Below are positions 1 through 55,532 of a stretch of DNA of 55,532 nucleotides, in pieces (position 1 is the stretch's first letter; each line of letters starts with the position of its first letter). The notes below the pieces were generated by a model, which did no database searches, was not told the DNA's origin, and was given only the letters and a program-made list of their open reading frames with translations. The stretch covers positions 1-55,532 of the forward strand of contig CAZCUQ010000002.1 in NCBI GenBank assembly GCA_964501705.1, written 5' to 3'. The position numbers and the translations under genes are program-made. Source of the DNA: an uncultured Ruminococcus sp. Its GTDB lineage: Bacteria; Bacillota; Clostridia; Oscillospirales; Ruminococcaceae.

Positions 1-55
1 TGCAGTAACCGCGAAGCTCCGTCACGCCGATATCGTAAATTTCAGCCATAAAGGT

Positions 56-1195
56 TTACTTTTTTGCTGTTTTGGCCACATCGGCTTCAATGTTTTTAGC
101 CATTTCTTCAAGCTCGCTCAGATTGAAATTGATCTTCGGAACAGGTTTGGGAGCTGTGTTCTGAGACTGTCTTGCAACCGGCGGGATAGGCTTTGTGACG
201 GGTCTGGGCTGAGCGGGTGCGGGTGCCTGTGCCTGTACTTGTGCCTGTGCCTGCTGAGGCGCCTCTCTGTGAGCCTGAGCGGAAGCCATTGGGATAGGCT
301 GTCTCGGCTGAGCGGGAGCGGGAGCGGCAGTTCTTGCGCTCTGCTGTTCGGGAGCGGCGGGTCGCTGGCGTGTGAGAGCAGCGGGTATCTGACCGTTTTT
401 GAAGAATTCCATGGATTCTTCGATGGTTTTATGAGCGGAATCAAGCTTCTGTGCGGAATCTCCGTGGAGATTTTCGATAGCTTCTTTGATAGTCTTGACT
501 TTGTTATCCATTTCGGAGACTTCGGCGAGGATCATAGCCTTCATTTCGGCAGCCGCAGCCTTCATTTCGGCGGATTTATCCTCTGCATCGGCTATGATTG
601 CTGACGATTTTGCTTCCGCGTCGATAATAAGCTTGTTAGCCTTTTCATCGGCGCTCTTGACGATAGTGGAAGCCTTTGAGTTAGCGTCATCAACGACCTG
701 ATTGGCGAGACGCTTCGCGTCCTCGTCCATTTTCTTGGAATTGGCCTTAGCCTGAGTAACGATAGTGTTGGCTGTTTTCTGAGCCTCCATAAATACGTTT
801 GTGAGATCCATTGCGTTTGCATCGACCGATGAAGCGGCAGCCGCCTTGTTTTTGGCGTCGATGAGTTCGTTTTCAAGCTGAGCGTTTTTATTTTTCAGAT
901 CGGCGATTTCCTTATCTTTTTCATCGGATTCGTCCTGAAGAGTCTTCATCTGATTTTTAAGGGAGTCGTTATTTGTCTGAAGATCGGCAATTTTTTTCTT
1001 GTCTTCCGCAAGCAGCTTTTCGTATTTTTCATTTACTTCGGCGCCGCTGTCGCTTTGTTCAAGGAGATTGTTTTTCTGTTCAAGCTCCTCCTGAAGAGTA
1101 TAGATTTTAGTATTAAGTTCATCTACATAATTGAGTACATCTTTTTTATCAAATCCGCCGAAGCTGACGGTTTTGAGAAAGCCTGTGCCATCCAT
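56..1195 (-). CDS. divIVA: DivIVA-domain cell-division protein with Ala/Gln/Pro-rich C-terminal tail
   Basis: ATG at 1195 with GGAGG upstream. The N-terminus FGGFDKKDVLNYVDELN matches the DivIVA domain. A long Glu/Lys coiled-coil follows, then a low-complexity AQAQVQAQAPAPAQP tail. Confidence 0.75.
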   Translation of the reverse strand: MDGTGFLKTVSFGGFDKKDVLNYVDELNTKIYTLQEELEQKNNLLEQSDSGAEVNEKYEKLLAEDKKKIADLQTNNDSLKNQMKTLQDESDEKDKEIADLKNKNAQLENELIDAKNKAAAASSVDANAMDLTNVFMEAQKTANTIVTQAKANSKKMDEDAKRLANQVVDDANSKASTIVKSADEKANKLIIDAEAKSSAIIADAEDKSAEMKAAAAEMKAMILAEVSEMDNKVKTIKEAIENLHGDSAQKLDSAHKTIEESMEFFKNGQIPAALTRQRPAAPEQQSARTAAPAPAQPRQPIPMASAQAHREAPQQAQAQVQAQAPAPAQPRPVTKPIPPVARQSQNTAPKPVPKINFNLSELEEMAKNIEADVAKTAKK

Positions 1196-1476
1196 TGCGA
1201 ATACCTCCTAATTTTTCAAACTTTCACGGCTGCTGCCGAAGGAACAATATCACAGAGGGAAGTAACGAATCGGTTTGGAATTTCCCTAAAGATATAATAC
1301 CTATTATATGTTTCATTATAACATAAGACTTAAAAAAATTCAAGGAATTCTTCAAAAAATATATAAACAAAATAACCGTTCTTTTTTTGTAATATTTGAT
1401 AAATTGAACGTTTTATATTAATTTTTTTAATCCAAAGTGAAATTATTGCAGTTTTTTTTATAAAATTTTGATAAAG

Positions 1477-2094
1477 TCAATCATTTTCGCCAAAAAGTTT
1501 TTCCAGAAGCTCTGCTATATACAGCTTGACATGGATCTCCTCTTCCGAGGAATTGAGGATATCCTCGCCCTCATCGGAGATGTTGCTTTCGGAAATGGTT
1601 TCCTCGCTGTTTTCGTCATCCGAGAAGCAGGGCAGGCAGAGTGCGGGATACATTACGCACCACCAGTTTTGTCCCCTGCCGCTGCCGAGAGTTATTCTCA
1701 GTGCGGTGTAGTTTCCGTGCGGAACGAAAACGCTTTCGTAGGTTCTGTCATCGAAGTACATATCCGTGATTTCGGCATGAGAGCGGTAAGAGAAACCGTT
1801 TTCAATGAGTATTTCATCGGCCGCCTTTTCAATTTCGGGGAGATTTTCCTCTGCGGCGGAGAGAATATCCTCTCTTGTTTTGCAGTTTGAAAAGATCTCG
1901 TCCGACATGGAGAGAATCCTGTCTCTTACTTTCATTTTAACGTTCTGGTCGGCGGCGGAATCCGAGTTAGCGGGAATATGGAGCCTCAGAACGTTTTGCC
2001 GCAGGTTTTCGCTTCCGTCGGCCGTCGCGGCGGAGGCTGACAGGAAAAGAGATATCACAAGACCCAGAAGCGCGGGTAAAGTATGTATTTTCAT
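1477..2094 (-). CDS. spoIIR: Stage II sporulation protein R
   Basis: ATG at 2094 with GGAGG upstream and an N-terminal signal/TM segment. Motifs LRLHIPANSDSAADQNVKMKVRD and NWWCVMYPALC are typical of SpoIIR. Confidence 0.8.
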   Translation of the reverse strand: MKIHTLPALLGLVISLFLSASAATADGSENLRQNVLRLHIPANSDSAADQNVKMKVRDRILSMSDEIFSNCKTREDILSAAEENLPEIEKAADEILIENGFSYRSHAEITDMYFDDRTYESVFVPHGNYTALRITLGSGRGQNWWCVMYPALCLPCFSDDENSEETISESNISDEGEDILNSSEEEIHVKLYIAELLEKLFGEND

Positions 2095-2195
2095 AACTGA
2101 ATTCCTCCGTAATTTTTTCTTGTTTTAATTATTGGAAGAAAGAAGAAAAAATAATCAGATATTATTATATAATTTGTTTTTCATGGACTCGCAGC

Positions 2196-2290
2196 TATAG
2201 TAAACGACATAAAAATTTGTGCTTTCAGTCTGCGCAAAAATCATATATGCAAATTTTTGCCTGACTTCAAGTCAAATTTTTAATGCCGTA
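2196..2290 (+). repeat. Copy 1 of a ~100-bp dispersed structured repeat (right end truncated)
   Basis: TATAGTAAACGACATAAAAATTTGTGCTTTCAGTCTGCGCAAAAATCATATATGCAAATTTTTGCCTGACTTCAAGTCAAATTTTTAATGCCGTA is near-identical to the copies at 2728, 28834, 40434 and 55500. Confidence 0.9.
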
Positions 2291-2399
2291 TAAAAAAGAA
2301 GATTTTCAAAAATCATTTGAAAAATATGAAACCGTCTGTGAAAGTCGGAATGTCAGCTAAGCGGAAAAAATATCGGAAAAATTTTTTTTGAAAAATCAC

Positions 2400-2428
2400 T
2401 TGACAAATGATTTTTTTTGTGCTATAAT
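2400..2428 (+). promoter_or_regulatory. Sigma-70-type promoter for tRNA-Thr
   Basis: TTGACA (2400-2405), 17-nt spacer, TATAAT (2423-2428), about 32 nt upstream of the tRNA. Confidence 0.6.
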
Positions 2429-2460
2429 GTAATAGCACTGATTGAGAAACCTCTCAGTGT

Positions 2461-2536
<76 letters not shown>

Positions 2537-2537
2537 G

Positions 2538-2570
2538 AAAAGTCCTGCGGTATCCGCCGCAGGACTTTTG
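2538..2570 (+). terminator. Rho-independent terminator after tRNA-Thr
   Basis: Stem AAAGTCCTGCGG / CCGCAGGACTTT followed by TTTTGTTGATTTTT. Confidence 0.75.
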
Positions 2571-2632
2571 TTGATTTTTGGAAAAGGTTACCGAAATAAA
2601 ATGAAATAACAGTGAAAATTCCCTTTTTTCTA

Positions 2633-2662
2633 TTGACAAGAGGGAATTTTCCGAATTATAAT
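2633..2662 (+). promoter_or_regulatory. Sigma-70-type promoter, with an 11-bp inverted repeat straddling the -35 box
   Basis: TTGACA (2633-2638), 18-nt spacer, TATAAT (2657-2662). GAAAATTCCCT (2614-2624) and AGGGAATTTTC (2641-2651) form a perfect inverted repeat around the -35. Confidence 0.55.
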
Positions 2663-2727
2663 ATATTCAGTATAAAGAAGATGTATACTTTAAGTAAATT
2701 TTTATGCAAAATTACTTGAAGTGATTT

Positions 2728-2826
2728 TATAGTAAACGACATTGAAATTTGTGCTTTCAGTCTGCGCAAAAATCATATACGCAAATTTTTGCTTGGCTTC
2801 AAGTCAAATTTCCGATGCCGTTGACC
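2728..2826 (+). repeat. Copy 2 of the dispersed repeat, in the predicted 5' UTR of CDS 2845
   Basis: Same element as 40434..40535 with a few substitutions. It ends 18 nt before the ATG at 2845 and lies downstream of the 2633-2662 promoter. Confidence 0.9.
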
Positions 2827-2844
2827 GTTTTTTGAGGAGAATAC

Positions 2845-3726
2845 ATGAGTAAGGAAAAAAATAAATCCTTTATGGATACCGTCCGCGAGGTTCAGCGGAA
2901 AGAACGCGAGACAGAAGAAAAAAATGAACGCGAGGCAGCCGAGATACAAAGAAAACATGAGGAAGAAGCAAGAAAATCGTATGAAGATAAACTGCGTCGG
3001 GAAAAAATCGAACTGATAAAGCTTAAAGAGGGAGTTATTACAGAAGACGATATCCCAAAAGAGGAAAAAGCAGTGAAAAATTATACGGTATGGGAAAAAA
3101 TATCTAATTTCTTCTACCATGAAAAGCTTACTTTATTTTTCAGCGCGGCCGCACTGCTTATAGTGGTTTTTATAGTTTATTCCGTCGTCTCCGCAGAACA
3201 CCCCGATATGACAATAATGTATCTCGACAGCGACACGGGAATGCAGTACCTCTGCGATGAGGCTGCGGCGGTGTTCGCTCCGTACTGCGACGATGTAAAC
3301 GGAGACGGCGAAAGTCTTGTGAATATGTATTATATCCCCGCACAGCCCGATACGGACAACGCGGCTTCAATGCAGATGAGTATGTCCTACAGCACTCAGC
3401 TTGCCGCGGAATTTCAGGACGGAAACATTATAATGATAATCGGAACCGAAGATGATTTCAAGTTTCTCGGAATAGCTGACGACGGAACTCTTGCGGATAT
3501 GTCCGAAATTTACCCCGATGACGAAAACGCCGTCTCCTTTGGCTATAAGCTTTCGGGAACAAAATTTAAAGAACAGCTGGGATATGAGGGTCTCCGCAGC
3601 GATCTGTACGTAGCTTTGCGTAATCCCGTGGATCTGTTCGGATCAAGCAGGGAAAAAATGGAAGAAAACTACAACCTCGCAGCGGACGTCTTTGACAAAT
3701 ATCTTAAAGAAAACAAAGCTTCATGA
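2845..3726 (+). CDS. Hypothetical single-pass membrane protein (Lys/Glu-rich N-terminus)
   Basis: GAGGAG RBS 5 nt before the ATG. Charged KE-rich N-terminal 90 aa, TM segment LTLFFSAAALLIVVFIVYSVV, then an extracytoplasmic domain with no family I recognise. Confidence 0.6.
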   Translation: MSKEKNKSFMDTVREVQRKERETEEKNEREAAEIQRKHEEEARKSYEDKLRREKIELIKLKEGVITEDDIPKEEKAVKNYTVWEKISNFFYHEKLTLFFSAAALLIVVFIVYSVVSAEHPDMTIMYLDSDTGMQYLCDEAAAVFAPYCDDVNGDGESLVNMYYIPAQPDTDNAASMQMSMSYSTQLAAEFQDGNIIMIIGTEDDFKFLGIADDGTLADMSEIYPDDENAVSFGYKLSGTKFKEQLGYEGLRSDLYVALRNPVDLFGSSREKMEENYNLAADVFDKYLKENKAS

Positions 3727-3899
3727 GAAATTCCGGATCAGCTTTCCGCAGATTTGGAACTTTCTTTACACAACGCGTTATCGATTACAGAATAAAAACA
3801 ACAAAAAGTATCAACTACACAAAATAACCGTTATTTTGCTTTGAATTTATTAACGATTTGTTTAATGCTACGAAAATATATAAATTTTCAATCGTTCTA

Positions 3900-3928
3900 T
3901 TGACGTATTTTATAAAACATGATATAAT
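3900..3928 (+). promoter_or_regulatory. Sigma-70-type promoter upstream of CDS 4001
   Basis: TTGACG (3900-3905), 17-nt spacer, TATAAT (3923-3928). Confidence 0.5.
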
Positions 3929-4000
3929 TTCTACTGTAAGCTGAAAACAAAATCAGCGCCTTACTTAATACAAAAGAAAAAGAAAGGATGTTTCTGGACA

Positions 4001-5215
4001 ATGAAATCATTAAGAAAAATTACAGGCGTTGCTCTTGCGGCAGCAATTGCAATGTCATCGCTTGCGTCTGTACCTGTTTCGGCGGAAAGCATTCCCATGA
4101 CAGCGGAGGTGACCGCTTCGGAAGCGTCGGCAACGACATATTTAACGGATTCGGTGATCTCGTCTTCGGGCTATAAGACAAGCTATACTTCGAGATATGC
4201 TTATAAGACTCTTTCAAGCTCGGAAAAACAGCTTTACAAGAAAATTGTGGCTGCGGCGAAAAATCTGGAGCCTACGGTCGTTATTCCGAGCGGACTCAGC
4301 AAATCCGCGGTATCGAAGGTGTTTACGATAGTTTTTCAGAACGAACCGCAGCTTTTCTGGCTTGATTCAAACTATTACAATTCTTCAAACAAATATCTTC
4401 TTCTTCAGTACAAGACGATGGATATCGATGAGATAGAAAAAATGCAGACGTCAATAAACAAGACCGTCAAGTCGCTTCTCACAAAGGCAAAGAAGCAGAG
4501 TACGACTTATGGGAAATTAAAGGTTTTCTATGACTATATCGTTTTGAACAACAACTTCGTTCTTGAGAGCAAGGGCTACAATACTACGATTTACGGCGCG
4601 TTTACAGGTTCCGAGGATCTTCAGTGCGCGGGCTACGCAAAATCAATGCAGTATTTGTGCGACCTTGCGGGGATCACAAGCATGGTGGTGACCGGTACGA
4701 ACAAGGACGGCGCGTCTCATGCGTGGAACATTGTAAAATGCGGAGACGGATATTATAATCTTGACACCACATGGGGCGATCCCATAAACGATTACGATGA
4801 GAATTACATTCAGTATGAATTTTTCCTCGTACCTGACAGTTGGATACAGAACATTACTCATTATAACGTAGGAAAGTTTGATATCGACGGAAAGATGACT
4901 ACTCTTTACACTCCGCCCAAATGCACAAAGACAAAGTACAATTATTTTATCAAGAACGGCATTAATTATACCACCGCCGCAAAAGGCTATGCCGCTCTCC
5001 AATCGCAGATAAAGAAGGCTGTAAAGAGCAAAACAAACGTTGTAGAGATAAGAGTTACCACAAAGAAAGTATACGAGCAGCTTATAGGCAGTTCTTATCA
5101 GCAGAAAATACTGAAATATGCGAAATCATGCAGCAGCAACGTAAAGAATGTTGCGGTTCATACGGCATATACAAAAGGCTCATATGTTGTACACTACGAT
5201 ATAAACTACAAGTAA
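4001..5215 (+). CDS. Secreted transglutaminase-like (cysteine protease fold) domain protein
   Basis: Signal peptide MKSLRKITGVALAAAIAMSSLASVPVSAES. Cys-His-Asp core pattern CAGYAKSMQYLCDLAGI ... SHAWNIV ... NLDTTW. Confidence 0.65.
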   Translation: MKSLRKITGVALAAAIAMSSLASVPVSAESIPMTAEVTASEASATTYLTDSVISSSGYKTSYTSRYAYKTLSSSEKQLYKKIVAAAKNLEPTVVIPSGLSKSAVSKVFTIVFQNEPQLFWLDSNYYNSSNKYLLLQYKTMDIDEIEKMQTSINKTVKSLLTKAKKQSTTYGKLKVFYDYIVLNNNFVLESKGYNTTIYGAFTGSEDLQCAGYAKSMQYLCDLAGITSMVVTGTNKDGASHAWNIVKCGDGYYNLDTTWGDPINDYDENYIQYEFFLVPDSWIQNITHYNVGKFDIDGKMTTLYTPPKCTKTKYNYFIKNGINYTTAAKGYAALQSQIKKAVKSKTNVVEIRVTTKKVYEQLIGSSYQQKILKYAKSCSSNVKNVAVHTAYTKGSYVVHYDINYK

Positions 5216-5233
5216 TTGAATACTGAAACGGAA

Positions 5234-5270
5234 ACGGAGCGGAAAATCAATTTTTCCGCTCCGTTTTTTA
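5234..5270 (+). terminator. Rho-independent terminator
   Basis: ACGGAGCGGAAAA / TTTTTCCGCTCCGT stem followed by a T-run. Confidence 0.75.
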
Positions 5271-5490
5271 TCTCCTCTCCCGCTGTCGTTATGGTTTGGG
5301 AATGGCTCGCTTTGCTTCCTTTTTTGGGGGAGCAGCAGCTCTGATTCTCCGAAGACGTTTTTTCCGCAGCCAACGCTAAAAAACAAAATGAAAAGCAATG
5401 TAAACCTTCGGAAAAAATACGTAAACTTTGGTTTGCATATGAATATATCATTAATTTTTTTTTAACTTTTTAAATGACAACTTGAGGTTA

Positions 5491-5519
5491 TTGAAAATAA
5501 AACGTCATGGCGTTATAAT
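5491..5519 (+). promoter_or_regulatory. Sigma-70-type promoter of the XRE-regulator/PPTase pair
   Basis: TTGAAA (5491-5496), 17-nt spacer, TATAAT (5514-5519), 42 nt before the ATG at 5561. Confidence 0.5.
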
Positions 5520-5560
5520 GAAAATATGATAACGACCTGCTTTGAAAGGAGATAAATAAA

Positions 5561-6529
5561 ATGACATTAATGGAAAAGCTTGTAAGCCTGCGAAAGGAAC
5601 ACAAATTCTCTCAGGAGGAGCTTGCGGAAAAGCTCGGCGTGTCGAGACAGACAATTTCAAAATGGGAGAGAGGCGAAGCTTCCCCCGATATGGGAAACGC
5701 AATACAGCTTGCAAAGATATACGATATATCTCTCGACGAGATAGCGCGCTGTATTACGGGCGAGGAAGATCCCGTAAAGCCTCACGGAATAAGTCTTAAA
5801 AAGGAAACCTACAGAAACGCCGCCGAAAGTAGCGCCGCTTCAAACGAATATATAAGAATGGTTCTCCCCGAAAAGGAATCCGATGAGATATATCCTCAGC
5901 TGAACGCCTATAAATCGGCAGACGGCGGGAACGTCTCAGATAAAATGCCGGAAAGAAAGACCGTGCATGAAGAAAAAACTTTTGAAAACGATCAGGAATC
6001 CGTTCGTGTGCAGAAAATCAAGGGGTATTTTACGGATTATCAAAGAGAAGCTGTCGGAAAAAAGCTGATGAAATTTCCGTTCTGGGCGCTGGCGATTTTC
6101 ATATTCTTATTTTTCGGCGGAGTATTGCGTTTATGGGAATATTCATGGATAGTTTTTCTGCTCATTCCCGTTTACTATACAACGATAAAAGCGTGGGTCA
6201 GCAAAAACGCGTTCTATTTCCTTTATCCGCTTTTTGCGACGGCGGCGTTCTGCTTTTTGTGCATGGCTTTCAATGGCGAAAGTCTTATGGCAGCCTTTTT
6301 TGCAGTATGGACATTCGGCTCAATACCGCTTTATTACACGTCGATCATCGCGTACAGAAAGAAAAAATGTAAATTTTTCTGTTTTCCTGTGGCTGTTGCC
6401 ATATTGTTTGTTTCGGGAACATTGGTATTTGGCAGCGGAGAACTGTGGCTGTGGCTCTTTGCGCTGATACCGTTTTACTACATATATTCATCAAAGATAG
6501 ACGAAAAAATATTCGGGGGAAAGAAATGA
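5561..6529 (+). CDS. XRE-family HTH transcriptional regulator fused to a multi-pass membrane domain
   Basis: N-terminus LRKEHKFSQEELAEKLGVSRQTISKWERGEASP is a Cro/C1-type HTH. The C-terminal half has at least 5 hydrophobic segments with a thrice-repeated (L/S)IPxYYT motif. Confidence 0.75.
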   Translation: MTLMEKLVSLRKEHKFSQEELAEKLGVSRQTISKWERGEASPDMGNAIQLAKIYDISLDEIARCITGEEDPVKPHGISLKKETYRNAAESSAASNEYIRMVLPEKESDEIYPQLNAYKSADGGNVSDKMPERKTVHEEKTFENDQESVRVQKIKGYFTDYQREAVGKKLMKFPFWALAIFIFLFFGGVLRLWEYSWIVFLLIPVYYTTIKAWVSKNAFYFLYPLFATAAFCFLCMAFNGESLMAAFFAVWTFGSIPLYYTSIIAYRKKKCKFFCFPVAVAILFVSGTLVFGSGELWLWLFALIPFYYIYSSKIDEKIFGGKK

Positions 6530-7080
6530 TATATTTATTTGCTTCAAGGTTTATGGGACAAACCCGCGCCGAGCAGCATGAGGCGGCATACAAGCTTTTG
6601 TTTTCAAAGCTTCGGGAAGTATACAGCGTGAACGCTTCCTCGGAGATCATTCTGACGGGGATCAGCGGAAAGCCGTACTTTAAGGATATTCCGATAAGCT
6701 TTAACATTTCTCATTGCAGGGGATATGTATGCGCGGCTTTCTGCCGCAGTGACGAGGGAAACGTCGGAACCGACTGCGAAATGATACGTCCGTATAAGAA
6801 AAATATGGCGCTCAGATATTTTACCGATAAAGAGAATATCATCTGCGAAAATAACGATAAAATATTCACCGAGCTTTTTTCTCTGCACGAAAGCTATGTA
6901 AAATATACGGGCACGGGGATAGCGGGGCATTTTAAGGATATTTCCTTTGATATATGGGAGGGGAATATCCTCACCGACAGAAAAGATATTTCCTTCTATG
7001 CGTATGATATTGACGGAGGAATCGTCACTCTCTGCGCCGAAAAGAATTCGGGAGTCTATATGGGAAGTTTGAGTAAATAA
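6526..7080 (+). CDS. Sfp-type 4'-phosphopantetheinyl transferase
   Basis: The ATG at 6526 overlaps the upstream stop (ATGA). Motifs GKPYF, FNISHC, VGTDCE and LHESYVKYTG are typical of the PPTase superfamily. The ORF-track start at 6445 lies inside the upstream gene. Confidence 0.75.
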   Translation: MIYLFASRFMGQTRAEQHEAAYKLLFSKLREVYSVNASSEIILTGISGKPYFKDIPISFNISHCRGYVCAAFCRSDEGNVGTDCEMIRPYKKNMALRYFTDKENIICENNDKIFTELFSLHESYVKYTGTGIAGHFKDISFDIWEGNILTDRKDISFYAYDIDGGIVTLCAEKNSGVYMGSLSK

Positions 7081-7104
7081 AATGTGCTTGAAAGAGAAAA
7101 TACA

Positions 7105-7137
7105 GGCAGCACCGCACAAAGATTGCGCGGTGCCGCC
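7105..7137. terminator. Hairpin between convergent genes (possible bidirectional terminator)
   Basis: GGCAGCACCGC ... GCGGTGCCGCC stem with one mismatch, between the stops at 7080 (+) and 7162 (-). Flanking A/T runs are weak. Confidence 0.4.
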
Positions 7138-7161
7138 ATAATTTTATTGCTGCACAGACTT

Positions 7162-8034
7162 TTAGTCAGCAATAAGATTCACATAGGAATCGTCAAGCGT
7201 TTCATCTCCGTCAAACCCGCGGCACAAGCCATAATGCCCGTAATAAATGTCCTCAGCTTTATATTCCCCCGAATAATTCCAAACATCACTATGAGAATAT
7301 ACTTCCATAACTCCGCTGTAGGAATAAAAGCTGCTTATGCTTTTAATGAGAATATCCGCCTTATCCAAAGGAAAGCTTGTTTCACGGATAATGTATCTGT
7401 CGCCTTCATTTGTGCATACAGCGAAATGTGTTTTCCCCTCATAGGATGCTTCAAGAATATGTCCCTTTGTGAAAATATCGTCGTACATATATTTTTCCGT
7501 GTCACCCTCCCAATAAAACGCGTTTCCAATACTGTCAAGAAGGGCTGTGCGCAATACCGAAAACCTTTCAAAAGGACAAATCCTCCATTTAACATCACTG
7601 CTGTCGGAAGAGACATTTACCGAATAGGTGTGAAGCTTTGCAATTCTCTTATATCCCCACCTGTCATAAAGATAGACAAGCTCATCGGCTGCGGCAAATA
7701 CCATACCTGTTTTTCCGCTTTGCTTTGTAAAATTCATACAACCCTCTATCATATATTTCAGATTTCCGTGTCCCTGATAGTTTTTAAGAGTTGAAGCTGC
7801 AAAGGGAAATATGAAGCTCTGCTTTTGACCGTTTTTATCCTTGAAGTAAGCATCAAACCAATAAACCGCCGATTCAATTTCGGTTCCGTTAAAAACAACT
7901 AAAGTTCTTTCGGGAGAAAAGCTCCTTTCAAAGAAAAAGTCACAGTAGCCGTCCGCATCTTCGGGAAATCCCTCGCACCATATTTTTTTCAGAGTGTCAA
8001 TATCACTTTTCTTCGGATGTACCAGCTTTCGCAT
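7162..8034 (-). CDS. GNAT-fold N-acetyl/acyltransferase-like protein (last gene of the train)
   Basis: ATG at 8034 with GGAGG upstream, overlapping the upstream gene by 32 nt. The segment FPFAASTLKNYQGHGNLKYMIEGC resembles the GNAT acyl-CoA-binding core. Assignment is by eye only. Confidence 0.5.
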   Translation of the reverse strand: MRKLVHPKKSDIDTLKKIWCEGFPEDADGYCDFFFERSFSPERTLVVFNGTEIESAVYWFDAYFKDKNGQKQSFIFPFAASTLKNYQGHGNLKYMIEGCMNFTKQSGKTGMVFAAADELVYLYDRWGYKRIAKLHTYSVNVSSDSSDVKWRICPFERFSVLRTALLDSIGNAFYWEGDTEKYMYDDIFTKGHILEASYEGKTHFAVCTNEGDRYIIRETSFPLDKADILIKSISSFYSYSGVMEVYSHSDVWNYSGEYKAEDIYYGHYGLCRGFDGDETLDDSYVNLIAD

Positions 8035-11008
8035 TCAGTCCGCCTCCAATTACAAATAAGGTCAGCAAGCCGCAGAATATAACAGCAATTGTCAGTATTC
8101 CCTTTTGTTCTCCAAGCAGCAGCGCCGCACCGAATGCTACAGAACCGCAGGCAGACGTTATGCTTTCAATCGTGCTGTTGATTCCCAATGCGCGGCTTTG
8201 ACCGATGGTATTAACTTCCGGCATAGAAGAAAAATAAACCGACTGTGCTGATAATCCGAAGCTGTCAGCAGCCGCAAAAAGTACGATCACTATATAACAG
8301 CTTGCGATAGACGGATTGAAAACAAGATACAGCAGCGCCGCCGCATATATAAACGAAGCAAGTATCATAGACTTTCTTGTACCGAGCTTTGATATAACAG
8401 GCTCTCCCAGGGCATCTCCCGCATAAATGGATATTACCCCGCTTATAAGGAATGCCATAGATATTTCAGCGGCGGAAAGGGAATTTTCCTCCGCAACTAT
8501 CGGGAAATAATAGCTTAGGAATGATGCGCAAATCAAATAAGGAATAGCGAGACAAATGAAATAGCGTATCAGATTCGGAGTAATAAAGTCCCTGATCGAA
8601 GCATTGCTTCTTTTCCCTTCAATGACAGTCCGCTTGTTATCCAAAAGCATTATGCCAAGGATCAGAATGAGCACTGCACAAAAAGCGGCAGTGAAATAAG
8701 CAGCCGTTATTCCAAACTGCTCCCATAAAATTGAACCGACGACCGTTCCGCAGTTCATACCTGCAAGAAAAGCCGCATTGTAATGAACAAAACCCTTGTT
8801 GCGGTTTTCTTCTTCATCAAAGTCTGCTATCCGGGAATTTATCGCTATTGTGAGAAATCCTCCGCCTATGCCGCAGATACTGTTTGCGCATATAAGCATC
8901 CACAGATTTCCCGCAAAAGCTGACAGCATATTTCCTCCGATATAGAACACCGCTCCTATAAGGCACATAGGCTTTATTCCTGTCTTTTTTATGGCAAACC
9001 CACAGAACAAGGAAGAAATTGCCGATACGATCAGCTCCGCAGAAAGAGGCAGCGCCGCAGCAACTTCAGCCGGCATAGGAAAGTCTTCGTTCCAGAGCGA
9101 CATACCGTATATCGGCAGAAATGCGGTTGTTATATTCGCCGTAAAGAAAACCATAAACGCAACAGGACGAATGATCTCGGGGGAATATGAAGACTTGTCC
9201 GAAGCTGCTCTGTGCCTTGCGCGGAATGCCGTGCCGCCGTTCATGATCTCGGCAAACAGCAGCATTATTATTATAACTGCCATTGAAGAAAGTATCAGTA
9301 TATTCTTGTACAAAGCGTTGTTTTCCTGAACATAGATGTCATAATTCGCACCCACTTCGATAAATGCCAGTATTTCACCGTTTTCATCGTATGACGGAAT
9401 AAGCGCAAAGGTGTAGTTGCCCTCCGAAAGCTCATAATCCTGTGAGATATAGATTTCGCTGCTCTCCGCAAGAACTTGCTCGACAGAATTCGCGTAAGCC
9501 CCTGCCATAGGATACATTATGCTGTGTAATCCGTCATTTCTGTAAACCTCGCATATTACATTGCTGTGGATCCTGTATATTACAGCGTAAACATTGCGGG
9601 ATTCATTTGTATTGCTTTTCAAAACACTCAAAATGTCGTCGTTAAGTGCCTGATAGCTCTCGTCAAACCACATATCGGGAGAATTTAATTTTGCAACCGT
9701 TTCCTTGTCCATTGTGGCATCTATCAGATAGGCTATATTGGAAAGATTTTCGACGGATTCGGATACAAATCTTTCATTGCAGGTATTGAAGATAGTAAGA
9801 GAAACTCCTGCTGTTACCGCTATGGCAGTCAGCAAAACAAGTATCTGAGTATTATTTTTGGCAAAGCCCTCCGATCGGATCATACCAATGATTTTTATCA
9901 GTGAATAAACGGCAATTACCGCCATAAGCAGAATAGCGGCATATACACAAAGGACAATTACTTTATATCCCGGGCTTATGCCGATAATATCGCTGCTGAA
10001 TATTTCTTCGCCTGTACTGTTTACACAATTAACGAAATATGTATATTCAGATTCGTCCGTAACAGGGTCATAGCTGTATTCTGCCGATACCACAGAAATA
10101 TTTCCGCCGTCCGCGTTCAATCCCGAATAAAGAGGCGCTTCGGAAATACTTCCCGTGCTGCCGCCGCTGAAATGACCCTGTCCGATAACCTCTGTCAGCT
10201 GACCGTCAGTTCCTATGGAATACACCTTTCTGAGTCCGATGTCGCCTGCATAAAGCGTTCCGCTGCTGTAATCCACATCGGAAATAATGCTGCAATATTC
10301 ATCGGTGTCATTTTCAGACGCGTCATAAAGCAGCAGATCTTCTCCGTTTTGATATGTATGTATATCTCCGTTCATTAACGAAACATAAATATTAAGAGAA
10401 TCATCAAAGGTGCTGTCGGACACATCATCATATGCATTCTCCAAAGGCATAAAGGCACATTCCGCAGCTTCATTACCGGAGCATTTTTTAACATATATGC
10501 CGTCCTCACAAATCTCGGAAAAGTACAATTCACCCTTGATAATCCGAGGACTGTCAAGATAGATAACCTGAATATTATCTTCATCGCATGTATCCGCTTC
10601 GTAAAGCACTTCTCTTTTTCTGCCGCTGTTTGTGAATTTCAGTATTCTTTCACGATAAGCATAGGTTCCGTCATAATTATAGCTTTTATCGTGTACATAA
10701 AGCTCGCCGTTACAGGCAGCTGCGGCATCTGCATAATCAAATGTCCTGTCGGGATCGCCTCCGGGCAGTAAATATATAAGTTCATTGTTTTCATCGGTAA
10801 CGGCTATGGAATATGAAGAATCCGTAATGTAATAATTTCCGCTGTCGGTAAACACAGCCTGAACAGGATTTTCAAGATAATATTCACTTTCAAACGGATT
10901 ACTGCCTATGCAGTCTGCAAATGTGCTTACAAAAGCCGTAAGCAGCACCAAAGCGGTTATTATCAGAAATACAGAATTGCTTTTTATTTTCTCTTTAAAA
11001 TTTTTCAC
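8003..11008 (-). CDS. Large membrane protein: N-terminal TM + repeat (propeller-like) ectodomain + second Cache-like ectodomain + C-terminal MFS-type 12-TM domain
   Basis: I prefer the GTG at 11008 (AGGAG 7 nt upstream) over the ORF-track TTG at 11014. Recurrent GxLY...D repeats (GELYVHD, GELYFSE, GTLYAGD). The C-terminal ~400 aa is polytopic with MFS-like loops. Confidence 0.6.
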   Translation of the reverse strand: MKNFKEKIKSNSVFLIITALVLLTAFVSTFADCIGSNPFESEYYLENPVQAVFTDSGNYYITDSSYSIAVTDENNELIYLLPGGDPDRTFDYADAAAACNGELYVHDKSYNYDGTYAYRERILKFTNSGRKREVLYEADTCDEDNIQVIYLDSPRIIKGELYFSEICEDGIYVKKCSGNEAAECAFMPLENAYDDVSDSTFDDSLNIYVSLMNGDIHTYQNGEDLLLYDASENDTDEYCSIISDVDYSSGTLYAGDIGLRKVYSIGTDGQLTEVIGQGHFSGGSTGSISEAPLYSGLNADGGNISVVSAEYSYDPVTDESEYTYFVNCVNSTGEEIFSSDIIGISPGYKVIVLCVYAAILLMAVIAVYSLIKIIGMIRSEGFAKNNTQILVLLTAIAVTAGVSLTIFNTCNERFVSESVENLSNIAYLIDATMDKETVAKLNSPDMWFDESYQALNDDILSVLKSNTNESRNVYAVIYRIHSNVICEVYRNDGLHSIMYPMAGAYANSVEQVLAESSEIYISQDYELSEGNYTFALIPSYDENGEILAFIEVGANYDIYVQENNALYKNILILSSMAVIIIMLLFAEIMNGGTAFRARHRAASDKSSYSPEIIRPVAFMVFFTANITTAFLPIYGMSLWNEDFPMPAEVAAALPLSAELIVSAISSLFCGFAIKKTGIKPMCLIGAVFYIGGNMLSAFAGNLWMLICANSICGIGGGFLTIAINSRIADFDEEENRNKGFVHYNAAFLAGMNCGTVVGSILWEQFGITAAYFTAAFCAVLILILGIMLLDNKRTVIEGKRSNASIRDFITPNLIRYFICLAIPYLICASFLSYYFPIVAEENSLSAAEISMAFLISGVISIYAGDALGEPVISKLGTRKSMILASFIYAAALLYLVFNPSIASCYIVIVLFAAADSFGLSAQSVYFSSMPEVNTIGQSRALGINSTIESITSACGSVAFGAALLLGEQKGILTIAVIFCGLLTLFVIGGGLNAKAGTSEEK

Positions 11009-11018
11009 AGGCAAGCTC

Positions 11019-11939
11019 CTAAACTACTGTAACAGTATATTTATCGATCATTTTACAGGGACGAAGCAGAGTTTTGTCATTTTTAAGTCCCGCAACTCCT
11101 ATATCCTCACCAAGATTTATAAAGTCAACATTTTTATGTTCAATTGCCATCTGTCTGTTCAGCCAATATGTAAGTCCTCTTATCCTTTCGGCATTTTTCT
11201 GAAAATAATAACACATAGTGTTATCATTGATCTTTTCACATACCGCGAAGGATAAGGGCTTGTTTCCGTCGTATGAAACCGAGATCCTGTGTCTGTCGGG
11301 GACGTATATCTCCATAAATCTCCTAAACGCATTTTTTTCGCACCCATAAAAACAGTTTTCACATTTATGGACATCGCACCATTTATCAAAAATGCTCATA
11401 CAGTCGGAATATTTGTCGGGAGTATATTTTTCACATTTTAATTCGGGATAATGAGCTGTAATGTAATTATATCCCCCTCGTTTTGTTTTATTTGACGTAC
11501 CTGCCATAGATAAAAAAGCATCTGTGTCATAAAGATAATCGCTGAATTTTTCATCAAATGTTATTTTGGCAGAATAACCGTTTTCAATTATCAGATCCCG
11601 ATAAATTTCTGTTTCACTAAGATCAACATATTCAAAAAGCGGCTTAATATTATTTGAACGGCAATATCCGATAACAGCGTTGATTGCCTCGCACAATGCT
11701 TCATTGCTTTTGCTGAGGATACAAAAGCCCCTTCTGCTGTCAACACCGATTCCCGTGACAGCAATCGCATCTCTCAGCAAAGCATACCTGTAATTAAACC
11801 TTTCACCCCACGCATAGAACATAGAGAATGTAGTATCTCCGCAGAAATTATCATTCCTGTATTCTCTGAAATATTCATATGCCGTGCTGTCAAAAGCATT
11901 GAAATCGACAGCTGACGGGGAAAGCAAAGAAACAGCCAT
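11019..11939 (-). CDS. DUF2156-type protein (fold of the MprF aminoacyl-phosphatidylglycerol synthase C-terminal domain)
   Basis: ATG at 11939. Pattern CGDTTFSMFYAWGERF ... DYLYDTDAFLSMAGTSNKTKRGGYNY matches what I recall of DUF2156 proteins (D-x-S/T-F-x3-Y-x-W ... DYxY ... G-x4-KR-x2-N). Confidence 0.55.
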   Translation of the reverse strand: MAVSLLSPSAVDFNAFDSTAYEYFREYRNDNFCGDTTFSMFYAWGERFNYRYALLRDAIAVTGIGVDSRRGFCILSKSNEALCEAINAVIGYCRSNNIKPLFEYVDLSETEIYRDLIIENGYSAKITFDEKFSDYLYDTDAFLSMAGTSNKTKRGGYNYITAHYPELKCEKYTPDKYSDCMSIFDKWCDVHKCENCFYGCEKNAFRRFMEIYVPDRHRISVSYDGNKPLSFAVCEKINDNTMCYYFQKNAERIRGLTYWLNRQMAIEHKNVDFINLGEDIGVAGLKNDKTLLRPCKMIDKYTVTVV

Positions 11940-12006
11940 TTCACCTAATCCTTTTCATTTTTTATTGCGGCGGCGTTTAAGTATAATCAGAAATCCGGTG
12001 ACATGG

Positions 12007-13404
12007 TTATCCTTCATCCATAATCGACTTAATATTTTCCTCATAACTATCCTTAAAAAAGCTGCACGCCATCGGATCCTTTTCAAAATATCCGCCGCAG
12101 GCAAGCGCATTTGCACGGCAGCCCGAGCAGCGGTATCTGTTTTCACAGGCAGCACATTCGGAATTATTTTTAAAAAGCTCTTTATATGTGTAAGAACAAT
12201 AGGTGTCGATTGGCGACACGCTGAGAGCTTTTTCAAGGCTTTGCCCTTCATCGAAAATATTCGGCGCTATGTTTTCCATAGAAGAACCACTCATTGCAAT
12301 ACACGGCAGCAGCCGTCCATCAGGAAGAAGATATGGAAAAACACGAACCGTTTCACAAAGATAATCAGATTCCCTTTCGCAGCTCCCGCAGCCTGACACA
12401 AAAGGTATATACCACTTTTCCGAATTATTTTTGAAGCCCTGAAAAAATCCGCCTAATCCAAGACGCAAAGGCATACCCTCGTTCTTGTATATTTTGATAA
12501 GCTTAATATATTCATCGAAAACCGCGGAATAATTTATGCCTCTGTCCGATTGACCCCGCCAGTTTCCCGTATCGACAATCGGCACTGCCTTCCAGTGCAT
12601 TACTCCAAGCTCCTTCATAAGTTCATATGTATCAATAAGCGAACCGATATTTCCGTTATGAAGAGAGGTTGAAACCGTAACTTCATATCCGCGGCTTCGT
12701 ATAAGTTTTATTGCGGCGACAGCCTTCTTTTCAGCGCCCTTAACTCCTCTGAGCCAGTCGTGACAGTTTACGCCGTCAAAGCTGAGCATAAAACAATTAG
12801 GATGAAGATCACGGCTTTGAAATTCGTCCATAAACTTTTCATCGACAGCAATACCATTGGTAAACACCTGAAGCAGTGTGATATGGTTTTCCGAAAGCAT
12901 ATCAACTATCTTCCAGAAATCCTTCCGAACAAGCGGTTCGCCGCCTGTAAGCGCAACCATATCAACGTTAGCTTCCCTGCACTGTCTTATGACTTCTCTG
13001 CATTTTTCAAGAGAAACCTCACCGTATTTGTTTTCATCAGAAGAGATATAGCAATGTCTGCACCGAAGATTACAGTTTCCTGTAACAGACCAAAGCATCG
13101 TGTGGGTGTATTTTGCCTCGGTATATCGGTATTTCTGATAATCCTCAAGTTTTTTATCCCTGCCGCACTCAACGAGAAAGCCTTTTGCGGCGGCAAGCTC
13201 TGTCATTTTCCTCAGCTTTTTCGGAATCAAAGGCTCGTCTGCCGATACTCCGCCTGCTGTAAGAAGCTCCAATGCCTCAAACTGCAATTGAGTAAGAATG
13301 AGAACACGGTCACGGATATTTTTACATTCAAGATCCACCACCGCATACTTTATATCTTTCCAGCCTCTCAGCGCATATTGGGGTTTAAGAGTAAAATACC
13401 GCAT
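12007..13404 (-). CDS. Radical SAM / SPASM-domain peptide maturase with N-terminal RRE-like region
   Basis: AGGAGAG RBS. CNLRCRHC (Cx3Cx2C) and TGGEPL SAM motifs. C-terminal Cys clusters CGSCERESDYLC ... PC and CAACENRYRCSGCRANALACGG. About 95 aa precede the rSAM core. Confidence 0.85.
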   Translation of the reverse strand: MRYFTLKPQYALRGWKDIKYAVVDLECKNIRDRVLILTQLQFEALELLTAGGVSADEPLIPKKLRKMTELAAAKGFLVECGRDKKLEDYQKYRYTEAKYTHTMLWSVTGNCNLRCRHCYISSDENKYGEVSLEKCREVIRQCREANVDMVALTGGEPLVRKDFWKIVDMLSENHITLLQVFTNGIAVDEKFMDEFQSRDLHPNCFMLSFDGVNCHDWLRGVKGAEKKAVAAIKLIRSRGYEVTVSTSLHNGNIGSLIDTYELMKELGVMHWKAVPIVDTGNWRGQSDRGINYSAVFDEYIKLIKIYKNEGMPLRLGLGGFFQGFKNNSEKWYIPFVSGCGSCERESDYLCETVRVFPYLLPDGRLLPCIAMSGSSMENIAPNIFDEGQSLEKALSVSPIDTYCSYTYKELFKNNSECAACENRYRCSGCRANALACGGYFEKDPMACSFFKDSYEENIKSIMDEG

Positions 13405-13512
13405 TTGTTTCTCTCCTGTCTTATGTTATTAATACCGAACGCTCCCGAATCTTTTAAAGAGAACAGACGACTCCACAATAAGCTATGAAGCCGTCTGCCC
13501 GACCCGGATATT

Positions 13513-13571
13513 ATGCCGTTTTCCCGCGCAGGTCATTTACGTGTATAACGTTCTGCGCGGATTTGCGGCAT
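13513..13571 (-). promoter_or_regulatory. Compound stem-loop between the last precursor gene and the maturase gene (possible attenuator or processing site)
   Basis: On the minus strand: ATGCCG-caaat-CCGCGCAG-(21 nt)-CTGCGCGG-gaaaa-CGGCAT. There is no clear U-tract. Confidence 0.35.
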
Positions 13572-13577
13572 TGCTGA

Positions 13578-13877
13578 TTAAAGATTTACATTAAGATTGC
13601 CTACTCCGTTGCCGCATACAACATCTCCGGTATGACCCTTACCGCCTGCTACAGAATCAAGGTCATCCTCATCAAGCTCCGTGTTGTCACCGTTCAGATA
13701 TGCCTTTGCTTCCTCAATGGTAATGTCGAAGCCAAGCTTCTTTGCAAGCACGCCAATCTTTGCGAGCTGCTCATCGGAAGCCTCTTCAAACTTTTTATCA
13801 CCAAGAATAGTGATAAGCTCCTTCTTTGCCGCGTCATCCGCAACAGCCTTTGCGTAGAATTCAGTTACCTTACTCAT
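13578..13877 (-). CDS. RiPP precursor D, Nif11-type leader (99 aa); core KGHTGDVVCGNGVGNLNVNL
   Basis: AAGGAGG RBS. Leader MSKVTEFYAKAV ... SDEQLAKIGVLAKKLGFDITIEEAKAYL ... LDEDDLDSVAGG has the Nif11 leader pattern with a double-Gly cleavage motif. Confidence 0.85.
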   Translation of the reverse strand: MSKVTEFYAKAVADDAAKKELITILGDKKFEEASDEQLAKIGVLAKKLGFDITIEEAKAYLNGDNTELDEDDLDSVAGGKGHTGDVVCGNGVGNLNVNL

Positions 13878-13952
13878 TGTAAGTTCCTCCTTTTAATTTA
13901 CGGTTTCCCGCATAGTATATGTATAAGCCTTTGAAGGCTCAATACCTTGAAA

Positions 13953-14279
13953 TTATTCGGATATGAGGGGTCCGGACTCGCTTACTTCCGGTTTGCCGCC
14001 TACCTGGCAAACAATTATTTTTGTTTCGTAATGATCCCCCTTGCCGCCGGCAACAGCATCGAGGTCGTCATCATTGAGAGCAGCCTCTTCAGGGTCAAGA
14101 AATTCCCTTGCCTCACTGACTGTAATGCTATATCCAAGTTCCCCGGCAATCACGCTCAGTGCTTCAAGCTGTTCATCGGAAGCGTTTTCCATTGTTTTGC
14201 CGTTAAGTATATCGGCAGCTCTTTTCCGTGTGCTTTCATCTGAAATAAGTTTTTCATAAAAATCGCAGAATTTGCTCAC
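13953..14279 (-). CDS. RiPP precursor C, Nif11-type leader (108 aa, GTG start); core KGDHYETKIIVCQVGGKPEVSESGPLISE
   Basis: GTG at 14279 is preceded by GGAGAGGAG. From that codon the product (M)SKFCDFYEKLI... aligns with the other three leaders. The ORF-track extension to 14453 overlaps precursor B out of frame. Confidence 0.8.
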   Translation of the reverse strand: MSKFCDFYEKLISDESTRKRAADILNGKTMENASDEQLEALSVIAGELGYSITVSEAREFLDPEEAALNDDDLDAVAGGKGDHYETKIIVCQVGGKPEVSESGPLISE

Positions 14280-14301
14280 AATTCCATCTCCTCTCCGAAT
14301 T

Positions 14302-14640
14302 TCAATAGGCAGGGTGAACGGTAGGCTCGTTATTGTTATCATCATATCCTGCCTGTCCGCCGACTTCGCATACATGAATCTCGGTATAATGGGTCTGATT
14401 CTTTCCTCCGGCAGCGGCATCAAGGTCGTCATCATCAAGCTCCGCAAAGTCATTATTCAGATATTCTCTTGCCTCATCAGCGGTAATATCGAAGCCGAGC
14501 TTCTTTGCGAGTATGCCTATTTTTTCGATCTGCTCATCGGATACATTTTGTATCTCTGTTCCGTTCAGTATATCGGCAAGTTCTTTGTTTGCAGCCGAAT
14601 CCGAAATTGCCTTGCTGTAAAAATCCGTAATTTTGCTCAT
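14302..14640 (-). CDS. RiPP precursor B, Nif11-type leader (112 aa); core KNQTHYTEIHVCEVGGQAGYDDNNNEPTVHPAY
   Basis: CAGGAGG RBS. Leader MSKITDFYSKAI ... SDEQIEKIGILAKKLGFDITADEAREYL ... LDDDDLDAAAGG. Confidence 0.85.
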   Translation of the reverse strand: MSKITDFYSKAISDSAANKELADILNGTEIQNVSDEQIEKIGILAKKLGFDITADEAREYLNNDFAELDDDDLDAAAGGKNQTHYTEIHVCEVGGQAGYDDNNNEPTVHPAY

Positions 14641-14669
14641 ATAAAAACCTCCTGTAATTTTTTATTTTC

Positions 14670-14999
14670 TTAAGATTGGGTAACGCCGCCGCCGTTTGAA
14701 CCATTACATTCAAATTTCAATGTATCGCCTCTGTATAAAGATATACGCGATGAGTTTCCCTTTCCGCCTGCGACAGCATCAAGGTCATCATCATCAAGCT
14801 CTGTATCATCACCGCGCAGATACGCCTTTGCTTCTTCAACGGTAATGTCAAATCCCATCTGCTTTGCGATTTCTCCGATCCTTTCAAGCTGTTCATCGGC
14901 TGCCTGCGCAATATCAGAGCCATCGAGTATTTTGCCAAGCTCTGCATTCTTTTCACTGTCTGCAAGTACCGCAGAATAAAAATCATTGATCTTACTCAT
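14670..14999 (-). CDS. RiPP precursor A, Nif11-type leader (109 aa); core KGNSSRISLYRGDTLKFECNGSNGGGVTQS
   Basis: ATG at 14999 (AAAGGTG upstream) gives MSKINDFYSAVL..., collinear with the paralogues. The ORF-track start at 15050 overlaps the upstream gene. Confidence 0.85.
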   Translation of the reverse strand: MSKINDFYSAVLADSEKNAELGKILDGSDIAQAADEQLERIGEIAKQMGFDITVEEAKAYLRGDDTELDDDDLDAVAGGKGNSSRISLYRGDTLKFECNGSNGGGVTQS

Positions 15000-15015
15000 C
15001 TGAAATTCACCTTTC

Positions 15016-15756
15016 TTACTTTTTGTTAATGCTGCTCTGTCCCGAAGCATCTTCCTTGACGGAAGAAGGATTTCCCGAATAGTTAATGGTACTCATACCC
15101 GAGGCTTCTGCGTCAAGCTCATTTTTCGCATAGACCTCCGCTGAAGATGTTCCCGAAACAGATACCTTTACATTGCCCGCCTCAGCATCGGCGGCATTAA
15201 GCTTCGATACACCGGAAATATCATACGAAGCCAGGTCGCAGCTTCCCTTAACGCTTACAACGGAAGCTCCTTCAGCCGATACATTTATTTCCGTAACCTC
15301 CTCGGGAATTGTATAATCAGTCTGAACACTTCCGCTTACATTGACAGAGGAAACCTTTGCGCCAATAGTAAGCGTGTAATTCATATTTTCATACATTACT
15401 CCCGATCTGCCCGACAAAATGATTTTTTGGCCCGCTTCGTCAACAGATAATGTCAGATCATCACATACATTATCATCAGCCTCTATTTTTGATTCGGACG
15501 CGGAAGGATCGATAATCACCTTGATATTTGAGTTGCTGTTGCTTATAGTGCCTGTGGAGAAGCTGTAAATGCCATCGGGAACAGAAACGCTTTTTTCTGT
15601 CATTGAACCGCTGCCCTTGATAATTTCAGAAAACTCTTCATCATTCATATCAATCACAACAGAATCGGAATATGTATCCTCTTCTCCGCAAGCAGTAAAT
15701 GCTCCGAGAATTGCCGCCGCGGATAAAATCACCGCGGCCGCTTTCTTTTTTTTCAT
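15016..15756 (-). CDS. Lipoprotein with DUF2807/GIN-type beta-helical repeat domain
   Basis: I prefer the ATG at 15756 (AAAGGTGGGG 5 nt upstream). Signal plus lipobox-like AFTAC. Repeated S/T-G-x-S/V strands (VSGSVQT, SAEGASVV, ISGVSKL, VSGTSSAEV, YSGNPSSV, ASGQSSI). Confidence 0.6.
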   Translation of the reverse strand: MKKKKAAAVILSAAAILGAFTACGEEDTYSDSVVIDMNDEEFSEIIKGSGSMTEKSVSVPDGIYSFSTGTISNSNSNIKVIIDPSASESKIEADDNVCDDLTLSVDEAGQKIILSGRSGVMYENMNYTLTIGAKVSSVNVSGSVQTDYTIPEEVTEINVSAEGASVVSVKGSCDLASYDISGVSKLNAADAEAGNVKVSVSGTSSAEVYAKNELDAEASGMSTINYSGNPSSVKEDASGQSSINKK

Positions 15757-15779
15757 AATAACCCCACCTTTCATATTAT

Positions 15780-16517
15780 TTAAGCGGTAAGCCCGCCATC
15801 TATGATAAATGTCTGTCCCGTAATATAGACCGACTTATCGCTTGCAAGGAATACACAAAGCTCCGCAACCTCCGAGGGCTTTCCAAAACGTCCCAAAGGA
15901 ATTTCGGCAATGCACTTGTTTTTGTATTCATCATCAAATCCCGCTGTCATAGCCGTTTCGATATATCCCGGAGCAACAGCGTTTACCCTGATATTTTTTG
16001 AAGCCAATTCAAGAGCGGCAGCTTTTGTAATGCCTATAATACCCGCCTTGGAAGCACAGTAGCTGCTCTGACCCGCACCGCCCTTAACACCGAAAACAGA
16101 ACTGATGTTAATTACCGAACCGTGCTTTTGTGACATCATCGGAATCGCTGCGGCCTGCATTGCGGCAAAAACAGCGGACAGATTGCAGTTTATCACATTG
16201 TCCCAGTTTTCTTTTCCGGCTGAAAACAGCAGTTCGGGACAAGCTATTCCCGCCGCGTTGATAAGCGCGTCTATTCCGCCCATAGCTTTTATCTGCTTTT
16301 TTATTGACGGAGATATGCTGTCCCTGTCGGAAAGATCAAGACAGAATGGAAACAGCTTATCGGGAAATTCCTCCGAAAGCTCTTCAATAGCAGCCGAACC
16401 GTTTCTGTATGATCCCGATACGACCGCTCCCTCTCTGATACATTCGGCGGCACAGGCAAGACCTATCCCGCCCGAAGCACCTGTTATTATCACTTTTTTT
16501 CCTTCAAGAATACCCAT
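15780..16517 (-). CDS. SDR-family 3-oxoacyl-ACP reductase (FabG-like), cluster-specific
   Basis: TGASGGIGLA (TGxxxGxG) and YCASKAG (YxxxK). The ATG abuts the upstream stop. Confidence 0.8.
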   Translation of the reverse strand: MGILEGKKVIITGASGGIGLACAAECIREGAVVSGSYRNGSAAIEELSEEFPDKLFPFCLDLSDRDSISPSIKKQIKAMGGIDALINAAGIACPELLFSAGKENWDNVINCNLSAVFAAMQAAAIPMMSQKHGSVINISSVFGVKGGAGQSSYCASKAGIIGITKAAALELASKNIRVNAVAPGYIETAMTAGFDDEYKNKCIAEIPLGRFGKPSEVAELCVFLASDKSVYITGQTFIIDGGLTA

Positions 16518-17546
16518 CTAACACGCCTCCGACAGCATACAGCAGTAATTCCCCGCTGTGTCTGTACCCGTTACAAGAATGGTTTTAACGCTGTCAAGCG
16601 ACTTATCCGCAAAATTATCGGACACCTTGCCTGTTTTTAACACCGCAGCGGCAAGAGCGGCACTCAACATATATCCGCTGCCGAGAGTTTCGCCAAACAG
16701 CCGTTTGGGATAAGCATATACCGTTCTGTTCTCAAATACGCTGTCCATTGCTTCTTTTTCTATGCTGTCGAAGTATGTCCCGTTTGCCGCTGTGAACACC
16801 GCATCGGGAACTTTATCGCCGCAAATCTCTGATACAGCTTTAGCAATAAGCTTTGAGCATTGTTTATCGGCCGAAGCTGTCAAGGGATAAACGGGAAGCA
16901 GCGCCGATGAAAAATCCGATACCTTGCAGTATGTGTTCAAGCTCTTTTCGGCTCTGACCGTAAAAACTGCAGTACCCTCCGAAATGTCGCTGCCCGCGGC
17001 CGTTTTGAGGGTTTTGATTGAATCAAACAGCTCCCCTGAATACTCCTCCACAGAACCGCACAGGATAACGTCCGCCTTTTTGCCGCTCAGAAGAAGCGAG
17101 GTATACTCCAAAGGGTCGCCGCCCATAAGAACGGTACTGACACCCTTATAGCCGTTTACAATACATATCTGACCGACGCAGGAATTCGGAACGGTTCCCG
17201 AAAACACTGTAGGACTGCACAGCGCGGGATTTCCCCTTGCCACCGAATCGGAAAACCGAATGTTGCTTTCCGCAGCGCCGAAGCCTGTTGAAATTATCGT
17301 CCCGACTCTTGTTACGTCAATATCATCGGGGTATTTTCCGTCAATCCTTGCAAAATCGGCAGCGGCGACAGCGAGCTTACTGTATCTGCTGCATCTTCTC
17401 AGTTTTGAGGACGGTACGTTCGACGTAAATTCCGGTCTGCCGCCGTTTATTTCGGGGATTTTGCCCTCGGCGATCTTCATAAGCTCAGCAGCGGACATCG
17501 CACATCGGGAGATAATTCCGATCCCGTCAATATATACGGGCTTCAT
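16518..17546 (-). CDS. Beta-ketoacyl synthase-like protein (chain-length-factor type partner of the KS)
   Basis: Thiolase-fold KS N-terminal-like sequence (YIDGIGIISRCA ... VPNSCVGQICIVNGYKG ... VILCGSVEEYS), only 342 aa and without the C-H-H triad motifs. TAATG overlap with the KS gene. Confidence 0.6.
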   Translation of the reverse strand: MKPVYIDGIGIISRCAMSAAELMKIAEGKIPEINGGRPEFTSNVPSSKLRRCSRYSKLAVAAADFARIDGKYPDDIDVTRVGTIISTGFGAAESNIRFSDSVARGNPALCSPTVFSGTVPNSCVGQICIVNGYKGVSTVLMGGDPLEYTSLLLSGKKADVILCGSVEEYSGELFDSIKTLKTAAGSDISEGTAVFTVRAEKSLNTYCKVSDFSSALLPVYPLTASADKQCSKLIAKAVSEICGDKVPDAVFTAANGTYFDSIEKEAMDSVFENRTVYAYPKRLFGETLGSGYMLSAALAAAVLKTGKVSDNFADKSLDSVKTILVTGTDTAGNYCCMLSEAC

Positions 17547-18736
17547 TACGCTTCACCTCCGCTGTATTTTTTTACAAGAACACTTGCGCTGTTTCCCGCA
17601 AAAGCGAAGCTGTCGGAAATGGCACAGTTTATATCCATATCACGATTTTTAAGGATAATATACACATTATCCGCTCCCATGACAGGTTCTGTCAGATTTG
17701 GCATAATTATCGCCTTATTGTACTTCATAGACAGAATAACGCTGATAAGCTCTGCCGCACCCGAAGCACCCATACAATGTCCGATAAGCGCCTTGGTGGA
17801 TGATAACGCAGGCTTTTTTGCGCTGCCTTTATATATCCTGTTTATAGCCTTTATTTCCATACTGTCGTTTATTGCGGTGCCCGTACCGTGACCGTTTATG
17901 TAATCGACCTCGTCAATGTCGGTACTGCCATCGGAAAGTGCGGAAAGCATTGTGCGGTATGCTCCGCTTCCGTCAGGCTCGGGGCTTGTAATATGGTACG
18001 CATCGTTGCCGATACTGTAGCCCGCTATCTCACAATAGATATTTGCATTTCTTTTCAGGGCGTGTTCAATGGATTCAAACATAAGAAATGCGCCGCATTC
18101 GCCGATATTTATGCCGTCACGTTTTTCATCGTAAGGATTGCAGGTACCGCTGCTCAGTGATTTCAGCGCATTAAATCCATACGCCGCAACTATTGTCAAA
18201 GGATCTGCACCGCCCACAACAGCCATATCGCATATACCGTTTCTTATGTAATCGAGTGCCATCCCCGCCGCAGTAGTTCCCGAAGCGCAGGCGGCGGATG
18301 AAACACTTGCTCCGCCTTTTACACCCGTAAGCTCTTTGATGTATGAAATATAGTCATTCATTCCGGCAAGAGTTCCGTCTGATGGCTTGCCGTCTGCTTT
18401 GTTAATGCTGTGCTTATAATAGGAGCCTGTATTTGAAAGGAGCGTTCCGTAAAAAAGGCGGCAATTTTTGCCCTCGGACGAAAGCGTTTCCCTGTCAAGC
18501 CCGCAGTCGGAAAGCATTTCGGCGCAGGATTTTTTGATAAGTATGCGAAGCCTTGCGTCAGTGTCCCTTTCGTCAATATCCGCTTCACCGAAATATTCGG
18601 TAAGAAGCCCATCGGTACTGAAAGCAGTGCATTTTTTTATACCGCTTATTCCCTCCGAACAAGCTTTGATAAATTCCGACTTATTATTTGCATTTCCGCA
18701 GACGATTCCCATTCCCGTAACAACGACTTTTTTCAT
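17546..18736 (-). CDS. Beta-ketoacyl-ACP synthase II-type condensing enzyme (FabF-like)
   Basis: I prefer the ATG at 18736 (MKKVVVTGMGIV) over the TTG at 18742. Active-site motifs SAACASG, NGHGTGT and GHCMGASG. Confidence 0.85.
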   Translation of the reverse strand: MKKVVVTGMGIVCGNANNKSEFIKACSEGISGIKKCTAFSTDGLLTEYFGEADIDERDTDARLRILIKKSCAEMLSDCGLDRETLSSEGKNCRLFYGTLLSNTGSYYKHSINKADGKPSDGTLAGMNDYISYIKELTGVKGGASVSSAACASGTTAAGMALDYIRNGICDMAVVGGADPLTIVAAYGFNALKSLSSGTCNPYDEKRDGINIGECGAFLMFESIEHALKRNANIYCEIAGYSIGNDAYHITSPEPDGSGAYRTMLSALSDGSTDIDEVDYINGHGTGTAINDSMEIKAINRIYKGSAKKPALSSTKALIGHCMGASGAAELISVILSMKYNKAIIMPNLTEPVMGADNVYIILKNRDMDINCAISDSFAFAGNSASVLVKKYSGGEA

Positions 18737-18738
18737 AA

Positions 18739-19005
18739 TCAACCCTCATGTGTCCGGATATATTCCGCAATGTTATTTACGGAACTGAGCAGGCGCATAT
18801 CTTCGGAAGGCACATCAATCCCCCAGGTATCATAAATCATAACCGCCAGCTCAAGAGCGTCAACGGAATCCAGTCCCATAGTTACCTCATCACCGCTTCC
18901 CGATCCGAAAACAGGTGAATCATATGTAAATCCTTCAATTTCCGTGGTGTCAACGTCCATAGTTTCAATAATTTTTTCAAAAATCAAGTTTTCAATAGTT
19001 TCCAT
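18739..19005 (-). CDS. Acyl carrier protein (non-housekeeping type)
   Basis: 88 aa, GGAGG RBS. Phosphopantetheine site GLDSVDALEL in the helix II context. Confidence 0.8.
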   Translation of the reverse strand: METIENLIFEKIIETMDVDTTEIEGFTYDSPVFGSGSGDEVTMGLDSVDALELAVMIYDTWGIDVPSEDMRLLSSVNNIAEYIRTHEG

Positions 19006-19018
19006 AGAGAATCCTCCG

Positions 19019-19903
19019 TTAATGCAGTATATAGTTTATTGAGCATTTTACCGATGATGTAACTATTCCAAGCAGTTTTTTTTGAAATTTATTTGCCCTG
19101 TCATTGTTTTCATACATAGCATAAACTGCCCGCTTGCAGTCAAAGGTCTTGAACATTTCCATTGACCCCGCAAAGGCAAGAAGAATACAGCCGCTTCCCA
19201 GATACCTTTCAGACGCGGAAATATGCTCAAAAACAGCACTGCTTTTATCGGGAGTGCTTACCAGCGTATAAGCGGCAAGCTCATTTTCCCTGAAAACGGC
19301 ATAGCTCATTTTTCTGCTGAGATACCTGTTCGGATCGTCGAAAAAAGGCTTCACATCAAGCTCATTCCGAAAATTGTTTTCGCCTGACAGATAAATATCT
19401 GAAATACGCTTCTCCGGCAGATCCGCAAAGCTGACCTTTGAAAATCCCTGACGGTTAAGCATATTGCAAAGCTTTCCGCCCGTGTCTGCCATATATTCCT
19501 CCCAGCGGATAAAATCCTCCGATTTTCCGCTGAAAACATTGCAGACCGAGCCTTTTTCAAAACCGCATTTCAGGCAAGCTCTTGATACCGCCGCAAAATA
19601 TCGGTGTTTCTCGGTAATACCGACTCTTACGGGCTTCGGCATATTTTCTGCCGCAAAGCTAAGGAGAGCTGAAAATACTCCTTTTTCTCTCTCGGTTTCA
19701 ATTGTATATCCATAAAGCAGCCTCGTAAATCCGCTGTCAGCCGACAGGCATACATAGCCGACTGCCTGTCCGTTTTCCCACAGCATATATATCCTGCCGC
19801 CTGTTGATAAAGCGCTCTTTGCCGAAATATCCGAAAGCCGGCTTCTGCTTTCGCCGAAAAGGAAAATGTAATCTGTAAAAGTCGCTTCGGCTATTTTACG
19901 CAT
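19019..19903 (-). CDS. Tandem GNAT-like acyltransferase (candidate peptide N-acyltransferase)
   Basis: Two halves each resemble a GNAT core (ENGQAVGYVCL ... ETEREKGVFSALLSFA; ENELAAYTLV ... SERYLGSGCILLAF). By-eye assignment. 8-nt overlap with the upstream gene. Confidence 0.45.
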   Translation of the reverse strand: MRKIAEATFTDYIFLFGESRSRLSDISAKSALSTGGRIYMLWENGQAVGYVCLSADSGFTRLLYGYTIETEREKGVFSALLSFAAENMPKPVRVGITEKHRYFAAVSRACLKCGFEKGSVCNVFSGKSEDFIRWEEYMADTGGKLCNMLNRQGFSKVSFADLPEKRISDIYLSGENNFRNELDVKPFFDDPNRYLSRKMSYAVFRENELAAYTLVSTPDKSSAVFEHISASERYLGSGCILLAFAGSMEMFKTFDCKRAVYAMYENNDRANKFQKKLLGIVTSSVKCSINYILH

Positions 19904-20744
19904 ATTTACACATTCCTTCCAACCCGATTTCGCAAAGATATTTTACCCGTTCATCACGGGACATTTTTTTGAATTCATCGCTGACGGCAAACGCTTCGAG
20001 ATATTCGGAAGCGCTTACTGCCGTTTCGGAAACCGCTTTTCCCACCTTGTCGGAAAGACCCACGGTGTAAAATTTCAGCCTGCCGCCGCTTGTACCCGTA
20101 ATTCCCATAAATCTTAGAAAATGCTCGGCTTTATAATATCCGAACGCTTCATACAGTCCGAAAAAATCAGCCATTATCTCATCGTGCAGACGATTTTGCG
20201 AAAGACCGTATTTCTGTTTGGTGAAATAGTGGGTACACTCGTGCTCACGTCGAATTATCATTGACCTTTCGGACCATTCTTCTTCCGAAAGTCCCATCTC
20301 GGAAGCGGGGACATTGCTGTAAGGCTTTGCGGACAGAATAATAAATCTTGTGGATTTTCCGAACGCGAAGGATGCTCCCGTTTCGGAAAGACCGTCGGGA
20401 CGGATTCCCTTGTATATCGCATTTGTGACCAACGCTTCAAAGTCATTTTTATCGGACAGATAAATGATCGGTATCTCCCCCGCAAAGGAATTGTAAATTT
20501 CAAGTCTTATCCTTTCGGGTGATCTGAAATCAACAGGCCGCTTCGGGCATACATATCCGTTTATCGCCTCCGCTGCGCCGCGATCGGCAGCGACAGAAGC
20601 TATATTCCGCCATTTTTCAAGAAATGCCGTATCATACGCGATATTTTCAGTGCAGTCTGCAAACCCGTTTGATATGTATTCTCTGTACTCCTTCTCTTCA
20701 TCGGAAGAAAGAGCGTATTTGGCTATAATTTCGTTTATTGTCAA
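19896..20744 (-). CDS. Uncharacterised protein with HExxH motif (putative metallopeptidase)
   Basis: HECTH at ...IIRREHECTHYFTKQ..., followed by LHDEIMADFFG. I prefer the TTG at 20744 (GGAGGTG 5 nt upstream) over the ORF-track TTG at 20789, which overlaps the ABC gene. Confidence 0.5.
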   Translation of the reverse strand: MTINEIIAKYALSSDEEKEYREYISNGFADCTENIAYDTAFLEKWRNIASVAADRGAAEAINGYVCPKRPVDFRSPERIRLEIYNSFAGEIPIIYLSDKNDFEALVTNAIYKGIRPDGLSETGASFAFGKSTRFIILSAKPYSNVPASEMGLSEEEWSERSMIIRREHECTHYFTKQKYGLSQNRLHDEIMADFFGLYEAFGYYKAEHFLRFMGITGTSGGRLKFYTVGLSDKVGKAVSETAVSASEYLEAFAVSDEFKKMSRDERVKYLCEIGLEGMCKYA

Positions 20745-20766
20745 GCTAACACCTCCGATAGCGGCA

Positions 20767-22929
20767 TCAGACCATCTGTCTGCTTGCAAGCTCCGCGAAT
20801 TTTCCGTTTAATGCCATAAGCTCGTCAAATGTCCCCTGTTCAACAACCTGTCCCTTATCAAGGTAGATTATTCTGGAGCAGTTCTTTATGGTTGAAAGTC
20901 TGTGCGCGATAACTATTCTTGTACATTTCATTTCTTCGAGAGTGTTTACCACCATTGCCTGAGTAATGTTGTCAAGAGCAGATGTCGCTTCATCGAACAT
21001 TACAATATCGGGATCGGACGCAAGCGCACGGGCAATCAGAAGCCTTTGCTGCTGACCGCCTGAAAGTCCTCCGCCGCCTTCCGAGATCATCGTAAACATT
21101 CCCATAGGCATTTTTTTTATGTCCTCGGCAAAGCCGGAACGTCTTGCAGCCTCCCACGCTTCATCCACAGTCAGCCAGGGAGCGGTTATTACGATGTTTG
21201 AGTAAATATCTCCGGAAAAAAGCTTTCCGTTTTGCAGAACAACACCTATCCTTCTTCTTACGCTTCTGAGGTCAAGCCCCTCTGCGTCCTGAGAATCATA
21301 ATAAACGCCGCCCGATTCGGGCTTTTCAAAACCTAAAAGAACTCTGAACAGCGTGGATTTTCCGCAGCCCGATGAGCCTACGATTCCCACATACTCCCCT
21401 GCTTTGATGTGCAGTTCCAAATCGTTCAGAACATATGGCATATCCTCGTTATAGCGGAATTTCACACGGTTCACTTCAATATCACCGCTGAGCTTGTCAA
21501 CACGTTTTTTATAACCCGAATTTTCAGGCTCTGCCTCAATAATCGGACGTATAATATCGAGTGCGGGACGAAGCGAAGCTACCTGTGTCGTAATATTCGC
21601 CATTGACATGACCGCACCTGTGAACAGCGCATACGCCGAGTTGAATGCAATATAATCCGACGCACTGAGCCCGTTTACATAAGCGGTATAATAAAGTACA
21701 ACTGTACCGCCGAACACCGCGAAATTTGAAAGCGCACCCGAAACAGCAAGGAATGTATGAGGCATAATGTGCAGCTTACTGTAAAGCTCTGCCCACTTGG
21801 AATATGCCCTTGTTTCCGCTCCCGACACCTTTATTTTGGTGATTCCGTTCAGAAGCTGAAATACGATACTCGAAAGCTTTCCGTTAATTTCATTGTTCTC
21901 CTTAGTCTGCTTTATCTGAACAAGTGCTGTGATAACATATATCGCAACCATCAGCAGCACAATGATGAGCGAAGGAAGAAACATTTCGGGAGATATTGAG
22001 CTTATCTGAAACAGATAAACAAAGGAGAATACCGAAGCAAGCAGCGTAGGCACAAGCTGTCCGCCGAGAATCCCGCATATCTGATTTATCGAGGCTGCCC
22101 GCTGGGTAAGATCGCCCGAATCATATTTTTTGAAAAAGTCCACAGGAAGACTCATAAGCCTTGCCCATACCGCATTTTGCGCAAGAAGCTCCAGCTTGTT
22201 TCCGATACGCATTACCCATACAGTACGGGATAGTTCGAATAAAGCCGTCACCACAACCGTACCGACAATAAGTACGCTTATGCCGAATATCTCCTCTGAC
22301 GTACCCGAAGGAACTACTGTGTTAAACACAAATTTATTTATCGCAGGCATTATCATTCCGACGAGACCCGCAACAAGACTTATTGCAAGCAGGCAGACAA
22401 CATCAGCGGCCGAAAATGCGCCTGTAAGGAACTTGTAAAATTCCCCCATAGTGAGCTTTCTGTTTTCAAAGGGCTTGTAAAAGCAGTAGGCAACCGGAGA
22501 AAATTCCTTTGCGCGCTTCTCGTTAAGCTTAACTTTGTTTCCGTTGTCATCAAAAAAATAATATCCGCCCTGAATTGAAGGGATCAAAGCACATGAAGAG
22601 CCGTCTTTCAATGTACAGAGAAGGGGCATTGAGCCGTCCTTCCACCACTTTCCGACAGTGACGATCTTTCTGCGCATTACACCCGTTTCGGTCATAGCAA
22701 ACTGCATTACGCTTTCGGGATCTGATAATCCCGACGGAAATGAAAGGATATCCGTTTTGAGAAAGCTGCATATTCTTATCATTTCAAGAGCTGTGCGGCT
22801 CAGGGCATTTCCCGAGGACTTTGCCGCCGACGCACTGCCAAGGGAGGTGTATACGCTTTCAGCGGAGCTTTTCAGTGTCTGTGCATCAAGCTGTTTTTTA
22901 AGCTTTACTCTTTCGGAAAAAGTGTACAT
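20767..22929 (-). CDS. NHLP/Nif11-type bacteriocin export ABC transporter, second subunit (no catalytic peptidase Cys seen)
   Basis: I prefer the ATG at 22929 (GAGGTGA 6 nt upstream). Six-TM exporter domain, Walker A GSSGCGKST, signature LSGGQQQR, Walker B MFDEATS. Confidence 0.8.
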   Translation of the reverse strand: MYTFSERVKLKKQLDAQTLKSSAESVYTSLGSASAAKSSGNALSRTALEMIRICSFLKTDILSFPSGLSDPESVMQFAMTETGVMRRKIVTVGKWWKDGSMPLLCTLKDGSSCALIPSIQGGYYFFDDNGNKVKLNEKRAKEFSPVAYCFYKPFENRKLTMGEFYKFLTGAFSAADVVCLLAISLVAGLVGMIMPAINKFVFNTVVPSGTSEEIFGISVLIVGTVVVTALFELSRTVWVMRIGNKLELLAQNAVWARLMSLPVDFFKKYDSGDLTQRAASINQICGILGGQLVPTLLASVFSFVYLFQISSISPEMFLPSLIIVLLMVAIYVITALVQIKQTKENNEINGKLSSIVFQLLNGITKIKVSGAETRAYSKWAELYSKLHIMPHTFLAVSGALSNFAVFGGTVVLYYTAYVNGLSASDYIAFNSAYALFTGAVMSMANITTQVASLRPALDIIRPIIEAEPENSGYKKRVDKLSGDIEVNRVKFRYNEDMPYVLNDLELHIKAGEYVGIVGSSGCGKSTLFRVLLGFEKPESGGVYYDSQDAEGLDLRSVRRRIGVVLQNGKLFSGDIYSNIVITAPWLTVDEAWEAARRSGFAEDIKKMPMGMFTMISEGGGGLSGGQQQRLLIARALASDPDIVMFDEATSALDNITQAMVVNTLEEMKCTRIVIAHRLSTIKNCSRIIYLDKGQVVEQGTFDELMALNGKFAELASRQMV

Positions 22930-22943
22930 ATTTTTCACCTCGG

Positions 22944-25091
22944 TTATTCACTCTTGACAAGAGCCGCATATTTTCCGTTCTTTGCAATCAGTTCGGAATG
23001 TGTTCCCCGTTCTGTTTCCCTGCCGTATTCAAGCATTATTATTTCATCGGCGTCACGGATAGTTGAAAGTCTGTGCGCAATTACAAAGCAGGTCATACCT
23101 CTGCGTTTTACGGCATCCATTACAAGCTTTTCCGTTGTGGGGTCAAGAGCGGAGGTTGCCTCATCGAGAATAATTACAGACGGGTGCGCCGCAAACGCTC
23201 TCGCAATTTCCAGACGCTGCCTCTGACCGCCCGAGAAATTTCCGCCGCCTTCCGCTATCACAGAATCGTAGCCGTCCTTCAGCGCCATAATATCATTATG
23301 TATGCAGGCGTCCTTGCAGGCTTCGATAATTACCTCCTCGGGGATTGTGCTGTCCCACATAGTAATATTATCCCTGATAGTTCCGCTGAAAAGGGATATA
23401 CTCTGGTCAACCACAGCCACCGAGCTTGTGAAAACATAACGATCGATATCCCTGATAGGCTTGCCGTCAAAAAGCAGTTCGCCGCTTCTTTGAGGGAAAA
23501 GCCCGGAAATAACCTTTGCAAGTGTGGATTTACCGCTTCCGCTTCCGCCTACAAGAGCAATCATACTGCCCTTTTTTGCCTTCAGATTAAAATTTTCGAT
23601 AAGCGCGGGTGCAAGGGAGCTGTAGCCGAAGCTGATATTTTTCAGTTCGACCTCACCGCTGAGTTTTTCATATTCGCCTTCGGCAATGCTCGGGTCAAAA
23701 TCAACATCGGTTTTATAGTTCATAACGTCCTCGACCCGCTCCATACTTCCGCTCATATCCTGGAATACCTGAATAGAGTTGACAAGAGAACTGACAGGAG
23801 AAAGGAAGAGCGTCATAAAGCTCTGGAAAGCCATCAGCGAGCCGATGGTAAATTCTCCGTTAAAGATATTGTACACACCTATCATAAGAACCGTTCCCGT
23901 ACTGAGTCCCGAAAGGATCTGCGGGGCAATGCTTATCATAGTGTTTCTTCTGCGAAGCTCCAGCATTGCGTTATTATACTTGGTCTGGTAGCCTGAGATC
24001 TTCTCAAAAAAGCCTGTTTCCGAGCCGCTGGCTTTAATGGTTTCGATCATAGAAACGGCAGCTATCATAATACCCGAAAGCTTTCCGCTATCACGCTGGA
24101 TAGACTTTGCCGCGTTGGTATTCTGCTTGGAAACCATTCTCATAATGATAATGTTTATCACCGCGACCGCAATGCCGATAAGCGACATTGCGGCACTATA
24201 GTATATCATAACCGCAAGATAAACACCTATCATAATGACATTCAGGATAACAGGAGCAAGCTGTGTGCAGAGTGCGTAAGCGATCTCGTTATTGCTCTGC
24301 TGTCTTGAGGAAATATCACCCGCAAATCTCTGAGAGAAAAACTCCGCAGGCAGTCTGAGAACGTGCCACATAAACGCAGAGGACGAACCGATACTCATTT
24401 TTGACTGAAGCTTTGCAAGATAAATACCCCTTAGCATTTCGGCAACAAAACCGATAACTAAAGATATTCCCATAGCAAGCAGAAGCGGCTGCATTTTATC
24501 CGCCGCACCGCCTATCAGCACATCATCGGTAAACATTTTGTAAAACACGGGACGAACAAGACCTATCACAGACAGAATAAGTCCCATTGTCAGAATGAAG
24601 ACCAGCAGCGCACCGCTGCCGTCAAGCCGCTTTTTAACAAATGCCATAACGCTCTTAGGCTTTCCCGACGGCGCAAAGCTTTCGGAGGGTTTGAATTTTA
24701 ACGCAATACCCGTAAACGAACGGTCAAATTCCTCCATATCCACCAAAACACGACCGCCTGCGGGATCATTGATAACAGCCTTATTTCCTTTAAAACCGCA
24801 AAGCACGACAAAGTGATTGAAATTCCAATGAATTATCATCGGGAAATCGGTCTGTTCCTTTATTTTTTCAATGCTCATACGAAAGCCCTTTGCCTCAAGA
24901 CCGTGATGCCTTGCGGCAAGGCTTATATATTTGGCTGTACTGCCGTCCCTGGAAACGTTACAGTCGGAACGGAGCTGTTCCAGCGGGATATATTTTTTAT
25001 AGTACGCAAGTATCATTGCAAGTGAAGCGGCGCCGCATTCAAGCGCTTCCATCTGCAATATTACAGGCACTTTTTTTGCAGTATTCTTCAT
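22944..25091 (-). CDS. Bacteriocin-processing ABC transporter with N-terminal C39 peptidase domain
   Basis: AAGGAGG RBS. C39 motifs LQMEALECGAASLAMIL (Cys) and NHFVVLCG (His). Walker A GGSGSGKST, signature FSGGQRQR, Walker B ILDEATS. Confidence 0.9.
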   Translation of the reverse strand: MKNTAKKVPVILQMEALECGAASLAMILAYYKKYIPLEQLRSDCNVSRDGSTAKYISLAARHHGLEAKGFRMSIEKIKEQTDFPMIIHWNFNHFVVLCGFKGNKAVINDPAGGRVLVDMEEFDRSFTGIALKFKPSESFAPSGKPKSVMAFVKKRLDGSGALLVFILTMGLILSVIGLVRPVFYKMFTDDVLIGGAADKMQPLLLAMGISLVIGFVAEMLRGIYLAKLQSKMSIGSSSAFMWHVLRLPAEFFSQRFAGDISSRQQSNNEIAYALCTQLAPVILNVIMIGVYLAVMIYYSAAMSLIGIAVAVINIIIMRMVSKQNTNAAKSIQRDSGKLSGIMIAAVSMIETIKASGSETGFFEKISGYQTKYNNAMLELRRRNTMISIAPQILSGLSTGTVLMIGVYNIFNGEFTIGSLMAFQSFMTLFLSPVSSLVNSIQVFQDMSGSMERVEDVMNYKTDVDFDPSIAEGEYEKLSGEVELKNISFGYSSLAPALIENFNLKAKKGSMIALVGGSGSGKSTLAKVISGLFPQRSGELLFDGKPIRDIDRYVFTSSVAVVDQSISLFSGTIRDNITMWDSTIPEEVIIEACKDACIHNDIMALKDGYDSVIAEGGGNFSGGQRQRLEIARAFAAHPSVIILDEATSALDPTTEKLVMDAVKRRGMTCFVIAHRLSTIRDADEIIMLEYGRETERGTHSELIAKNGKYAALVKSE

Positions 25092-25102
25092 ATTGTGCCT
25101 CC

Positions 25103-26014
25103 TTATGATACAAGAAGCTCAACAGGAAGATACTCGCTTGTCACAACTATGATTGAACACTGCGTTCCAAGCTCAACAGGAAGGTTTTCTCCTTTACTGT
25201 TTGACCATTTATATGAATTGCCTGAATTTTCATCGAGATCCAATCTGATTCTTATTTCCACAAATGAACCTTCGGGAAGTATATTTTCCACATAAGAAAG
25301 AGTACCCATCTTTGAGATAATACTTTCCTCCGAAACCGGCGTTTCGGATATTGAAGTGATAATACCCGTCATATATCCGTATTCCTCTCTTGCGGCATAA
25401 GAAGGAGACACCTGTGCCGTCATACCGAGGCTGAGAGAATTCGCGGTCTGCATAGGTACATAAGCAACTACCTCATTATATCCGCTGTCAGACATTACAG
25501 ACGATATTGTGTCGCCTGCTTCTATCGCACTTCCGCAGGGCTTTACAGACTGAATATATCCCGAACTGCTGCTTTTTATGACTGTTGTGGCGACATAAGT
25601 GTCAACAAGCTCTTCTATTCTGTTTTCAAGATTTATATATTCATCGCTGCCGTTTTCAAGCGCTGCCAGCTCATAGCGATAAGCGTCAATTTTATCCAGC
25701 AGTTCATTATTTGATACGACCGCGATTATATCTCCAATGTTGACATAATCGCCGCTGCTTACGAGAACATCTGTGACTACGCAGCTTCTGTCTGCTGTGC
25801 TGCTTAAAATATTGTTATTTGTAAAAACAACGCCCTTAATATTCACTCCGTTTGTGATTTTATATGTAACGCTCCAAACAATAAATGTAATAAGTGCTGT
25901 CACAAGTGCCATATAAATTATCCAGACAGACGGGCGCATTATCTTTACCTGCTTATCAAGCTGCTCGGGAGTAGCCATTGTATCAAGAGCGGTTTTTCTG
26001 AATAGTTCTGCCAT
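25103..26014 (-). CDS. HlyD-family secretion adaptor of the bacteriocin export system
   Basis: N-terminal FRKTALDTMATPEQLD, then a single TM, then a barrel-sandwich/lipoyl-like region (GDYVNIGDIIAVV ... AGDTISSV). Confidence 0.7.
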   Translation of the reverse strand: MAELFRKTALDTMATPEQLDKQVKIMRPSVWIIYMALVTALITFIVWSVTYKITNGVNIKGVVFTNNNILSSTADRSCVVTDVLVSSGDYVNIGDIIAVVSNNELLDKIDAYRYELAALENGSDEYINLENRIEELVDTYVATTVIKSSSSGYIQSVKPCGSAIEAGDTISSVMSDSGYNEVVAYVPMQTANSLSLGMTAQVSPSYAAREEYGYMTGIITSISETPVSEESIISKMGTLSYVENILPEGSFVEIRIRLDLDENSGNSYKWSNSKGENLPVELGTQCSIIVVTSEYLPVELLVS

Positions 26015-26034
26015 TATTATTCACCCCTTACATA

Positions 26035-27156
26035 TCATTCCGTACGGAATGCGCCTTCTGAAAATACAAGAATATCATCACCTGACGGAATAAGCGAACC
26101 ATCCTCGGTGTATGTGACCTTGCCCCGCAGCCCGTCATAGCCATCTGCCGATTTCAGCATATCCATAAGTGCGGCAGAATCGGAAACGCCCGAGTTCAGA
26201 GCACTGCTCATCATATAAATAAGGTCATAGGACTGAACTGCCCTTTCGTGCATTTCCAATCCGTATTCAGCCTTAAACCTTTCGGAAACTTCATAATATG
26301 AATCACCTTCGCCTGTAAGATAAAGAGGAACAATAACAGTTCCGTCCATATATTCGCCGTTTTGCGCGATATCATTATCGGTATCCATTACATAATCGGA
26401 TACGACCTGAATATCAGAGCCTTTTTCCCGAAGCATTCTCACAAGGTCGCTGTTATAACTGTAATAGTTGCTCACGCAGACAACATCAATGCCAAGAGAA
26501 ACCCATCGGGCATAAGCAATGTCGAATTCCTCCTGCGTGTAGGGTCCGACAACGGTATCCGCAAGCGTAACGGAGGAATCCGATATTTTCGACTGAAAGC
26601 CTTTCAGCTCGTCCTCCTCATACTCCGTGTCGGAATGGCAGAAAGCAGCACGCCTGAAACCATTGTCTATAACATATTCACCCATTATGCTGCCTGCCGC
26701 CTTTGCATTGATAAAGTCAACGAGAAGATAGTCATAGCCTTTTTCTATGGTATGATTATAGCAGCCGTTTGTAATAATAAATGGCTTGCCGGCGGCTTCA
26801 TAAATGTCCGCAACGGTGTCAACGTAATCAATTTCCTGCTTGACTATAACAGCGGCAATATCGGTATCGGCGGCTATCTCATTGGCATAAGCAATTGCCT
26901 TATGATAATCCGCGTCGTCATCATAGAAATTCACATTAACGGTAATGCCTGTCTTTGCCGAAAAATCCTTTGAAGCCATCTCCATTGCCTCTACAGTTCC
27001 GCCCTCATTATAAAACAAATCATCTCCGACAACAGCAATGGTGATAGCGTTATCACTTCCAACGGGCTTCCAAGTCTCAACAGCTTCATTACACGCCGAA
27101 AACAGCGATACAGTTATTATTGCTGCTGTAAAAGACATTGATTTTTTCATTTTCAT
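26035..27156 (-). CDS. Orphan lipoprotein of the type-1 periplasmic-binding-protein (Leu/Ile/Val-binding-like) fold; first gene of the train
   Basis: Signal plus LFSAC lipobox-like site. ITIAVVGDD ... NVNFYDDDADYHKAIAYANEI ... AAVIV ... PFIITNG resembles PBP1 solute-binding proteins. No permease or ATPase partner is adjacent. Confidence 0.55.
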   Translation of the reverse strand: MKMKKSMSFTAAIITVSLFSACNEAVETWKPVGSDNAITIAVVGDDLFYNEGGTVEAMEMASKDFSAKTGITVNVNFYDDDADYHKAIAYANEIAADTDIAAVIVKQEIDYVDTVADIYEAAGKPFIITNGCYNHTIEKGYDYLLVDFINAKAAGSIMGEYVIDNGFRRAAFCHSDTEYEEDELKGFQSKISDSSVTLADTVVGPYTQEEFDIAYARWVSLGIDVVCVSNYYSYNSDLVRMLREKGSDIQVVSDYVMDTDNDIAQNGEYMDGTVIVPLYLTGEGDSYYEVSERFKAEYGLEMHERAVQSYDLIYMMSSALNSGVSDSAALMDMLKSADGYDGLRGKVTYTEDGSLIPSGDDILVFSEGAFRTE

Positions 27157-27373
27157 TTATCATTCACCACCAAAAATTTAAAATCCGTATTGCGGTACAA
27201 AAAATCAGAAAAGCTTACTCATAGCTGTAACCCCTGTATAAATGATATCTGTATATCATTCGCAGGGCTGCCGTAAACAGAAATATATCTGAATGTTTAA
27301 AGCAGCAAATATTACCGTTTTGGAATTTGTTTATTGTAAGTTAAATATGTTATAATATATGTAATTACGCAAA

Positions 27374-27409
27374 CTGTTTATCGCAAAATGTCATATTTTG
27401 CGATAACAG
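27374..27409. repeat. Palindromic site 1 (12-bp arms TTATCGCAAAAT / ATTTTGCGATAA, spacer GTCAT)
   Basis: Arms at 27378-27389 and 27395-27406. The same arms recur at 28763-28791 with the reverse-complement spacer ATGAC. Confidence 0.85.
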
Positions 27410-27473
27410 ATGAACAACAGACGAGGATACCGAAATTGAAGATCCACCGTGACGGGAAAACTGACGGACTAAA

Positions 27474-28571
27474 TTATGCAGCAAAGCTATCCGAAAAAAT
27501 TTTCATACAAGACTTTTTCCTCTCCATGGACGAGTGAACGTACAGGTTAAGTGTCACACGAACGGAACTGTGTCCGAGTATCTCCGAAAGAGTTTTTACG
27601 TCAACACCAAGTGCAACACAGCTTGTAGCAAAGGAATGACGGAGGGAATGGAAATTTACATAGGGAAGCTTTGCTGCTTTCAGCAGATTTTTAAAGCGGA
27701 ACTGCATTGCCCGCGGCTCAATAATTTTTTCATTGCCCGACAGCAAATAGGCGTTTTTATCCCCTTGAATTTTCTTTAAAAACGGCAGGATAAAATCGGG
27801 CAAGGGTATTTCGCGGACAGAGCTTTCACTTTTCGGCGCAGTAATGACAAGCTTTGTGCCGCCGCCGCTTTTCATAATGCGCTGAACAGTCTGCCTGACG
27901 GTCAAAATGCTTTTTTCGAGATCAATGTCAGTCCATTTCAAAGCACATAATTCGCCTATTCTGATACCGGTAGAAGCCGCCAAAAGTACGCCTATATTTG
28001 AATTTGTCGGATTTTCCGTTATAATGGATTTAAGCTTGTTTATTTCTGCCGAATTGAGTGTTTTGCGTTCGGATTTATTGGAAAGTCTGGGCATAGTAAC
28101 GCTTTCAAAACGGTTAGGATAATTATAACGCCTCTGAGCGAATCTGGCGACTGTTTTCACAACCATAACAATGTCCGAAACATATTTCGGAGATAGTTGT
28201 TCGCCGATTTTTTTATTGATAAATTCACTCAAACAATCGGCTGTCAGCTTGTCAAATTTAATACCCGCAAAGCAAGGTAAAATGTGCCTTTTAAGCTTCA
28301 TTTCATAGTTTGCAAGGGTAGATTCCTTGACCTTGTTTTTTTTGTCCGCAAGCCAGTTCTGTATGACCTCACCGGCAGTAAGCGTACAGTGTGTATCGGC
28401 ACAGCGCAAGGCTTCCGAACGCTTTTGGTTAAGCTTCTCCTTGACGGCATAATAACTTTTATCGTAGACAGATGAATACTTTGTTTTCCCGTCAGCAGTA
28501 AAGCCGTTTTTATAGCGGCCCTCCCACCGACCATCCTTGCGCTTGTAGATATTTAATCCATTTCTTGCCAT
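27474..28571 (-). CDS. Tyrosine-type site-specific recombinase/integrase with N-terminal Arm (AP2-like) DNA-binding domain
   Basis: I prefer the ATG at 28571 (GAGGT upstream; MARNGLNIYKRKDGRWEGRY). Catalytic signature: R in TGIRIGEL, HSLRHSFAT, LGHSSVRVTLNLYVH. Confidence 0.85.
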   Translation of the reverse strand: MARNGLNIYKRKDGRWEGRYKNGFTADGKTKYSSVYDKSYYAVKEKLNQKRSEALRCADTHCTLTAGEVIQNWLADKKNKVKESTLANYEMKLKRHILPCFAGIKFDKLTADCLSEFINKKIGEQLSPKYVSDIVMVVKTVARFAQRRYNYPNRFESVTMPRLSNKSERKTLNSAEINKLKSIITENPTNSNIGVLLAASTGIRIGELCALKWTDIDLEKSILTVRQTVQRIMKSGGGTKLVITAPKSESSVREIPLPDFILPFLKKIQGDKNAYLLSGNEKIIEPRAMQFRFKNLLKAAKLPYVNFHSLRHSFATSCVALGVDVKTLSEILGHSSVRVTLNLYVHSSMERKKSCMKIFSDSFAA

Positions 28572-28662
28572 ATAACAGTACCTCTTTCCTGACAATATTA
28601 TTGACGGCTTTCACGCCATTTTTAAGGGTTTAATGCGTATAACAGAGATTTTTCTGTCCCAA

Positions 28663-28692
28663 ATCATACTGTTTTTCAAATAAAATTATCAA
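28663..28692 (-). promoter_or_regulatory. Candidate promoter of the recombinase gene
   Basis: On the minus strand: TTGATA, 18-nt spacer, TATGAT. Confidence 0.4.
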
Positions 28693-28698
28693 AAACTA

Positions 28699-28727
28699 TT
28701 GACAATTTTGTCGAAATATGATATAAT
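28699..28727 (+). promoter_or_regulatory. Consensus sigma-70 promoter facing rightwards, with no obvious gene downstream
   Basis: TTGACA (28699-28704), 17-nt spacer, TATAAT (28722-28727). It lies divergent to the recombinase promoter and inside the segment bracketed by the two palindromic sites. Confidence 0.55.
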
Positions 28728-28755
28728 CACAAATGTTATAAGATAATTTATGTTT

Positions 28756-28798
28756 AAAACGTTTATCGCAAAATATGACATTTTGCGATAAACGTTTT
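28756..28798. repeat. Palindromic site 2 (same 12-bp arms, spacer ATGAC; stem extendable to 19 bp)
   Basis: AAAACGTTTATCGCAAAAT-ATGAC-ATTTTGCGATAAACGTTTT followed by TATTT. Also terminator-like. Confidence 0.85.
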
Positions 28799-28833
28799 TA
28801 TTTATAACATTGTTTTTTATACTCATTTCCTGT

Positions 28834-28935
28834 TATAGTAAACGACATTAAAATTTGTGCTTTCAGTCTGCGCAAAAATCATATATGCTAATTTTTGCTT
28901 GACTTCAAGTCAAATTTTTAATGTCGTTGACTATA
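28834..28935 (+). repeat. Copy 3 of the dispersed repeat (full length)
   Basis: TATAGTAAACGACATTAAAATTTG ... CAAATTTTTAATGTCGTTGACTATA. Differs from copy 4 at 2 positions. Confidence 0.9.
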
Positions 28936-29065
28936 AGACATAAATTAAAGGTACTTTTTCGCATAAATACAGTCGGAAAATCAACTTAACCGAACCGATT
29001 CTCTCTTTCTTCAAGCCGTCAGTCTTATAAGGAAACCCTGCGGTCTTTGTGCGGTGCTGCCTTAA

Positions 29066-29105
29066 ATAAAAAAACTGTTACGACACACCACCGTAACAGC
29101 TTTTT
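29066..29105. terminator. Bidirectional terminator-like hairpin
   Basis: An A-run, CTGTTACG-(9 nt)-CGTAACAG, then CTTTTT. It serves the minus-strand micro-ORF and any plus-strand read-through. Confidence 0.5.
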
Positions 29106-29154
29106 ACCGATCGTCCTTATTTCAGCAAAACCGCAGCAATTTCCGCTCCGATCC

Positions 29155-29208
29155 TCATTTGCCGATCTCATCTCTGAAATTATCCCGCAAGTCTTTTATA
29201 TTGTCCAT
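29155..29208 (-). CDS. 17-aa micro-ORF MDNIKDLRDNFRDEIGK (speculative)
   Basis: AGGAG 8 nt upstream of the ATG at 29208. Candidate TTTACT-17-TATAAT promoter upstream and the 29066-29105 terminator downstream. Too short for composition tests. Confidence 0.25.
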   Translation of the reverse strand: MDNIKDLRDNFRDEIGK

Positions 29209-29286
29209 ATACATTACTCCTATAAAGATTTTATATGATAATCGGTTTCATAAATCATTATACACATTGTTTTGAGTAAAGTAAAA

Positions 29287-29320
29287 TACCGCATAAAGCC
29301 GGCGCAGACTTTATGCGGTA
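29287..29320 (-). terminator. Rho-independent terminator of the tautomerase/HD/mannosidase transcription unit
   Basis: TACCGCATAAAG-(10 nt)-CTTTATGCGGTA, followed on the minus strand by TTTTAC. Confidence 0.65.
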
Positions 29321-29331
29321 CTGTTTCTGTT

Positions 29332-29673
29332 TTAGAAATTCGACCCGTTCCAGCCCCAGTTTTCCGTGAGCATATAGCTTACATAAACTCTGTCCGACGG
29401 AATAGCGAGATTGTCTTTCAGGATTCCGCTGATATGGCTTGTAAGAGTATTCATGGCGCTCTCGGAGGCATTTCCGTAAACGCTTACCTGAACCATAGCG
29501 GCGGGAGAATCCGTACCCTTGAAATAAAGCGGCTGCTCGGGTTCAAAGCCCACCATGAGCCAGCCCTCGCTTTTTCCCGGTATATCTGTGATAGCCTGCC
29601 CGAGAGCGGATTTGACCGCAGTCTCCTTGTCCTTCGGAACGCTTACGTTGGTTTTGACATTGATAAACGGCAT
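29332..29673 (-). CDS. Tautomerase-superfamily protein (MIF / phenylpyruvate tautomerase-like)
   Basis: 113 aa with N-terminal Met-Pro (MPFINVKTN) giving catalytic Pro1. Length and pattern are typical of MIF-type tautomerases. Confidence 0.65.
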   Translation of the reverse strand: MPFINVKTNVSVPKDKETAVKSALGQAITDIPGKSEGWLMVGFEPEQPLYFKGTDSPAAMVQVSVYGNASESAMNTLTSHISGILKDNLAIPSDRVYVSYMLTENWGWNGSNF

Positions 29674-29697
29674 AAAAATTCTCCTTTTCGTAATAAT

Positions 29698-30297
29698 TTA
29701 TTCTGATTTTTCAAGGAAATACGAGGCTTCCATATCGGCGGTCGAGAGAGCAAATGCAAGAGGCCATTTCTCAAACGATTTGCCGATATTTCCTTTGTCC
29801 TCAATTCCCGAAAATCCCATATGATAGCGGATAGCGACCGCTTCTTCCCTTGAAAGGCGCATAAATCCGCTGATGATATATACGGATTTTTCCCCGTGAC
29901 CGTAGGGAAGCTCATCGTTTATTGCGTAGTACGGAACCTTTTCCCATTGTCCCGTGACATCGTTTTTCTTGTTGCGAAGTTCCACAGTGTAGAAATTCAC
30001 CTTGCAGATATCGTGAAGAAGAGCGACAACGGCGATAGTTTCGTCGGACGCGGTAAGACCGTATACATTTTTCACTCTGTCTCTTTCCATATAGTCGCAG
30101 AGGCATTTGTAAACGTTTATGCTGTGTTCGCACAGTCCCCCCTCGTAAGCGCTGTGATATTTCGTGCTTGCGGGAGCAGTGAAGAAATCGCTTTTCGGAG
30201 AGAGAAGATAATCGAGAAGCTTGTCGCTGCCGTCTCTTGTAATATTTTTTTTGTAAATATCAAGAAATTCCGTTTTTATTTCTTCCGTACCTCTCAT
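29698..30297 (-). CDS. HD-domain phosphohydrolase
   Basis: H...HD metal-binding pattern (KYHSAYEGGLCEHS ... ALLHDICK). Confidence 0.6.
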   Translation of the reverse strand: MRGTEEIKTEFLDIYKKNITRDGSDKLLDYLLSPKSDFFTAPASTKYHSAYEGGLCEHSINVYKCLCDYMERDRVKNVYGLTASDETIAVVALLHDICKVNFYTVELRNKKNDVTGQWEKVPYYAINDELPYGHGEKSVYIISGFMRLSREEAVAIRYHMGFSGIEDKGNIGKSFEKWPLAFALSTADMEASYFLEKSE

Positions 30298-30298
30298 T

Positions 30299-32818
30299 TT
30301 ATTCCTCCGTTTTTTCGTATCTGTAAAGTTCTTCCGCTTCGTAGTAGGATGTTATCGTAAGTTCGTTCTTCAGAATCCCGGCGGTGATATTATTCGGCAG
30401 TTCCGATGCGTTCAGAAAAACAAGCTTTTCATCCGGGCAGAGGTCGAACCAGTTATCGCTGAAAACGGCGTCGTAATTTTTAAGTCCGAGACGCACTCCC
30501 TTTGCAAACGCCTCGGAAGAAACGGTAATCTTAAATTTATTTCCTGCGGGAACGACCTCAAAGCGGAGTTTAGGGTCAACGAACCTAAATTCGGCAGGGC
30601 GGACAAAAAGCATGACCGACGACGAAATAACCGCACCCTTATGGCGGAACGAATAGTCGAAAAAGTGTTCTTTTTTAAAGTTTCTGTCGTTAAGCAGCTC
30701 AGAGGGGATCAATTCTTTGAGATCAATGTCAGCGACATTTTTTGCCGAAAGAGACTCGATTATAACGTCCTCTTCACCGCGTGCTATGACCTCTCCCGTA
30801 TTTTTTCTGATTTTCCATATAATTTTTCCGTCGGTATGCTTCATCTTTTCCGAGGAGAGATAAACGGATATTTTATTTTCTTCAGAAAACTCAGCCGAAA
30901 GAAGGATCGGAGCGTAAAACCGTTTTGCATAGTAATGAAGAGCTTTCCATCTTCCGAAATAATCTATGGATGACCATGAAATAACGGGATTCGAGTCGTT
31001 CAGCTGCCAGTAGAGCGAACCCATACAGATACCTCTGTGGCGTCTCATATGCTCCGCGCATATCTTCACGGCTTCCGCCTGAATAAGCTGGGATGCGTAG
31101 ATAAGCCCCTCGAAGGTATACGGATAATGAACGCAGCTTCCGATATAGTAGAGGAGCTTTTCATTTCCCGCGTCGCATTTCTGGTGAGCTGACATAACGG
31201 GGGAATTAAGGTTAAGATCCTCCTCGTCCGCAAAGGAAAGGACAGTTTTCATATCGGGGATAGATTCAAAGCCGTACTCGGAGCAGAAACGGAAAAGATA
31301 TTTGCTGTAATCGTCAATGGGTTTAAGACTGTGCCATACCTCCCAGAAGTGGGTATCGCCCTTGTTTTTCGCTCCCGAATCGTTGAAATTTCCGCCCGAC
31401 GACGGAGATGAGGGATGATAACAGGTCACGGGGTCGTAGTAATCGAGTATCTTCGGAATAAGCGCCTCAAACATACGAAGATAGCCTTTTTTCAGTTCGG
31501 GGTTATCGGGAAGTCCCCAATACTGCCACGCGGATTCTATTTCGTTATTTCCGCACCATATCGCAAGCGACGGGTGATTTCTTATACGCTTGACATTTTT
31601 TATTATTTCCTGCTTGATATTTTCGCAGAAAGCCCTGTCGGCGCTGTACACCGAGCAGGCGAACATCAGATCCTGCCACACAAGGATACCGTGTTTGTCG
31701 CAGAAATCGTAAAAATAATCATCCGGGTAATATCCTCCGCCCCATACTCTTATCATGTTGAAGTTGGCGCTGAGACAGTCGGAGAGCAGTTTTTCGGTTT
31801 TTTTTCTGCTCCGTCTGCAGATAAGCTGATCTTCGGGGACATAATTCGCGCCCATAGCAAAGATCTTCACGCCGTTTACGACGAAAGCGAATTCCTCTCC
31901 GTCCGTTCCGTCATTGTCGGGAAGTCTGCTGACGCTTATAAGCCTGAGTCCGATATTTTCCTCCCTGCTGTCGATCTCCTTTCCGTCCTTTTTGAGAGAA
32001 AGTGTGATCTTATAAAGAGGCTGAGAGCCGTAGCCTCTCGGATACCAGAGTTCGGGTTCCTCGATAAGAACCTCCGATAATATCTTGTCACCGGAAATAT
32101 CACATTCCGCGGTATATTCTTCGCCTTCAGGGGAGGAAACGGTTACAAATGCCGTGTGATTGTCGCCCGAAAGGTCGGATATCTTTGCGGAAATATTAAG
32201 ATAAACTCCCTCGTCCGTATGAATCTGCTTCGGATAAAAGTTGTCTATTCTCCCTCCGGACACGCCGATAAGGTAAACATCCTTCCATATTCCCATATCG
32301 GGGAGAGAAGGACCCCAGTCCCAGCCGAACATATAATGAGCCTTTCTGATATGAGGATAGCCTTCTGTGGTGGACGATACTCCCCACAGCGGCAGAACGC
32401 TGTTTTTTTCTCTTATGTATTTTAAAGGGGAAGTAATATTCACGGTGACACTCTGACTGCTTTCGCGGCTTATGAGGTCGGTTATATCGAATTCATATCC
32501 GCGGTGCATATTGTTTGTTTTTCCAATGGAAATTCCGTTGAAGAAAACCTCGGACACGGTATCTATGCCGTCGAAATGAAGATAGATTTTTTCCGAGGAC
32601 AGGATATCGGGGTTGATGTCGAAGTTCAGAGAATAGATATAATCGTCCTCCGATATCTTGAAAGCGTCATACTGATTTTCATACTTATACGGGTCGGGAA
32701 TTATTTTGCTGCCGATAAGCGTCATGTAAACCGATCCGGGAACGCTCGCCTTGATACTGAAAGGCTGATCCGAAAGGCGGTTAAGAGTCCATCTGCCGTT
32801 AAGATTTTGAGTAAGCAT
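30299..32818 (-). CDS. Glycoside hydrolase family 2 beta-mannosidase
   Basis: I prefer the ATG at 32818 (ORF-track GTG at 32827). N-terminus LNGRWTL ... ASVPGSVY, then NMIRVWGGGYYPDD, acid/base WCGNNE, nucleophile FCSEYGFES. Confidence 0.8.
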   Translation of the reverse strand: MLTQNLNGRWTLNRLSDQPFSIKASVPGSVYMTLIGSKIIPDPYKYENQYDAFKISEDDYIYSLNFDINPDILSSEKIYLHFDGIDTVSEVFFNGISIGKTNNMHRGYEFDITDLISRESSQSVTVNITSPLKYIREKNSVLPLWGVSSTTEGYPHIRKAHYMFGWDWGPSLPDMGIWKDVYLIGVSGGRIDNFYPKQIHTDEGVYLNISAKISDLSGDNHTAFVTVSSPEGEEYTAECDISGDKILSEVLIEEPELWYPRGYGSQPLYKITLSLKKDGKEIDSREENIGLRLISVSRLPDNDGTDGEEFAFVVNGVKIFAMGANYVPEDQLICRRSRKKTEKLLSDCLSANFNMIRVWGGGYYPDDYFYDFCDKHGILVWQDLMFACSVYSADRAFCENIKQEIIKNVKRIRNHPSLAIWCGNNEIESAWQYWGLPDNPELKKGYLRMFEALIPKILDYYDPVTCYHPSSPSSGGNFNDSGAKNKGDTHFWEVWHSLKPIDDYSKYLFRFCSEYGFESIPDMKTVLSFADEEDLNLNSPVMSAHQKCDAGNEKLLYYIGSCVHYPYTFEGLIYASQLIQAEAVKICAEHMRRHRGICMGSLYWQLNDSNPVISWSSIDYFGRWKALHYYAKRFYAPILLSAEFSEENKISVYLSSEKMKHTDGKIIWKIRKNTGEVIARGEEDVIIESLSAKNVADIDLKELIPSELLNDRNFKKEHFFDYSFRHKGAVISSSVMLFVRPAEFRFVDPKLRFEVVPAGNKFKITVSSEAFAKGVRLGLKNYDAVFSDNWFDLCPDEKLVFLNASELPNNITAGILKNELTITSYYEAEELYRYEKTEE

Positions 32819-32840
32819 TTTTAACACTTCCTATTTAAAT

Positions 32841-33650
32841 TTACGAAAATTCGTCAAGAAACGAATGAACGCCGTTACTGTCCCTGTAAGACATAAGGTT
32901 ATGAAGATTTACGTTCTGTACGCTGTTAAAAATATTTGCGGCTGTCTGAGGATTTTCAAGTTCGAGTTTTTTAATCAGAGCTTTTATTTCGGCGCGTTTT
33001 GAGTACTTTTGGGGATCTTCCGATATTTTGCAGCCGCATGAAATAAACTTCAGTTCATTTTTTTCCGCCCATTTCAGGATATTTTCTTCTCTGATAAGAT
33101 ACATCGGACGGATAAGCTCCACGCCCTCAAAGTGGACGCTTTTCCTTTTCGGGAGCATAGTCTGCGTCTGACCGCCGTATATCATGCCCATGAGGATAGT
33201 TTCGATAACATCGTCATAGTGATGACCGAGAGAAATCTTATTATATCCGTTTTCCTTTGCGTATTTGAAAAGCTCGGCTCTTCTCATTCTGGAGCAGAGA
33301 AAGCACGGATTTTTGTCTGTTCTGTCCAAAGCGCGGAAGATATTCGTTCTTTTTATTTCAAGCGGGATATTAAGCTTTTCGGCATTTTCGCATAGATCCC
33401 TAAGAGTTTTTTCATCGGCTCCCGGATCTGCGAAAAGATATCCGAGAGAGAAATTTATCCCGCCGTGCCGCCTGTATTCTTCAAGGAGCATAGAGCAGAG
33501 AACGGAATCCTTTCCGCCCGAAACGCACATGAGAATCTTGTCTCCGTCGGAAATAAGCTTATAGTCTTTCACTGCTTTTTTGAACCTTGAAAGGATCGTT
33601 TTATGAAACTCGTCCGTGATACTTCTCACGGTTCTTTCGGAAATACTCAT
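32841..33650 (-). CDS. PP-loop ATPase, TtcA-like tRNA 2-thiolation family
   Basis: SGGKDS PP-loop (MCVSGGKDSVL), CFLCSRMRR Cys motif, LGHHYDDVIET. Confidence 0.7.
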   Translation of the reverse strand: MSISERTVRSITDEFHKTILSRFKKAVKDYKLISDGDKILMCVSGGKDSVLCSMLLEEYRRHGGINFSLGYLFADPGADEKTLRDLCENAEKLNIPLEIKRTNIFRALDRTDKNPCFLCSRMRRAELFKYAKENGYNKISLGHHYDDVIETILMGMIYGGQTQTMLPKRKSVHFEGVELIRPMYLIREENILKWAEKNELKFISCGCKISEDPQKYSKRAEIKALIKKLELENPQTAANIFNSVQNVNLHNLMSYRDSNGVHSFLDEFS

Positions 33651-34444
33651 ATCAGAAGCCTCTTTCCGAGAACGTAAAGCGCGGCTGCTCTGCCCGCAAT
33701 TTCCTCGCTGTCGGAGCAGTCCGCCTGTTTTTTGTTGACTGACATGATTTTCTCATCATCGAGGTTTTTCATAAGGATATACTCCGCGTCGGGTATATTG
33801 TCAACATCTTCGGAAAGCGCCGTTTCGATAAGCTCGGTGATTATGTAAGGATCTGTAAATTCATAGGGAATATCGTTTGTATACGGCGAATCCGCGTAGA
33901 AATCCCGAAGCTCCGCGTCGAGGAGCTTTGCTTCTTTGGTTTTGCGCGATATTCTGAATGTATTCGGAATAATTATAAATGAAGGAACTATACCCGCAAA
34001 TATGCAAATAAGCATAAGCAGCATTGCGAGACTTCCCGCAGCATCCGCAAAACGCACAAGCACGAAATAAAACATCAGTGCCGAAACTAATCCCATTATA
34101 AAGATAGGGACAGCGCATAGTCTCGAAAGCTGCTCGGCGTCCATAAGAACGCTGTCGCGATGTGCGTAAACGGAAGATTTCTCCGAGAAATATCTTTTTA
34201 TTTCCGAAAGCTTTTCTTTTGCGTAAAGATCATCCGCACAAGACAGCGAAAAATCTATTCCGTTTGTGAGCGTTTCGGAAGTATTATCGTTATCAAGCGA
34301 AAAATCAATATCGCTTGTCATATCTCCGGTATTATCGTCAAGACTGAAATCGATATCGGAAATAACATCGGTAAGTCTCTCTTCGGAGTTTTCTTCTTCC
34401 CTGAAGCGCGTACCGACGCTTCCTTCTCTGAATCGTTCTGCCAT
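33647..34444 (-). CDS. Hypothetical membrane protein with repeated acidic IDFSLD motifs
   Basis: I prefer the ATG at 34444 (AGGAAAGGA upstream). Three DIDFSLD/GIDFSL repeats, then two TM segments. ATGA overlap with the downstream gene. Confidence 0.5.
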   Translation of the reverse strand: MAERFREGSVGTRFREEENSEERLTDVISDIDFSLDDNTGDMTSDIDFSLDNDNTSETLTNGIDFSLSCADDLYAKEKLSEIKRYFSEKSSVYAHRDSVLMDAEQLSRLCAVPIFIMGLVSALMFYFVLVRFADAAGSLAMLLMLICIFAGIVPSFIIIPNTFRISRKTKEAKLLDAELRDFYADSPYTNDIPYEFTDPYIITELIETALSEDVDNIPDAEYILMKNLDDEKIMSVNKKQADCSDSEEIAGRAAALYVLGKRLLI

Positions 34445-34696
34445 AGTTTGTCCTTTCCTAAAGGGTATTGGTTTTCGGGAAAGTCTGATATTCATCCCGT
34501 CAATTCAATAAAGTATTTCCGTCTGTTTTTTCGGCAGGAGGAATACATATATTCATATTATAATACATTCCTAAGAAAATTTCAAGTCAAAAGTATTGTC
34601 TTTTGCGGAAAAATATGTTATAATTAAAACGAACGGGAAAAAGAATCCGTGATTTCCCGCGCCGATGACAAAATACCGGAAACAAGAGGTATCATT

Positions 34697-36358
34697 ATGG
34701 AAAATTTACAGAAAAACGAAAAAAATCCGAATGCGGATAAATTCAGAAAATCGCTTCTTTTGTTCGCGGTGCTGAATTTCACGCTTTTCATATATCTTCC
34801 GAGCGACAGCTATATCGGCAATACCGAGAGCTTCAAATTCGGATATCATATGTTTATCTTCATGTTTGTGGGCTTTGCGGCGGTTTTAAGCGTTATCGCG
34901 GCGATGATTTCTTCCGTAATTCCCGAAAAAATATACCGCGCCGTTTCGGGGATAACGGCAGGGCTTACTTTCTGTTTTTATATTCAGTATATGTTTTTTA
35001 ACGGTTACCTTCCCGAACTTGACGGTTCTGAGATAGAATGGGACAGAAATATCGGATACGGAATAATTACGCTTGTTATTCTTGCGGGAGTGCTGATTTT
35101 ATCCGCGGCGGCGGCTCTTAAACGGCAGGAATTTTTCGATAAGGTGATACTGAAAATAAGCGCCGCTGTAGGAGCGGTTCAAGCTGTTTCTCTTGCGTTT
35201 TTGCTTATCACCTCGGGAGAACTTCTCGAATCGGATACGGCATATTTCAGCGGGAGCGAGCAGTATACCGTTTCATCAAAAGAGAATATTATCGTGTTCG
35301 TTCTTGACGCGGTTGACAACGGTTACATAAAAACTGTTCTTGAGGAATCACCGCAGGAGTTTGACATCTACGGGGATTTCACGCTGTATACCAATACCTG
35401 CACGGTTTTCAGCTTTACTGACACTTCGTTTACACAGCTTTTCACGGGAGCGGGATATGAAAGCGGCATAAGCGTGAGCGAATGGCAGAAAAAAGCATGG
35501 AACAGCGAATCTGCGGCGGATTTCTACGACAGGCTTCACAGCGCGGGATATACTGTCAACGTATATTCTCTTGAAACGGAAAAGGCGTCATACTGTCTCG
35601 GAAAAATCGATAACTGCATAAGCTACGATTCAAAGGACAGCGGCGACTTCACGATTAATTACGGCGAGATTTTCAAAAACTTTAACGATCTCACATTTTT
35701 CAGAGTCTTTCCGTATCTTCTGAAAAGATTCACCCCGTACAGGGAAATAGGTTTTTCCGACTGCATAACCTACGATTCAAAAGTGTATTACGAAAATGAT
35801 GAGTTCAGAGATAATCTGGAGCTTAAACTTTCGGAAAGCGATAATAAGTATTTTACAGCCATTCATCTTGACGGAGCGCACCAGCCCTGTCCCGATTATA
35901 TCGAAAGAACGAAAGATCTTCTTCGGATGGTCGGAGAATATATGGATGAACTCAGGCGTCTCGGAGTGTACGACAGCTCCGACATAATCATCACTGCCGA
36001 CCACGGTTCGCACAGCTACGATGTTTTTGCGTCCACTCCCATGCTTATGATAAAAAGGAAAAACGAAACCGGGACGGAAATGAGACTTGATTCTTCTCCC
36101 GTTTATCATGCGGATTTCCGTGCAACTATCCTTTCCATGGCAGGACTCTATGACGATTTCTCCGATTCGGAGGAATACGGCCGTCCTTATTATTACTATA
36201 AAGAGGACGATACCCGCGAAAGAATATGGTACGAAAAGAGAATAGACAGGGACGACCTTAAATTCAACTCCATGGACGCTTATTACGGCTTTAAGTATAC
36301 GGGAGATACAGACGAACTTGAAAGGGTCGTTAAGGAAGAATACGGCATTGTCAATTAA
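34697..36358 (+). CDS. Polytopic membrane protein with C-terminal sulfatase / LTA-synthase-like (alkaline phosphatase superfamily) domain
   Basis: I prefer the ATG at 34697 (AAGAGGT upstream). About 5 TM segments, then IIVFVLDAVD ... TAIHLDGAHQP ... IIITADHGSH. Confidence 0.55.
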   Translation: MENLQKNEKNPNADKFRKSLLLFAVLNFTLFIYLPSDSYIGNTESFKFGYHMFIFMFVGFAAVLSVIAAMISSVIPEKIYRAVSGITAGLTFCFYIQYMFFNGYLPELDGSEIEWDRNIGYGIITLVILAGVLILSAAAALKRQEFFDKVILKISAAVGAVQAVSLAFLLITSGELLESDTAYFSGSEQYTVSSKENIIVFVLDAVDNGYIKTVLEESPQEFDIYGDFTLYTNTCTVFSFTDTSFTQLFTGAGYESGISVSEWQKKAWNSESAADFYDRLHSAGYTVNVYSLETEKASYCLGKIDNCISYDSKDSGDFTINYGEIFKNFNDLTFFRVFPYLLKRFTPYREIGFSDCITYDSKVYYENDEFRDNLELKLSESDNKYFTAIHLDGAHQPCPDYIERTKDLLRMVGEYMDELRRLGVYDSSDIIITADHGSHSYDVFASTPMLMIKRKNETGTEMRLDSSPVYHADFRATILSMAGLYDDFSDSEEYGRPYYYYKEDDTRERIWYEKRIDRDDLKFNSMDAYYGFKYTGDTDELERVVKEEYGIVN

Positions 36359-36381
36359 CCGCGTTTTATGAACACAAGTTC

Positions 36382-37434
36382 TCAAATATCCGCCTTAACA
36401 AATTCCTCATAGAATTTCTCCATGCATTTTATGCTGCCGGTTGAGACTCTCACCCAGCCTTCCAGTATTCCGCGAGAATAATCTCTGACCCAGACACCGC
36501 GTTTTTTCAGTTCGGCAACGATCTCCCCGGAAGGGCGGTTCGGTTTGAAAAGCACATAATTGCCCTCAGCGGAGAACACTTTATATCCCGAGTCGATGAG
36601 CTTGTTTGTAAGCCATTTTCTGCCCTTCGCTTCAGTTCTGATAAGCTGCTCATTAAGCTCGGGGCGCTTCATAAGCTCCTCAGCAAAAAGGATAGCAACA
36701 TTATTAACATTGAATGTGGATTCAGCGTTTTCGATGTAATTGATAAGCCGCTCATTTCCGGAAACATATCCTATTCTCAGACCCGCGCAGGAATAAAGCT
36801 TTGAAAAAGTCCTCAGAACCAAAAGATTATCATATTTTTTAATCAAGGGCATGAATGTGCTTTCACAGAAATAGTGATATGCTTCATCAACAACAACCAA
36901 TGCATTATTTTCGGCAGCCTTTTCAATGATGATCTTTGCGTCATTTTCGCTCCAGCAAACGCCGATAGGGCTGTTTGGATTGAGAAGGATAACGATTCCT
37001 GTGTTTTCGTTTATCTTTGAAAGGATATTATCAATCGATAATGTGAAATCATCATTATACTCAACTGTTTCATGTCCCATTCCAAACATTTTGGAATAGA
37101 CATCGTACATTTCAAATGTTGGCGTAACAGTAAGCAAAGCCTTGTTCTCTTCGCCGAAACACTGGAAGATAAGTCTCATTGCCTCATCAGAACCGCAGGT
37201 GATGGAAATGTTGTCGGCACTTATGCTGTTATGTTCTGCAAGAAGTGCGGCTAGTCTGTCTTTTTCGGGATATGCCGCAATAAAAGACGGCGTTATCTTC
37301 TTCTTAACTTCTTCAACGAACTCAACAGGCAAACCTTCGGGATTCTCGTTCATATCAAGACGGAGTACGCTCCCGCGCTCATCATGAAATTTTACACGAT
37401 AAAGGTCTTTTATGTTCTTGTTGACATAATTCAT
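36382..37434 (-). CDS. Class I/II (HisC-family) PLP-dependent aminotransferase/decarboxylase
   Basis: LRLDMNENPEGLP and FSKLYSCAGLRIGY (PLP Lys). ATG at 37434 with GAGGTG 7 nt upstream. Confidence 0.7.
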   Translation of the reverse strand: MNYVNKNIKDLYRVKFHDERGSVLRLDMNENPEGLPVEFVEEVKKKITPSFIAAYPEKDRLAALLAEHNSISADNISITCGSDEAMRLIFQCFGEENKALLTVTPTFEMYDVYSKMFGMGHETVEYNDDFTLSIDNILSKINENTGIVILLNPNSPIGVCWSENDAKIIIEKAAENNALVVVDEAYHYFCESTFMPLIKKYDNLLVLRTFSKLYSCAGLRIGYVSGNERLINYIENAESTFNVNNVAILFAEELMKRPELNEQLIRTEAKGRKWLTNKLIDSGYKVFSAEGNYVLFKPNRPSGEIVAELKKRGVWVRDYSRGILEGWVRVSTGSIKCMEKFYEEFVKADI

Positions 37435-37512
37435 CAAAAATCACCTCTCAAAAATTGTTTACCAGCGGTCTGTTTCGCTGAATTCGGTTTACTCTGTTCA
37501 ATCTGTGACTGC

Positions 37513-38226
37513 TCATATGGGTGTCCTCTTCTTTTCGATATATTTGAGAATTCTTTCATAATCATCAAAATAATCTATCTCAGACCAAAACTTTCCGTCA
37601 ACATCAACCGTGTAGATATTTCTTTCTTCCGCTAAAGAATACAGAACATTCTCCCACCAGAGATCATGATGACTTTCCATAATAAGCTCTTCCATCTTAT
37701 TAATAAAAACAGGCAGGAAAGCTTTTGTTATCTTGCATACGCCTACATATTCACAGGTGCGTTTTTCAAGGGGAAGATCCTTGCCATACGCGGTGATACA
37801 GCCATTATCGGTAGTAGTGAAGAAATAGTCTCCTGCCTCAACTCTGGTTTTATCGATTGCCATTACAACTTCATTGGGGTCATCAAGAACAAGCTTCAGA
37901 ATATCAGATGAAAAAAACACGTCAGCATTCATGATTATCAAATCTTCATTCAAATAATCCTTGGCAAACCAAAGACTTGCGATACTGTTGGTAACATCAA
38001 AAAAAGGATTGACGCAATACGTAATATCAAGACCGTTAAGAGAGGCGTAAATTTTTTCTTTCTGATAACCAACGCATACAACACATTTAATGTCTGCGGA
38101 TGACAAAAGCGTAACCGTGCGGCGAATAAGCGGAACGCCGTCTATAGGCAAAGTTGACTTGGGAACAGCCTCAACCATTCTTGATATTCTTGTTCCGCAG
38201 CCCGCCGCAAGAAGTATTGCTTTCAT
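37513..38226 (-). CDS. Nucleotidyltransferase (LicC / sugar- or phospho-alcohol cytidylyltransferase-like)
   Basis: MKAILLAAGCGTRISRM ... PKSTLPIDG is the NTP_transferase signature. Confidence 0.7.
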   Translation of the reverse strand: MKAILLAAGCGTRISRMVEAVPKSTLPIDGVPLIRRTVTLLSSADIKCVVCVGYQKEKIYASLNGLDITYCVNPFFDVTNSIASLWFAKDYLNEDLIIMNADVFFSSDILKLVLDDPNEVVMAIDKTRVEAGDYFFTTTDNGCITAYGKDLPLEKRTCEYVGVCKITKAFLPVFINKMEELIMESHHDLWWENVLYSLAEERNIYTVDVDGKFWSEIDYFDDYERILKYIEKKRTPI

Positions 38227-38256
38227 AATATCACTTCCTCGTATAATTAATCCTTA

Positions 38257-40323
38257 TTATTTTACCGTATTCCGCGCCGTTTGCGGGTCGTGCGGCGCTG
38301 CTTTAAGCCTTTTCAGTACATATTTCCCGTATATTTTTCTGCTGTTACCCACATTGAAGATATGCTCGTGCAGAGTTTTTTCGATCTGTTCTCTGTAAAA
38401 TTCCCTTTTTCCGATAAGCTCGTCCGCCGTTTTAAGTATATCGGCGGCATTTTCGGGGGAAACGCTTTTTCCTATCACACTACGCAAAGTAATATTTATC
38501 GGCTTTGTTTTTATTCTGTCATATTCGGGATTCATTATCTTCATCGGAGTATCGACAAAAAGAACGGGACGCTTTGTCGTGAATGCGTACTCGAAGGATA
38601 TATCCGACCAGTCGGTGATAAGCAGATCCGCTTCGAGAACAGGATTATTCGATGAAAAATCCGTCTGTATAACTGCTTTCGTTCCCTTGTATTTTTCTTT
38701 AAGGATATCGAATTTTTCGGGATTATGTCTTACCATCTGCGGATGCGGGCGGAGAATTATCTCATAATTACCGCCAAGAAGACTGTCGATTATTTCCGTA
38801 ACGCAGCTTTCGGCGATATTTCCCTCATGCCACGACGGAGCTATCAGGATTATCGGAGGATCGTTCTTTTTATGTTCCTTTTTTTCATAATCGGCTAACA
38901 TATCGTCAAGGAGCATATAGCCCGCCTCGATAAGGGTTTTCTTTTTTGTGCCGTATAATTCCTCAGCGTCTCTCACCTCGTTTTCGGAATCTATGCCCAC
39001 GCAGAACATGGTATCGTAATGGTCAAGCGCACCCTTTCTGAGCGTAAGCGCGTTGCTTCCCATTCCATGGCATATGTATACATATTCGATATCTTTTCTC
39101 ACCCTTGAGCGTTTGATGTGGAATTTCTCAAGATCGGGCACAGTCATTATGCACATATCGCAGTCAAGCTTCATGAAAAGCGGGATAAGGTACTTGTCGC
39201 GGGCGCAGTAGTACGCGTGTATCTGCGCTCTTTTGTCATCGAATATCTTATCATCGGGGTCGCTTGTGACGTAGTGGATATCTATATCGGAATTTTCGCA
39301 TATGTAGTCTATAAGTCCCGCGTAGTATTTGTAGAATCCGTTCGATTCGGAATAGAACATCAGCCGCATATCCGCAACGGACATAAAGCGTTTATAATCA
39401 GCCTTTTCTTTTCCCGCGTGTTTTCTTAGGAAAGCCTCCTTATTCTCTCTGCTTTTCCTTGCCCTTTTGATCTCATCGATATTTACGTATTTTCCGGGAG
39501 GAATGACCGCGTTCAGCAAAAGCATACTCGGAATGGAAAAAAGATTTCCGCATATCCAGTAAACTCCCACTCCCGCAGGAACAAGAAACGCAAAATACGA
39601 GGAAAACGCGATCATAAACACCGTAACGCCGTATCGGTTCAGTTTTCCCGCGCTGAGCTGCAAAACATTTATCCTGTTCTGCACGGCGCACATTGCAAGA
39701 GCGCTGAGTCCCGCGAGAAACGGTATAACAAGCAGAAGAGAAGCGTCTTTAAGCGACGGTCTTTGTCCGAGATTTATTCCGCAGAATTCTATGTCAAAAT
39801 CCTTTATGCGGGAGACGGTTTCGGAGCTTACCGTATCGGGCGCGGGACTGCCGTTTTGTATATAGCGTATCACCTCAAGCTCCGCAGTGCTTCCCGCGTC
39901 TGTCACTCCCATGTCGGAGACGAGCCATTTCTTTAATATTTCCGTATCGTTTTCACTCACATCCAGAAGATATGTCATTGGATTGTAGACAGCTCCGAGA
40001 AGTCCGAAAATCAGAAGAAGCTGTATCACGACAGGAATTATATTAAGCGAGGTGTGATAGTGATTCCTTTTGTAAAGCGCGAGCTGTTCATCGGCAAGCT
40101 TATCCTTATCATCGAAGAATTTATTTTTGAGCGCTTCAAGCTGAGGCTGCATCTGTGCCATTTTTATGGAATTTTTCTGAATAAGTATATTTACGGGAAA
40201 AAGTATCACTTTAGTAAGCAGCGTAAACAGAATAAGACTTATCCCGTAGTTTCCCGCAAGAAAGTAGCATACCTTCATAATCCCGCCGGTAATATCGCTT
40301 ATTATGTCAATTATCGCGTTCAA
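38257..40323 (-). CDS. Fusion protein: N-terminal YidC/Oxa1-type membrane insertase + C-terminal CDP-glycerol glycerophosphotransferase (TagB/TagF family)
   Basis: TTG start at 40323 with GGAGGG 8 nt upstream. N-terminal GNYGISLILFTLLTKVILFPV ... MQPQLEALKNKF ... LYKRNHYH ... GVGVYWICGNLFS is YidC-like. C-terminal ILIAPSWHEG ... LRPHPQM ... ADLLITDWSDISFEYAF ... PVLFVD is TagF-like. Confidence 0.65.
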   Translation of the reverse strand: MNAIIDIISDITGGIMKVCYFLAGNYGISLILFTLLTKVILFPVNILIQKNSIKMAQMQPQLEALKNKFFDDKDKLADEQLALYKRNHYHTSLNIIPVVIQLLLIFGLLGAVYNPMTYLLDVSENDTEILKKWLVSDMGVTDAGSTAELEVIRYIQNGSPAPDTVSSETVSRIKDFDIEFCGINLGQRPSLKDASLLLVIPFLAGLSALAMCAVQNRINVLQLSAGKLNRYGVTVFMIAFSSYFAFLVPAGVGVYWICGNLFSIPSMLLLNAVIPPGKYVNIDEIKRARKSRENKEAFLRKHAGKEKADYKRFMSVADMRLMFYSESNGFYKYYAGLIDYICENSDIDIHYVTSDPDDKIFDDKRAQIHAYYCARDKYLIPLFMKLDCDMCIMTVPDLEKFHIKRSRVRKDIEYVYICHGMGSNALTLRKGALDHYDTMFCVGIDSENEVRDAEELYGTKKKTLIEAGYMLLDDMLADYEKKEHKKNDPPIILIAPSWHEGNIAESCVTEIIDSLLGGNYEIILRPHPQMVRHNPEKFDILKEKYKGTKAVIQTDFSSNNPVLEADLLITDWSDISFEYAFTTKRPVLFVDTPMKIMNPEYDRIKTKPINITLRSVIGKSVSPENAADILKTADELIGKREFYREQIEKTLHEHIFNVGNSRKIYGKYVLKRLKAAPHDPQTARNTVK

Positions 40324-40433
40324 TTCCTATACCCTCCGATACACATTGTTTGCATAATACACATTATACTCCAAAACGGCGTAAATGTCAAGCTTTTTTA
40401 TTTCCCGGAGCGCGCGGGAAGTCCCGGTTACAT

Positions 40434-40535
40434 TATAGTAAACGACATTAAAATTTGTGCTTTCAGTCTGCGCAAAAATCATATATGCAAATTTTTGCTT
40501 GACTTCAAGTCAAATTTTTAATGCCGTTGACTATA
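40434..40535 (+). repeat. Copy 4 of the dispersed repeat (full length, reference copy)
   Basis: TATAGTAAACGACATTAAAATTTGTGCTTTCAGTCTGCGCAAAAATCATATATGCAAATTTTTGCTTGACTTCAAGTCAAATTTTTAATGCCGTTGACTATA. Lies 88 nt upstream of CDS 40624. Confidence 0.9.
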
Positions 40536-40623
40536 AATCGAAAGAAACGCATAAATCAAAAACGGCAGGAATACATTTATATAAACGTCAGAAGGCGTTA
40601 CTAAAGATCAGGAGGGAAAACCT

Positions 40624-41619
40624 ATGAATAACAATGAAAGTCTCGACAGCATGGCAAGGCGCTATAAGGACGAAATGATGCGCCTTTATCATTCGGGCGG
40701 GAGCGGCGGAACGGGTAATGCCGCTCCCATGCAAAATAACGTTCCTCAAGGAAACTTCACGGCAAGACAGGTCGAAACGGGTCAGTGCAGATTCATGTCA
40801 GCAGAAGAAATAATCGGAAATCAGGGAGGCGATATCTCGCAGATACCGATGCCGATCGCCGCTCCTTACAGCGGGGAACAAAATATGAATAACACAGGGA
40901 ATAATCTCGCCGCAAGCGGATCTGTCAATATGGACGGCAATTCCCGAAATTCCTCCGGCGAGAATATCTTCGTACCCATGAACCCGGCTGCAGGCGGAAA
41001 TTCCGCAGCCGGCACTCTTGCGTATGCCGCGTCGGAAAGCAATGAGGGTACTCCGATCCGCGCCGTAATGATAAACACAGCTCAGACGGCAAACGCAAAC
41101 GCTGCCTCTGCGAACGATTCGGAAGTTTATTCCGAGCTTCTTCCCGCATTTGAATTCCCCGCCGATCTTGACGAGAACGCGGCTGTTCCGGAAAGAATAT
41201 CTCCGGGCTTCATCATTTTGGGTTCATGGACAAATCTCACGGGAGACAACGGCTGGGGACTTTTGCAGTTTGAGGTCACGACAGGCTCGCTGGGAAATCC
41301 CGTTCAGGCGGCAACGGTTGTGGTTTCGAGATTTTCGGGAAACACAAGGATACTTACGCGAATCCTTACAACGGATTATTCTGGTCTTACAAAATCAATT
41401 TATCTGCCCGCTCCCCGCTATACCTGCGGAATAGGCTGGTCCTGCACCTCAAGACCGTTCGCTGAGTATAAGGCTTCCGTTTTTGCGAACGGCTATTATC
41501 CCGTAACAGATATTTCCGTTATGATTGAAGCGGGAGTAAAAAGCATACAGCCCGTGGATATGGTGCCTCTTCCGAGTATGGGCACCCGTCCCGGAATCCA
41601 GCCGAGAAGTGGGGACTAA
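40624..41619 (+). CDS. Hypothetical protein (low-complexity Asn/Gly/Ala-rich N-terminus, beta-rich C-terminal domain)
   Basis: AGGAGGGAAAA RBS. No family motif recognised. Translationally close to the downstream SleC-like gene (3-nt gap). Confidence 0.5.
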   Translation: MNNNESLDSMARRYKDEMMRLYHSGGSGGTGNAAPMQNNVPQGNFTARQVETGQCRFMSAEEIIGNQGGDISQIPMPIAAPYSGEQNMNNTGNNLAASGSVNMDGNSRNSSGENIFVPMNPAAGGNSAAGTLAYAASESNEGTPIRAVMINTAQTANANAASANDSEVYSELLPAFEFPADLDENAAVPERISPGFIILGSWTNLTGDNGWGLLQFEVTTGSLGNPVQAATVVVSRFSGNTRILTRILTTDYSGLTKSIYLPAPRYTCGIGWSCTSRPFAEYKASVFANGYYPVTDISVMIEAGVKSIQPVDMVPLPSMGTRPGIQPRSGD

Positions 41620-41622
41620 GCT

Positions 41623-42972
41623 ATGACGGGGATTCCGACTATACCCGACATGATAACTGTTCATGTCGGAAATCCCTCAGATTCTTCGGCGCCGAACATC
41701 ACCATTCCCTTTCCCGAATACATAGCAAACGTCGCTTCGGGAGAATTGTACGCCTCATGGCCCGAAAATGCCCTGAGAGCGAATATCTACGCAATAGTGA
41801 CATTTGCCCTCAACAGAGTGTATACGGAATGGTACCGCTCCAAGGGATATGATTTCGACATTACGTCAACGACTCAGTTCGACCAGACCTTCGACCCGGA
41901 CAGGACCATCTATCAGAATATACGCGAGCTTGCCGATGAGCTTTTCAACGACTACGTGGTTAAAGACGGACAGATCAATCCCTATTTCACGGCATACTGC
42001 GACGGCAGACAGACAAAATGCAGAGGACTTACCCAGTGGGGTACAGTCGAGCTTGCGGAACGCGGATATCTTCCGTATCAGATCCTGCAGTATTTCTACG
42101 GGAATGATATAAATATCGTAAAAAACGCTCCCGTTTCAAGGAATATCCCGTCGTTTGCGGGAACGCCCCTGAGCCTCGGAATCGAGGGGGACGATGTCGC
42201 TCTTATGCAGATACGCTTAAACCGCATAGCGGACAATTATCCCGCAATACCGAAAATAAGCCGCGTCACGGGAGGCTTTTACGAGCAGACCGAACAGACG
42301 GTAAAAGCATTTCAAAGTATATTCGGGCTTAATCCGACGGGTGTTATAGACAAGGCAACATGGTATAAGATATCCTACATTTACACAAGCGTAAAGCGAC
42401 TGTCCGAGCTTGATTCGGAGGGAGTCATTCTTGAAGAAACTCCGTATGAGTTTGCCGACAGCCTGAAAAAAGGAGACAGCGGACTCGGAGCGTCGGTGCT
42501 TCAGTACTATCTTTCGGTGATAGGGGCATACTATGCCTCGGTCGAACCGGTATCCGTAACGGGATATTTCGGAGACGAAACGGAAAACTCCGTGAGATCG
42601 TTCCAGCAGGTCTACGGGCTTCCCGTAACGGGAAAAGTCGATAACGTTACATGGTACGATATCACCCGCGCATATGCGGGGATAGTGGAAAACGCTCCCG
42701 TTTCGACGGAGGGAGGTAATTTTCCGCTTTATCCCGGAGAAATTCTCCGCGAGGGCATGACGAGCGACTATGTAAAAATTATTCAGAGGTATTTATCAAA
42801 GATCCACGAAACATATCCCGATATCCCCGAAGTATCGCAGACGGGGTATTTCGGTCCCGTGACAAAAAGTGCGGTGACAGCTTTTCAGAACAGATACGGA
42901 CTTGACCCGAACGGCAGAGTCAACGCCGTAACATGGGACAGGATAACAAGGGTCTACAAAGAGCTGAGTTAA
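41623..42972 (+). CDS. SleC-like spore cortex-lytic enzyme with three C-terminal PG_binding_1 repeats
   Basis: ITVHVGNP ... YIANVASGELYASWPENALRANIYAIVTFALNRVYTEWYRSKGYDFDITS ... C.GLTQWGTVELA resembles the clostridial SleC catalytic region. Three repeats of the G.FG..T..AV..FQ...GL...G.V...TW type. Confidence 0.65.
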   Translation: MTGIPTIPDMITVHVGNPSDSSAPNITIPFPEYIANVASGELYASWPENALRANIYAIVTFALNRVYTEWYRSKGYDFDITSTTQFDQTFDPDRTIYQNIRELADELFNDYVVKDGQINPYFTAYCDGRQTKCRGLTQWGTVELAERGYLPYQILQYFYGNDINIVKNAPVSRNIPSFAGTPLSLGIEGDDVALMQIRLNRIADNYPAIPKISRVTGGFYEQTEQTVKAFQSIFGLNPTGVIDKATWYKISYIYTSVKRLSELDSEGVILEETPYEFADSLKKGDSGLGASVLQYYLSVIGAYYASVEPVSVTGYFGDETENSVRSFQQVYGLPVTGKVDNVTWYDITRAYAGIVENAPVSTEGGNFPLYPGEILREGMTSDYVKIIQRYLSKIHETYPDIPEVSQTGYFGPVTKSAVTAFQNRYGLDPNGRVNAVTWDRITRVYKELS

Positions 42973-43022
42973 TATCGGCAATTTTTATCCGTGCCGCTTT
43001 TGTGCGTTTTAAAATGCGCGAG

Positions 43023-43080
43023 GGAGAAACTAAAGGGGGAGCGGGATTTTCTTTCGCTCCTCTTTGGTTTCTCCTTTTTT
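43023..43080 (+). terminator. Rho-independent terminator
   Basis: Nested stems GGAGAAAC ... GTTTCTCC and GGAGCG ... CGCTCC, followed by TTTTTT. Confidence 0.7.
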
Positions 43081-43209
43081 GAAGCCTGACCGGGAAAAAC
43101 GAAAATAAATCGGAAATCAACTCGTTAAGACAATTTTTGACGGATGATCGAAATGAAAAGCGGATCCGTCAGCGGAATACTTCTTTTTTCCCGTATTACG
43201 AAAAAAATA

Positions 43210-43238
43210 TTGACAATACGGATTTTTTGATTTATAAT
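43210..43238 (+). promoter_or_regulatory. Sigma-70-type promoter of the cdd-phoH-ybeY-dgkA-era operon
   Basis: TTGACA (43210-43215), 17-nt spacer, TATAAT (43233-43238). Confidence 0.6.
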
Positions 43239-43269
43239 TAAGAAAATACGGAAACAACGGGTGATAATA

Positions 43270-43647
43270 ATGAACGAGGATCTCATCGGAATGGCGGAAA
43301 AAGCAAGGGAAAACGCTTATGCTCCATATTCTGAATTTAAGGTCGGAGCGGCGCTCGAAACACAGGACGGCGAAATATTTACCGGCGCGAATATGGAAAA
43401 TTCTTCTTACGGCTGTTCGATATGCGCCGAAAGAGCGGCGGTTGTCAAGGCGGTAAACAACGGCAGGAAAAACTTTAAAAGGATCGCGGTGGTAAGCTCT
43501 TCCGATGACGAAACATTTCCCTGCGGAATATGCAGACAGGTGCTTTCGGAATTCTCCCGCGATATGAAAATAATACTGAAAAACAAGGAAGGAAAAATTA
43601 CGGAATATGTTCTGTCGGAGCTTATTCCTCACAGCTTCGGTCTGTGA
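43270..43647 (+). CDS. cdd: Cytidine deaminase
   Basis: YAPYSEFKVGAA, CAERAA and PCGICRQ zinc-binding motifs. I prefer the ATG at 43270 over the GTG at 43261. Confidence 0.85.
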   Translation: MNEDLIGMAEKARENAYAPYSEFKVGAALETQDGEIFTGANMENSSYGCSICAERAAVVKAVNNGRKNFKRIAVVSSSDDETFPCGICRQVLSEFSRDMKIILKNKEGKITEYVLSELIPHSFGL

Positions 43648-43660
43648 ATCACAGTAAATT

Positions 43661-44632
43661 ATGGAAAACGAAAAATTTGAAATTACGGTAAACGCTCAGA
43701 AAATGGAGGATATTATTGCCCTCTTCGGAAATTACGACACAAATGTTAATCTCATTCAGAGACAGTATAACGTGACCGTTATCAGCAGAGGAAACAATAT
43801 AAAAATAAGCGGCGGCGAAAATGACGTTATGAACGCTGTGAAAGCCGTGAATACCCTGCTCGGAATGATAAGCGGCGGAGAGGCTGTCACCGACCAGAAT
43901 ATAAGATATGTTTTCTCCCTCGTAAGCGATGGATTGGAAAACGAAGCTCAGAATCTTTCCGACGGGAACGTCTGCGTCACAAATTCCGGGAAACCCGTCA
44001 AGGCTAAGACCTTGGGACAGAAAAAATACGTTGAGGCTATAAAAAACAATACGATAGTTCTGGGCGTGGGGCCTGCGGGTACGGGAAAAACTTATCTTGC
44101 CGTCGCGATGGCTGTAAAAGCTTTCAGAAATCACGAGATAACTAAAATAATTCTCACGCGGCCCGCCGTTGAAGCGGGAGAAAAACTCGGATTTCTTCCC
44201 GGCGATCTGCAAAACAAGGTCGATCCTTATCTTCGTCCTCTGTATGACGCCCTGTACGATATGTTCGGCGCGGACAGCTACGCAAGGCTTATGGAACGCG
44301 GAACAATTGAGGTGGCTCCCCTTGCGTATATGAGAGGAAGAACTCTCGATGACGCTTTTATTATTCTCGATGAGGCTCAGAATACCACAAGAGAACAGAT
44401 AAAAATGTTTCTCACACGTCTCGGCTTCAACAGCAAAATGGTGATTACGGGAGATATCACTCAGATAGATCTCCCCGAAACAAAAAAATCGGGGCTTGTC
44501 GACGCTATGCACGTACTCAGAAATATAGATGATATCTCCGTGATACGTTTTACGGAAAAGGACGTTGTAAGGCATAAGCTGGTTCAGGATATAATAAAAG
44601 CGTATGAAAAGGCTTATGAAAATAAAAAGTAA
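43661..44632 (+). CDS. phoH: PhoH-family ATPase
   Basis: Walker A GPAGTGKTYLAVA, LTRPAVEAGEKLGFLPGD, ILDEAQN. Conserved position upstream of ybeY. Confidence 0.85.
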   Translation: MENEKFEITVNAQKMEDIIALFGNYDTNVNLIQRQYNVTVISRGNNIKISGGENDVMNAVKAVNTLLGMISGGEAVTDQNIRYVFSLVSDGLENEAQNLSDGNVCVTNSGKPVKAKTLGQKKYVEAIKNNTIVLGVGPAGTGKTYLAVAMAVKAFRNHEITKIILTRPAVEAGEKLGFLPGDLQNKVDPYLRPLYDALYDMFGADSYARLMERGTIEVAPLAYMRGRTLDDAFIILDEAQNTTREQIKMFLTRLGFNSKMVITGDITQIDLPETKKSGLVDAMHVLRNIDDISVIRFTEKDVVRHKLVQDIIKAYEKAYENKK

Positions 44633-44642
44633 GGAAAAAAAT

Positions 44643-45140
44643 ATGAAGCTTAAGGTTTATATAAGAAACAATCAGAGAAAGGTAAAGCTTTTCCGCGGAA
44701 TAAGACTCCTTGTGAGAAAATGCTGCCACGCGGTGCTTGAATACGAAAAATGGAACTTTGACGCCGAGGTCAGCGTTTCCTTTGTGGATAACGATGAAAT
44801 AAGAAAATTAAACCGCGAATACAGAAATTCAGACAGATCGACAGATGTTCTCTCTTTCCCGCTCGGCGAAAACGGAGTGTATGATACAAACGAGGAAACG
44901 GGCGCGAAGCTTCTCGGAGATGTTGTGATATCTATGGAGACTGCGGTAAAGCAGGCGCATGTTTACGGTCATTCTATTGAAAGGGAAGTGGGATTTTTGA
45001 CCGTTCATTCCATGCTCCATCTGCTTGGATACGATCATGAGACGTCTCCGCTTGACGCCGCCGTCATGCGCGAAAAGGAAGAAGAGATACTCTCGGAGCT
45101 TGGAATTTCGAGAGAAAGCACATTTACGGAATATAAGTAA
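44643..45140 (+). CDS. ybeY: rRNA maturation endoribonuclease YbeY
   Basis: HSMLHLLGYDH zinc motif. ATG at 44643 follows the phoH stop, with AAGGA upstream. Confidence 0.85.
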   Translation: MKLKVYIRNNQRKVKLFRGIRLLVRKCCHAVLEYEKWNFDAEVSVSFVDNDEIRKLNREYRNSDRSTDVLSFPLGENGVYDTNEETGAKLLGDVVISMETAVKQAHVYGHSIEREVGFLTVHSMLHLLGYDHETSPLDAAVMREKEEEILSELGISRESTFTEYK

Positions 45141-45141
45141 A

Positions 45142-45606
45142 ATGAGGGATTTTCTGAAAAGCTTCCTATACGCGGGAAGAGGAATCCTTTTTGCCGTTAA
45201 AACGGAGCGCAACATGAGATTTCATTTATGCTTTATGCTTCCCGTGATTTTTTTCTCGCGGTTTTACGGTTTGTCGCGCGGAGAATATGCGCTGTTGTTT
45301 GTTATCTTTTCTCTTGTGATATCCGCCGAGACGATCAATACCGCTGTTGAAAACACTGTGGATCTCATTTCAAGGGAAAAATCGGAGACGGCTAAAAACG
45401 CAAAGGACACGGCTGCGGGAGCGGTTCTTATTACTGCTGCGGGAGCCGCAGCTGCGGGAATCGCTCTTTTTTGGGATACAGGGGTCTTCGGCGAGATAAT
45501 ATGCTTTTTCGCTGAAAATCCTTTATATATAATTTTACTTATTCTGTACATTGCCGCTTCTGCGGTATTCGTATTTTTGCCGGAAAAAGAAAGGAAAATA
45601 AAATGA
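45142..45606 (+). CDS. dgkA: Diacylglycerol/undecaprenol kinase
   Basis: ATG at 45142, 1 nt after the ybeY stop. Three TM segments. ETINTAVENTVD and AKDTAAGAVL motifs. Confidence 0.8.
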   Translation: MRDFLKSFLYAGRGILFAVKTERNMRFHLCFMLPVIFFSRFYGLSRGEYALLFVIFSLVISAETINTAVENTVDLISREKSETAKNAKDTAAGAVLITAAGAAAAGIALFWDTGVFGEIICFFAENPLYIILLILYIAASAVFVFLPEKERKIK

Positions 45607-46517
45607 CAAAAACAGTTTTTGCCGCAATAGCAGGCAGACCGAACGCGGGGAAATCATCGCTTTTAAATTCTCTTATCGGAGAAAAAATAGCGGTAGTGAG
45701 CGATAAGCCTCAGACCACAAGAACCAAAATTACGGGAGTTCTCACAAAGGGAGAGCTTCAGTATGTTTTCATTGATACTCCCGGAATACAAAAGCCGCGT
45801 AATAAACTCGGAGTTCATATGAACAGATCAATAAGGGAATCATCTTCGGGAGCGGATGTTATTATCTTCGTATCCGACATTACAAGAAAATCAAACGAGG
45901 AGGAAATCAAACTTCTCGAAAGCTTTATTTCTTCAAAAACGCCCGTTATCTTAGCGTTAAATAAGATCGATCTTATTGAGAAACGGGAAAATATCGCCGT
46001 TTCCATAGCCGCGTTTTCCGGAAAATATGATTTTGCGTCTGTAATTCCGATGAGCGTCAAAGAAAACGACGGCGTGGATATCGTCCTTGAAGAAGCGGCA
46101 AAATTTGCCGCTGAAGGACCTCACTACTATCCCGACGATAAATTCACCGACCAGCCCGAACAGATCCTCGCCTCGGAAATGATACGCGGGAGGATACTCG
46201 AAACAATGTATGACGAAATTCCTCACGGAATAGCCGTCACAATTGAAAAAATGTCCGAAAGAGTATCTCGCGGCGGGGAGGATATTCTCGATATCAACGC
46301 CGTGATCTACTGCGAAAAGGATTCCCACAAGGGAATGATAATAGGAAAAAAGGGCGCTGTACTTAAAGAAATAGGCGAAAAAGCACGGATGGATCTTGAA
46401 GATTTTTTCCGCATAAAGGTTAATTTGAAAATGTGGCTCAAGGTAAAAGAGGACTGGCGCAACCGTGAATTTCTCATCAAGGATTTCGGGCTCGCAAATA
46501 ATTCCAACAATAAATGA
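45603..46517 (+). CDS. era: GTPase Era
   Basis: G1 GRPNAGKSS, G3 DTPG, G4 NKID, and a C-terminal KH domain (GMIIGKKGAVLKEIG). ATGA overlap with dgkA. Confidence 0.9.
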   Translation: MTKTVFAAIAGRPNAGKSSLLNSLIGEKIAVVSDKPQTTRTKITGVLTKGELQYVFIDTPGIQKPRNKLGVHMNRSIRESSSGADVIIFVSDITRKSNEEEIKLLESFISSKTPVILALNKIDLIEKRENIAVSIAAFSGKYDFASVIPMSVKENDGVDIVLEEAAKFAAEGPHYYPDDKFTDQPEQILASEMIRGRILETMYDEIPHGIAVTIEKMSERVSRGGEDILDINAVIYCEKDSHKGMIIGKKGAVLKEIGEKARMDLEDFFRIKVNLKMWLKVKEDWRNREFLIKDFGLANNSNNK

Positions 46518-46568
46518 AGTTCTCCGTGATATAATAATGGAGTACTCTTAATGACAGGAGAACGTTAT

Positions 46569-46712
46569 ATGTCGGAAACCGATTTGCTTTGGGAAAAGTT
46601 TGAAAAAAGCGGAAACGTTACGGATTATATCATCTATAAACAATCGGCTGAGGGTGATAAAAAGGATGCTGATTATAAAGGGAATAGTGATATCCTCGGC
46701 AGATGTGAATGA
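46569..46712 (+). CDS. yqzL: YqzL-family small protein (47 aa)
   Basis: AGGAG 8 nt upstream. MSETDLLWEKFEKSGNVTDYIIYKQ resembles YqzL and sits in the conserved era-yqzL-recO position. Below the ORF-track length cutoff. Confidence 0.55.
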   Translation: MSETDLLWEKFEKSGNVTDYIIYKQSAEGDKKDADYKGNSDILGRCE

Positions 46713-47445
46713 AAACGACCGCAGGATAAGTATCGTTACAAAGGAAAAAGGCGTTATTCAGATTTTCGCGAGAGGCGTCAGAAAAAATACAAGCACCTCT
46801 GCGGCGGCGTCACAGCTTTTCGCGTATTCGGATTTTTCCCTTAATGAAAGAAACGGAAGCTTTTTTCTTGAATCATGCAAGCCCATAAATATATTTTACG
46901 GGATAAGAAGCAGTCTTGAAAAGGTATCTCTCGCGGCGTATTTTGCGGAGCTTGTAAAGTACGCCGTTATGTCTATGCAGCCCTCCGATGAGATACTTCG
47001 GCTGCTTCTCAATTCCCTTTATTTTCTCTCCGAGGATAAGTTTGACCTCATGCAGCTCAAGAGCGTTTTTGAGCTTCGTTTTGCGTGTATTCTCGGTTTT
47101 ACGCCGAAGCTTGTCGGCTGTGACGAATGTTATCTTTACTCTGATGACTATATGTACTTTTTTTACGAAAACGGGAAAATACTCTGCGAAAAGCATTACA
47201 GGAAAAAATTTCTCGGAAGCGGCGAGGAAATTCCTCCGCTGACCGTGAAGATTTCCTCCGCCGTTCTGCACATTATGCGAAAGGTTTGCCTTACCGATCT
47301 GAAGGATGTTTTTTCATTCAGAGTAAAGGGAAAAACTCTCGGAAAAATATCCGAAATATCGGAGACCTATCTTCTTATGCAGATAGGACACCATTTTGAT
47401 ACGCTTGAATTTTATAACAGTATAAAGGAAAATCATCATGAATAA
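46666..47445 (+). CDS. recO: DNA repair protein RecO
   Basis: I prefer the ATG at 46666 (MLIIKGIVISSADVNENDRRISIVTKEKG, an OB-fold N-terminus typical of RecO). A Cys-rich zinc region CDEC ... C. The ORF-track TTG at 46600 is unlikely. Confidence 0.75.
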   Translation: MLIIKGIVISSADVNENDRRISIVTKEKGVIQIFARGVRKNTSTSAAASQLFAYSDFSLNERNGSFFLESCKPINIFYGIRSSLEKVSLAAYFAELVKYAVMSMQPSDEILRLLLNSLYFLSEDKFDLMQLKSVFELRFACILGFTPKLVGCDECYLYSDDYMYFFYENGKILCEKHYRKKFLGSGEEIPPLTVKISSAVLHIMRKVCLTDLKDVFSFRVKGKTLGKISEISETYLLMQIGHHFDTLEFYNSIKENHHE

Positions 47446-49825
47446 ATATTATAAAATACTTGAATTACATAAGATCATCGAAGCTTTGGAACATGAAGCT
47501 TCAAATGAAAAAACCAGGGAAATGATACGTAATATCGAACCCGTATCAGACCTTGAGGAAGTAAAAAAGGAAATGCGGAAAACTGTTGACGCGTTTGATC
47601 TGTCCGTAAAAAACGGAACTCCGTCGTTTTATGATTTCAAGGACGTTGAGGGAGCTTTGAAAAGAGCGGAATCGGGAGCTTCGATAAGCCTTGGGGAGCT
47701 TCTGGAAATAGCGTCAATGCTTCGCCAGACCGAGCTTTTGCGCGAATGGTATTCGTCTCTCGGAGATGTTGATACTTCTCTTAATTACTTATTTGAGAGT
47801 CTCTCTCCGAATACCGCTCTCGAAAAAAAAATCTCCGATTCTGTTCTTTCCGAGGACGAGATTGCCGATACAGCAAGCGCGGAACTGGGAGATATCAGAA
47901 GAAAAATATCCCGTGCGGGACTGAAAATAAGAGACAGCCTCGATAAGATGCTTAAAAGCTCCGAATTTCAAAAATCCTTGCAGGAGAATATCGTAACTAT
48001 GCGTGACGGAAGATATGTTCTTCCCGTAAAATCGGAATTCAAGGGGAATGTACCGGGAATAGTACACGCGTCCTCCGCGAGCGGCTCTACGCTTTTTATC
48101 GAGCCTGCTTCGGTAGTTGAGGCAAATAACGATATTCAGATACTGAAAGACAGGGAAAAGGAAGAAATAGAGCGCATAATCGCCGAACTCTCGATGCGGT
48201 GCGGAGAATCCGCCGACAGTATTATTGCGGGAATGGAAATATGCGCACAGATCAATTTCTATTTTGCGAAAGCAAATCTTGCCGCGAAAATGAAAGCTTC
48301 CTGTCCTGAAATCTCCGATGATAAAATAATCCGTCTTAAAAAAGCGAGACATCCTCTTATAGATGAGAAAAAAGCAGTTCCCGTCGATATTTCTCTCGGA
48401 GAAAGCTTTGACACGATGATAATCACGGGACCGAATACGGGCGGAAAAACCGTGCTTTTAAAAACTGCGGGGCTTTTAACGGCAATGGTGATGTGCGGTC
48501 TGATGATACCTGCCTCCGATTCGAGCCATGTCTCGGTATTCGATGATATCTTAGCGGATATCGGAGATATGCAGAGTATCGAAAACGAGCTTTCCACCTT
48601 TTCCGCTCATATTGAAAACGTTGTGGAGATATGCGGTAAAGCCGACAACAGATCGCTTATCCTCCTTGACGAGCTGGGGTCGGGAACAGATCCCGTTGAG
48701 GGAGCGGCTCTTGCGGAGGCTATAATTGAAAATCTTCGTACATGGAACTGCCGAATGATGGTTACGACTCACTATCAGGAACTGAAAATTTACGCGATAG
48801 ATACCGACGGAGTTGAAAACGGCTCCTGCGAGTTTGATCAGACTACCCTCATGCCGACGTACAGGCTTATTTTGGGTTCTCCCGGAAAATCGAACGCGTT
48901 TTATATTTCGCGCCGTCTCGGTCTTTCGGAGGATATCATCAAAAAGGCAAAGGAAAACGTCTCTGATGAAAACGTAAGGATAGAAGACGTTATCGGAAAG
49001 CTTGAAAAATCCCGTATGGAATACGACAGGCTGAATGAAGAAATACGTGAGGTAAAAGCGGAAAACGAACGCGTTAAAGCAGAGCTTGAAACGGAAAAAA
49101 ACCGCTTTGAAAAAGAAAAGAACAGTGAATTTGAAAAGGCAAGAATCGAGGCTATGAGAATAGTCGAAAGCTGCCGCATGAAATCCGACGCGCTTCTTGA
49201 GGAACTCGGCAAGATAAGAAAAGAACAAAATGCCTCCGCATTGCAGTCGGCAAAATCTTTAAGCAGAAACGCTCTCGATAAAATGTACATGGAGGCAAAT
49301 CCCGTAAGATCCGCGGACAATTCTGGTTACAAGCTCCCTCGTCCTCTTAAAAAGGGAGACAGCGTATTTATCGTCAGCATGAATAAAAACGGAGTCCTTT
49401 TGTCAGACCCCGACGGGAGCGGAAATGTTTTTGTTTCTTCGGGAAATCTGCGTACTAAAACGAACATCACAAATCTTCGTATTGCGGACAAGTCAAAAGA
49501 GGATAATAAGCGGTCCCCCGTAAAATCGGCAAGACCGCAGATCACACGCGCAAAGGGCAAGGTACAAAGCGCGGCGAGACGTCCCCTTTTGGAGCTTGAT
49601 ATAAGAGGAATGAATGTAGATGAGGGAATTATCGAAACGGATTCGTTTATCGACAGCGCAGTAATGTCTCACGCCGGGATAGTCACGATAATTCACGGCA
49701 AGGGCACGGGAATCCTCCGCGAGGGAATCCAGCGGCATTTAAAACGTCACCCTTCGGTAAAATCTTTCCGAAACGGCGTTTTCGGCGAGGGCGAAGAGGG
49801 AGTCACTATTGTTGAACTGAAATGA
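47438..49825 (+). CDS. mutS2: Endonuclease MutS2 (MutS domain V + C-terminal Smr)
   Basis: Walker A ITGPNTGGKT, DELGSGTDP, long coiled-coil, and a Smr domain LDIRGMNVDEG ... IIHGKGTGILR. Confidence 0.9.
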   Translation: MNKYYKILELHKIIEALEHEASNEKTREMIRNIEPVSDLEEVKKEMRKTVDAFDLSVKNGTPSFYDFKDVEGALKRAESGASISLGELLEIASMLRQTELLREWYSSLGDVDTSLNYLFESLSPNTALEKKISDSVLSEDEIADTASAELGDIRRKISRAGLKIRDSLDKMLKSSEFQKSLQENIVTMRDGRYVLPVKSEFKGNVPGIVHASSASGSTLFIEPASVVEANNDIQILKDREKEEIERIIAELSMRCGESADSIIAGMEICAQINFYFAKANLAAKMKASCPEISDDKIIRLKKARHPLIDEKKAVPVDISLGESFDTMIITGPNTGGKTVLLKTAGLLTAMVMCGLMIPASDSSHVSVFDDILADIGDMQSIENELSTFSAHIENVVEICGKADNRSLILLDELGSGTDPVEGAALAEAIIENLRTWNCRMMVTTHYQELKIYAIDTDGVENGSCEFDQTTLMPTYRLILGSPGKSNAFYISRRLGLSEDIIKKAKENVSDENVRIEDVIGKLEKSRMEYDRLNEEIREVKAENERVKAELETEKNRFEKEKNSEFEKARIEAMRIVESCRMKSDALLEELGKIRKEQNASALQSAKSLSRNALDKMYMEANPVRSADNSGYKLPRPLKKGDSVFIVSMNKNGVLLSDPDGSGNVFVSSGNLRTKTNITNLRIADKSKEDNKRSPVKSARPQITRAKGKVQSAARRPLLELDIRGMNVDEGIIETDSFIDSAVMSHAGIVTIIHGKGTGILREGIQRHLKRHPSVKSFRNGVFGEGEEGVTIVELK

Positions 49826-49850
49826 TAACGCTGATATTTCCGGGGATCGC

Positions 49851-50540
49851 TTATTGTCCGTAATACGCGTTTTTTCCGTGCTTGCGGAGATAGTGTTTGT
49901 CAAGAAGAGCCTGCGGCATTTTCCCCGCTTCGGGATTTAACATCATCGCGTGATAATTCATGAACGCGATCTCTTCAAGCACCACGGCGTTGTGAACGGC
50001 TTCAAGAGCGTCCTTTCCCCACGTGAAAGGGCCGTGGTTCCTGACAAGCGCCGCGGGGACGGTCATGGGATCTTTTCCCGCGAATGTTTCGATTATAACT
50101 TTTCCCGTTTCCTTTTCGTATTCACCGCCGATCTCCTTTTCCGTCATATTTCTTGTGCAGGGTATTTCTCCGCAGAAATAATCTCCCTGCGTTGTTCCCA
50201 TGGGGATTATCCCTAAGCCCGCCTGCGCGAACGAGGTTGCCCAGCGGCTGTGAGTGTGAACGATGCCTCCCGCTTCCGGGAAAGCGCGGTATAATTCAAG
50301 ATGAGTGGGAGTGTCGCTTGAGGGCTTGTATTTTCCCTCGGCTTTTTCGCCTGTTTCGAGACTTATTACCGCCATATCGTCCGCTGTCATTTCCTCGTAG
50401 GAAACTCCCGACGGTTTTATTACGAAAAAACCGCTTTCTCTGTCAATTGCCGAAACATTTCCCCATGTAAAGGCAACAAGAGAATATTTCGGCAGAAGAA
50501 GATTTGCTTCAAGCACTTTTTGTTTTAATTCATCAAGCAT
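49851..50540 (-). CDS. araD: L-ribulose-5-phosphate 4-epimerase
   Basis: Class II aldolase/adducin fold. [16 protein letters not shown] and IVHTHS motifs. Arabinose operon context. Confidence 0.85.
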
Positions 50541-50551
50541 AATTTTACCTC

Positions 50552-52123
50552 TTAATTTAAAAGTCTTTCGGCGGGAAGATTCGCTTTATATCTTTCCATG
50601 AATTTCTCAAAGCCGCGAATTCCCTCTTCATCAGGGTATGACGTGTGTTTTTCAAGAGACGGGAAAACCTTTTCATTCAGCCAGTCGGGAAGCGGCTTTC
50701 CGTTTCCGTCAAGCATAAACGCCGCCAAAAGCGCCATTCCCCATGCTCCGCCCTCACCCGCTGTCTTCATTACCGAAACGGGAGTATCGAGAGCGTTCGC
50801 CATTAAAACGGAAGCGGTATCGGGAGTTTTGAAAAGTCCGCCGTGACCCGTAAATTCTCCGGCTTTTGCGTTTTCCTTTTCAAAGAGGATATCCATTCCG
50901 ATTTTAAGAGCCGCCACAGAGCCGTAAATCTGTGCGCGCATGAAATTTGCAAGGTTCATATTGCCGTCGGGAGCGCGAAAATACATAGGTCTGCCGATAT
51001 CCGCCTTAGCCGCGGGTTCCGCCGAGAGAAAATTATAGACGGTAACGCCTCCCGCGTCAGGGTCTCCCTCCATTGCCTTTTTAAACAGCATTTTGTAAAG
51101 AGAGGGTTTGTCGATATTATTTCCCGCGCAATTAAGGAGTTCGTCAAAAACGTTTACCCACGCGTTTATCTCGCTTGTGCAGTTATTGCAGTGAACCATC
51201 GCGCAGGGTATGCCGTCGGGAGTCGCAACTATGTCTATTTCGGGATATACGCCTTTCAGCTGCTTATCGAGAGTCAGCATACCGAAAATGGAAGTTCCCG
51301 CAGAAATATTTCCTTTTCCCGGAAGCACCGCGTTAGTGGCGGTCATTCCCGTTCCCGCGTCGCCTTCGGGTGGACATACGGGTATTCCCGCCCGAAGATC
51401 CCCGTCTGGGTCGAGAAGCTTTGCGCCGCTTTCGGTAAGAAACGCCCCCTTTTCGCCCGCAAGCCTTACTTCAGGAAGAATTTCGGTGATGTCCTTTTTG
51501 AAGCCTTTTTCTTTAAGCTTATCGTTCATCAGGGAAACAAATTCCTTGTTGTAGTCTCCGTCATTTACGGGGAACATTCCCGAAGCTTCGCCTATTCCCG
51601 CTTCAAATCTATCCGTAAGCAGGAAGTGAATGTAAGCAGCCAGAGTGGATATTCGGGAAATATCTCCGACAAAAGGTTCATTATCAAGAATCATTTCGTA
51701 CAGATGAGAGATCGTCCATCGGTTCGGAATGTTAAAGCGGAAAAGCTCTGTAAGCTCTCTTGCCGCTTTTTCCGCCGTGGTATTTCTCCATGTTCTGAAA
51801 GGGGACAGGAGGTTATTATTCTTGTCAAACGGCATTATTCCGTGCATCATTGCGGATATTCCGAGAGAGCCGAACCTTGTCGGAATTACTCCGTATTTTT
51901 CCCTGATGTTTTCTTTAAGAACTCTATAGCAGCTTTGAAGTCCGCTGTGAATATCGTCAAGGGAATACGTCCAGAAGCCGTTTTCGAGTTTGTTTTCCCA
52001 TGTGTGCGAGCCGTCCGCTATCGGTGAAAACGTATCGTCTGTGAGAACGGCTTTTATTCTTGTGGAGCCAAGCTCTATTCCGAGAGAGGTTTTTCCGTTT
52101 TTTATTTTTTCTTTTACAGTCAT
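50552..52123 (-). CDS. araB: FGGY-family carbohydrate kinase, probable ribulokinase
   Basis: I prefer the ATG at 52123 (AAGGAG upstream). [15 protein letters not shown]-terminal actin-like ATPase motif. Lies between araA and araD. Confidence 0.7.
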
Positions 52124-52133
52124 ATTTTCTCCT

Positions 52134-53597
52134 TTATTTAAGCCTTGCTTTAAGATCAAGAAGCTCCAGCTTTTCCTGAAGCGCGTTCAGATCGGTTTTT
52201 TCATCTATGACCACAAGCTCAGTATCGGTAAGCTTTGCGAAAAGCCTGATATCATCGGAATTCAGAGCCGTGGAAACTACAGCGTGATGCGCTCCGCCCG
52301 AATATATCCATGCCGCCGCGCCTGTTTCAAAGTCGGGTTTTATTTTCCACATAACCCTTGCGACGGGGAGCTTCGGCATAGGCTTCGGCTGTTTGATAAG
52401 CTCTATCTCGGCGCATACAAGACGGAAACGGTTTCCCATATCGATAAGAGATACGGCGATCCCGTCTCCCGAAATTCCGTCGAATACAAGTCTTGCGGGG
52501 TCGGATTTTCCGCCGATTCCGAGAGGGTGAACCTGTATTTCGGGCTTTGAAGCCGCAAATACGGGAGATACCTCAAGCATATGAGAAGCAAGCTCGACCT
52601 CTTCGTTTTCGGTGAGGTCGTAGGTATAATCCTCCAGAAATGCCGTAGCGCCCGATCTGTTTTCGGCGAATTTGCAGAGAACAGCCATAAGAGAAGCGGT
52701 TTTGCTGTCACCCTCCGGACCGAAGCCTATGCCCTTTGCCATAAGATTCTGCACCGCAAGGCCGGGAAGCTGATTTAAACCGTGAAGATCCTCGAATGTA
52801 TCGGTGAACGCGGAAACCTTTTCTTTTTCGATGAATTTTTCGAGAGCAGCTTCATATTTTGCCTGTTCTCTTACAGCGTTTCGATCATTTGACGGCATAA
52901 TGTATTTATCGCCGTATTCTTTCATTTTCGCGTCGATCTCGGCGTTGGAAACATTACTTATGATATCGGCGAGATCTCCTATTCCGTAGCAGTTGATATT
53001 CCATCCGAAGCGTATTTCACTTTCGACTCTGTCGTTATCGGTAACGGCGACGTCGCGCATATTGTTTCCGAAGCACGCGACCTTCATGGTTTTTCCGAAA
53101 TCCGCCGCAAGAGCCGCTTCGGCGAATTTTCTTACTTTTCCGATGACCTTTTCGTTTTCGTAATAGCCTGCCGCGATCTCGCGCTTTATGCCGAGCCTTG
53201 TGCAGATGAAGCCGAATTCCCTGTCGCCGTGAGCGGACTGATTGAGATTCATGAAATCCATGTCGATCTTATCGTATGGGAGCTTTTCGTTTATCTGCGT
53301 GTGAAGATGAAGCATAGGCTTTGTAAGAGCTTTAAGAGCGCGTATCCACATTTTGGCGGGGGAAAAGGTGTGCATCCATGTGATAACGGCAACACAGTCC
53401 TTGTCGGAGCTTGCCTTTATGCAGATATCCTCCGCTTCGTCGGAGCTTCTGACAATAGGCATTGCCTCTACGCTTACAAGTCCGTCAAGCTTGTCGTTAA
53501 GGGCTTTTGCGATGGTTTTTCCGTCCTTTTCCGCCTGTGCGAGAGTTTTCTCGCCGTAGAGATTTTGCGAACCCGTAATAAAATAAATTTTTTTCAT
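52134..53597 (-). CDS. araA: L-arabinose isomerase
   Basis: N-terminus IYFITGSQNLYGE, then WMHTFSPAKMWI and EGDSKTA motifs. About 487 aa. Confidence 0.85.
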   Translation of the reverse strand: MKKIYFITGSQNLYGEKTLAQAEKDGKTIAKALNDKLDGLVSVEAMPIVRSSDEAEDICIKASSDKDCVAVITWMHTFSPAKMWIRALKALTKPMLHLHTQINEKLPYDKIDMDFMNLNQSAHGDREFGFICTRLGIKREIAAGYYENEKVIGKVRKFAEAALAADFGKTMKVACFGNNMRDVAVTDNDRVESEIRFGWNINCYGIGDLADIISNVSNAEIDAKMKEYGDKYIMPSNDRNAVREQAKYEAALEKFIEKEKVSAFTDTFEDLHGLNQLPGLAVQNLMAKGIGFGPEGDSKTASLMAVLCKFAENRSGATAFLEDYTYDLTENEEVELASHMLEVSPVFAASKPEIQVHPLGIGGKSDPARLVFDGISGDGIAVSLIDMGNRFRLVCAEIELIKQPKPMPKLPVARVMWKIKPDFETGAAAWIYSGGAHHAVVSTALNSDDIRLFAKLTDTELVVIDEKTDLNALQEKLELLDLKARLK

Positions 53598-53709
53598 TTG
53601 ACGACCTCCATTTATTGATATTTTGCAAGATGATCCTATTGCTTATAAATAAGTATATATTGAACGGGGAAATTTTTCAAGAATTCTGTTCATTAAAAGC
53701 AGACATTTA

Positions 53710-54600
53710 TTAACTTGTCCGATAGACGGAGGAGCGGTATTTCGTTCTTCCTGCGCGGAACTGCTTCGGAGTTACGCCCCTGTGTTTTTTAAAGCATTTG
53801 ATAAGATGACTGCAATCTGAAAAGCCTGTTTCCTGACTGATATATGACAGATCGTAATCGGTGAAGAGCAGAAATTCCTCCGCCTTGTATATTCTCATTT
53901 TTTCGATATACTGTTTACAGCTTATTCCGTAAAAACTGCGGAATTTTTTCGCGAAGCAGGAATAGCTCATATTGCAGTGCTTTGCGATTTCGCTTACCTG
54001 AATATTATCGCACAGGTAAAGATCGATATATTCCGTGATGTTTTCAATGGAGCAGACTTCCTCCTTCGGGACATCGTCTATTACAAAGCCCTCGTTTATC
54101 CACAGGCGGATAACATTCATTAACAGTCTGTATATTTCCGATTGTATGACGAGATCCCTGCCGTATTTGCATTCGTTTATCTCTCGGATACACTCGGAGA
54201 AAAATCTGTCGCAGTCAAGCTTTTGAGCTTCTTCCTTCTTAAAGCATATTTTCATTCCCGAATTTCGGGCGAGTCGTAAGATATCGCGTATTTTGGGTGC
54301 ATACGCGGGAGTAAGGGTAAGCTTGCCCACATCAAATTTTATCACCGAATATTTAGGAAGAATATTGCCCGACGGCAGGATGGAATGAACCTCGGACGGA
54401 TGGAAAATTATGAAATCGCCCTCATTAAGAATGTATGTGTCGTCTCCCGCGAGCATTTTCGCGTTTCCCTCTCTTATAAGGATAAGCTCGGCAAAATAAT
54501 GCCAGTGGGGCTTTATCGGGAAATTGTCGCTCTCGGCGCTGTAGTCGAAACATTCTGCGGGGATATTGAGAGAACAGCTTTCTTCAAACAGGTTATTCAT
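53710..54600 (-). CDS. AraC-family transcriptional regulator (cupin sensor + dual HTH)
   Basis: C-terminal VSEIAKHCNMSYSCFAKKFRSFYG ... ISQETGFSDCSHLIKCFKKHRGVTPKQFR. N-terminal cupin-like HWHYFAEL. Confidence 0.85.
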   Translation of the reverse strand: MNNLFEESCSLNIPAECFDYSAESDNFPIKPHWHYFAELILIREGNAKMLAGDDTYILNEGDFIIFHPSEVHSILPSGNILPKYSVIKFDVGKLTLTPAYAPKIRDILRLARNSGMKICFKKEEAQKLDCDRFFSECIREINECKYGRDLVIQSEIYRLLMNVIRLWINEGFVIDDVPKEEVCSIENITEYIDLYLCDNIQVSEIAKHCNMSYSCFAKKFRSFYGISCKQYIEKMRIYKAEEFLLFTDYDLSYISQETGFSDCSHLIKCFKKHRGVTPKQFRAGRTKYRSSVYRTS

Positions 54601-54753
54601 TTTCGGTGTCCTTTCAAAATAGATTTGTACAATTATTTATGTATTTCTATTATATCATATATTTTTTTAAAATGCTATACTTTTAATATAATTTTTGGAG
54701 GAAACTCTTCTTTCGGTTCAATTAACGCACAGTTCTACGGAGGATTCTTTAAT

Positions 54754-55422
54754 ATGTTTCAAGTAAAATGGATCTGGGAAAATATGAAGGGATACCGCGG
54801 GAAATATATTCTTGCGATACTTACAACGGTGATAATTCAGATAATGCGTCTGATAAATCCCATATTTTCACAAAAAATAGTTGATGACTTTATTTACGGA
54901 GAAAACGCGGCGGAGAATCTTGAGAGCAACAGGCGATTTCTTATCCTGTTATGCGCGGGAATGATCATTTTTACTGTTGCAAGATCAGTCATTCAGTTTA
55001 TTTCCAATACGCTTTTCGAGGTATGCTCGCAGGGAATGCTGGCGCGGATCAGAAATCAGCTTTTCGCGAGAGTTCAGCGGCAGAAGCAGCTTATTGCCTT
55101 TGCGAGAACACTTATAAGCGATCCGAAAATACTTATGCTTGACGAGGCAACGTCATCAATTGACGCAAAAACGGAAAAGCTTTTGCAGGAGGGACTTAAC
55201 AGACTCTTGAAAGGGCGCACATCGTTTATTATAGCGCACCGTCTTTCCACCATAAGAAACTGTGACAAGATCATGTACATATCGGACGGAGGAATAACCG
55301 AGAGCGGTACTCACGCCGAGCTTATGGCAAAAAAAGGAGCTTATTACAAGCTCTGCATGACGGGAGAGGACAGTGTCTCCTCGGACGATGATATCTTTCT
55401 GAAAAAGCAAAAGGCTGTGTAA
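54754..55422 (+). pseudogene. ABC exporter remnant with an in-frame internal deletion (first ~2 TM helices joined to the Walker B/H-loop end of the NBD)
   Basis: ATG at 54754 (GGAGG upstream). Residues 1-109 look like the start of a type-1 exporter TMD (...IRNQLFARVQRQ). Residue 110 onward resumes at KQLIAFARTLISDPKILMLDEATSSID ... AHRLSTI. TM3-6, Walker A and the Q-loop are absent. Confidence 0.7.
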
Positions 55423-55499
55423 ATTAAGACAACCGAATATCTCGCCTGTACTCACGGGAAACCCCTTCTGTTTGGCATCGAAAATAAAATGCTATACTT

Positions 55500-55532
55500 T
55501 ATAGTAAACGACATTAAAATTTGTGCTTTCAG
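55500..55532 (+). repeat. Copy 5 of the dispersed repeat (cut by the window end)
   Basis: TATAGTAAACGACATTAAAATTTGTGCTTTCAG is identical to the first 33 nt of copy 4. Confidence 0.85.

Follow-up and report, generated by a model that had tools for sequence, protein, structure and literature searches.

A tyrosine recombinase gene lying between two copies of the same palindrome, next to a peptide-export operon, raises the question of whether the palindromes are recombination sites and, if they are, what the enzyme does with the DNA between them. We studied such a locus in the window, a stretch of 55,532 nucleotides from an uncultured Ruminococcus sp. (contig CAZCUQ010000002.1), for which an earlier note had proposed an invertible switch in which inverted sites enclose a recombinase and a promoter. 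The sites found across a family of homologous loci, the covariation of their spacers and the inversions seen in relatives support that proposal, and we regard the region, with high probability, as a self-contained invertible promoter cassette, a phase-variation switch whose probable target is the neighbouring operon. The features involved are collected in Table 1.

Table 1. Features of the recombinase locus and its flanks, with their positions in the window
Feature	Position	Strand	Details
Candidate regulated operon	19019..27156	-	Pfam: Peripla_BP_6-family binding protein, HlyD-like protein, C39-peptidase ABC exporter, second ABC exporter, DUF7005, GNAT
Leader, site 1 to first operon gene	27157..27377	-	221 nt; would be the 3' part of a ~279-nt 5' UTR in the modelled ON orientation
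Inward-facing extended -10	27348..27356	+	TGTTATAAT; outer flank on the recombinase-3' side; part of the ATGTTATAATATA motif
Core recombination site 1	27378..27406		Arm TTATCGCAAAA 27378-27388, spacer TGTCATA 27389-27395, arm TTTTGCGATAA 27396-27406
Predicted invertible segment	27396..28773	.	1378 bp, crossover to crossover in the 7-nt spacers; from the inverted-state model and the breakpoints in relatives
Second candidate arm-type site	27450..27467	-	Tandem CCGTCA-N7-CGTCA directly 3' of the recombinase stop
Tyrosine recombinase gene	27474..28571	-	365 aa; preferred ATG start downstream of GGAAAGAGG ribosome-binding site
Candidate arm-type site, possible auto-operator	28590..28607	-	Tandem CCGTCA-N7-TGTCA in the recombinase 5' UTR
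Candidate recombinase-gene promoters	28663..28714	-	TTGATA-18-TATGAT and TCGACA-18-GATAAT; both 10/12 by consensus match
Outward sigma-70 consensus promoter	28699..28727	+	TTGACA-17-TATAAT, TG extended -10; 12/12; -10 end 35 nt from site 2
Terminator-like hairpin	28756..28805	+	Site 2 and flanks: 19-bp perfect stem, then TTTTTATTT (T-run); z = -6.9
Core recombination site 2	28763..28791		Same arms as site 1; spacer TATGACA 28774-28780

The two core sites are present where the earlier note had placed them, with the identical arms and reverse-complementary spacers that it described, and in the window sequence they are exact reverse complements of each other (29/29 nt). As the spacer of site 2 is the reverse complement of that of site 1, the sites stand in inverted orientation. 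One detail had to be revised: comparison across the family gives 11-nt arms around an asymmetric spacer of 7 nt (TGTCATA / TATGACA) in place of the 5 nt read before; at this length, the earlier concern about a spacer too short for such enzymes falls away. Taken as a 12-mer, the arm occurs across the 55.5-kb window only in the four half-sites of the two sites, while matches with up to two mismatches number 16, as many as chance would give (15.9 expected). The inverted repeat around the sites can be extended to 48 nt at 85%. The motif ATGTTATAA(T/G)ATA, previously noticed ahead of both sites, was found 5' of each, at 27347-27359 and 28733-28745. The inverted repeats that serve an inverton as recombination sites are represented here by the 29-nt exact repeat, with spacers that co-vary throughout the family.

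To place the locus, we used a set of homologous loci reaching down to ~43% identity and covering Ruminococcus, Oscillospiraceae and other Clostridia. In about 65 of 80 of these loci the gene is flanked on either side by a site of the form TTCGCAAAA-N7-TTTTGCGAA, and among the closest homologs the distance between the two sites was ~1383-1385 nt from start to start. The two spacers of a locus were exact reverse complements in 30 of the 32 loci that we scored strictly, and these loci used 28 distinct, non-palindromic spacers. Inversion of the cassette was seen directly in relatives. Loci L069 and L071 have identical interiors (1318/1318 nt) and a flank that is identical over 1469/1469 nt when reverse-complemented; loci L178 and L186 encode identical recombinase proteins, and 1500/1500 nt of their flank are reverse-complemented. 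In both pairs, the cassettes are identical, their identical flanks are swapped and the breakpoints lie exactly at the sites. Further orthologous loci differ in cassette orientation, and a contig of 1419 nt (L095) stops precisely at the point of divergence expected for the two orientations, even though the perfect inverted repeat spans no more than 24 nt. Among the relatives, both orientations occur. An exact-protein look-up of the window recombinase returned no other contig, and JGI metagenome contigs, scanned for exact matches to its 29-nt site, gave 0; neither another copy of this exact cassette nor its second orientation was thus found in the collections searched, a point against the switch reading. 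We infer that the window copy flips as its relatives do.

The recombinase matches Pfam families PF00589 (Phage_integrase, E = 4.6e-26) and PF14659; no NCBIfam family reached its cut-off. In an alignment of 79 homologs, five residues (R204, K247, H308, H334 and Y344) do not vary, and R311 reaches at least 90% conservation; in a 20-sequence alignment R311 is invariant as well. The window protein thus carries the R-K-H-R-H/W-Y catalytic set of tyrosine site-specific recombinases. An AlphaFold model (pLDDT 84.8) shows a SAM-like core-binding domain and a catalytic domain, preceded by an N-terminal domain of three strands and a helix (strands 8-10, 16-24 and 30-37; helix 40-56); the N-terminal 68 aa matched no Pfam family. 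Foldseek matched the model to Tn1549 Int and to full-length lambda Int, the latter aligned over 350-366 columns. The model therefore suggests that, besides the core-binding and catalytic domains, the enzyme has an N-terminal arm-binding domain of the heterobivalent type.

Candidate targets for such a domain lie at both ends of the recombinase open reading frame, each of which carries a strand-specific tandem CCGTCA-N7-YGTCA motif. The motif in the 5' UTR is present on the sense strand at 29 of 69 loci and that behind the stop codon at 43 of 69, with 0 antisense occurrences in either case. The repeats would be arm-type sites bound by the N-terminal domain. Lambda Int, Tn916 Int and Tn1549 Int are the best structural and sequence relatives, with a match to Tn1549 Int at E = 7e-16 and an alignment of full-length lambda Int over ~363 of 365 columns; they have the three-strand-plus-helix domain in common with the recombinase, and the CCGTCA repeats could serve as arm sites. 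These integrases differ in what they do, catalysing integration and excision between attP and attB, whereas in the cassette family inverted sites surround the gene and the outcome observed in relatives is inversion. A role in Xer-type dimer resolution was rejected: the NCBIfam Xer models scored far below their cut-offs, and instead of a single dif-like site the gene has an inverted pair around it.

The perfect TTGACA-17-TATAAT promoter reported earlier was recovered with a 12/12 score and, in addition, a TG extended -10; as reported, it points to the right with no obvious gene ahead of it, facing instead the terminator-like hairpin, all promoter and terminator calls being consensus matches only. 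At the same place, most loci of the family have an outward promoter with a 17-nt spacer and a score of 11/12 or more. A subgroup (L026-L032) has no good outward promoter, and we counted it against the switch reading. The inside promoter facing a flanking gene that characterizes an inverton is present at the sequence level (12/12, 35 nt from site 2). The candidate promoters of the recombinase gene lie inside the segment and would therefore be independent of its orientation. In the outer flank, an inward-facing extended -10 was found on the recombinase-3' side at 15 of 53 family loci, as compared with 2-3 of 53 elsewhere.

On this basis, we propose that the resident tyrosine recombinase would bind the two 29-bp core sites, each consisting of inverted 11-bp arms and an asymmetric 7-bp overlap. 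The overlaps are mutually reverse-complementary, so that strand exchange would invert the segment between them, which carries the recombinase gene, the candidate promoters of that gene and the strong outward sigma-70 promoter. The assembled orientation would be OFF: the outward promoter, which probably fires, would drive transcription to the right into the hairpin at site 2, where it would be terminated, with convergent genes beyond. After inversion, the state would be ON or high, with the promoter 35 nt from site 1 and pointing left, and transcription would read through a hairpin with no U-tract and the leader into the lipoprotein/HlyD/C39-ABC exporter operon. In our model of the inverted state, ...AAACTGTTTATCGCAAAATGTCATATTTTGCGATAAACGTTTTAAACATAAATT... 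is the left-hand junction and ...GTTCATCTGTTATCGCAAAATATGACATTTTGCGATAAACGTTTTTATTT... the right-hand one, and the hybrid hairpin has no T-run. The loss of the T-run on inversion, predicted by the earlier note, thus holds for the window copy in this model; it fails as a rule for the family, across which a T-run beside the site did not mark the OFF side (mean 3.3 vs. 2.9 T, p = 0.37).

The operon is the probable target of the switch. Its Peripla_BP_6-family binding protein has an N-terminal lipobox, LFSAC, read by eye, which suggests a lipoprotein. The same first three operon genes (72-84% amino acid identity) were found in another genome (L025) behind a diverged cassette that is 54% identical. 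Among 46 family loci, both flanking genes pointed at the cassette in only one, which favours the switch reading. In the assembled state the recombinase gene is codirectional with the operon, and read-through could therefore give basal expression, in which case the switch may be low/high rather than off/on. An Rfam search over 26000-30500 (E <= 1) gave only chance miRNA and CRISPR matches, leaving the leader with no assigned family; over the whole window, Rfam identified one tRNA only.

We weighed three other explanations. It seems quite improbable that the window copy is a fixed or decayed switch that no longer inverts, its promoter being a relic or the source of a short terminated RNA. A single orientation is available for this copy, and ahead of the promoter there is now the terminator-like hairpin but no gene. 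The sites, the open reading frame, the catalytic residues and the promoter are, however, where decay should show first, and their intactness counts against it: the sites are perfect (29/29), the frame is intact, the catalytic residues are all conserved and the promoter scores 12/12.

We find it very unlikely that mobility is the main role of the 1.4-kb unit, which would then be IS-like, a tyrosine-recombinase transposon or a minimal integrative element with the palindromes as terminal inverted repeats or att remnants. The cassette does occur in many unrelated contexts, including plasmid-like contigs beside ParA/ParB and relaxase genes and IMG/VR contigs, many homologs are on ~1.4-kb contigs, and genomes have several copies. 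Copies within one genome, however, have only 40-72% protein identity (89% in one pair) and different spacers, and are not recent identical insertions; an integrated element would have its att sites in direct repeat, whereas these are inverted; and the same position with identical flanks in both orientations indicates in-place inversion, not transposition. Read directly, the junctions of the window, L069 and L178 show no target-site duplication. With paralogs this diverged (40-89% identical) and no duplication visible at the junctions, we rejected an insertion sequence or transposon. Finally, it is extremely improbable that the palindromes are hairpins only, two related intrinsic terminators or operators around the recombinase gene: site 2 resembles a strong terminator and the recombinase stop codon is closely followed by site 1, but neither strand of site 1 has a T-run, terminators need no reverse-complementary loops and yet 30 of 32 loci have them with 28 spacers, and the inversion breakpoints fall exactly at the sites, the spacer covariation and the L069/L071 and L178/L186 inversions together refuting this explanation for the family unless those contigs are misassembled.

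The invertible promoter cassette has counterparts among known switches. In Salmonella, the ~1-kb invertible H-segment between hixL and hixR holds the gene of the recombinase Hin and an outward promoter; the hix sites are palindromic, inverted and have an asymmetric core, and the promoter drives the flanking operon in one orientation only. The window cassette is alike in carrying a recombinase gene and an outward promoter inside a segment bounded by inverted palindromic sites. Hin, however, belongs to the serine recombinases and works at a 2-bp core with a Fis-bound enhancer, whereas the cassette has a tyrosine recombinase, a 7-bp overlap and candidate arm-type sites. We found only tyrosine-recombinase domains and rejected membership in the serine DNA invertases (Hin/Gin/Cin), the likeness being one of architecture. 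The fimS element of Escherichia coli is 314 bp long with 9-bp inverted repeats, and its recombinases FimB and FimE are encoded outside it and have no arm-binding domain. There too, a tyrosine recombinase inverts a promoter segment and switches the neighbouring operon, and the recombinase expression that we suggest to depend on the flank would resemble the orientational control of fimE; fimS differs in that the cassette recombinase is encoded inside the 1.38-kb segment and has, in the model, a lambda-Int-like N-terminal domain.

Clostridia also have the tyrosine-recombinase inversion switches of RecV in Clostridioides difficile (cwpV, flgB and others), some of them working through leader or termination effects (PMC7446863). 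RecV is one trans-acting enzyme serving several short switches, whereas every cassette comes with a diverged recombinase and a spacer of its own. Bacteroidales invertons (Mpi, Tsr) and invertible promoters of the PhaseFinder type likewise lie beside surface, capsule and restriction-modification genes, with many switches per genome (PMC11892184). They differ in length (tens to hundreds of bp), in having the invertase outside, where it often serves several switches, in phylum and in repeat motifs. Type I restriction-modification hsdS inversion loci of the PsrA/CreX type have the gene of a tyrosine recombinase within or beside the inverting region (PMC7672463, PMC7096588). Those loci shuffle coding sequence; the cassette redirects a promoter and leaves coding sequence unchanged.

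Across the family, the flanking genes include those for surface proteins, restriction-modification enzymes, capsule synthesis and LytTR regulators, which are kinds reported near invertons and thus support a switch. Not every relative is a cassette, as a homolog with 46% identity on plasmid pRUMAL02 of Ruminococcus albus 7 lies inside a recombinase gene cluster and has no such sites, which makes it unsuitable as a cultured model. Among cultured isolates, Ruminococcus sp. XPD3002 (L042) and Ruminococcaceae bacterium FB2012 (L076) do carry family members with inverted repeats on their flanks and an outward promoter close to consensus. We found no account of the cassette family in the open-access full-text literature, where absence is not proof of novelty, and regard the window cassette as one copy of a widespread and apparently undescribed switch family. 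Inverton surveys with settings suited to short intergenic segments may miss the cassette, as it is 1.4 kb long with a gene inside.

The family would supply compact natural recombinase/site pairs, conserved in their arms and diverse in their spacers, which could suit synthetic memory circuits in Gram-positive anaerobes. More tentatively, and with somewhat less than even confidence, we suggest that the cassette is a portable plug-in module for phase variation that packs an invertase of the heterobivalent integrase type, the arm sites of this enzyme, two core sites and a strong promoter into 1.4 kb. Hundreds of variants may have arisen as such modules radiated in rumen and gut Clostridia and on the plasmids and phages of these bacteria, with common arms and unique 7-nt spacers that would bar cross-recombination. 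Their switching bias would follow from sense or antisense transcription of the recombinase, which the inward flank promoter would drive according to orientation. Oscillospiraceae and Ruminococcus are important degraders of fibre in the rumen and gut, and invertons are considered rare in them. If our reading is true, these bacteria have a large, apparently undescribed family of phase-variation switches, which adjoin genes for surface proteins, restriction-modification, defence, capsules and quorum-sensing regulators and, in the window, an export operon of the bacteriocin/RiPP type.

We read the region 26900-29300 directly and found two core sites, each the exact reverse complement of the other. 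The earlier note had described two identical-arm sites with reverse-complement spacers, and both are present where it placed them, as is the motif ATGTTATAA(T/G)ATA ahead of each; the repeat finder recovered this motif and extended the inverted repeat to 48 nt (85%). The 5-nt spacer did not stand: comparison with two homologous loci, L001 and L011, gave an asymmetric spacer of 7 nt (TGTCATA and TATGACA in the window) between conserved arms of approximately 9-11 nt. For tyrosine recombinases, an overlap region of 7 nt is normal. The 1416-nt contig L011 has a perfect 30-nt inverted repeat, CTTTTCGCAAAA-GGAATAA-TTTTGCGAAAAG, at its two ends, and L001 carries CTTTCGTAAAA-TTATACG-TTTTGCGAAAG at one side and the inverted partner at the other. 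The repeat finder placed 1356 nt between the repeat arms in all three, with a site-to-site spacing of 1383 nt in L001 and L011 versus 1385 nt in the window. Within the 55.5-kb window, the 12-nt arm occurs free of mismatches only at the four half-sites of sites 1 and 2, and looser copies are found at chance level.

Features of the cassette, the adjacent operon and the dispersed repeat in the window
Feature	Position	Strand	Description
Site 1	27378-27406		TTATCGCAAAATGTCATATTTTGCGATAA
Site 2	28763-28791		TTATCGCAAAATATGACATTTTGCGATAA
Tyrosine recombinase ORF	27474-28571	-	365 aa; best-taken start
Outward promoter	28699-28727	+	TTGACA-17-TATAAT; 12/12, with TG
Tandem CCGTCA-N7-YGTCA motif	28590-28607		~35 nt upstream of start codon; strand-specific
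Tandem CCGTCA-N7-YGTCA motif	27450-27467		Just past stop codon; strand-specific
Operon gene 1		-	Left of cassette; Peripla_BP_6-family binding protein (Pfam)
Operon gene 2		-	HlyD-like protein
Operon gene 3		-	C39-peptidase ABC exporter
Operon gene 4		-	Second ABC exporter
Operon gene 5		-	DUF7005
Operon gene 6		-	GNAT acetyltransferase
~105-nt repeat	2196-2300	+	
~105-nt repeat	2728-2835	+	
~105-nt repeat	28834-28938	+	
~105-nt repeat	40434-40540	+	
~105-nt repeat	55500-55532	+	Cut by window end

A protein search returned thousands of recombinase homologs, many on contigs only ~1.4 kb long, and the first loci fetched shared the cassette anatomy at 66% protein identity to the window recombinase. 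We surveyed the family using one genome per species, which gave 80 loci, often several from a single genome; the sources are Ruminococcus, Oscillospiraceae and other Clostridia, for the most part MAGs from rumen and gut. An inverted repeat of the window type brackets the recombinase gene in about 65 of the 80 loci. Spacers were compared in the 32 loci with both sites under a strict site pattern: they were exact reverse complements in 30 and differed by one base in 2, the chance expectation for an exact match being 1 in 16384 per locus. The 32 loci contained 28 distinct spacers, none palindromic. Most family loci carry an outward promoter matching at least 11/12 positions, with a 17-nt spacer and 20-55 nt inside the upstream site; the match is 12/12 in about twenty. 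The architecture is also present on IMG/VR contigs (40-48% identity). The L026-L032 subgroup lacks a good outward promoter (8-9/12) and its nearest genes are 600-1100 nt away; its sites are intact, with the spacer TATTTCC common to several, and both orientations were found. The proteins P0009 and P0007, which rank with the window recombinase's nearest relatives (66-68% identity; Logan contigs L001-L010 and L094), are encoded in cassettes on plasmid-like contigs. There parA-parB lie on one side and an Endonuclea_NS_2 gene on the other, and the promoter points away from the latter; the L094 contig also has a relaxase gene. The two closest homologs (71%, L092 and L093) have a context unlike these contigs.

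The cassette inverts in relatives of the window copy. Comparing all flanks of the family loci against all flanks, we found orthologous loci in which left and right flanks have exchanged places and are reverse-complemented with respect to the recombinase gene: L068/L069 versus L070/L071, L027/28/29/32 versus L030/31, L062 versus L064, L042/47 versus L051, and L019/L079 versus L074. Between L069 and L071, the interior is identical at 1318/1318 nt and the flank at 1469/1469 nt but reverse-complemented, with the junction falling precisely on the outer border of the TTTCGCAAAA arm. Similarly, L178 and L186, from different samples of one study, encode an identical recombinase (P0078) and have a flank identical at 1500/1500 nt after reverse complementation. 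The behavior of the assemblies points the same way. The 1419-nt contig L095 stops at precisely the positions from which the two orientations would differ, although its perfect inverted repeat is only 24 nt; a sister sample has this cassette within a 24-kb contig. At their ends, the contigs L030 and L077 repeat their left flank as long inverted copies, consistent with one flank joined to both segment ends. The cassette of L177-L186 adjoins an agr-like module (LytTR response regulator, HATPase_c_5 kinase and a 49-aa ORF), and lies on an element that carries ArdC/YodL; both orientations of this cassette were found, in different samples.

Other readings of the cassette fare less well. The window copy might conceivably be locked and no longer flip, although its sites, recombinase ORF and promoter are all perfect. 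The distribution of the loci shows a cassette evidently portable over evolutionary time, with spread to plasmids and phage-like contigs. A recently transposing mobile element is nevertheless not indicated, because the cassettes within one genome are diverged (40-72% identical, with one pair at 89%) and differ in their spacers, target duplications are not seen, and both orientations sit between identical flanks. Sites serving only as terminators or operators would leave the spacer covariation and the observed inversion breakpoints unexplained. Xer-type resolution and att remnants both fail on the presence of two sites in inverted orientation.

The recombinase expected to act in this inversion matches Phage_integrase (E = 4.6e-26) and also a SAM-like N-terminal domain, and attains the cut-off of none of the curated NCBIfam families. 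Five residues (R204, K247, H308, H334 and Y344) do not vary across an alignment of 79 sequences, and a sixth, R311, is conserved at 90% or more. Among solved structures, Tn1549 Int, XerA and lambda Int are the nearest relatives. An AlphaFold model (pLDDT 84.8) places a three-stranded sheet and a helix at the N terminus (residues 8-56), followed by core-binding and catalytic domains, and Foldseek aligned full-length lambda Int to it over ~350-366 columns; the enzyme therefore looks heterobivalent in the model. In keeping with such an enzyme, the tandem CCGTCA-N7-YGTCA motifs are candidate arm-type sites: the upstream copy is found in 29/69 loci and the post-stop copy in 43/69, with no occurrence on the antisense strand. 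The upstream pair may double as an auto-operator. An extended -10 (TGnTATAAT) that faces inward is present at 27348-27356 (+), beyond the core site on the recombinase-3' side. The element occurs on this side in 15/53 loci versus 2-3/53 for the other side or direction, mostly 6-30 nt (at most 50 nt) outside the core site (L016-L018, L021, L022, L024, L035, L057, L063, L066, L073, L078, L080 and L093); its transcript could be antisense to the recombinase in one orientation but sense in the opposite one, which would bias the switch.

The promoter scan recovered the consensus promoter that the earlier note had described as facing no obvious gene. Right of site 2 there is indeed none that it could serve: the region contains a copy of the 105-nt repeat, convergent MIF and HD genes, and a short ORF whose bidirectional terminator was read by eye. 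We built the inverted state in silico; the model puts the promoter at 27442-27470 (-), at a distance of 35 nt from site 1, and predicts a 5' UTR of ~279 nt to the operon ATG at 27156. Site 2 and its flanks form a 19-bp stem followed by a T-run (promoter scan; fold z = -6.9). The expected loss of that T-run was borne out in the modelled inverted copy, whose hybrid hairpin keeps a 14-bp stem followed by AGTTTGCGTAATTAC, with no U-tract. Family-wide, T-richness outside the site did not differ between sides pointing away and sides pointing in, and the predicted terminator contrast between orientations is limited to the window copy.

The first operon product has an N-terminal lipobox, LFSAC, read by eye, which suggests a lipoprotein. 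In L025, from another uncultured Clostridia genome, a cassette in the same relative orientation precedes the first three operon genes (72%, 74% and 84% protein identity); its recombinase is only 54% identical to that of the window and its spacer is different, so the link between switch and operon is conserved across diverged cassettes. Downstream of the candidate target operon, 7162-18742 (-) encodes a ketosynthase and an SDR, a DUF2807 protein, a radical SAM enzyme and an LPG_synthase_C-like protein, as well as a 1003-aa MFS fusion protein and a GNAT; these genes may be part of a larger biosynthetic cluster.

The ~105-nt palindromic repeat, TATAGTAAACGACATTAAAATTTG...CAAATTTTTAATGCCGTTGACTATAA, ends in inverted repeats of ~25 nt and is present in the window in at least five near-identical copies, all on the + strand. 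One is 43 nt past site 2, on the course that a transcript from the cassette promoter would take, and others are on both sides of a tRNA gene (2461-2533, +), the only Rfam match above gathering score in the whole window. No Rfam family matches the repeat itself, whose RNA fold scores z = -7.5; it resembles MITE or REP elements and might alternatively be an unrecognised structured RNA.

In function, the cassette appears akin to invertible promoters. The Salmonella Hin H-segment is architecturally closest, with recombinase and promoter inside the segment in both, but the cassette enzyme is a tyrosine recombinase; lambda/Tn916/Tn1549-type integrases are closest in enzymology, the cassette enzyme carrying out inversion instead. 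A resident recombinase inside a 1.4-kb segment, one per switch, sets it apart from fimS, C. difficile RecV switches and Bacteroidales invertons. Full-text searches of open-access literature turned up no description of the family.

Finally, we identified the nearest ORF to the left and to the right of every cassette, with both flanks available for 46 loci. In 18 of these the far-side gene alone points away, in 10 the promoter-side gene alone and in 17 both, while both neighbours point at the cassette in one; a gene drivable by the promoter in one or other orientation is therefore almost always present. The assemblies include both ON-like and OFF-like states. The genes pointing away include LytTR response regulators with histidine kinases, Wzz, dockerin proteins, BspA-type LRR and other large surface proteins, MmeI-type and ResIII/SNF2 enzymes, radical SAM enzymes and NRPS modules, classes that overlap those reported for the neighbourhood of invertons in other gut bacteria (PMC11892184). 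At L065 (5676-5856 and 7088-7268), L064 and L075, the cassettes lie between two divergent paralogous genes for ~1800-1900-aa proteins with Laminin_G_3 or VWA domains, and the flanks are inverted homologs with 72% identity over 558 nt. The switch at these loci may therefore pick one of two alternative surface proteins.
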